In this document: in pieces, positions 1-35,388 of the stretch
Numbering within the stretch: position 1 is the first letter of the stretch
How the letters are laid out: each line of letters opens with the position of its first letter
Sequence record: DRR723986_3494
Direction: 5' to 3' (one strand)
DNA: 35,388 nucleotides
The notes under the pieces: model-generated
Databases searched by the model: none
Told to the model about the DNA's origin: nothing
The model's input: only the letters and a program-made list of their open reading frames with translations
Position numbers and translations under genes: made by a program

Positions 1-36
1 GTAGCCAGGTACTCTATCCAGCTGAGCTACGAGCGC
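1..36 (-). tRNA. tRNA-Arg(ACG), 5' half, truncated by the window edge
   Basis: The reverse complement reads GCGCTCG-TA-GCTC-AGCTGGATA-GAGT-A-CCTGG-CT-AC(G). This gives the acceptor 5' strand, D arm, anticodon stem and first two anticodon bases, matching the bacterial tRNA-Arg(ACG) pattern GTAGCTCAGCTGGATAGAGTAC. Confidence 0.93.
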
Positions 37-49
37 GTCGAGGTGGCGT

Positions 50-78
50 ACTATATTCAAGGTGGTTTTAGCTGTCAA
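50..78 (-). promoter_or_regulatory. sigma70 promoter of the tRNA gene
   Basis: Minus strand TTGACA (78-73), 17-bp spacer, TATAGT (55-50), then a GC-rich discriminator (ACGCCACC). An A/T tract upstream (about 83-105) is UP-element-like. This is typical stable-RNA promoter architecture. Confidence 0.88.
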
Positions 79-141
79 CGGGATTTTGAAAAAAAGCTTA
101 AAAATCCTCGCGTTGAACGACTTTTAACCAACTCAACCGCG

Positions 142-1212
142 CTATTGCGCGGAATACGGCAGGCGCAGGATCCGGTCGCCAATAAAGGAGCCCACGTACA
201 CAGCATCGTCCACCCGCTGGGCAACCGTGCCTGCACCCATAGGCGGCCCGGACACACTGACCACAACTCGGCTTTGCAGAGTGTCTGGGTCGAGCTCCAC
301 AATATCGAATGCCGCGGGGCAGGCTCCCTCCTCAATACTGGGGCACACAATGAAGTCCCCCAGCGTGAAGTTGTGACTGGCGATTAGCAGCTTGCCGCGA
401 CCATCCCACTGGCTGTTGTCCGGATGGCTAATGTCCACTTCCGCAAGCAGCTTGCCTGTGCGGCGATCCAGTTTTTGCAGCGTTGAACCCGCCCAAAGGT
501 TTACAAACAGGGTTTCGCCATCTGCCGAGATTTGAATTCCATTGGGGTAGTCACCGCTAAACCCTGGCAGTTTGCTAAATTGTTCGCCGTCCCACACCCA
601 GATGTGGCCAGGGTTAAAGCCCGCCAGAGCGGTAATCTCCTGCCAACCCAGTGTACCGACTGGCGCGTCGCCGCGGGTATACATGTGAGTGGCCATAAAG
701 CCGCCCTCAGGCAAGGCCACAATATCATTCAAGAAGCTGCCTTCAGGAGGAATAACGCAGCCGCGCCAAAAGGGTTCAATCGCGCCGTTTTGGTCACGCA
801 ACTCGAAAAACTCCACCGACTCACGGCCACCGTGGTTAACCACCAGCAATTGCAGCGTGCCGCTCTCGTGGCGCGAGAGGTGAATGCCGTGTGGCGCGAA
901 GACGCTGGGGTCCGGCGCGGCACAATGGGCATCCCCCCAACCATCGGAAACCGCCACCTCGGCCATCGGCCATACCTGCTTGCTGCCATCCCGGGTATCC
1001 AGCAGGGCCAAAGACCCCGCAACGCTGCCGTGACCGGCCGCCATTTGACTGACGACCAAATGGCGGCCGTCGGGCATGAGCTCCATATCTTCGGGCTTCT
1101 GCCAACCACACAATACCTCTCGCTCTGCCACGCCCTGGCAGTCACTAATTACCTGAGGGCGCTCAACGCAGCCAGCCAGCAAGAATGCTGTTATCAATAA
1201 CGTTTTTTTCAC
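142..1212 (-). CDS. Paraoxonase/SMP-30/gluconolactonase-family beta-propeller lipoprotein (putative Ca-dependent lactonase/arylesterase)
   Basis: Lipobox LLAGC. PON-type motifs PEDM, PHGI, VVNH, NDIV, PNGI and PDN. Start moved to GTG 1212, which follows SD AAGGA (ORF track starts at 1236). Confidence 0.8.
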   Translation of the reverse strand: MKKTLLITAFLLAGCVERPQVISDCQGVAEREVLCGWQKPEDMELMPDGRHLVVSQMAAGHGSVAGSLALLDTRDGSKQVWPMAEVAVSDGWGDAHCAAPDPSVFAPHGIHLSRHESGTLQLLVVNHGGRESVEFFELRDQNGAIEPFWRGCVIPPEGSFLNDIVALPEGGFMATHMYTRGDAPVGTLGWQEITALAGFNPGHIWVWDGEQFSKLPGFSGDYPNGIQISADGETLFVNLWAGSTLQKLDRRTGKLLAEVDISHPDNSQWDGRGKLLIASHNFTLGDFIVCPSIEEGACPAAFDIVELDPDTLQSRVVVSVSGPPMGAGTVAQRVDDAVYVGSFIGDRILRLPYSAQ

Positions 1213-1298
1213 CGTGTTGTCCTTATCGTTATTCACCGCAGACCACCCTGCCGCAAGCGGTGTAGAAAAACCAGTTGTGTCGCGGTCAGTGTTTTTTC

Positions 1299-1330
1299 TT
1301 GACCCTGTAGCAATGAATAGGCTTTAGCGT
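1299..1330 (+). promoter_or_regulatory. Putative MerR-family (CueR/ZntR/CadR-type) metal-responsive promoter
   Basis: TTGACC, 20-bp spacer, TAGCGT, with an imperfect dyad ACCCTGT...ATAGGCT (1302-1323) across the spacer. It lies upstream of the copper operon. Confidence 0.55.
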
Positions 1331-1408
1331 GGACAATATTGAACACTCTCGACCCCGGCACCTGGCAGCACAATACCCTGCCTAACCAGAGCTTGTTACA
1401 CTGTGGCC

Positions 1409-1837
1409 ATGACACGACGATTGCACATTGCCGTATGGATTTTATTGGTGCTAAGCCAACCACTGCTGGCGCTGGAGAGTAGTGCTTTCAATTTGGCCAG
1501 TGAACCCCAGACAAGCCCTACGGCAGTAGCAATGCACCACTTGGCAAATGCCTACTGCTGCACTCACCCCAATCAACAAATGGATTGCGAAGGTCACCAA
1601 CATTGCCAATCCACCGAAGAAGCGTCGGCCCACCACTCTGGCGATCATACTGGACTCGATCACAGCCGTTGCTGCGAACAACACTGCGACTGCGCCAATA
1701 GTAGCTGCGGGCCAAGTCTGCTCAGCCAACTGGTATTAGCAGTTGCAACATCACGCGACAGTATGATCAACAGCGCCGCCGCTGCTTCAGCAAAACGTTA
1801 CAACGAGCGCCTGTTACGTCCGCCTATTGCTGCGTAA
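1409..1837 (+). CDS. copL: CopL-like His/Cys-rich exported leader protein with C-terminal RPP motif
   Basis: N-terminal hydrophobic signal, His/Cys-rich middle (HHSGDH, RCCEQHCDCANSSC) and C-terminus LLRPPIAA. It is the first gene of a copAB operon, as for Xanthomonas CopL. ATG 1409 preferred over GTG 1403. Confidence 0.72.
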   Translation: MTRRLHIAVWILLVLSQPLLALESSAFNLASEPQTSPTAVAMHHLANAYCCTHPNQQMDCEGHQHCQSTEEASAHHSGDHTGLDHSRCCEQHCDCANSSCGPSLLSQLVLAVATSRDSMINSAAAASAKRYNERLLRPPIAA

Positions 1838-1904
1838 TCACTCCCTGTGGCGCGGCAGAATGTACTTTGCCGCAAGTGATTATCGACTTTATAGGACGTT
1901 TCCA

Positions 1905-2381
1905 ATGACACTTCGCACTACTATTTTGGCGGGCTTTGCAGCAGCGAGCCTAAGCATTTTAGGCAGCCCCTTACACGCGCAATCAGCAAAGGCTGAGCTC
2001 ACGGTTTATAAGTCCCCTCAGTGCGGCTGCTGCACAAAGTGGGCTGACCACATGGATGAAAACGGCTTTGACAGCACCGCGATAAATCGTCACGACATGG
2101 CCACACTAAAGGCCAGCCTCGGCGTTCCCAGCGGGCTCCAATCCTGCCATACCGGTCAAGTGAAGGACTATGTGTTCGAGGGGCATATACCCGCCGACGT
2201 AGTAAAACGCTTTCTTGAAAATCCCCCAGAGGATGCCTACGGCCTCGCCGTGCCCGGTATGCCAATCGGCAGCCCCGGCATGGAAATGGGCACGCGCCAC
2301 CAAGACTACGATGTCATTTTGCTAAAACGCAGCGGCAAGCACGAGGTGTATACCCGCGTTAGTCAGCACAGCGCGCCGTAG
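1905..2381 (+). CDS. copG: DUF411 / CopG-like periplasmic thioredoxin-fold metal-binding protein
   Basis: Signal peptide; motifs VYKSPQCGCCTKW, SCHT, EGHIPA and GLAVPGMPIGSPGME. Start ATG 1905 follows SD AGGA. Confidence 0.88.
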   Translation: MTLRTTILAGFAAASLSILGSPLHAQSAKAELTVYKSPQCGCCTKWADHMDENGFDSTAINRHDMATLKASLGVPSGLQSCHTGQVKDYVFEGHIPADVVKRFLENPPEDAYGLAVPGMPIGSPGMEMGTRHQDYDVILLKRSGKHEVYTRVSQHSAP

Positions 2382-2391
2382 GAGAACAACA

Positions 2392-4227
2392 ATGAAACGT
2401 GAATATCCACCGGCCAACATCCCGCGCCGGCGCTTTGTCACGGGTGCAGCTAGCGTTATTGCCCTGACAGGCCTCGCAGGCTGCGCGAGTCAGGCACCTC
2501 ATCAGCAGGCGGAACGACGCCCTAGCGCAGAGTTACGTGGCAATCGCTTTGACCTGCACATTGACTATCTACCGGTAAACATCACGGGACTCGACAGTCT
2601 GGCAACGGCGGTCAATGGCAGCGTGCCCGCCCCGACCCTGCGCTGGAAGGAAGGTGAAGAAGTGCATATCCGCGTGCACAATCACCTGCCACATACCAGC
2701 TCAATACACTGGCATGGCTTGATTTTGCCAACGGATATGGACGGCGTTCCCGGGCTGAGTTTTGCCGGTATTCCGCCCGGCGGTTACTACGATTACCGAT
2801 TCCAGGTAAAGCAGAGCGGCACCTATTGGTACCACAGCCACTCAGGGTTTCAGGAACAAACGGGGCTCTATGGCGCCATTATTATTGACCCCGCAGATAC
2901 CGACCCAGTCGCCTATGATCGCGAGCACATCATTGTACTCTCTGACTGGAGCGACGAAGCCCCCGAAGCGCTCTATGCCCGCCTGAAAAAGCAGAGCCAT
3001 TACTATAATCGGCGCGAACGAACGGCCGTCGATTTGTGGCAAGACATTCGCAGACACGGGATTGCCGCCACTTGGCGCGACCGCGCCATGTGGAACCGTA
3101 TGCGCATGAGCGACAGCGACATAGCCGATATCAACGGCATCGCCTACACATTTTTAGTGAATGGGCTCAGCCCAGATGCAAACTGGCTTGGCCAATTCTC
3201 CGCCGGCGAACGCCTGCGCTTACGGGTGATTAATGCCGCGGCCATGACCCTGTTCGACGTTCGTATTCCCGGCTTGACGATGACAGTGGTTGCCGCCGAT
3301 GGGCAAAATATCCAGCCGGTCAGTGTTGATGAATTTCGCATCGCACCGGCAGAGACCTACGATGTGATCATTCAGCCCAGCGCCGACCGTGCTTACACAC
3401 TGTTTGCACAGAGCATTGATCGCAGCGGCTATGCGCGGGCAACGCTCAGCCCCAATAAGCAGTGGCAGGCCGAAATACCTGCGATGGACCACATTGTGAG
3501 GCTCGACCACCGAGATATGGGAATGGCTCACGACAACAGCGCGCACACCTCGATGGCGGGCGACGCTATGCCAGCGATGCAGCACAAACGGCCTTCCCAC
3601 GAGGCGCATGCTCACCACGGCCATCACGCGATGATGTCTGAGCCGCTGCCAGATACCCCAGCACCTGCTGGCCACGGCAGCAAGCAAACAATCCAGCATT
3701 CCGCCACTGAATTTGGTGTAGGCGTGGACATGCGCGCAGGTATGCCTGCCAACGGCCTTTCCGACCCAGGCATTGGCCTGCGCGAGCACACAAAGCGCTA
3801 TGGCAGAAAAGTTCTGCGCTACAGTGACCTGTTCGGCCTTCACCCCACCCGCGACCCACGCGACCCGGAGCGAGAGCTGGCAATCCACCTTACTGGCAAT
3901 ATGTCTCGGTACATGTGGTCGATGAACGGCGTCATGTTCGACGACGCCGAGCCGATCATTCTGCGCCACAACGAGCGCCTGCGCTTTGTCGTCGTCAACG
4001 ACACCATGATGACCCACCCCATTCACCTGCACGGCCTGTGGAGTGAGCTGGAGACCGGCGACAGTGGCCACATCCCGCGCAAACACACCGTCATTGTGCA
4101 GCCAGGGTCGCGTATCAGCTACCTCGTTAGCGCCGATGCCATTGGCCGCTGGGCCTATCACTGCCACCTGATGTTTCACATGCCGGGCATGTTTCGCGAG
4201 GTTCGCGTAGTGGGAGGCAAGGTATGA
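2392..4227 (+). CDS. copA: Copper-resistance multicopper oxidase CopA (Tat-exported)
   Basis: Twin-arginine RRRF; Cu-binding motifs IHWHG, YWYHSH, HPIHLHG and HCHLMFHMPGM; His/Met-rich insert; SD GGAG. Confidence 0.96.
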   Translation: MKREYPPANIPRRRFVTGAASVIALTGLAGCASQAPHQQAERRPSAELRGNRFDLHIDYLPVNITGLDSLATAVNGSVPAPTLRWKEGEEVHIRVHNHLPHTSSIHWHGLILPTDMDGVPGLSFAGIPPGGYYDYRFQVKQSGTYWYHSHSGFQEQTGLYGAIIIDPADTDPVAYDREHIIVLSDWSDEAPEALYARLKKQSHYYNRRERTAVDLWQDIRRHGIAATWRDRAMWNRMRMSDSDIADINGIAYTFLVNGLSPDANWLGQFSAGERLRLRVINAAAMTLFDVRIPGLTMTVVAADGQNIQPVSVDEFRIAPAETYDVIIQPSADRAYTLFAQSIDRSGYARATLSPNKQWQAEIPAMDHIVRLDHRDMGMAHDNSAHTSMAGDAMPAMQHKRPSHEAHAHHGHHAMMSEPLPDTPAPAGHGSKQTIQHSATEFGVGVDMRAGMPANGLSDPGIGLREHTKRYGRKVLRYSDLFGLHPTRDPRDPERELAIHLTGNMSRYMWSMNGVMFDDAEPIILRHNERLRFVVVNDTMMTHPIHLHGLWSELETGDSGHIPRKHTVIVQPGSRISYLVSADAIGRWAYHCHLMFHMPGMFREVRVVGGKV

Positions 4228-4904
4228 AGAAACACTATGTACTGTGCGCCGCGCTACTGGCGGGCCCCGCGTTAGCCGGAGGCAAAGCCGACCCCGTGCT
4301 GGCAAAGTTTATGGTCGACGAAGTTGAGCAACGCAGCGACCAACAGCAGGCGTTTAGCCTCCAGGGGTGGCTAGGGACTGACCTCAACAAACTGTGGCTA
4401 AAGGCTGAACGCGAAGCGCACGACGGCTCCACAGAGAGCGCGGAACTTCAGCTTCTGTACAGTCGCGCCATCGCGCCCTATTGGGATCTTCAAGGGGGAC
4501 TGCAACGAAGCTTCAGTGAGGATGGTAGCGACGACAGCGTGGTTATCGGCATACAGGGCCTTGCCCCCTACCACTTTGAAGTCGATGCCGCGGTGTTTAT
4601 CAACGACCAAGCCGAGCTCTCGGCCGAGCTAGAGCTTAGCTACGAACTGAGGCTGACCCAGCGTTGGATTCTGGAACCGGAAATCACACTTGAAGCAGCC
4701 GCTCAGGGCGACTCGGAAAATGGGGCCGGCCTGCGCCGGGAGGAGCACGCCTTGCGGCTCTACTACTATCCAGAGCGGGAATGGGCACCCTATATCGGCG
4801 CAGTGTGGCAGCAGCTGTATGGCGATACCGCCGACATTTCACAACGCCGTGGCAACCCCCGCCAGCAGGAACAGTTTGTGGTGGGAGTGCGCGCTTGGTT
4901 CTAA
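4224..4904 (+). CDS. copB: Copper-resistance outer-membrane protein CopB
   Basis: ATGA overlap with copA; motifs W.G.D.NKLWLKAE, LLYSRAIAPYWD and GIQGLAPY.FEVD; C-terminal VGVRAWF. Confidence 0.93.
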   Translation: MKKHYVLCAALLAGPALAGGKADPVLAKFMVDEVEQRSDQQQAFSLQGWLGTDLNKLWLKAEREAHDGSTESAELQLLYSRAIAPYWDLQGGLQRSFSEDGSDDSVVIGIQGLAPYHFEVDAAVFINDQAELSAELELSYELRLTQRWILEPEITLEAAAQGDSENGAGLRREEHALRLYYYPEREWAPYIGAVWQQLYGDTADISQRRGNPRQQEQFVVGVRAWF

Positions 4905-4939
4905 GTGGCGAGCGACTATTCCGTAAACCTATAGCCCAT

Positions 4940-4964
4940 AAAAAAGGCCCGCATTACGCGGGCC
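4940..4964 (-). terminator. Intrinsic terminator downstream of the TonB-dependent receptor gene
   Basis: Hairpin GGCCCGC-N5-GCGGGCC followed on the minus strand by a 6-T tract. Confidence 0.85.
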
Positions 4965-5043
4965 AACATAACCTGGAGAGGTTATTCGGTTGCCGAAGCA
5001 CGCAGCCGTGCTGGCGCTTGGCTTAAAACGCTGTGATCACTTC

Positions 5044-7503
5044 CTAGAAGCGCACCATTAACTCTGCACCGTAGCTGCGCGGCTCACCCGCGAGATACTG
5101 GTCGAAACCAAAGCCTGCCTGCAGGTTGATCGCATAGCTATCGTATTCCTCATCGGCCAGGTTTTTCCCCCACACAGAAATACTGTAGCTGTCGTCATTG
5201 GCATACCAACTGATGCGACCGTTGTATAACCAGTAGGCATCCTGGCGAATTTCACCGTAGCCATAATCGTCGTTGTAGGCGCTGTACCACTGATCATCCT
5301 GGAAGTTGGCATTCACATTGACGCTAAGGTAGCCGTGCTGAGTGACGAGCACATCGTAGTCGGCCGAAATACTAAAGTTGAACTTGGGCGCCGAGATCAA
5401 CTCATTGCCCGACAGGTCAACCGTATCGTCCTGATTGGCGATGGTCTCAGTATTTGCCAAGGTCAGTTCGGTGTACTCCGTATCTAGATAACCGGCTCCC
5501 AGTTGCAGGGTAAGACGCTCCGTCACCCGCGCCCACAGCTCGGCTTCCAAACCCTGAATAGTCGAACCACCGGCATTCTCCAAGAAGTTGGAGATGCCCA
5601 CCACGTTAATGAACTGCTGATTGGTGTAGTCATAATGGAAGGCCGCGGCATTCAAGCGCATGCTGTTATCAAATAAATCGGCCTTAAAGCCCACTTCGAA
5701 GGCGTCGATATATTCTGGCGACGCATAGGCAGTTTCCAGCGGTCGCTCGATGTAATAAGCACCGCCGTTAAAGCTGCCGCTGCGATAGCCTCGGCTCGCA
5801 CTGGCATAGACCATCAACTCGTCGCTGAGTCGGTAATCCAGCCCCACTTTGCCCGTCCACTCTTTCTCAGTGGTATCCAGCTCGGGTGCCGAATCCAGGG
5901 TGTAAGGGCCATGGGTATAGCCGGTCTGAGTGATCTGCAGCAATTCCAATGGGTTTTGTAACAGACTCTGAATATCACTCACGGTGAGCGGCAGAGTGAT
6001 CCACGCATTATCAACACCGGTAGTGTTGCCGGGTACATAGCTACCGCGCGGCGTGCCGTCGTTGGCCAGGCGCGAGATATTCAAATAACTTAGCTTGTTT
6101 TTGTCCTGGGTGTAACGCAGACCGACATCCATGCCAAAGTTCGCACTAAAGTCGAAACGCATTTGGCTGTATACCGCGGCGCTGCTCTTTTCGGTTGCCA
6201 AGCGTTGGTCCAGCTTACCGAAGTCGATCAAGTAGGGAAAAATGGGAATGGTATCTGGCTTCGCCAAGCCCACTCGCAGATCGGGGATCTGATTGAAAAT
6301 ATCGTAGATATTGTTCATGTACAGGTCTTCCTGACCATAGAAGACCCCGGCAATGATGTTAAACATGCCGTCAAAATTCGAGGTAAAACGCAAATCCTGG
6401 CTGTAGCTAATGGAGTCGGAGGCCCAGGTTATTTCCAGCAGGCCATTGGGGCTGCCGTCGGTGTCGGCCTTTTGATAATAATCGGCATCCAAGTAGGAGC
6501 TGACCGACGTCAGGCTGTAGTTTTCGGCGTTGTAGTTAACCGTAAGCACGGCTAGGTCCGTGTTAGTGACCAGCGCGCCGGCGTTGTTCACCTCACTCTC
6601 ATGGAAGTCCAGGCCACGGCTGGGGCGTGAATAACCGGTGTAGTCAATAAAGCCGTTGGAGTCGCCTTCTAGACCCGTACCTCGCAGGTCGGTGCGTGGT
6701 TCATTGCGCGGCGGTGTGCTGATCGCATCGTTATTCGAGGTGGTGTATTTCAGTACCGCGTCCCAGGCATCACTAATGCGCCAGTTTAAGGCCAAGCGCG
6801 CGCCTTTAAAGTCGGTTTGTGCCGCATTCTCATCTTTGCCACGCACGTCAACGTAGCCGTCATTTTTCTTAATGCTGCCGGCCAAGCGGCCAGCCAACAC
6901 ACCGGGAATCAGCTCAGACTCGGCAGCGGCCTCGACGGTGGTCGCATTATAACTGCCCGCGCCAAGTTTCAGGAAGCCACTCGCTGGCTCATCAAAGCCA
7001 GGTGTGCGGGTAATAATATTGATGGCACCACCAGTGGTGTTCTTCCCGTAAAGCGTGCCCTGCGGGCCGCGCAAAACCTCCAGGCGCTCAACATCAAAAA
7101 AGTTGGCCCCGTGGCTGTATACCGGGCCGAGATAGGCCTCATCAACATAGACGCCAATCGGGCTCGCCTGATTGGAGCTGTAGTCAGACATACTGACCCC
7201 GCGAATGGAGAAGATAGGCTGAACGTCACCATAGGGGCCGCTGACCTGCATATTCGGCACCTGGGCCGAAACGTCATTGGCGTTTTCAAAGCCCAGTTTA
7301 TCCAACTGATCCCCGCCCAGACCGGTAACTGCCACGGGAATATCTTGTGCACTCTGAGAACGTTTTTGCGCCGTGACCAGCACTTCTTCAAGTGCCGGTG
7401 CGCTGTGGGCGGTTAACGATACCGTCAGCGCGGCGGTCACTGCGCTGCGCATCGCCACTGCCGAACCACGGTGGGCAAGCCTTTTCTTCTGATCGCGGGA
7501 CAT
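5044..7503 (-). CDS. TonB-dependent outer-membrane receptor
   Basis: TonB-box-like LEEVLVTAQKR, plug motif VERLEVLRGPQGTLYGKNTTGGAINIIT and C-terminal Phe. Start ATG 7503 follows SD TAAGGAG. Confidence 0.95.
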   Translation of the reverse strand: MSRDQKKRLAHRGSAVAMRSAVTAALTVSLTAHSAPALEEVLVTAQKRSQSAQDIPVAVTGLGGDQLDKLGFENANDVSAQVPNMQVSGPYGDVQPIFSIRGVSMSDYSSNQASPIGVYVDEAYLGPVYSHGANFFDVERLEVLRGPQGTLYGKNTTGGAINIITRTPGFDEPASGFLKLGAGSYNATTVEAAAESELIPGVLAGRLAGSIKKNDGYVDVRGKDENAAQTDFKGARLALNWRISDAWDAVLKYTTSNNDAISTPPRNEPRTDLRGTGLEGDSNGFIDYTGYSRPSRGLDFHESEVNNAGALVTNTDLAVLTVNYNAENYSLTSVSSYLDADYYQKADTDGSPNGLLEITWASDSISYSQDLRFTSNFDGMFNIIAGVFYGQEDLYMNNIYDIFNQIPDLRVGLAKPDTIPIFPYLIDFGKLDQRLATEKSSAAVYSQMRFDFSANFGMDVGLRYTQDKNKLSYLNISRLANDGTPRGSYVPGNTTGVDNAWITLPLTVSDIQSLLQNPLELLQITQTGYTHGPYTLDSAPELDTTEKEWTGKVGLDYRLSDELMVYASASRGYRSGSFNGGAYYIERPLETAYASPEYIDAFEVGFKADLFDNSMRLNAAAFHYDYTNQQFINVVGISNFLENAGGSTIQGLEAELWARVTERLTLQLGAGYLDTEYTELTLANTETIANQDDTVDLSGNELISAPKFNFSISADYDVLVTQHGYLSVNVNANFQDDQWYSAYNDDYGYGEIRQDAYWLYNGRISWYANDDSYSISVWGKNLADEEYDSYAINLQAGFGFDQYLAGEPRSYGAELMVRF

Positions 7504-7632
7504 GAACCACTCCTTACTCATCCGGCTGTGCGCCGGTTATTGCTTATTATCAAATGCCGTCATTGGCGATGCTTGTTAAGGACATCGCCCAGCGGCAGTG
7601 ACGAAAGTCTACAGCACAAATAATTGATATTT

Positions 7633-7757
7633 TCGGACATTTATCCCAATCCTCGGACATATTTATCAAATTGAGCGCCAGGTTCTGCACCTCTGTGGGG
7701 CAATGCCGTTGCACAAACGAGAACGATTAGCGATACTCGATTTATAATTTCGGACAT
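7633..7757. promoter_or_regulatory. TCGGACAT direct repeats, probable AraC-family operator
   Basis: Three exact TCGGACAT copies at 7633-7640, 7653-7660 and 7750-7757 in the divergent TBDR/araC promoter region. The first two are 20 bp apart. Confidence 0.65.
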
Positions 7758-7777
7758 AACAACAGATGGGTTAAGTG

Positions 7778-8797
7778 ATGCAAAACTGGGACTTCTGCCG
7801 CAGTGTAATGAGCGCGCAAATTCTGGTGTCGTTGGGAGAAGAGCTAGGCGCCCCCATACACGCCCTGCTTCACAATAGCGGTCTGAGCCAAACCCACCTC
7901 AACAATCCTGAAACAGTGGTTGAAGCCCAGAGTGAACTTGCCGTTATCCGCAACCTGCTTGGAGCACTGCCGCCCATCGAAGGCTTGGGCCTGACCGCTG
8001 GCCAGCGCTACCAACTGTCTGCCTACGGCATATGGGGCTTTGCCATCGCCAGCAGCCCCACACCGAGAAAAGCCATTGAACTGGCGCGTAACTATCAGGA
8101 ACTTACCTTCGTTTTTGCCGGTTTTACCATTGCTACGCGCGGCGATAAAACGTGCATTATCTTTGACGACAGCGATGTGCCAGAAGATGTTCGCCTGTTC
8201 TGCCTGGAGCGCGAAATGGCCGCCGCCGCGGTGATTATGCGCGAGCTGCTGGGCAGTGATTTTCAACCCGACAGGGTGTGCTTCCGTCACCCGCGCCCGT
8301 CGTATGCCGAGCGCTACCACGACAGCTTCGGTGGTCCGGTTGAATTTAATGCCGAATACAATGCCCTGGAATTTCCCAATTCCTTATTGGATATCCCGCG
8401 CACCGTCGGCAATGAAAACACCGCGAATCTACTGGCAAAACAATGTGGCGAACTGCTCGCCAGCCGCAGTGCCCGCCGCGGCCTTTCGGGAAAAGTGAGG
8501 GAATTGCTGTTGCGTCAGCGCCCCATGGAGATGGACATGGAGGCGGTGGCAAGCAGCCTGCATATGACCTCCCGCACCCTGCGCCGCAAACTGGATGCCG
8601 AAGGCAGTTCATTTCGCCAACTCAGCGACGAGATCCGTCTCACACTGGCGGAAGAGCTACTGCGCAGCACGCCCTTGAGTATTGAACAGATCGCCGAGCG
8701 ATTATCCTACGCTGATGCCTCTAGCTTCTCGCAGGCTTTCAAACGCATGACCGGCAATACCCCCGGCGCCTTTCGCAAGACTCACCAACGCCGCTAG
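7778..8797 (+). CDS. AraC/XylS-family transcriptional regulator (OruR-like, long N-terminal ligand domain)
   Basis: C-terminal double HTH (VASSLHMTSRTLRRKL; IAERLSYADASSFSQAFKRMTG.TP) and N-terminal YGIWGFA motif. Confidence 0.93.
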   Translation: MQNWDFCRSVMSAQILVSLGEELGAPIHALLHNSGLSQTHLNNPETVVEAQSELAVIRNLLGALPPIEGLGLTAGQRYQLSAYGIWGFAIASSPTPRKAIELARNYQELTFVFAGFTIATRGDKTCIIFDDSDVPEDVRLFCLEREMAAAAVIMRELLGSDFQPDRVCFRHPRPSYAERYHDSFGGPVEFNAEYNALEFPNSLLDIPRTVGNENTANLLAKQCGELLASRSARRGLSGKVRELLLRQRPMEMDMEAVASSLHMTSRTLRRKLDAEGSSFRQLSDEIRLTLAEELLRSTPLSIEQIAERLSYADASSFSQAFKRMTGNTPGAFRKTHQRR

Positions 8798-9663
8798 GCC
8801 AGTGAGGAGAGAAACTGCTGGTAGCACTTGGCACTGGCGGCGGGGCGCTCCAGCATCGGCAAGTGGCCCGTCTGTTCCATAATGGTAACGCTCGCATGGG
8901 GCAACATGGGTCGCATCACCTCCACGCTACTGACGTCGAGCACTCTATCCTGACGCCCCCAGATAACCAGTGCGGGCAAAGACAAGGCAGGCAGTACAGC
9001 ATCGAGCCCACCGTATATTTCCTGTTGGTACTGACGGAAAATAGCGGCGATACATTCTCGGCGCGCCATCGCCGCTCTGGCCATATAGTTGCGAACCAAC
9101 CTGGGTAGAAAGGGCTGCTTCTCACACACGAGGGCTAAGAGTCGATCAAAGTCTGACTCCGACGACACCAACAAGGGGTTTACCCCTTTCTCCAGGTCAC
9201 GCTCCATATCGCAGCGTTCAGGCGCTTGAATACCGCCATTATTAAACAAGCAAATACTGCGCAACTGCTGTGGATAGCGCTGGGCATATACCGCCGTTAA
9301 GTGCCCGCCCATTGAGCTGCCTGCCATGTGGCAGCGACCGACGCCGAGCGCTGACAAGAGCCCTCTCAATCGCTCTGCCTGGGCAGCCATACTGTAGTCC
9401 AAGCCCTGTCGGCAGGGGTTTTCACCAAAGCCCGGCAGGTCCACGGCAATTACGTGGTAATTTGCGCGCAGCCGACCGGCGAAACGCGTCCAGTTATCTT
9501 TGTCGGCGCCAAAGCCATGCAGCAATACAATCGTCTCGCGCTTCCCCACGCCACCTTCAAGATAGTGCCAAGGCTGTTCGCCCACCATGCAAAACTTTGC
9601 TCGCAGGCCACAGCGCCAGCGGTCAGCAGCCAGCGCTGCACGCGCCAAGTGATCACTTAACAT
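8794..9663 (-). CDS. Alpha/beta-fold hydrolase (lipase/esterase)
   Basis: LLHGFG oxyanion motif, DLPGFG, nucleophile elbow GSSMGG, WGRQD acid and GHLPMLE histidine. Confidence 0.92.
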   Translation of the reverse strand: MLSDHLARAALAADRWRCGLRAKFCMVGEQPWHYLEGGVGKRETIVLLHGFGADKDNWTRFAGRLRANYHVIAVDLPGFGENPCRQGLDYSMAAQAERLRGLLSALGVGRCHMAGSSMGGHLTAVYAQRYPQQLRSICLFNNGGIQAPERCDMERDLEKGVNPLLVSSESDFDRLLALVCEKQPFLPRLVRNYMARAAMARRECIAAIFRQYQQEIYGGLDAVLPALSLPALVIWGRQDRVLDVSSVEVMRPMLPHASVTIMEQTGHLPMLERPAASAKCYQQFLSSLA

Positions 9664-9677
9664 CGCGTGCTCCCCGG

Positions 9678-11222
9678 CTAATTGATCGATGGCGACGCAT
9701 GGCTTTCTGCCATATGCGCTGCGCTGGCGGGGCTGAACTGATAGTCATCAGGCGTAAAACGCCGGTGCATCGCCCGAAAACGAAAGGTGAAATCCGGCCA
9801 CAGCTGAGTGATTTTGCCGCTGCGGTGCTTGTACCAGCTGTCGCAGCCCGTGGCCCATATTGAGGTATCAAGCCGTTTGTGCAGCGCGCGGTTAAACTGC
9901 TTCTGCACCGCCTCGCGCACTTCAACTTCCACACAGTGGCGCTGCTCGCATTCGTCTAACAGCCGGCTGATCGCCTGTATTTGCGTTTCGATCATGTACA
10001 CCATGGAGCTATGCCCCAGGGTTACGTTCGGGCCAACGATCAACATCAGGTTGGGAAAGCCGTTTACCGTTGTGCCCAAATACGCCTCTTCGCCATCGCG
10101 CCATGCCTCTGCCAGAGACTGGCCACCGCGACCGTGAATGATCTGAGCAATGGGGTTTTCGGTGGCATAGAAGCCCGTGCCAAAAATAATACAGTCCACC
10201 TCGCGCTCGGTGCCGTTGGCATCGACGATGCTGTGCTCGCGAATCTCTTGTATGCCATCGCTCAACAAGCTGACGTTCGGCCGCTGCAGAGCGGGGTACC
10301 AGTCATTGGAAATCAGCACACGCTTACAACCCACCGGGTAGCTTGGCGTGACTCGCTCGCGCAGCGCCGGGCTTTTTACCTGACTACGTATGTGCTGCAG
10401 TGCCATGCGCTCATACAGTTTCATTAGCGAGGGGTGCAGCACCATTCCCAGTATGCGGGTTTCATTGTGGCAGTAAATCTTGCTGCGCAGCGCCAGGCGT
10501 ACGCCGGGTAAGTAGCGAAAGGCTGCCTTTTCCAACTCACTGTATGGCCGGTCTTTGCGGGGAATAATCCAGTTCGGTGTGCGTTGGTAAACATCGAGTT
10601 GCGCGGGCTGGTCGGCAATTTCAGGTACAAATTGGATGGCCGACGCGCCGGTGCCAATCACCGCCACGCGTTTACCGCGCAGGTCGTAGCTGTGATCCCA
10701 GTTGGCTGAGTGAAAGCACTTTCCGGCAAAGCGCTCCACCCCCGGAATATCCGGCAGGCGCGGCTCGGCCAATCCACCGTTGCCGCTGATCAGCATGCCG
10801 ACATTGTAATTCCCGCCCGTGGTTTCCAGCTGCCAGCGCTGGCTGTGCTCACAGTAATGAGCAGCGTTGAGTTGGTGGCCAAACCGAATATGAGGCAGCA
10901 AATCCCACTTTTCCGCCACCTCCCGCAGGTAGCGCTTTAACTCTGGCTGGGTGGGATATACCCGCGACCAGTCACAGTTGGGTTCGAATGAAAAAGAGTA
11001 CAGATGAGAAGGCACATCGCAGGCGGCGCCGGGGTAGTGATTATCTCGCCAGGTACCACCGACATCCTCGGCACGCTCAAGGATGATGAAGTCTTCCCGT
11101 CCCTTTTTTTTCAACTCTATCGCCATCCCCAGGCCGGCAAATCCGGTGCCGACGATGGCATAACTGTGACGTGTTGCAGAGGAACCGCTCGATGGCGCGA
11201 GCGACGGTGCAGCAGATGGCAT
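9678..11222 (-). CDS. Flavin-containing Baeyer-Villiger-type monooxygenase
   Basis: Two Rossmann motifs (GTGFAG, GTGASA), GGTWRDNHYPGAACD and the BVMO fingerprint FAGKCFHSANW (FxGxxxHxxxW). Confidence 0.93.
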   Translation of the reverse strand: MPSAAPSLAPSSGSSATRHSYAIVGTGFAGLGMAIELKKKGREDFIILERAEDVGGTWRDNHYPGAACDVPSHLYSFSFEPNCDWSRVYPTQPELKRYLREVAEKWDLLPHIRFGHQLNAAHYCEHSQRWQLETTGGNYNVGMLISGNGGLAEPRLPDIPGVERFAGKCFHSANWDHSYDLRGKRVAVIGTGASAIQFVPEIADQPAQLDVYQRTPNWIIPRKDRPYSELEKAAFRYLPGVRLALRSKIYCHNETRILGMVLHPSLMKLYERMALQHIRSQVKSPALRERVTPSYPVGCKRVLISNDWYPALQRPNVSLLSDGIQEIREHSIVDANGTEREVDCIIFGTGFYATENPIAQIIHGRGGQSLAEAWRDGEEAYLGTTVNGFPNLMLIVGPNVTLGHSSMVYMIETQIQAISRLLDECEQRHCVEVEVREAVQKQFNRALHKRLDTSIWATGCDSWYKHRSGKITQLWPDFTFRFRAMHRRFTPDDYQFSPASAAHMAESHASPSIN

Positions 11223-11343
11223 AGGCGTTACCTGTTATTTCTTTTATGAACTACCGCCAAGCTTAGGGGCCGCTAGTCCTTCACCCAATGTCTGCGAAGG
11301 ACACATCATTTAGTTATTCGGACAGGCGCAGACCGGGCTGCCA

Positions 11344-11982
11344 CTACCGCAATTGCGCGATAAACCCTTCCGACTCGGCGATAGCAGCCTCCATGGTTGC
11401 AATTAATGCGGTGACATCGCGGTCGATGGTGGCCAATTCACCCTTGATGGCTGAGATCGCCGAAGCATTGAGGTTGTGCTTCAAATACAGCACATTGTCT
11501 TGCAGGTTATCCAATACGGGCGCCAAGCTTTTCTCTGAGCGCCGCAGACTTTTGCGCAGGCGGTTGTAGCGATTTTTTGTGTCGCGGAGTTTGGCCGCAC
11601 TGTCATCTCGCAGGCGCGCATTACTGTAAAGCGAGAGCTCGTCCTCCCACTCCTCAAACAGGGCCTCAGCCACGCTTTCCACTGCGTCGATACGGTCGCG
11701 GATGTCGTCTGCTGCCGCGCGACTGTCTTCAAAGCTGGTATTGAGACGATCGTAAAGTTTTTCTAAGTCGCCGCCGTCAAAACTCACCACCGAGCGAAAC
11801 TCACCCAAGGCATCGCGGAATTGTTCCTGCGCCTCGCGCTGCGATTCCGTTGCCTCTTCCACGCGATCAACCAAAATGTCTCGCTTGTGGATCCCCACCT
11901 TTTCCATGGCGTTGTAGTAGGTGGATTCACAGGCAACAAGAACCAGTGCAGCAATGACAAGAAATAAGCGCTTAGCGACCAT
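11344..11982 (-). CDS. DUF2959-family coiled-coil lipoprotein
   Basis: Lipobox LVAC; family-typical YYNAMEKVGIHKRDILVDRVE and DNVLYLKHNLNA. Confidence 0.85.
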   Translation of the reverse strand: MVAKRLFLVIAALVLVACESTYYNAMEKVGIHKRDILVDRVEEATESQREAQEQFRDALGEFRSVVSFDGGDLEKLYDRLNTSFEDSRAAADDIRDRIDAVESVAEALFEEWEDELSLYSNARLRDDSAAKLRDTKNRYNRLRKSLRRSEKSLAPVLDNLQDNVLYLKHNLNASAISAIKGELATIDRDVTALIATMEAAIAESEGFIAQLR

Positions 11983-12162
11983 AGGGCATTCCAGTTAGTG
12001 GGCGGAGAACAGACCTTGTGTTGTGTAGAGTTGTGTTCTGCGCAAAAGCATAGCGCCCCGCCGCGCTGCGCACAAATCGCATTGCGCACAACTCCACAAC
12101 GGCGACTATAGTTAGACGCAAAGCGATAAAGCCTTGTCTTATTTATGCATTGGAGGGCGCGA

Positions 12163-12639
12163 ATGCCAACAGAACTCGCCAAACAAGATATCACCATCCT
12201 GCGTATTCTTCAGCGCGACGCCAGCAAGACATCCAGCGAGATTGCCGAAACCCTCAACATGTCTCAGTCGCCCTGCTGGCGGCGGATCAACCGGATTGAG
12301 CAAGCCGGTATCGTGCGCAAAAAAGTCGCCATCCTCGACCGCGAAAAACTGGGTATGGAACTAGTGGTTTTTACCACCGTAAACCTGAGCATTACCGGGC
12401 GGCAGCAACTTGAAGAATTTGAATCGTCGGTGAGCGACTTTCCCGAAGTCGTCGAATGCTACACGATGACCGGCGTGTGGGATTATATGTTGAAGATTAT
12501 CACCCGCGATATTCGCCACTACGAAAGCTTTGTACGCGAGCGCCTGCTGAGCCTGCCAATGATCGGCGAAACGCACTCACACATCGCGGTAACCGAAATC
12601 AAAAACACGACCGAGCTCCCGCTGGAAACCCAGCTGTGA
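12163..12639 (+). CDS. Lrp/AsnC-family transcriptional regulator
   Basis: HTH with SQSPCWRRINRIEQAG and RAM domain with EVVECYTMTG.WDY. Start ATG 12163 follows SD GGAGG. Confidence 0.95.
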   Translation: MPTELAKQDITILRILQRDASKTSSEIAETLNMSQSPCWRRINRIEQAGIVRKKVAILDREKLGMELVVFTTVNLSITGRQQLEEFESSVSDFPEVVECYTMTGVWDYMLKIITRDIRHYESFVRERLLSLPMIGETHSHIAVTEIKNTTELPLETQL

Positions 12640-12667
12640 GCCCCTGGCCGTGTGTTGGCCCCCGGCG

Positions 12668-14017
12668 TTAACGACCGTCGTCGCGCAGGAAATCCGCCAC
12701 GCAAAAGGCAAGTTCCAGCACTTGGTCGGCGTTTAAACGCGGATCACACTGCGTTTGGTAGCACTTGTCCAGGTCCGACTCGGACAGCCGGTAAGCCCCG
12801 CCAGTGCACTCGGTCACATGCTGGCCAGTCATCTCCAAATGAATGCCGCCGGGGTGCTGCTGTTCGCTGCGCAACACGGCAAAGAAGTGACGAATTTCTT
12901 CCAAAATGCGATCAAAAGAGCGTGTTTTGTAGCCATTACCCGCCTTCACGGTATTGCCGTGCATGGGGTCACAGGACCACACAACGCTGCGTCCCTCTTG
13001 CTGCACTCGCCGCGCCAGTGCCGGAAGGCGCTCAGCCAGCACGTCGGCGCCCATGCGGGTAATCAGGGTTAGACGACCGGGAATATTGTCTGGGTTCAAG
13101 GCGTCAATTAAGGCGATCAACTCGTTGCCTGTCATCGACGGGCCAACCTTTACGCCAACCGGGTTTTTAAGGCCGCGAAAGAACTCGATATGAGCGCCAT
13201 CGAGCTGACGAGTGCGCTCACCGATCCACAGCATATGTGCCGAGCAATCGTAGAAGTCGCCGGTTAAATGGTCCTGGCGAGTCAGGGCCTCCTCATAATT
13301 AAGGAGCAACGCTTCATGGGAGGTATACAGCTGCGTTTCGCGTAGCGTGGGGGTGTTGTCGCTATTGATGCCACACACCTCCATAAACGCCAGTGCATCT
13401 TGGATGCTGTGCGCCAAAGCCTGATAGCGCTCGCGCAGAGGGTTGCCATCCAAGAAGCTGAGGTTCCACTGGTTAACCTGGTGCAAATCAGCCAAACCAC
13501 CGGTGGCAAAAGCCCGCAGCAAATTCAACGTGGAGGTAGACTGGTGATAGGCTTGCAACATGCGCTGCGGGTCGGGCGTGCGGGCCGCCGCATCAAACTC
13601 GGGAGAGTTGATGATGTCACCGCGATAACTGGGAAGCACCATGGCGTCGCGCTCCTCTGTTTCTGCCGAGCGCGGTTTGGCAAACTGTCCCGCCATGCGG
13701 CCCACTTTCACCACAGGTAAACGCCCCGCATAGGTAAGCACGATGGCCATCTGCATCAACACTTTGAAGGTATCGCGGATATTGTTCGCCGAAAAGTCGC
13801 CAAAACTTTCGGCGCAGTCGCCGCCCTGAAGTAAAAACGCTCGCCCCTCGGCAACCTCGGCCAACTGGCTGTGTAAGGCGCGGGCCTCCGCGGCAAATAC
13901 CAGCGGCGGCATTGCGGCCAGACTTTGCTCCACTGCGCTTAGCGCCGCAGCGTCGCCATACTTCGGCTGTTGCAAGGCGGTTTTATTTCTCCAGCTATCT
14001 CGGCTCCACGTTGTCAC
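12668..14017 (-). CDS. Class II 3-deoxy-7-phosphoheptulonate (DAHP) synthase
   Basis: Motifs [45 protein letters not shown] and CDPRLN. GTG start with SD AGGAGG. Confidence 0.96.
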
Positions 14018-14029
14018 GTATTCCCTCCT

Positions 14030-15103
14030 TCAGTTTTCTGTTGCGGCTTGCCTACCCTGTGCCAACAATACCTCTTCAGCCATCGCTTCGGCCACCACAT
14101 GGGGCGGGCACAATTGCTGCGCTGCGCGCTTGAAGATCAGCCCCAGCTTGTCGCCAATGCCCTCGACATGCTGCAACAGTGTCGACTCAGCATCGGCTGA
14201 CAGCGCCCCGCCGTGCTGGCGCTGATGATAGACCGCAATAATACCCCCGGCATTAATAACAAAGTCCGGCACGTATAAGACACCGCGATCGGCAAGCTGC
14301 TGCGCCTGAGCCGGTGTAGCCAGTTGGTTATTGGCGGCACCGGCAATGATCGACGCCCTCACCTGTTGCACTGTTTCCGCATTTAGCACGGCCCCCATCG
14401 CGCAGGGCGCCAAAACATCCACTGGCTGACTGAATATGCTCGCCGGCTCGACCACCTCTGCCCCAAGTGCCTGCAGGGGTGTCAGTAATGTCGGGTTCAC
14501 ATCGGCAACCAGTACGGTTGCACCGTCTTCGATTAACCGCCTCGCGAGGTGGCTGCCAACGGCCCCCGCTCCCTGAATTGCCACCCTCACACCATCGAGA
14601 TTATCGCTGCCGCGTTGCTGGCGCAGGGCCGCGCACAAACCGCAGTAAACACCGTAAGCGGTGTATGGCGACGGGTCACCGCCGCCGTGGCTGTCGAGCC
14701 CGGAAACATAGCAGGTGTGTTTGGCAATTTGCGCCATGTCGGCCACCGTGGTGCCGGAGTCTTCAGCCGTAACATAGCGGCCGCCCAAGCTGTCGATAAA
14801 TCCGGCCATTGCCTTAAATAGCGCCGCATTCTTGTCGCGCGAGGGGTCGCCAATAATCACAGCTTTGCCACCACCCACTGGCAGTCCGGCAAGCGCAGAC
14901 TTATAGGTCATGCCACGCGACAGCCGCAGCACATCGTCAAGCGCCGCCGCATCGTCCGCGTAGGGGTACATTCGCAAACCGCCCACCGCCGGCCCAAGCT
15001 GGCTGCTGTGCACAGCAATAATTGCCCGCAAGCCCGTGGAGCGGTCTTCGCAGAACGCGACAAGCTCGTGTTGATCAAAAGAGGGGGCGCTAAACACTGC
15101 CAT
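14030..15103 (-). CDS. Glu/Leu/Phe/Val dehydrogenase, leucine-dehydrogenase-like
   Basis: Motifs GPAVGGLR, LSRGMTYK, GGGKAVI, TAEDSGT, GDPSPYTAYGV, GAANNQL and PDFVINAGG. Start moved to ATG 15103 (SD AAGGTG) to avoid overlap with the upstream gene. Confidence 0.93.
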   Translation of the reverse strand: MAVFSAPSFDQHELVAFCEDRSTGLRAIIAVHSSQLGPAVGGLRMYPYADDAAALDDVLRLSRGMTYKSALAGLPVGGGKAVIIGDPSRDKNAALFKAMAGFIDSLGGRYVTAEDSGTTVADMAQIAKHTCYVSGLDSHGGGDPSPYTAYGVYCGLCAALRQQRGSDNLDGVRVAIQGAGAVGSHLARRLIEDGATVLVADVNPTLLTPLQALGAEVVEPASIFSQPVDVLAPCAMGAVLNAETVQQVRASIIAGAANNQLATPAQAQQLADRGVLYVPDFVINAGGIIAVYHQRQHGGALSADAESTLLQHVEGIGDKLGLIFKRAAQQLCPPHVVAEAMAEEVLLAQGRQAATEN

Positions 15104-15116
15104 AAACGACACCTTT

Positions 15117-18100
15117 TTATGTTTGGCTCGTGGCGCTAGCCAGTTCGACAAAGGGCAACGCATCGCCATGAAATTTTGCCAACAGGCTGCGGCGAGCGGC
15201 TGCATAGCGTTGAGCGTTCGCCTGCTTCACATGACCAAAGCCCCGCACCTTATCCAGGCTGCTTACCAGCTCTAGCGCGTAGCCTCTGTTTTCGAACGTT
15301 AACTGCGCGGCGATGTCGGCGAGATCTGCGAGAAATTGCTCGCATAATTCTCGCTCCATGCGCCGCTCCGCCGTGTAGGAAAAAATATCCCAGCGACTTC
15401 CTCGCAGGCCCTTGGCCGCGGCGAGTAGTTTAAACGCCGGCAGACACCAGCCGGGCAAGCGGCGCTTTTTGTGCTCGCCAGTATTCGGGTCTACACGACT
15501 TAGCAGGGGCGGCGCCATATGAAACTGCAAAGTGAAATCCCCTTCGAACTGCTCGCGCAGTTGCCGCATAAATTCCCCGTTAGTAAATAAGCGGGCAACC
15601 TCGTATTCATCTTTATATGCCATGACATGGTAGAGCGTGCGGGCCGCCGCGATACTCAGCGACAACGTCTGGCCACCCACCACCGCGCGTTCACTATCGG
15701 CAAGCTGCGTTATTGCGTCGCGGTAACGCTGGGCATAGCGCGCGTTTTGATAATCACACAGCTGGCCGTAACGGTGCTCGACAATCTCGTCCAGGCCGGA
15801 CAGTGGTTGCCAGTGCTCGGCGGCAAGGCCACTGGCCCGTCGCACAGCCAACTCGTCGATTGCCGCCCTGCGCCCCCAGCGGAATGCCCGCTGATTGAAT
15901 TCCACGGCAACATCGTTCAACTCTATCGCCGCGTCTACCGCCTCGCTGGAAACGGGAATTAAACCGCGTTGAAAGGCGTAGCCGAGCATAAAGAAATTAC
16001 TGGCGACGGCGTCGCCCATCAGGTGAGAGGCCATGACCGTGGATTCAATAAAGTGAACCTTTCCGGCGCCGACCTCCTCTTCAATAATTTGCTTCATTTC
16101 ACGGGCAGGAAAGGCCGCATCGGGGTCGAATATCGAGGCCGATGTTGGCGCCTCGCTATCATTAATCACCGCGTGCGAGCGCTCTATATTCACCTTCGCC
16201 ATCGCCTCGTCGCTGGCACTCACTACCAAATCGCAGCCCAACAAAAGATCGGCGTCACCGGCGGGAATACGCACCGCATTGATATCTTCCTGACGACGGG
16301 CAATGCGCAAATGGCTTACTACCGGACCAAACTTTTGCGCTAGCCCGGTCTGGTTCATCGTCGCGCAGCCCTTGCCTTCAATATGCGCCGCCATCGCCAA
16401 TACCGCGGTAACGGTAAGCACACCCGTACCGCCAATGCCTGTAACGACAATATTCCAAGGTTGCTCAAGACTGTGCGCTGCTGGCTCCGGTAGCGCGGCA
16501 AAGTCATTCTCTGCTGTTGCCGTGCTCTGCCTTAAACGGCCGCCGATCACCGAGACAAAACTGGGGCAAAACCCCTTCACGCAGGAGTAGTCTTTGTTGC
16601 AGGCGCTTTGATCAATCTCGCGCTTACGACCCAGCTCCGTTTTTACCGGCACCACCGATAGGCAGTTGGACTTTTTCGCGCAGTCACCACAGCCTTCGCA
16701 TACCGCCTGGTTGATGACCACGCGGCGATTGGGGTCATCCATCAACCCACGTTTACGCCGCCGGCGCTTTTCCGCCGCGCAGGTTTGCTCGTAGATCAAT
16801 ACGCTGCAACCTTTTACCCGGCGCAGCATTTCCTGCACCGGGAGCACTTCATCGCGATGGTGAATACTCAGCCCTTCGGTCTCCGCGAGGGTGTGCTTTT
16901 CAGGTTGGTCAGAAACGAGCGCGATGCGCTCAACGCCCTCTCCGCGCAGCTGCAAAATAATTTGTTCCACACTGAGCTGACCGTCCACCGGCTGGCCGCC
17001 GGTCATTGCCACGGCGTCGTTATAGAGCAGTTTATAAGTGATATTCACGCCGGCAGCGATGGCCTGCCGGATCGCTAAAATTCCCGAGTGGAAATACGTG
17101 CCATCACCGAGGTTCTGGAAAACATGCTCAGTGTCGGTGAAGGCAGCCTGTCCGATCCATGTCACACCCTCGCCGCCCATTTGCGTAAACGTTTGCGCGG
17201 GGCGGCTTTCCATAAACGTGCTCATGTAGTGGCAGCCAATACCCCCCATGGCAATGCTGCCCTCCGGCACTTGTGTAGAGGTATTGTGGGGGCAGCCTGA
17301 GCAGTAATGGGGTTTGCGATCAATCTTGTTGCGCTTGCTCGCCAGCGACTGCTCCTTCTGCTGGTAAAAACTCAGGCGTTTTTCAATGTCTTCACTTTGA
17401 TAAAAACGGCGGATCCTCGCCGCAATGGCCCGGGCCACCATTGCCGGGGTGAGTTCGGACACATTGGGCAGCAGGTCTGCGCCGTGCTCGTCAAATTCAC
17501 CGATCACCCGCGGCCGCTTGTCGACGGCCCAGTTGTAGAGCTGGCCGGTGAGCTGGTCTTCGATGATTGAGCGCTTCTCCTCTACGACCAGAATCTCTTC
17601 CAGGCCACTGGCAAACTCGTGGGTGAGCACTGGCTCCAGTGGCCACGGCATCCCCACTTTGTATACACGCAAACCGATTGCGGCGGCGCTGTCGTGATCG
17701 ATACCCAAATCCTCCAGCGCCTGCATAACATCGAGGTAGGCTTTGCCGCTGGTGATAATGCCCAAACGCGGCTTGGGACTATCAATTACAATGCGATTTA
17801 TATGGTTTGCCAGGGCAAAGGCGCGGGCCGCATAAATTTTGTATTTATTCAGCCGGCGTTCCTGATCCAAGGGAGTGTCGGGCCAACGCAGGTGGACACC
17901 GTCAGCTGGCAAAACAAAGTCCTCGGGCAACACAATATTGATGCGATGGGGATCTATCTCGGCTGAGATCGCCGAATCCATATTCTCGGTGATCGCTTTT
18001 AAGGCCACCCAGCTACCGCAGTAACGCGACAACTCCCAACCAAAGACGCCGAGATCTAACACTTCCTGCACATTTGCCGGGGCCAGTACCGGAATCGAGG

Positions 18101-18596
18101 CACCGATAAACATATGCTCCGACTGATGGGGCAGCGTAGACGACTTGGCTGCGTGATCATCCCCCGCCACCGCGAGTACGCCACCGTATTGGCTGGTGCC
18201 GGCAGCATTGGCATGTTTGATGACATCCATGCTGCGGTCGACACCCGGCCCCTTGCCGTACCACATACCGAACACGCCATCGTACTTCGCATGGCCGTTT
18301 AACCCGAGCTGCTGGCTGCCCCAAACGGCGGTTGCCGCTAAGTCCTCGTTGATGCCCGGTACAAACTTAATATGGTGGCGGTCCAGGTAATCCTGAGCCT
18401 GCCACAGCGTTTGATCCAGTGTGCCCAGTGGCGAACCACGATAGCCCGAAATGAAGCCCGCGGTATTCAGGCCTCGCTCCTGGTCGCGCTGATGCTGAAG
18501 AATGGGTAGGCGCACCAAGGCCTCTATCCCGGTGAGATAGGCCCGGGTCGTGTCCAATGCGTATTTGTCTGCCAGCGATACCTTGCGCAGTGCCAT
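15117..18596 (-). CDS. Indolepyruvate ferredoxin oxidoreductase family protein (fused IorA-IorB)
   Basis: ISGYRGSPLG, CSGCPHN, TPP motif GDGTYFHSG...YNDAVAMTGGQ, ferredoxin motif CEGCGDC...NC and beta-subunit GIGGTGV; 1159 aa. Confidence 0.95.
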   Translation of the reverse strand: MALRKVSLADKYALDTTRAYLTGIEALVRLPILQHQRDQERGLNTAGFISGYRGSPLGTLDQTLWQAQDYLDRHHIKFVPGINEDLAATAVWGSQQLGLNGHAKYDGVFGMWYGKGPGVDRSMDVIKHANAAGTSQYGGVLAVAGDDHAAKSSTLPHQSEHMFIGASIPVLAPANVQEVLDLGVFGWELSRYCGSWVALKAITENMDSAISAEIDPHRINIVLPEDFVLPADGVHLRWPDTPLDQERRLNKYKIYAARAFALANHINRIVIDSPKPRLGIITSGKAYLDVMQALEDLGIDHDSAAAIGLRVYKVGMPWPLEPVLTHEFASGLEEILVVEEKRSIIEDQLTGQLYNWAVDKRPRVIGEFDEHGADLLPNVSELTPAMVARAIAARIRRFYQSEDIEKRLSFYQQKEQSLASKRNKIDRKPHYCSGCPHNTSTQVPEGSIAMGGIGCHYMSTFMESRPAQTFTQMGGEGVTWIGQAAFTDTEHVFQNLGDGTYFHSGILAIRQAIAAGVNITYKLLYNDAVAMTGGQPVDGQLSVEQIILQLRGEGVERIALVSDQPEKHTLAETEGLSIHHRDEVLPVQEMLRRVKGCSVLIYEQTCAAEKRRRRKRGLMDDPNRRVVINQAVCEGCGDCAKKSNCLSVVPVKTELGRKREIDQSACNKDYSCVKGFCPSFVSVIGGRLRQSTATAENDFAALPEPAAHSLEQPWNIVVTGIGGTGVLTVTAVLAMAAHIEGKGCATMNQTGLAQKFGPVVSHLRIARRQEDINAVRIPAGDADLLLGCDLVVSASDEAMAKVNIERSHAVINDSEAPTSASIFDPDAAFPAREMKQIIEEEVGAGKVHFIESTVMASHLMGDAVASNFFMLGYAFQRGLIPVSSEAVDAAIELNDVAVEFNQRAFRWGRRAAIDELAVRRASGLAAEHWQPLSGLDEIVEHRYGQLCDYQNARYAQRYRDAITQLADSERAVVGGQTLSLSIAAARTLYHVMAYKDEYEVARLFTNGEFMRQLREQFEGDFTLQFHMAPPLLSRVDPNTGEHKKRRLPGWCLPAFKLLAAAKGLRGSRWDIFSYTAERRMERELCEQFLADLADIAAQLTFENRGYALELVSSLDKVRGFGHVKQANAQRYAAARRSLLAKFHGDALPFVELASATSQT

Positions 18597-18691
18597 GCTG
18601 CTACCTGCCTGTTATTGTTTTGACTTGGACTAATAATAGGCAGCGGAACGCGAATTTTTTATGTTATTCAGACAGACTAAACGCAGATAAC

Positions 18692-18706
18692 GGTCTAATT
18701 TAGACC
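18692..18706. promoter_or_regulatory. Perfect palindrome, candidate operator upstream of ior
   Basis: GGTCTAA-T-TTAGACC in an AT-rich intergenic region about 100 bp upstream of the ior start. Confidence 0.45.
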
Positions 18707-18722
18707 CAAAAATAAGCGACGC

Positions 18723-18747
18723 AAAAAAAAGCCCGCTTACGCGGGCT
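18723..18747 (-). terminator. Intrinsic terminator of the phytase-like lipoprotein gene
   Basis: Minus-strand hairpin GCCCGC-GTAA-GCGGGC followed by an 8-T tract. Confidence 0.9.
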
Positions 18748-18770
18748 GAGTGATTAGGGCCTGTTATTGT

Positions 18771-21329
18771 TTACTTCACAATATTGCCCAAGTTCAATAG
18801 CTGGATTTCGCCACTGTTGTCATCGACGCCGTCGTTGTCATTGATGATCAGCACGTCGCCATTGGCCATCAGGGCAGCCCCCTCTATTTTTTCGGGCACC
18901 AGTCCGCCTGGCATCTGCAAATCATCCATCAGGTCACGCACCAATGTTTTGGTCACAGTATCGCCGGTTACCAAGCCACTAAGGTCGAACTCATAAAGGC
19001 GTTTAATTGCCGCATCAGGGCCGCCTTGATTATCGCGCTCGATGACCATGAAGCGCTCGCCACCCAGTGCGGTAATCTCAGACAAACCAACCCAACCACC
19101 GTTTTGGGAAAGCGCAGCATCCAGGGGGTAGAAGAAGAAGTTCCAGGTACTGGTGGCCGGATCGTAAACACCAATGCGCGGTTCAGTGTCACCTTGCCAG
19201 GCGCGCTGGAAAGCCACGTAGACTTTACCGCCCTGCTCCGCGACGCCTTCAAAACCGAAGCGCTGCTGCGTGGCGTTAACGCTGCCAGGCAGGGTGATTA
19301 CCTGCTCGATCACCGCCTCAGCCGATAGCTTGATAAGCATATTCAAACTGTTGATCGGCCGGTTGTCATCGCCGATGGTTCCGCTGCCCTCAGAGACCAA
19401 CCAAAAGCCCCCGTCGCTGGCTTGAGCCAAACCTTCCGGGTCGAGGTTGACCGTTTTATCATCGTTCACCAGCGCCGCGCGGTCTGCGACATCAAAGACG
19501 CCAACGCGGCTGGGGTGGTCGTCATCAACACTGCTATCCGCGAGCGCGATGGCAGGCAATGACGCGAGTACATCGTTGCTGTCGAGAATGCGCATTTCTT
19601 TATTCAAACGCGCTGGTTGCTCGGCGGTGTCGATGGTAAAGATCCGGCTGCGCTGATAGAAGCTGTCTTCAACGGCATATACCGTGGTGGCCTGGTGGCG
19701 GTCAGCGGCGAGCGCCGATATCGCCGAGAAGGGAATCGGGCTGCCATCTTCACGGTCAGTGGAGAGCACAGTGGGGTACTGCGCAGCAGCGGAGTCGTAG
19801 CGATAGATATTGAGCGCCGCGCGGAATTTGTCATCGCGGGCATCTTCTTCACTGGCCACCACCAGCAAATTTCTCGAGGGGATCGCAAGCGCTCCCTCGG
19901 GCCCCAGTGCCGTGGGTAATACCTGCTTTAATACCGGCTTGCGCAGATCCGCCACATCGTAAACGAAGGCAACACTTGAACGCTCCGAGTTCACGAACAA
20001 ATAGCGCTCACTGCCAAACACAGCAAATTCCGCATTCTCTGGTTCGTTACCTTTATTGCCGGAACGCCCGTCGGGGTAATGCCCCAGTCGCGCCACCCAG
20101 TGATCGAGCTGCTCAGCACTGTCGAAATGCAGTTCGCCCTCTTTATCGAAAACGCTGAACCCGCGGCTACCGCCATTAAGGTCACCCTCGTTGGCCGTAG
20201 CGAAATACTGGCTCGACAACCACGTCACCCCATCGGGCTCACGGGGAACCGCGCTGAGTGAGTCGACCTGACTGATTAATGCCGGCTCTTCTTCCTGGGT
20301 GTCAACGGCGTTTAGATCGCCGGTGCCAGCACTAAAATGATTAACGATGCTGCCATCTGTCAGGTCGATTAATACCAAGTGGTTGTTTTCCTGCAGGGTA
20401 ACCACCGCGATGTTGTCAGCGTTGATGTCCACATACTCTGGCTCGGGGTCTTCGGGGAACAGCGTGGCAAGACCGGTCAAGGCGACATTGCGCACCGCCC
20501 ACGACGCCGGATCAGCCGCGGCAATATCGACAATATCGACACTGCCCGCCGGTAATTGTGGAGGCTCGCCATTTCCGAGGTCCTCGTCGCGCTCATTCTC
20601 AATAGCCACGGCGGCGTAGCGACCGTCCGGGCTTACTGCGACTGAATCGGGCTGCCCAGCGAGATCAAGCTGTTGAACGATGCTGCGGCTAGCGATATCC
20701 ACCACCGCCAGTTTGCCGGATACGTTGACAAAATCCGCGGAGGTATTCACGCCCACTAGCGCATAACCGCCCTTCACCGCCACCGAGGTTGGCTCGCCGC
20801 CAAGCGGCAGTGCGCCCAGGCCCGTGGGTTGGTCTGGCGTGGTGATATCGACAAAACCAATACTGTCGCTGGGGCTGTCGGTGTAAATCAGTACATTGCC
20901 ATCTTCGCTGGCGGCAACAATCTCTGCCGCCGTTTCGGCGTCGGTATCACAGCTGGCATCCAGCTGCTGACAAACGGCGTAGGTGGCGATGCGATTGAAA
21001 TTTTTGTCGTCATTGAGCTGAGTCGGATCGCACAGGGTGGTCGACTGATCAACCTCTGCGGCATCTAATGCACCGTCGCCGTTATCGTCCAAACCTGAAT
21101 CAATGCGCAAACCGCCGTCGAAACACTGGAGGTCACCCACGGGCAGCCGGTGTTGGCTAATTAGGCTGTTTATGCCGTCGCTGCCATTGCTACCATTTTG
21201 ACCGTCACTACCGGCAATACCCTGCGGACCCTGAGCACCGTTTCGGCCATCGTCACCACCACAGGCCACCAACATCAGCGATGACGCAATTAGCACCCCA
21301 CTAGCGATCGCATTCTTTGTAAAACGCAT
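18771..21329 (-). CDS. Multidomain lipoprotein: collagen-like linker, beta-propeller (choice-of-anchor-I-like) and phytase-like esterase domain; putative phosphatase
   Basis: Lipobox LVAC, ten G-X-Y triplets and a C..GG..I.SG.D.NG.G.LD..EV module. Motifs EPEYV, REPD, TANEGD and EPE in the first propeller; DPEGLA, GFEGV, GLSEI, VIERDN, KIEG and INDNDG in the second. Start ATG 21329 follows SD GGAG. Confidence 0.8.
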   Translation of the reverse strand: MRFTKNAIASGVLIASSLMLVACGGDDGRNGAQGPQGIAGSDGQNGSNGSDGINSLISQHRLPVGDLQCFDGGLRIDSGLDDNGDGALDAAEVDQSTTLCDPTQLNDDKNFNRIATYAVCQQLDASCDTDAETAAEIVAASEDGNVLIYTDSPSDSIGFVDITTPDQPTGLGALPLGGEPTSVAVKGGYALVGVNTSADFVNVSGKLAVVDIASRSIVQQLDLAGQPDSVAVSPDGRYAAVAIENERDEDLGNGEPPQLPAGSVDIVDIAAADPASWAVRNVALTGLATLFPEDPEPEYVDINADNIAVVTLQENNHLVLIDLTDGSIVNHFSAGTGDLNAVDTQEEEPALISQVDSLSAVPREPDGVTWLSSQYFATANEGDLNGGSRGFSVFDKEGELHFDSAEQLDHWVARLGHYPDGRSGNKGNEPENAEFAVFGSERYLFVNSERSSVAFVYDVADLRKPVLKQVLPTALGPEGALAIPSRNLLVVASEEDARDDKFRAALNIYRYDSAAAQYPTVLSTDREDGSPIPFSAISALAADRHQATTVYAVEDSFYQRSRIFTIDTAEQPARLNKEMRILDSNDVLASLPAIALADSSVDDDHPSRVGVFDVADRAALVNDDKTVNLDPEGLAQASDGGFWLVSEGSGTIGDDNRPINSLNMLIKLSAEAVIEQVITLPGSVNATQQRFGFEGVAEQGGKVYVAFQRAWQGDTEPRIGVYDPATSTWNFFFYPLDAALSQNGGWVGLSEITALGGERFMVIERDNQGGPDAAIKRLYEFDLSGLVTGDTVTKTLVRDLMDDLQMPGGLVPEKIEGAALMANGDVLIINDNDGVDDNSGEIQLLNLGNIVK

Positions 21330-21365
21330 TATTGTTCTCTCCAACTCGGAATAAGGTTGGGGAGC

Positions 21366-21421
21366 AGGCTAATAGAGCAGAACTACATTTTGACGACGGT
21401 TTTGTTGCAGGAAAGAGACAG
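21366..21421 (-). promoter_or_regulatory. Putative Pho-box promoter
   Basis: Minus strand CTGTCTC-N4-CTGCAAC-N4-CCGTCGT-N4-ATGTAGT (11-bp period, degenerate CTGTCAT), ending 10 bp before a -10-like TAGCCT. Confidence 0.5.
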
Positions 21422-21443
21422 CGGCGAGGATTGCCCTCGCCGC
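21421..21443 (-). terminator. Probable terminator after the kstD-like gene
   Basis: 9-bp GC stem GCGGCGAGG/CCTCGCCGC, 7 bp past the stop codon. The following pyrimidine tract (TGTCTCTTT) is weak. Confidence 0.65.
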
Positions 21444-21450
21444 GGGTATT

Positions 21451-23163
21451 TTAGTCTTGGTAACCGCTGATGTGCTTGGCGGCCTGGTAGGCGAAGGTCA
21501 TCGCAGGCCCCAATGTTGAGCCCGGGCCCGGGTAGGTTGGCAGCACCGCCGCGCTACAGTTGCCCACCGCGTAGAGGCCATCGATTGCCTGGCCATCCTC
21601 TTTCATCACCTGTGCGTTGGGGTTCGTGGCCAGCCCGCCCTGTGTGCCGAAGTCACCGGCGTCGACACGAATCGCATAAAACGGCGCTTCGTCAATGGCG
21701 CCCAAACAGGGGTTGGGCTCAAAGCGCTGATCGCCATAGTAGCGGTCATAGGCCGAGTCGCCGCGCTGGAACTCGGGGTCTTTACCGGTTTTCGCATAGC
21801 CGTTCATTTTTTCAACGGTCTTTTCGAGGTTGTCGGCGTTAATGCCCAGCTGCCCGGCCAACTCGCGAATACTGTCAGCCTTGCCGACCAACTTGGTGTC
21901 AAACCAATTCTTGGGAATCGTCCAGTCCGGTTTGAGTTGGGCCGTCATTAATGGACCAACAATGTAGTCGCGGCGAAAACGCGCGTCGAACACCTGGTAC
22001 ATCGGTGAACAGGGGTTCTCTTCGCTGTGCACTTGGTAGAGGTCTTTCTGGAAGGCCATATAGTTTTGCGACTCATTGGCAAAACGCTCGCCATTCATAT
22101 TCACCACACAGGAGCCAGGGAAGGATTTCTCCATAATGCTCAAACGCGGTGCCGGCTCTCCTGGCACAGAGATCGTGGTACACCACCAGGCGCCATCCAT
22201 CAGGCGGGTAGCCGCACCCAGGCGCATACCTTCGTTGATCGCGTCGCCAGTGTTGCCGTCCACCCCACCGCTCCACTGTGTGCTGGTGGGCGCGGGCAAA
22301 TATTTTTCGCGCATGGCTTGATTCTTCTCAAAGCCGCCGGCCGCCAGCACCACGCCCTTGCGGGCCTGAATGCGCATACGCTTGCCTTGCTTGCTAACTT
22401 CGGCACCCACCACGCGACCATTCTCTTCGATCAGCGATAGCATGGGGCTTTCGGTCCACAGCGGAATGTCGCGCTTCTTCAGCGAGTACCACAAGCGCGC
22501 CACTCCCGCAGCCCCGGTACACACCTTGCGGCTTGTTTTGCGGCCGCGCAGCAGCCAGCCGAAATCCAGGAAATAGCTGGCCATCAGTTTTAGCGTCAGC
22601 TTTACCCAACCCGGCCCCTGAACAGTTAGCAACGCCGCCTCAACCTGGGTGAAATAAATACGATCAAACAGGCGCATCATGTGATGCGAGGGGCGCAGGC
22701 GTTTGACATCGTCGCCCAATAGCGAAGAATCAAAACGCTCCGGCTCCATTGAGCGGTGGCCCGTGCGCGAGCCTTCGACATTGGTGTAGTAATCAGGATA
22801 GTGCTCCAGAGTCTCGTAGCGCACATCGCTGCGCTGGTGCAGAAACTCGACCATCTTCGGGCCGTTCTCCAGATAGGCATCGACCATTTCTTCAGGCACC
22901 GCGCCCTCGGGCGTGGTATTCAGCAAGTATTGTTTTGCATCCGCGATGCTGTCCTGCGCGCCCGCCGCCTTTGCATAGCGATTATTGGGAATCCACACAC
23001 CGCCACCCGACGTTGCGCTGGTACCACCAACAAGCTCGGATTTTTCAAGCAATAGGACGTCGGTAACACCCATTTCGTAGCAGCTGAGAGCGGCGGTCAT
23101 GGCGCCATTACCACTGCCGACCACCAAGACGTCGACGCTGTGATCCCAGTTTTGTTCTGTCAT
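21451..23163 (-). CDS. kstD: FAD-dependent oxidoreductase, 3-ketosteroid-delta1-dehydrogenase-like
   Basis: VVGSG, GGTSATSGGGVWIPNN, YPDYY, RFANESQNY, GLYAVGN and YPGPGSTLG. The tyrosines in the YPDYY, ESQNY and YPGPG motifs correspond to KstD active-site positions. Confidence 0.75.
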   Translation of the reverse strand: MTEQNWDHSVDVLVVGSGNGAMTAALSCYEMGVTDVLLLEKSELVGGTSATSGGGVWIPNNRYAKAAGAQDSIADAKQYLLNTTPEGAVPEEMVDAYLENGPKMVEFLHQRSDVRYETLEHYPDYYTNVEGSRTGHRSMEPERFDSSLLGDDVKRLRPSHHMMRLFDRIYFTQVEAALLTVQGPGWVKLTLKLMASYFLDFGWLLRGRKTSRKVCTGAAGVARLWYSLKKRDIPLWTESPMLSLIEENGRVVGAEVSKQGKRMRIQARKGVVLAAGGFEKNQAMREKYLPAPTSTQWSGGVDGNTGDAINEGMRLGAATRLMDGAWWCTTISVPGEPAPRLSIMEKSFPGSCVVNMNGERFANESQNYMAFQKDLYQVHSEENPCSPMYQVFDARFRRDYIVGPLMTAQLKPDWTIPKNWFDTKLVGKADSIRELAGQLGINADNLEKTVEKMNGYAKTGKDPEFQRGDSAYDRYYGDQRFEPNPCLGAIDEAPFYAIRVDAGDFGTQGGLATNPNAQVMKEDGQAIDGLYAVGNCSAAVLPTYPGPGSTLGPAMTFAYQAAKHISGYQD

Positions 23164-23316
23164 AGTTCTTATTCCGGCGTGCTGGCCCAGTTATCGCGGT
23201 CGAACTGCGTCCATCGGGCGTATTTAAAGTGTATGATCGGCCATCATGGTAGCCCCACGCCCCGCAGCACCCAATCATCCGTCTGCATGAGGCTGACCCG
23301 TACTCGGAGAAATCAC

Positions 23317-23997
23317 ATGTCGACGCTCTATGACCGTTATTTATCGCGCGCTATTGATCAACACGGCAGCATCGCTGCCATAGAAGCGCAATTGCCCAGC
23401 CATAAGAGCCCCGCTGAACTGATCGGCACACCGGACGACCGCTACCTCGCTGAAATGGCGGCCTGTATTTTTCGTGCGGGCTTTGTGTGGCGCGTTGTCG
23501 GCCAAAAGTGGCCTGGCTTTGAGGAGGTTTTCAATCGCTTTCTGCCCATCTGGGTGGCGATGCGCTCCCCCGAGCAGATAGAGGAGATGGCCAGCGATAC
23601 GCGAATTATTCGCAACCTGAGCAAGGTGCGCGCGGTACAGGAAAACGCCCATTTCGTTTTAGAGCTGCAGGAGAAGCATGGTGGCGTGGGCCAATTCCTC
23701 GCCGATTGGCCCAGTGATGACACCATCGGTCTTTGGGCATATCTGAAAAAACATGGCTGCCGACTCGGCGGCAATAGCGGCCAATACTTCCTGCGCTTTG
23801 TCGGCAAGGATACGTTCGTATTGAGCCGTGACGTGGCCACCGCCTTGATGGCCGAGGGAATTGTTGACCGCACCCAGATCACTGCCAAACGCGACCTGAT
23901 CAAGGTACAGGATGCCTTCAATACACTGCAGGCCCAGAGCGGCCGACCACTGTGCGAGATCAGTATGATTCTCGCACTTTCTCTGGGCCCGCGCTGA
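23317..23997 (+). CDS. DNA-3-methyladenine glycosylase I (Tag)-like protein
   Basis: Motifs IFRAGFVWRVV..KWPGFEEVF and D.RIIRN..K. Start ATG 23317 follows SD GGAG. Confidence 0.78.
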   Translation: MSTLYDRYLSRAIDQHGSIAAIEAQLPSHKSPAELIGTPDDRYLAEMAACIFRAGFVWRVVGQKWPGFEEVFNRFLPIWVAMRSPEQIEEMASDTRIIRNLSKVRAVQENAHFVLELQEKHGGVGQFLADWPSDDTIGLWAYLKKHGCRLGGNSGQYFLRFVGKDTFVLSRDVATALMAEGIVDRTQITAKRDLIKVQDAFNTLQAQSGRPLCEISMILALSLGPR

Positions 23998-24005
23998 ACC
24001 TTCGC

Positions 24006-25859
24006 TTAGTGCAGATCGGCGACCACACCGACTTGCGGCAGGTTGGCTAAGCCGATGTCCCGGGCGTGTTCCTCGAAGTCTTTGTTCTTCCAGAAGAATG
24101 CGCCGGGCATCGTGGTCGGTACAACCAATACATAAAACAGCGCCCGCCCAATTACCGCATAGGCCAACACACATAAGCTCAACGCCGCCGCGATCAAGCC
24201 TGTGGCGACGCCACCCTGCGTGAGGGTAAGGCCCAGAGCAATCACCGCGCTAAGCAACAACAGCGTATTGCGCAGCAGATAACTTTTGGCAAACACCGTT
24301 GTTTGAATGTAATGGGAAACGCTGCCCTCGTTGTTGGCAACATTCATTGCTCGGGCATGTTGCCACAGACCCAGCCCCTCGATTAGCGCAGCGACCACAA
24401 TCAGCCCGCCCCCCAGGGCAAGCATGGCGACGGTGTTTTCAGCTGCGCCGCTGGCCGGCGCGCTAAGCAACATAAACCACAAGCAAACAATACCGCCGAG
24501 AGCCAGGGCAGAGCCAACAAAGCTGCTACCTGTTTGCCAGTGATTCCAAAAGGGCCGTGCAGGAATCCGATAGCAGCGATACATGTAATACAGGCCAACG
24601 GCGCCAGACACCAGTGCGAGTGTACTCAACACAGCGGCTGCGACCGGGTAGTGCCCCCAATCGCCAAACCAACGCTGAAATACCGCATTATCGGGCAGCA
24701 CGCTCAGTAAATGCAGGCCGGCAAACACCATGTATAGCAGCATGCCCAAGCCCTCGCGGCACACTGGGGAATGGCGAAGATTATTGAAGCCGCGGTAAAA
24801 GCGCAGCGGCTTGCCCAAGTGGGTTGCCGACATCAGCATGCCGACACCTGCCAGGGCGACAACCAGCGCAACAAACGGCACATACAGCGCCGATGAGCGC
24901 AGCGCGAGTATCGGCTCAAGGGCGAATGCCGAACCCAGCGTACTAATGGCAAAGGCCCCCAAGGACGCCTGACTAACCAGTGTAAAAATCACCAAGGGGT
25001 TTTCGCGAGAGCTCAGCTTGTCCAGCCCCCAACGCTTTTCAACGCCCTTTTTCTGGTCCACAACCGGGCGGTACTCACCCTGCTCATCTTTGTGATATTT
25101 CACCGCCATACCATCGGTGCGTGTCACCTCATCCGGCATGCGTTTAGTTTGCTGGAAGCGAATATTCGGATGCGTAATTTCCGGGCTGGGAAAACCGGGA
25201 ATACTGAGCTTCGCCTGCTCGCGATTCTCCGGCAGATCTTCCACGACACCGAAATTAAGCGCGTTACCCAGGCAGGCAGAAACACAGGCCGGCTTTAAAT
25301 TTACTTCCAGGCGATCAACGCACATATTGCATTTGCTCACCTGGCCTTTTATTGGGTCTAACTGCGGCGCATTGTAGGGGCAAACCCACGTGCAATAACC
25401 GCAACCAAAACAGGTTTCCGGGTCTTGCAATACCGCGCCATACTCAACATGTTTGGTATAGGCGCGCGTTGGACACCCCTTCAGACACACCGGATCGTCG
25501 CAGTGATTACAGGCCATTGAGATATTCATGCGCTTGAAATCGGGGTAACTGCCTCCCTCGACATAGCCCACTGACCGAAAGCTGATATGCGCGGGGTTAT
25601 CATTTTTTTCACTGCACGCAGCCTCACAGGCGTGGCAGCCAATGCAGTTGTCGGCGGTAAAGTGAAAGGCGTGTTGCTTGTTGCGATTCGGGTTGCTGCC
25701 CACGCCAGGCTCTTCATTGATAAACATTTCGCGCCCGGCAGGCACAGCGCCGCCGCTGCGGGCGATCAGATCAATGGGCGCCTCATAGTAATTCACCTCA
25801 GGCGCGCCAGACTCTTTCAGGAAAGCGTACTGCGGCTCATCGTCTCGAACCTTCCACAT
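24006..25859 (-). CDS. Fused DmsB-like four-cluster Fe-S domain and DmsC/YnfH-like membrane anchor
   Basis: Four Cys groups (CIGCHACEAAC, CNHCDDPVCLKGC, CFGCGYCTWVC, CNMC...PACVSAC), then E.PLVIFTLVSQ, HLGKPLR and NLRHSPVCRE with about 8 hydrophobic helices. Confidence 0.92.
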   Translation of the reverse strand: MWKVRDDEPQYAFLKESGAPEVNYYEAPIDLIARSGGAVPAGREMFINEEPGVGSNPNRNKQHAFHFTADNCIGCHACEAACSEKNDNPAHISFRSVGYVEGGSYPDFKRMNISMACNHCDDPVCLKGCPTRAYTKHVEYGAVLQDPETCFGCGYCTWVCPYNAPQLDPIKGQVSKCNMCVDRLEVNLKPACVSACLGNALNFGVVEDLPENREQAKLSIPGFPSPEITHPNIRFQQTKRMPDEVTRTDGMAVKYHKDEQGEYRPVVDQKKGVEKRWGLDKLSSRENPLVIFTLVSQASLGAFAISTLGSAFALEPILALRSSALYVPFVALVVALAGVGMLMSATHLGKPLRFYRGFNNLRHSPVCREGLGMLLYMVFAGLHLLSVLPDNAVFQRWFGDWGHYPVAAAVLSTLALVSGAVGLYYMYRCYRIPARPFWNHWQTGSSFVGSALALGGIVCLWFMLLSAPASGAAENTVAMLALGGGLIVVAALIEGLGLWQHARAMNVANNEGSVSHYIQTTVFAKSYLLRNTLLLLSAVIALGLTLTQGGVATGLIAAALSLCVLAYAVIGRALFYVLVVPTTMPGAFFWKNKDFEEHARDIGLANLPQVGVVADLH

Positions 25860-25910
25860 AAACTAAGCCCTTCTTGGTGTAATGGGGGATGTCACGGCTA
25901 ACACGGCCAA

Positions 25911-28094
25911 CTAGAAAGCCCGGCGTTCAACGTTGAGTCGCGCCGCCTCCTTTTGATCAATATGTTCAATGCGCACGGCACACTGCTTGAAGGCTGGCTG
26001 GCGGGAATAGGGGTCAAGCAATCCCAGCGACAGCCGGTTAACACAGTCGTGATAATGCATGGGGATAAACAGCATATTGCGGGGAACCCGCTGCGTGAGC
26101 TGCACCATAACGACAGCGTCACCGCGACGCGACACCAGACGCACATAGCTCTGGTGGCTCACCCCGGCCGCGCGCGCGGAGTCTGGATTCATTTCCATGT
26201 AAGGCGTTGGACTGAACTTATTGAGGTTTCCAATTTTTCCGGTTTTAGTGCGGGTGTGGAAATGCTCCACGACACGGCCGCTGTTCATCCAGAAAGGATA
26301 GTGCTCATCCGGTACCTCATTGTCCTCAATGTAGTCCATGGCCAGCAGGTTGGCGCGCCCGTTTGCAGTGGGGAACACGCCGTCGCTGTACAACCGTGGG
26401 CTACCCGTTTCATCACCCTCGCGCATCGGCCATTGGATGCCGCGCTGCGCTTCAATCAGATCATGGCTCATGCCGGAGATATCCAAATTCCGGCCACGAC
26501 CTTTTGACAACTGCTTCATTTCATCGAAAATTTCAGAGGTCGTCTCGGGAAAAGCGATTTCCCTGCCCCGCTCAAAACGTTTGGCCAGCTGCGAGAAAAT
26601 CCAATGATCGGGCTTGGCGTCGCCCGGCGGCGAGGTAAACTTGCGCACCAAATTTACCCGCCGCTCAGTGTTCGTTTGTACCCCTTCTTTTTCCCCCCAC
26701 ACGGCAGCGGGAAGATAAACATGGGCATAGTCGACCGTTTCACAGTCGCGGTAGCCGTCCTGCACCACCATAAATTCGAGCTTCTCCAAGGCCTTTTTAA
26801 TTCGCGGTTGGTTCGGCATGGAGGTCAACGGGTTGGTGGCAACGATCCACAAGGCCTTAATATCGCCCGACTCTATCGCCGGAAAAATATCGGTCTGTTG
26901 CAAACCGCGCTTTGCCGGGAAGAAGGATTCATCAACCCCCCAAAACTGGGCCACCTCCTTGCGGTGTTCCGGCTTCTCAAGCATACGATAGCCCGGCAGG
27001 CCAGAGCAGGATGACCACTCCCGGGTGCCCATGGCGTTGCACTGCCCGGTAATAGACAGGCTGGTCCCGCCGGGCACGCCGATATTGCCGGTAATCAGGT
27101 TGAGGTTATTAATGCCGCACACGCCGTCGGTGCCGTGGGTACTCTGATTGATACCCATCGTCCAGATGCTCATTGCCGACGGTGCCTTTGCGTAAATGCG
27201 GGCCACATGCTTGATGGTGTCTGGGTCGATACCACATATTCGCGAGGCGGTGATGGGGTCATATTTTTCTACTGTCGCAGCAAGCTCATCAAAGCCGTTG
27301 CAGTGGGCGTCTATATAAGACTGATCCTGCAAGCCCTCCTTCAAAATGACATGAGCTAAGGCGTTTAGCAGAACCAGGTCAGTACCCGGTGTTATCGGTA
27401 AGTGGATATCGGCAAATTGCGCCAGCATGGTCACGCGCGGGTCGACAACAATCAGTGGAAACTTGCGCTTCTCCAACGCCTCTTTTAGTCGCCAATAAAT
27501 AATGGGGTGTTGCTCAGGGAGGTTTGAGCCAAAGGCCATCAGGCAGTGAGTATTTTCGAAGTCCTCGTAGCAGCCGGGCGGCCCATCAGCGCCGAATGAG
27601 CGTTTATAACCGGACACTGCCGATGCCATACACAGTGTGGTGTTGCCATCGTAGTTGTTGCTACCAATTACCCCGCGAACCAATTTTCCCAGGGTGTAAA
27701 ACTCTTCTGTCAGCAGTTGGCCGGTGGACACAATCGCCACGCTATCGCGACCGTACTTCTGCTGGATTCGCATAAACTCCTCAGCCGTGCGATCGAGCGC
27801 GCTATCCCAACTGGCTGGAGAAAACGCGTCGTATATCCGGTCACGCATCAGCGGCTGCGTACCACGACCAGCGGTGCCACTCAGTTCATGCTCGAAGATA
27901 CCCTTTATGCACAGCTTGCCCTGATTAACCGGCGCATTGCCCTTGCCGCGACTCGCCACCGGCTTTCCGTCGGCATTCAAACCGACCTCAATTGAGCACC
28001 CCGTGGAGCAATAACCACAGACGGCGTACTTCCAGTCCACTACCTGCTTGTCAGCAATCGTAATGGGCTTGCGTTTTCTGCGACCGAATATCAT
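25911..28094 (-). CDS. Molybdopterin oxidoreductase catalytic subunit, nitrate-reductase (NasA/NarB/NapA)-like
   Basis: N-terminal CGYCSTGC...LCIKG 4Fe-4S motif, Mo ligand LCMASA, WTMGINQ, SITGQCNAMGTRE, EKEGVQTNTERR and C-terminal SGRVVEHFHTRTKT and SRQPAFKQCAV. Start ATG 28094 follows SD GAGGG. Confidence 0.9.
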   Translation of the reverse strand: MIFGRRKRKPITIADKQVVDWKYAVCGYCSTGCSIEVGLNADGKPVASRGKGNAPVNQGKLCIKGIFEHELSGTAGRGTQPLMRDRIYDAFSPASWDSALDRTAEEFMRIQQKYGRDSVAIVSTGQLLTEEFYTLGKLVRGVIGSNNYDGNTTLCMASAVSGYKRSFGADGPPGCYEDFENTHCLMAFGSNLPEQHPIIYWRLKEALEKRKFPLIVVDPRVTMLAQFADIHLPITPGTDLVLLNALAHVILKEGLQDQSYIDAHCNGFDELAATVEKYDPITASRICGIDPDTIKHVARIYAKAPSAMSIWTMGINQSTHGTDGVCGINNLNLITGNIGVPGGTSLSITGQCNAMGTREWSSCSGLPGYRMLEKPEHRKEVAQFWGVDESFFPAKRGLQQTDIFPAIESGDIKALWIVATNPLTSMPNQPRIKKALEKLEFMVVQDGYRDCETVDYAHVYLPAAVWGEKEGVQTNTERRVNLVRKFTSPPGDAKPDHWIFSQLAKRFERGREIAFPETTSEIFDEMKQLSKGRGRNLDISGMSHDLIEAQRGIQWPMREGDETGSPRLYSDGVFPTANGRANLLAMDYIEDNEVPDEHYPFWMNSGRVVEHFHTRTKTGKIGNLNKFSPTPYMEMNPDSARAAGVSHQSYVRLVSRRGDAVVMVQLTQRVPRNMLFIPMHYHDCVNRLSLGLLDPYSRQPAFKQCAVRIEHIDQKEAARLNVERRAF

Positions 28095-28206
28095 GAAATC
28101 CCTCATTGTTGCGCACTGTTTGTGTGCTAAACCGAGCCCACGGGGGCTAAAAAAGCGCACCAACTTGGTGAATTGCCAAGCAAATCACCGCATCTACTCT
28201 GGATTT

Positions 28207-28223
28207 AACAAGAACTATGCCAA
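28207..28223 (-). promoter_or_regulatory. Putative sigma54 (-24/-12) promoter of the molybdoenzyme operon
   Basis: Minus strand TTGGCAT-AGTTC-TTGTT against consensus TGGCAC-N5-TTGC. Spacing is exact; the -12 element is TTGT rather than TTGC. Confidence 0.6.
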
Positions 28224-28284
28224 CTAACTAAATCAGGCTGAAAGCCAGTAAATACGGCGGGCTATTCGGCAACACAGAACAACT

Positions 28285-28301
28285 CGCCCTCAATTGGGGC
28301 A
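28285..28301. promoter_or_regulatory. NtrC-like enhancer site (further copies at 28156-28172 and 28113-28127)
   Basis: CGCCC-TCAATTG-GGGCA, CGCACCAACTTGGTGAA and GCAC-TGTTTGT-GTGC all fit or nearly fit GCAC-N7-GTGC. Confidence 0.5.
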
Positions 28302-28346
28302 TGACAAGTTGGGGAGTATTTAACAGGAGGGGGTCGAAATTCAGGC

Positions 28347-28373
28347 AAAAAAAGGGGCCCTCAGGGGCCCCTT
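28347..28373 (-). terminator. Intrinsic terminator of ompA/oprF
   Basis: GGGGCCC-N4-GGGCCCC hairpin followed by a 7-T tract on the minus strand. Confidence 0.92.
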
Positions 28374-28394
28374 CCGGTATGCACTAGTCGCGAT

Positions 28395-29504
28395 TTATTT
28401 AGCGACTTCTGCTTCCATTACTGCAACAACGCGGCGGTTAGCCTGACGGCCTGCCTTGGTGCTGTTGTCAGCGATAGGACGCTCTTCACCGTAACCAATC
28501 GCACTCAGGCGGCTGGCATCAATGCCGAACTCTTTAATCAGAGCACTGCGAACGGCGTCGGCGCGACGCTGAGACAGCTGCTTGTTGTAGGCCGCAGCAC
28601 CAGTGCTGTCAGAGTGACCTTCAACAACGGCTTTAACACCACCGAAGCGCTTCATGAACTCAGCGACTTTCTTCAGCTCGCTGATTTGCGAAGCAGGAAT
28701 CGCATCGGAGTTCAGTGGGAATTTCACGTCCATTTTGATCGACTCGGTGTGCTTGAGTACAAACTTACAACCGAATTTATCAACCTGGCGGCCCGCTGGT
28801 GTGTTAGGGCACTTGTCGCGGTAGTTAGGTACACCGTCACCGTCTTTGTCCAAGGCACAGCCTTTGGCGTCAACGGCAACACCTGCTGGTGTGCCTGGGC
28901 ACTGGTCAGCACCATCTTCAACACCGTCAGCATCGCTGTCATTGCTTTGAACAGGCGCTGGAGCAGGAGCCGGCTTAGACTCGCCGCCGAACGCGTAGCT
29001 AAGGCCCAGAGAGACGATACCGTCGTTAGTTTCATGATCGAAACCGTAGAAGTAACGAGCATCAGCACGCAGAGACAGAGGACCAGACAGTGCGTAACGG
29101 AAACCACCACCCAAGTTGGCCTGAGTAATTTCTTCTTCGCGTACCACGTCAAAGTTCACCACACCCATGCCAAGACCAATGGCCGCGTAGGGCTCGATCT
29201 TAGACTCAGTGTTGTAGTAGCGAATCGCGTTAGCAGAAATGAACGTTACTTCAGCGTCAGCAGCACTGTTGTTGTAACGGTTGTCAGCGTCAGCGTAGCT
29301 AACACCCACTTCCACACCCCAGTCCCTGCTGAGCTTTTGTTCAACGCTGAACAACGCCGCAGCAGTTTCTTCCAGGTCCCAAGCAGAATCGAAAACTTGA
29401 TAACCTACGCCGGCATTTAAGTACCACTTGTTGCTGTGGTCATCTGCCATCGCTGGTGCGGCAATTACCGCAGCAATCGCAGCACCCATTAATTGTTTAC
29501 GCAT
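28395..29504 (-). CDS. OmpA/OprF-family outer-membrane protein with thrombospondin type-3-like Ca-binding repeats
   Basis: Signal peptide, beta-barrel, PAPAPAP hinge, two D.D.DGV....D.CP.TP repeats and an OmpA C-terminal domain (VEGHSD, NKQLSQRRA, ANRRV). Confidence 0.95.
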   Translation of the reverse strand: MRKQLMGAAIAAVIAAPAMADDHSNKWYLNAGVGYQVFDSAWDLEETAAALFSVEQKLSRDWGVEVGVSYADADNRYNNSAADAEVTFISANAIRYYNTESKIEPYAAIGLGMGVVNFDVVREEEITQANLGGGFRYALSGPLSLRADARYFYGFDHETNDGIVSLGLSYAFGGESKPAPAPAPVQSNDSDADGVEDGADQCPGTPAGVAVDAKGCALDKDGDGVPNYRDKCPNTPAGRQVDKFGCKFVLKHTESIKMDVKFPLNSDAIPASQISELKKVAEFMKRFGGVKAVVEGHSDSTGAAAYNKQLSQRRADAVRSALIKEFGIDASRLSAIGYGEERPIADNSTKAGRQANRRVVAVMEAEVAK

Positions 29505-29639
29505 TTTGTAGCTCCCCTGATTATCACTTAGGTCTTCCGTCGCCCTACCTTAATGGTGGGTCTTGGCTCAAGAATAACACGCAAGTATGCCCTTGCACGC
29601 CTGCTTTTCAGTAATTTTACCGCGACGGCGTTGCAAAGA

Positions 29640-29668
29640 GTTATAGAAGCTCCGCAAGAAAGAAGCAA
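29640..29668 (-). promoter_or_regulatory. Putative sigma70 promoter of ompA/oprF
   Basis: Minus strand TTGCTT, 17 bp, TATAAC. This predicts a leader of about 130 nt. Confidence 0.55.
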
Positions 29669-29724
29669 CCACTATTCGCAACGCCACGCCCGCATCGAGA
29701 GTCTGGATTGAGTGAAAAGTTCAC

Positions 29725-30420
29725 TCACCAAGACATTATTTCTTTTACAAACGGGATCGTCAGTCGCCGTTGCCGCGCCAGGCTGTGACGGTCTAAGTCG
29801 CTTAGTACGCCGAATAGCGCTTTTAGATCACGCTGGCAACGGCGATAGATAAACTCTGCGAGGGCCTCGTTAATATCCAGGCCCATAATTTGAGCACGGT
29901 GACAAAGCGCGGCGATTCGCTCATCCTCGCTAAGTTCAGAGAGTCGATAAACGCTAAAGCTCTGCAGGCGAGACGCCAGGTCAGGCAGCTCAATCGCCAA
30001 CTGATCAGGGACCTCGGTAGACGCAAAAAGCAGCGAGCAACCCCCGCCGAGCGCGCGGTTATAAAGACTAAACAGCGCCACTTCCCAGTCGCTGCGGCCG
30101 GCAATGGCTGACAAACCGTCAATGCACACGAGGTCTGCCAAATCGGCATCTTCCAGTACCATTTCAGCGGGATAGTCCAGCAATTCTGCGGCGGGGATAT
30201 AGCGCACCGAACGCCCCTGCGCGTCGGCCAACTGGCAACAGGCCTGCAACAGGTGCCGCCGACCGCTGCGCCCAGCGAGGTAAACCAGCTTCTCGCCCTG
30301 TCCCGTTGCCACCCCCTTTAAGACTGCTACCGGAAGCTGCTGCGACGGGGCGACATAGTAATTATCAAAGGTCGCTTCCGTATCGAGGCTAAGCGCGAGG
30401 GGCAACTGCGTTGACGCCAT
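29725..30420 (-). CDS. hda: DnaA regulatory inactivator Hda
   Basis: Clamp-binding QLPLAL, TFDNY, HLLQAC, LFSLYNR, arginine finger PDLASRL and LTIPFVKE; conserved synteny with purMN. Confidence 0.95.
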   Translation of the reverse strand: MASTQLPLALSLDTEATFDNYYVAPSQQLPVAVLKGVATGQGEKLVYLAGRSGRRHLLQACCQLADAQGRSVRYIPAAELLDYPAEMVLEDADLADLVCIDGLSAIAGRSDWEVALFSLYNRALGGGCSLLFASTEVPDQLAIELPDLASRLQSFSVYRLSELSEDERIAALCHRAQIMGLDINEALAEFIYRRCQRDLKALFGVLSDLDRHSLARQRRLTIPFVKEIMSW

Positions 30421-31517
30421 CAGTCCTCGTCCTCGTCTTCAAGCACCAGGGGGATTTCTCCACCTTCTTGATACCACTCGCTGCGCAAATACGCGTCGTG
30501 AAGATAGCCGGCCATCACCTTCATTACCGAGGCAACCGGCAGCGCTAACAAAATGCCAAGGAAGCCGAACAACTGGCCCCCTGCCAATATGGCAAATATC
30601 ACCATTACCGGGTGCAGGCCAATCTTGTCACCCACCAGCGACGGGGTTAAATACAAACTTTCTAACAGTTGGCCAATACCAAACACCACTGCAACGCCCA
30701 GCAATTGCCAGGACAGGTCAAACTGAAAATACGCCGCCAAACCCGACGCGGCGATACCTACGATAAATCCTAAGTAGGGGACAATACTGGCCAGGCCTGC
30801 CGCTAGGCCCAACACCAATGCCAGATCAAGCCCGAGGATAAACAAACCGACGGTGTATATCGCACCGAGCGATAACATCACCAAAAATTGCCCGCGCGCA
30901 AAGGCACCTAATATCTCGTCGCATTGGCGCGCGATATCAACATACAGCGCTTCGTGGGAACGCGGCAGCAGCTTGCGAATTGCCGCCATCATCACATCCC
31001 AATCGCGCAACAGATAGAACGTAACAACAGGGATGAGCGTGATGTTCGCCACCCACGTCATCACTGCGACACTGGAGCCACTTATTTTTTGCCACACATA
31101 GACAAAAATGCCACCTGCCGCATCCCAGTGTTTGCTGATCGCTTCTTTAGCCGTATCGATTGGCTGGGCCTGCTCAGGCAAATCCAAAAATCCACGCAAC
31201 CCGGGCAGTGCCGTCTCTTGCAGCCATCCAACCAGCGCGTATAAACGCTGCACCAGCAGCTGCATTTGATCCAGCAACAACGGCAAGGTGATTAAAAACA
31301 TCAGCAGCGAGAACAGCGACAAGCCGCTGAAGACCAACACCACCGACATGGTTCGACCCACGCCTCTGGCCTCTAAGCGGTCGGCGAGCGGATCCCCCAT
31401 ATACGCCAGCACTGAGGCAATGGCGAAAGGCATTAATATTGGGCTGAGGGCATTGAGCAACCACGCCAGCAGTAAAAGTCCCCCCAGCCACCATAACCAG
31501 CGAACATTCACTGTCAT
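30420..31517 (-). CDS. AI-2E family (PerM-like) transporter
   Basis: Multi-TM protein with FYLLRDW, VPYLG, P.LVGDKIGLHPV and FGFLGILLALP. Confidence 0.92.
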   Translation of the reverse strand: MTVNVRWLWWLGGLLLLAWLLNALSPILMPFAIASVLAYMGDPLADRLEARGVGRTMSVVLVFSGLSLFSLLMFLITLPLLLDQMQLLVQRLYALVGWLQETALPGLRGFLDLPEQAQPIDTAKEAISKHWDAAGGIFVYVWQKISGSSVAVMTWVANITLIPVVTFYLLRDWDVMMAAIRKLLPRSHEALYVDIARQCDEILGAFARGQFLVMLSLGAIYTVGLFILGLDLALVLGLAAGLASIVPYLGFIVGIAASGLAAYFQFDLSWQLLGVAVVFGIGQLLESLYLTPSLVGDKIGLHPVMVIFAILAGGQLFGFLGILLALPVASVMKVMAGYLHDAYLRSEWYQEGGEIPLVLEDEDED

Positions 31518-32590
31518 GGCTGCCCCTGCCAGATATAGTTGCCTTGCGTCGCCAGTGGCGACCGGCTGCGGCCTACGCCCTCAGCGGCGCGGCGCAGGCG
31601 GCCGTCCAGCTGCAGATAGCGCTCGACTTTATCCATATCATCTTTCAACACCAATTCCAGCACCAACTCCTCGCCAAACGCCCACGCCGCATTCGCGTGC
31701 TCTATGACCGCAAGAGATTCCAGATAACTCACCATCTGCGCGTAGTCGTCAAAGCGCGTGAGGCCACTCACATGGATCAGCGTGCGCCCACCGGCACCGG
31801 CAACACTGTTGACCGCGTAGCGACGCGCTTGAACATCGGCGACCCGATCGACCGCTGCCGCCAGAAAGCCACTGTCTTGCTGACTCTGGGTATCAAAGCG
31901 TTCGCCGCTCTGCTCATCGAGCAAGGCCCAGCTCGCCAACCACTGGCCAGTGGACAATTGGGAAGCCCGCCCCATAAGAATGAAAGGCGGCGCATAGCGC
32001 TGCGAGGCTTCGCGAACTCGGGCCTCGGGCATTTGCCACAAAGCCTGCGCACTCAGATTACCCGCATCAATCAAGTCAAATAACGGCAGCTGCAATGCCA
32101 GGCCACGACGTGCCACAGCATCCTGGAGCGCCTTTTCTAGGTCCGGGTGGCTACCGCTGCCGAGGAAGCTTCGCCCCTCTGGCGTGTCGACAACCAGCCA
32201 CAGTAATACCGTGGGACGATTTGCCGACCACACCGGCAAACCGGCTGATTGAAGCACCGCATTGACCTGCCGAGGAGAGAACTTCATGTCCAGCCAAAGA
32301 CGCTCTTCGCCATCGGTGTTTTCACGGCGATAGCTGTAGCGAGTTAAAAATGGTTCGGGGGAAGCCAGTGCTTCAGAGAGTGCGGAGGACTGTGGCAGCT
32401 GGCCCTGGCCGGACACACGCACAAAGACTTGCTCCAACGCACTGGCCGCGCCGCGGCGGAGAGTCGCAGGGGACTGTTCGGCAACGGCCTCGCGCCCCTT
32501 GTAGAGGTCATCGACACGGCCCGCGACAGCGGCCGAGCACAGGCAGGCAGCTAACAACAATAGCAGTGGCCGCTTTAGCGCATTAATCAC
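31514..32590 (-). CDS. DUF2066-family exported protein
   Basis: Signal peptide, ALEQVFVRVSG, GLPVWSANRP, RRGL..LPL.DL.D; usual position divergent from purM. Confidence 0.88.
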   Translation of the reverse strand: MINALKRPLLLLLAACLCSAAVAGRVDDLYKGREAVAEQSPATLRRGAASALEQVFVRVSGQGQLPQSSALSEALASPEPFLTRYSYRRENTDGEERLWLDMKFSPRQVNAVLQSAGLPVWSANRPTVLLWLVVDTPEGRSFLGSGSHPDLEKALQDAVARRGLALQLPLFDLIDAGNLSAQALWQMPEARVREASQRYAPPFILMGRASQLSTGQWLASWALLDEQSGERFDTQSQQDSGFLAAAVDRVADVQARRYAVNSVAGAGGRTLIHVSGLTRFDDYAQMVSYLESLAVIEHANAAWAFGEELVLELVLKDDMDKVERYLQLDGRLRRAAEGVGRSRSPLATQGNYIWQGQP

Positions 32591-32741
32591 AGTATTAAAA
32601 TCCCTCTACCTGAAACTGGCGCCACAGTTTAGCAAGGCGCGCCTACCAAGTCCTGAAGCAGCGCAAAATTCCCGATTTAGCTGCTGAATTGCGCGACCAA
32701 CCAAGCTAGAATAGCGCCCTCAAAGAGGACAGCCAAGCACT

Positions 32742-33791
32742 ATGACTGATACCAACAAGCCCAGCCTGAGTTACAAAGATGCCGGTGTAGACATTGACGC
32801 CGGAGATGCACTCGTCGAGCGCATCAAAGATGTTGCCAAACGCACGCGTCGCCCAGAAGTCATGAGCGGCCTCGGTGGTTTTGGCGCCCTGTGCCAACTG
32901 CCGACCGGCTATAAAGAACCCGTCCTGGTGTCGGGCACAGACGGTGTCGGCACCAAGCTAAAACTGGCGATGGACACAGGCATTCACGACAGCATTGGTA
33001 TCGACCTCGTCGCAATGTGTGTCAACGACCTGCTAGTGACAGGCGCTGAACCGCTGTTCTTCCTCGATTATTACGCTACAGGCAAGCTCAACGTCGATAT
33101 TGCCAGCAGTGTCGTTACCGGCATCGGCGCCGGTTGCGAACAATCGGGCTGCGCACTGGTCGGCGGTGAAACCGCAGAAATGCCCGGCATGTATGAAGGT
33201 GAAGACTACGACCTGGCTGGCTTCTGTGTTGGCGTTGTGGAGAAGTCTGGCATTATTGACGGCAGCTCTGTTCGCATCGGCGATGCACTGGTTGGCATCG
33301 GCTCCTCTGGCCCTCACTCTAACGGCTATTCGCTGATTCGCAAAATCATCGACCACAGTGGTCAGGCGCTCGACAGCGAGTTTGGCGACAGCACACTGGG
33401 TAAAACCCTGCTCGCGCCCACGCGCATCTACGTGAAGCCCGTGCTGAATATCATCAAACAGTTCCAGGTTAATGCACTCGCCCACATCACTGGCGGTGGC
33501 TTACTGGAAAATATCCCTCGCGTACTGCCGCGCAATACCCGCGCAGTTATCGACAGCGACAGCTGGCAGCGCCCCGCCATCTTCGACTGGCTGCAAGAGC
33601 AAGGCAATGTCGAAGCACGCGAAATGTACCGCACCTTCAACTGTGGTATCGGCATGGTCATGGCCGTATCAGCAGAGCAAGCCGATAGCATTGTCGACAT
33701 GCTTCACCAGCACGGTGAGACAGCCATGGTCATTGGCCGCATTGAGGCCGGCGATGACGACGCAGACCGAGTGGTTATCAGCGACCTGTAA
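32742..33791 (+). CDS. purM: Phosphoribosylformylglycinamidine cyclo-ligase (AIR synthetase)
   Basis: [40 protein letters not shown] and TFNCGIGM. Confidence 0.99.
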
Positions 33792-34445
33792 ATGATGGGC
33801 TGTCGTATAGTAGTTCTGATCTCCGGTGGCGGCTCGAACCTGCAGTCCATTATTGATGCCGCCCAAGCGCAGCAGCTGGGCGGTGGCGACGTCGTCGCCG
33901 TTATCAGCAACAAGGCTGACGCTGGCGGCCTGCAGCGGGCCGAACGCGCCGGAATAGCCACGAACTGCTTGCCACACACCGACTTCAGCAGCCGCGAGGC
34001 GTTTGATGCCGCCCTGCAGGAAACCATCGACCAACACCGGCCCGACCTCGTGATCCTCGCTGGTTTTATGCGCATTCTCACAGGCGGCTTCGTGCGCCAC
34101 TACCTGGGGCGCCTGCTGAATATTCACCCCTCACTGCTGCCGAAGTACCCCGGCCTCAACACCCACCAGCGCGCGCTGGATGCCGGTGACCGCGAAGCCG
34201 GCGCCACGGTGCACTTTGTTACCGAAGAGCTGGATGGCGGCCCGGCGATAATTCAGGCAAAAATACCGATAAACGCCGGCGATGATGCTGCAACTCTTGC
34301 CAACAAGGTCTTGTCCAAAGAGCATCAAATTTATCCTTTGGCGGCTCGCTGGTTTGCCGAAGGGCGATTGTCTCTCGTGGCTTCAAAGGCGGTACTCGAT
34401 GAACAGGAACTTCCTCAGCACGGCGTTATCTTTAACGAGCATTAA
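33792..34445 (+). CDS. purN: Phosphoribosylglycinamide formyltransferase
   Basis: VLISGGGSNLQ, LAGFMRIL, NIHPSLLP and HFVTEELDGGP. Confidence 0.99.
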   Translation: MMGCRIVVLISGGGSNLQSIIDAAQAQQLGGGDVVAVISNKADAGGLQRAERAGIATNCLPHTDFSSREAFDAALQETIDQHRPDLVILAGFMRILTGGFVRHYLGRLLNIHPSLLPKYPGLNTHQRALDAGDREAGATVHFVTEELDGGPAIIQAKIPINAGDDAATLANKVLSKEHQIYPLAARWFAEGRLSLVASKAVLDEQELPQHGVIFNEH

Positions 34446-35139
34446 GGCCCTGGCGAGCGCTCTGCTGCTTGCCTGCAGTGTCGGCCTTGTCCACGCCGAC
34501 GCCGATGCCCTAACCCCCTATCGCGCGCACTACCAAATCAGCCACGACGGCCTCAGCACCAAGGCTGAACGTATTCTGGAGCGCGACGGCGACCACTGGC
34601 GGCTCAGCCAACACGCGAAATTGTTTTTCTTTAAAGTCGACGAAGAAAGCAAACTGGAAGTGCACAAGGGCAAGTTGCGCCCCCTGTCTTACCGCTACGA
34701 AAACAATGTCAGCAGCAAGAAAAACCTCGAACTGACCTTCGACTGGGCCAAGCAAACCGTTTCCGACAAGCAGGCCAAAAAGCCCTGGCAGAAAGCCCTC
34801 AAGCCTCACTTCAGCGACCAACTGAGCGCCCAACTGCAGTTGCGTGAAATGCTGATCAAAGGTCAGCTGGATTCACAGCAGAATCAGACGGTAGTAAAAA
34901 GAAAGGGCAAGCTCAAAACCTATGGCATCAGCCGCATCGGTGAAGAGCGTATTGAGACGGCAATGGGCACATTGCAAACCGTGAAGCTGCGCAAGCATCG
35001 CGACGGCAGCAGCAGCGAAACGTTTATCTGGCTGGCGCCGGAATTGAACTATTTGATAGTGAAACTAGAACAGCACGAAGACGACGAGCTTTATTCGATG
35101 AACCTGCTCAGCGCTGAGTTCGACACGCCCTCGCGCTGA
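34399..35139 (+). CDS. DUF3108-family exported protein
   Basis: Signal-like segment, DQLS.QLQLR, G.E.I.T..G...TVKL and IWLAPELNYL.VK; usual position after purN. Start ATG 34399 is uncertain. Confidence 0.82.
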   Translation: MNRNFLSTALSLTSIKALASALLLACSVGLVHADADALTPYRAHYQISHDGLSTKAERILERDGDHWRLSQHAKLFFFKVDEESKLEVHKGKLRPLSYRYENNVSSKKNLELTFDWAKQTVSDKQAKKPWQKALKPHFSDQLSAQLQLREMLIKGQLDSQQNQTVVKRKGKLKTYGISRIGEERIETAMGTLQTVKLRKHRDGSSSETFIWLAPELNYLIVKLEQHEDDELYSMNLLSAEFDTPSR

Positions 35140-35153
35140 GCAATCACGCACTA

Positions 35154-35388
35154 TCAGGTTTTTGGCAGCGTCACGCCGCGCTGTCCCTGATACTTGCCGC
35201 CCCGGTCGCGGTAACTCACCTCGCACACCTCATCAGATTCAAAAAACAGCATCTGCGCGACACCTTCATTGGCGTATATCTTCGCCGGCAGCGTGGTAGT
35301 GTTGGAAAATTCCAAAGTCACGTGACCTTCCCACTCGGGTTCCAGTGGCGTGACATTCACGATGATGCCACAGCGCGCGTAGGTGGAC
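35154..35388 (-). CDS. dcd: dCTP deaminase, 3' part (5' end outside the window)
   Basis: [31 protein letters not shown]...[12 protein letters not shown]. Confidence 0.97.

Follow-up and report, generated by a model that had tools for sequence, protein, structure and literature searches.

What does a molybdenum subunit that resembles assimilatory nitrate reductases do when it is encoded beside a membrane-anchored iron-sulfur protein of the DMSO reductase type? The question is raised by two adjacent genes in a 35,388-nt stretch of DNA, which was analysed as a whole and is referred to here as the window:

24006..25859, minus strand: gene BC, a 617-aa protein with a four-cluster ferredoxin domain fused to a DmsC-type eight-helix membrane anchor
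25911..28094, minus strand: gene A, a 727-aa cytoplasmic Mo-bisPGD catalytic subunit

Elsewhere in the window are genes for an AI-2E transporter, a DUF2066 protein, an OmpA-like protein, and a KstD-like flavoprotein, along with hda, purMN, and copAB. The window contains no chaperone gene and nothing of the nir, nas, nap, or nar type, as the first-pass annotation had noticed for the immediate neighborhood of the pair. The missing link to any nitrogen gene in this window counts against a role in nitrate assimilation.

Subunit A has the Mo-bisPGD fold with an N-terminal four-Cys FS0 site (C26, C29, C33, and C62), and Pfam assigned PF04879 (Molybdop_Fe4S4), PF00384 (Molybdopterin), and PF01568 (Molydop_binding) but no Fer2_BFD (2Fe-2S) tail. 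Its start is the ATG at 28094, with a GAGGG ribosome-binding site immediately 5' of it and homologues that begin MIFGR or MLFGR; these same two features disfavor a longer TTG frame extending to 28163. No Tat signal was recognized, as no hydrophobic stretch precedes the first FS0 cysteine at residue 26, whereas in E. coli NapA the corresponding cysteine is residue 46 and follows the SRRSFMK signal. The earlier description of a NasA/NarB/NapA-like subunit of 727 aa, lacking both a Tat signal and a 2Fe-2S extension, is thus borne out by Pfam and by the N-terminus. The Mo ligand would be C155, followed by M156, with LC155-M156ASAV aligning with Cys140-Met141 of D. desulfuricans NapA, and NapA Arg354 is retained as R358. 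Two formate dehydrogenases in the same alignment have Cys-His where A and NapA have Cys-Met, and the Arg that precedes the GQ motif in formate dehydrogenase is Thr in A and likewise in NapA. Judged by these aligned residues, the predicted catalytic site of A is of the nitrate reductase type and not of the formate dehydrogenase type.

Family models place A less clearly, since it scores under the cut-off of every NCBIfam equivalog. The nitrate models gave 503 for NasC (cut-off 1100) and 490 for NasA_Halo (cut-off 1000), and canonical proteobacterial NasA proteins likewise fail the NCBIfam Nas cut-offs. The highest score, 574 bits, was that of Fdh-alpha (TIGR01591, cut-off 666), and two formate dehydrogenases headed the PDB matches; an FdhF-type assignment was rejected because the (Sec/Cys)-His pair and the Arg before GQ are replaced by Cys-Met and Thr. 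Identification as NapA failed on the missing signal peptide, on NapA model scores of 421-441 bits (cut-offs 904-931), and on the lack of nap genes in the window. The pair was also rejected as NarGHI (narG 40 bits, cut-off 1084; narH 47 bits, cut-off 524; anchor of the DmsC type) and as a standard DmsABC (dmsA_ynfE 136 bits, cut-off 778; no signal peptide; inverted Lys+Arg bias, see below). In the phylogenetic analysis, the A subunits group in a clade of their own (SH-aLRT 100, stem length 0.8), apart from another that includes the S. meliloti pSymB NarB and every nirB-adjacent NasA. They share 65-76% identity among themselves and at most 43% with other Nas proteins.

BC begins 51 nt downstream of A with its own AAGGG ribosome-binding site, and three parts of it can be delimited:

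25230..25670, minus strand: Fe-S domain of BC, residues ~64-210, with four Cys motifs from C72, C117, C150, and C177/C192
24120..25004, minus strand: DmsC-type anchor domain of BC, residues ~286-580, eight helices with pLDDT ~90 in the structure model
24006..24119, minus strand: soluble, conserved C-terminal tail of BC (VPTTMPGAFFWKNKDFEEHARDIGLA...H), which E. coli DmsC lacks

The two fused modules proposed at first reading, a four-cluster Fe-S domain and a DmsC-type anchor, were recovered by Pfam as Fer4_11 (7e-22) and DmsC PF04976 (53.2 bits, cut-off 22.3), and the 16 cysteines of the four motifs are invariant in all 16 homologues. The DMSO_dmsB model matches residues 62-210 with 157 bits, under its cut-off of 214, and the structure model is poor for the Fe-S part (pLDDT <50 over residues 1-285). 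The N-terminal 63 residues are also conserved. In the anchor, H347 and E369 align with His65 and Glu87 of E. coli DmsC (numbering checked on the K-12 gene), which have a role in menaquinol binding, and both residues, together with the entire helix 2-3 loop, are invariant in 16 of 16 sequences. Across the same number of sequences, the loops on the Fe-S side carry a mean of 14.1 Lys+Arg against 0.9 on the opposite side, and E. coli DmsC shows the reverse bias (4 vs 7). This inverted bias indicates that the Fe-S side faces the cytoplasm and, along with the DmsC quinol-site residues, lends sequence-level support to the earlier view of a quinone-linked, cytoplasm-facing enzyme.

The association of the two genes is not a matter of chance, given that in 72 of 80 related loci an A orthologue is found no more than 400 nt upstream of BC; in five more it lies farther upstream, and three contigs are too short to tell. 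Contigs from all four metatranscriptome runs compared (three studies) span both genes and their junction unbroken at ~99% identity to the window, although DNA may be present in RNA libraries and a two-gene contig is no proof of a single transcript. Upstream of A, two elements were delimited:

28209..28222, minus strand: TGGCATAGTTCTTG box, resembling a sigma-54 -24/-12 promoter
28113..28170, minus strand: leader holding two conserved palindromes that contain GGTGC, CACCAAGTTGGTGC (28157-28170) and GCACACAAACAGTGC (28113-28127)

TGGCA and TCTTG of the box are invariant in nine of nine Spongiibacteraceae leaders, and it is regarded as a putative promoter by comparison with the sigma-54 -24/-12 consensus. 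A T-run after the CACCAAGTTGGTGC palindrome makes it terminator-like in this window.

What the window does not reveal can be sought in other genomes. The BC fusion was detected in 57 of 401 sampled genomes of the class Gammaproteobacteria (in the GTDB sense, Burkholderiales included), and NirB scored above its cut-off in 55 of these 57, compared with 109 of the 344 others. On the same contig, nirB starts within 10 kb of the pair in 43 of the 57 genomes (median 5.0 kb). The commonest order is nirB-nirD-A-BC, typically as narK-STK-nirB-nirD-A-BC; in another typical layout, cobA-nirB-nirD-narK runs divergently from A-BC. Where a genome lacks the pair, canonical NasA occupies the same place beside nirB. 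Only in Spongiibacteraceae, the family of this organism, does the pair stand alone, so that the term stand-alone, used for it in the first-pass annotation, is apt for this family but not for the system at large, where linkage of the homologues to nirBD and narK is strong. The A-BC design is common in marine and freshwater bacteria.

In the nearest genome (G001, 99% complete), nirBD lies with genes for a NarK-family transporter and a Ser/Thr kinase-phosphatase, but no reductase gene adjoins them, and no TorD/DmsD-type chaperone (PF02613) was found in this genome. It has only three Mo-bisPGD proteins, and since the other two (23-27% identity to A) lack the Cys ligand and the GQxNAxG..R motif, A is its only nitrate-reductase-like protein. 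A separate nasA is absent there but not throughout: among the 57 genomes with the pair, at least 16 have, in addition, a canonical NasA-like protein (886-964 aa), encoded immediately after BC (A-BC-NasA) in seven of them, and a second Nas-like gene is located within 10 kb in 10 of 80 related loci. This coexistence also counts against an assimilatory role: the pair is no simple replacement for canonical NasA and may have a distinct role. A single Nas/Nap/Fdh-type match at E ≤ 1e-60 was obtained in 30 of the 57 pair genomes, two candidates being scored per genome.

We consider it likely that A-BC is a membrane-bound, cytoplasm-facing nitrate reductase which serves nitrate assimilation and is probably fed by quinol. 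Of the two options initially offered for the pair, an unconventional assimilatory nitrate reductase is favored by the active site, the inverted anchor with its quinol-site residues, the nirBD/narK linkage, and the nearest genome, and an enzyme for another N- or S-containing substrate now appears unlikely. We infer that the two proteins form a complex in which the eight-helix anchor would oxidize quinol at its cytoplasmic face, in a DmsC-type site. From there, electrons would pass through the fused ferredoxin domain, with its four [4Fe-4S] clusters, to the FS0 cluster and the Mo-bisPGD center of A. Nitrate would then be reduced to nitrite by A in the cytoplasm, and nitrite to ammonium by NirBD, encoded elsewhere in this organism. 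With both half-reactions on the cytoplasmic side, the step should be electroneutral, and a supply of electrons from quinol rather than NADH would leave the cell the energy that is conserved on the way from NADH to quinone. A point against a quinol-fed nitrate reductase in these aerobes is that clusters of the DmsB type are, as a rule, tuned to menaquinol.

If nitrate is the substrate and quinol the donor, the pair might still be mainly dissimilatory or redox-balancing, serving, when oxygen is low or reductant in excess, as a cytoplasmic electron sink that does not pump; NirBD would then detoxify nitrite, and assimilation would be incidental or the task of canonical NasA where present. We regard this as improbable. 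A quinol-linked design is typical of respiratory enzymes, and the retention of canonical NasA in at least 16 pair genomes, with the A-BC-NasA string in seven, suggests that the two enzymes are non-redundant. However, no second Nas/Nap/Fdh-type protein at E ≤ 1e-60 was detected in 30 of 57 genomes, two candidates being scored in each, though NirB is present in 55, and the usual neighbors (narK-type transporter, kinase, nirBD, cobA) constitute an assimilatory set. A haem-less anchor with both half-reactions on one side would, moreover, conserve no energy. The API 20NE test for reduction of nitrate to nitrite also speaks against a dissimilatory role, being negative in all seven Zhongshania/Marortus strains of a published comparison table (PMC12216289), and members of Zhongshania carry the A-BC pair. 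The negative result is likewise a point against the nitrate reductase reading as such; it would fit an ammonium-repressed assimilatory enzyme, yet it provides no support for one.

There is a similarly small chance that A is an assimilatory nitrate reductase and BC no quinol oxidase, the latter serving as a scaffold or as an Fe-S relay from NADH via NirB/NirD, ferredoxin, or flavodoxin, with the DmsC domain a mere tether. NirB and NirD are encoded directly upstream in most lineages, the conserved N-terminal 63 residues and C-terminal tail of BC are without an assigned role, and NasC of Paracoccus receives its electrons from the nitrite reductase flavoprotein and a Rieske-type protein, all of which would suit such a relay. 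A passive tether, on the other hand, would not need the His65 and Glu87 equivalents and the helix 2-3 loop that are invariant in 16 of 16 sequences, eight helices would be a costly tether, and the pair is unlinked to nirBD in this organism. Least probable is another substrate, whether in chlorate, selenate, or N-oxide reduction or in a dehydrogenase that delivers electrons to the quinone pool in the manner of SoeABC (sulfite) or of formate dehydrogenases: the top NCBIfam score and best PDB matches are to formate dehydrogenases, nothing in the window ties the pair to nitrogen metabolism, and SoeABC is an example of oxidative operation by a Mo enzyme that faces the cytoplasm on a haem-less anchor, but the formate dehydrogenase signature residues are absent, the NapA-type Cys-Met and Arg are present, and the nirBD linkage (43 of 57 within 10 kb; NirB in 55 of 57 vs 109 of 344) is strong and specific.

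Returning to the quinol-fed assimilatory reading, we lean, by a little more than even odds, towards A-BC as a third class of assimilatory nitrate reductase in bacteria, and a widespread one, whose Nas-type subunit would be in permanent connection with the respiratory quinone pool via a cytoplasm-turned DmsB-DmsC fusion. Neither a paper describing this pairing nor an enzyme assay or mutant for any of its members was found in the literature. The first reading had warned that similar pairs may sit in databases under generic annotations, and most records indeed bear generic names, with a few JGI submissions labeled 'nitrate reductase (quinol-dependent)'. If the proposal is true, nitrate assimilation in about one-seventh of the sampled gammaproteobacterial species (GTDB sense, Burkholderiales included) would be driven by quinol and not by NAD(P)H or ferredoxin, and where canonical NasA follows in the same operon the cell could use either a cheap route from quinol or one from NADH.

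The proposed system shares features with several known ones. Soluble Nas enzymes (Klebsiella NasA+NasC, Paracoccus NasC+NasG/NasB, Sinorhizobium NarB, and Synechococcus NarB) are, like A, cytoplasmic Mo-bisPGD proteins with an N-terminal FS0 and a Cys ligand followed by Met, and are encoded near nirBD, a nitrate transporter, and cobA, as A is in most lineages. They differ in belonging to a separate clade with identity of at most 43%, in the BFD-type 2Fe-2S tail that the canonical proteins of related loci have and A does not, and in their donors, which are an NADH flavoprotein, ferredoxin, or flavodoxin, whereas the constant partner of A is the membrane-anchored, four-cluster BC. E. coli DmsABC, a complex iron-sulfur molybdoenzyme (CISM), is likewise built from a Mo-bisPGD subunit, a four-cluster ferredoxin, and a DmsC-family anchor of eight helices without haem, whose His65 and Glu87 have equivalents in BC; in A-BC, however, the B and C modules are fused, A derives from the Nas/Nap/Fdh branch and not from the DmsA branch, and the pair has no Tat signal, no DmsD/TorD-type chaperone gene was found in the window or in G001, and the charge bias indicates that the whole assembly is turned to the cytoplasm. 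NarGHI resembles the proposed enzyme as a cytoplasm-facing, membrane-bound assembly of Mo and Fe-S subunits with an anchor that transfers electrons from quinol to nitrate, but NarG is of another lineage with an Asp ligand, and NarI is a dihaem cytochrome b whose quinol oxidation takes place on the periplasmic side and generates a proton gradient, which that of a DmsC-type anchor would not do. SoeABC of Allochromatium vinosum, a sulfite:quinone oxidoreductase, is close in architecture as a Tat-less, cytoplasm-facing Mo-bisPGD enzyme with a four-cluster protein and a haem-less anchor; unlike A-BC, it consists of three separate subunits with an NrfD/PsrC-type anchor and a larger catalytic subunit, and works as a dehydrogenase in sulfur metabolism. 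Finally, ForCE of Bacillus subtilis has been described as a noncanonical menaquinone-linked formate dehydrogenase (PMC8808070). Like A, it is cytoplasmic and belongs to the Fdh/Nas branch, and it communicates with the quinone pool, as is proposed for A-BC. The PDB entries 8rqz/9gzq ('YjgC', 985 aa, matched from residue 262) are among the structure matches of A, and ForCE differs from A-BC in its formate substrate, in lacking a DmsB-DmsC-type partner, and in the extra N-terminal Fe-S domains on its catalytic subunit.

The two genes of the pair and the sequence elements that precede them are as follows.

25911-28094, minus strand: gene A, 727 aa, Nas-like Mo-bisPGD catalytic subunit (ORF, Pfam)
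24006-25859, minus strand: gene BC, 617 aa, DmsB-DmsC fusion (ORF, Pfam, NCBIfam)
28209-28222, minus strand: box TGGCATAGTTCTTG of the form TGGCA-N4-TCTTG, sigma-54 promoter-like, conserved in leaders
28157-28170 and 28113-28127, minus strand: two GGTGC-containing palindromes, conserved in leaders

The first-pass annotation had described a Nas-like subunit lacking an export signal next to a DmsB-DmsC fusion, and this observation proved right in all details. None of the window's other genes is linked to nitrogen oxides. The two genes are separated by 51 nt and each is preceded by its own Shine-Dalgarno sequence. Translation of A likely starts at the ATG at 28094 rather than the TTG at 28163, given the GAGGG just 5' of it and the fact that relatives open with MIFGR or MLFGR. 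Pfam recognizes Molybdop_Fe4S4, Molybdopterin and Molydop_binding, with no further domain C-terminal to them. In A the first FS0 cysteine, residue 26, is not preceded by a hydrophobic segment; for comparison, that of E. coli NapA is residue 46 and follows the SRRSFMK signal.

None of the NCBIfam equivalog models was passed by A (Fdh-alpha 574 with a cut-off of 666, NasC 503 with 1100, NapA 441 with 904), and its best solved relatives, two formate dehydrogenases and the NapA of D. desulfuricans, score about 440 bits each. The choice between NapA and the formate dehydrogenases was settled by residue-level alignment. The Mo-ligand context of A, LC155-M156ASAV, is NapA-like (Cys140-Met141), whereas both formate dehydrogenases have C-H at this position; R358 corresponds to the retained Arg354 of NapA, and the Arg that precedes the GQ motif in formate dehydrogenases is replaced by Thr in A, as in NapA. 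On this alignment, the active site is of the nitrate-reductase type.

The fusion protein BC opens with a conserved N-terminus of 63 residues, followed by a DmsB-like domain in which all four Cys motifs are complete (DMSO_dmsB, 157 bits, residues 62-210), an anchor of the DmsC family (PF04976, 53.2 bits; cut-off 22.3) and a conserved soluble tail at the C-terminal end. The 16 cysteines are conserved without exception in 16 of 16 homologues. When aligned with E. coli DmsC (dmsC from NC_000913), the anchor matches it helix by helix, and H347 and E369, invariant in the 16 sequences, correspond to His65 and Glu87 of DmsC, the numbering of which was verified on the E. coli gene; His65 and Glu87 have a role in menaquinol binding in DmsC. 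In all 16 sequences the loops on the Fe-S side carry 12-17 Lys+Arg (mean 14.1) and those on the other side 0-2 (mean 0.9), a bias that is reversed in E. coli DmsC (4 vs 7). The positive-inside rule would place both the Fe-S domain and the putative quinol site on the cytoplasmic face, and the module would thus be inverted with respect to DmsABC. In an AlphaFold model of BC, the anchor has eight confident helices, but the Fe-S domain (pLDDT <50) is unusable. In some homologues the N-terminus is longer by 40-55 residues, an extension that window BC does not have, and in those of Roseateles and Uliginosibacterium (rows P0220 and P0241 of alignment A1) it includes a Cys-rich stretch, GGCGKPECGSGGCGS, which could form an additional metal site.

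Relatives of BC were found in at least 584 species genomes by a scan of such genomes, the best locus among the matches listed being that of Neomelitea salexigens DSM 19753 (98% identity). From these, 80 loci were kept, or 81 with the window. In 72 of the 80, an A orthologue lies upstream of BC at a distance of no more than 400 nt; in five it lies farther upstream, and the contig is too short in the remaining three. ORF clustering of the 81 loci placed NirB (31 loci), NirD (21) and a Ser/Thr kinase-phosphatase (21) within 10 kb, and recovered NarK in 16 to 19 loci and uroporphyrinogen-III methyltransferase in 9; by a stricter tblastn count NirB is present in 21 of 80, and ANTAR/NIT-like regulators also occur among related loci.

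Since the 80-locus set is biased toward close relatives, 401 genomes were sampled evenly from the Gammaproteobacteria (in the GTDB sense, with Burkholderiales). A full-length fusion, at least 52% identical, occurs in 57 and NirB in 164 of them; NirB is found in 55 of the 57 fusion genomes vs 109 of the 344 others. These tallies include two genomes flagged as unpublished, G038 and G116, both NirB-positive without the fusion. We quote no Fisher p-value, which would overstate the significance because the sampled genomes are mutually related. The fusion genomes in which the nirB start lies on the same contig and no more than 10 kb away number 43 of 57; the median distance, 5.0 kb, is that expected for the order nirB-nirD-A-BC. 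Genomes free of the pair have a canonical NasA of about 900-1000 aa adjoining nirB instead, among the matches listed. Matches to A were found in 729 plasmid records, none of them reaching 60% identity, and no family member was found on a catalogued plasmid.

The A family is well separated from other Nas-type proteins. With two candidates scored per genome, A orthologues of the even sample are 65-76% identical to the window protein and the next Nas-type proteins at most 43%, the gap between being empty among the matches listed. In a quick LG+G4 tree of 49 rows, which retained 21 of 63 A-family rows plus the window protein, the family forms one branch (SH-aLRT 100, stem length 0.8), and NarB of S. 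meliloti pSymB, all second Nas copies of pair loci and nirB-adjacent NasA form a separate clade (support 99). The nearest tree neighbours of the A family are two proteins that resemble Nap, 824 and 831 aa long (L106, G291:C11, and L109, G112:C139; support 96), a join flagged as long branches meeting and hence given no weight. These two proteins match NapA models from the signal region on, far below the cut-offs.

A canonical NasA-like protein is encoded beside the pair in at least 16 of the 57 genomes. A strict anti-correlation of the pair with canonical NasA was therefore rejected, and the pair is not a mere substitute for it. Against this, in 30 of the 57, no second Nas/Nap/Fdh-type match at E<=1e-60 was found among the matches listed, with two candidates per genome. 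The canonical gene lies directly 3' of BC in seven pair genomes among the matches listed (G270, G136, G301, G288, G315, G392 and G227), and related loci contain the strings A-BC-c3-NasA or A-BC-(NADH flavoprotein)-NasA, the NasA having a BFD-type tail. Loci with such a NasA, its tail of the 2Fe-2S type, directly downstream of the pair are L040, L056, L057, L075, L031, L032, L037 and L047; the intervening flavoprotein of some strings resembles the N-terminal half of NirB. In such operons two putative nitrate reductases with different predicted donors would share one gene string, and the pair may be the preferred route under a certain redox or carbon regime.

The small gene c3, which lies 3' of BC in 28 of 81 loci (L022:12007-12399, L047:11911-12309 and 26 other loci), encodes a soluble protein of some 125 aa that is conserved and has the motifs SYFD, NPDYLVTW and EWWEW. 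It was considered as a chaperone or third subunit and rejected as a general part of the system, since a profile search recovered it in only two of the even sample's 57 pair genomes; it was recovered in none of 23 NirB-positive genomes without the pair. No match to c3 was found in Pfam, NCBIfam or the Atlas families. The nearest relative's genome, G001, has a homologue behind serA that is unlinked to the pair (L090:1483-1851).

Of the 31-letter words sampled from the window, 66% also occur in G001, which is 99% complete. Its divergent nirBD / narK-kinase cluster is not accompanied by a reductase gene, and the genome encodes only three Mo-bisPGD proteins. The other two, cytoplasmic proteins of 717 and 746 aa that match no named family (L002:1303-3456 and L003:571-2811), are 23-27% identical to A and lack both the Cys ligand and the GQxNAxG..R motif. 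No NarJ/TorD-family protein was found in G001. Provided that nitrate is reduced at all, A is the nitrate reductase of the window's bacterium. A stand-alone pair between OmpA-like and glycosylase-like genes is common to the Spongiibacteraceae loci L010-L018. Other genes of the window are listed here.

23140-23997, plus strand: 285-aa ORF with a partial methyladenine glycosylase match (residues 107-190)
1827-4904, plus strand: copper-handling cluster of a DUF411 protein, a multicopper oxidase (CopA type) and CopB
within 15117-21344, minus strand: 1159-aa POR + DUF6537 protein of the indolepyruvate/2-oxoacid ferredoxin oxidoreductase type
within 15117-21344, minus strand: 857-aa secreted-looking protein with choice-of-anchor I, DUF7151 and phytase-like esterase regions, adjoining the 1159-aa protein

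The 285-aa ORF (cluster 14) is convergent with BC, ends 9 nt from the BC stop codon and is kept at this position in Spongiibacteraceae loci.

Nine Spongiibacteraceae leaders of A are divergent except for the box, the two palindromes and the ribosome-binding site, which are conserved in all nine, and in the window a T-run after the first palindrome makes it terminator-like. The box resembles a sigma-54 promoter, and the palindromes resemble NtrC sites or small hairpins. These blocks hint at nitrogen control and may reflect sigma-54/NtrC control or an attenuator. In G001 the box (TGGCAYNNTTCTTG) has two occurrences, one in the A leader and the other within an ORF that is unrelated; the idea that it defines a regulon common to the pair and nirB or narK was rejected, as the strict box is absent from both of their leaders. 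An Rfam scan of the A leader returned nothing relevant, and the search of G001 for an ANTAR regulator gave only a sub-threshold match (24.4 bits vs a cut-off of 27.3). Six metatranscriptome runs contain half or more of the sampled window words. In four of these runs, which come from three studies, both genes and their junction are spanned by one contig of 4.3-4.9 kb at about 99% identity, although an RNA library can contain DNA and such a contig is no proof of a single transcript. The four runs have no cover over 28192-28355 and their contigs end at 28180-28189; we do not accept this as a transcript start or as evidence of RNA origin, given adapter letters at two of the ends.

Taken together, the pair very likely reduces nitrate for assimilation. 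Given assimilatory nitrate reduction, a quinol step is likely, and the full reading, a membrane-anchored, cytoplasm-facing, quinol-fed assimilatory nitrate reductase, is probable and the most likely one. The API 20NE nitrate test scores nitrite accumulation in rich medium, and a negative result thus leaves room for a repressed assimilatory enzyme and gives no support for one. Such negatives are given for seven Zhongshania/Marortus strains in the accessible part of one study (PMC12216289). A knockout of nasA in Alteromonas macleodii ATCC 27126, a gene that may or may not belong to the A family, lost growth on nitrate, according to the portion available of another (PMC4899447). No A. macleodii protein was found among the best 120 relatives (81-100% identical) of an Alteromonadaceae member.

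The pair is widespread, generically annotated and apparently without experimental study. Database names are mostly of the kind 'molybdopterin oxidoreductase family protein', 'DmsC/YnfH family anchor' or even 'aspartate carbamoyltransferase'. Three JGI-submitted records read 'nitrate reductase (quinol-dependent)' catalytic or transmembrane subunit, from which it appears that an annotator had the same idea, for which we found no publication; the full-text literature, in which subscription journals are largely outside coverage, yielded no description of the A-BC pairing. If the enzyme is quinol-fed, many marine heterotrophs, hydrocarbon degraders and freshwater Burkholderiales would pay less energy for nitrate as a nitrogen source than has been assumed, nitrate assimilation would be coupled to respiratory-chain redox state, and surveys that count nasA, or file the fusion as 'DMSO reductase', would misread pair genomes.

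According to reviews, the assimilatory nitrate reductases of bacteria are soluble and receive their electrons from NADH, ferredoxin or flavodoxin. In a large phylogeny of the DMSO reductase family Nas is cytoplasmic and purely assimilatory, and the sections available mention no anchor (PMC10100899). A second phylogeny states, in its accessible text, that no Fdh/Nas/Aio/Nap member has canonical four-cluster or membrane-anchor subunits (PMC7331816), a statement that the A-BC pair, which is common, contradicts as it reads there. The pair would also show that in nature a catalytic subunit of another lineage can recruit a CISM-type module whose orientation in the membrane has been inverted.
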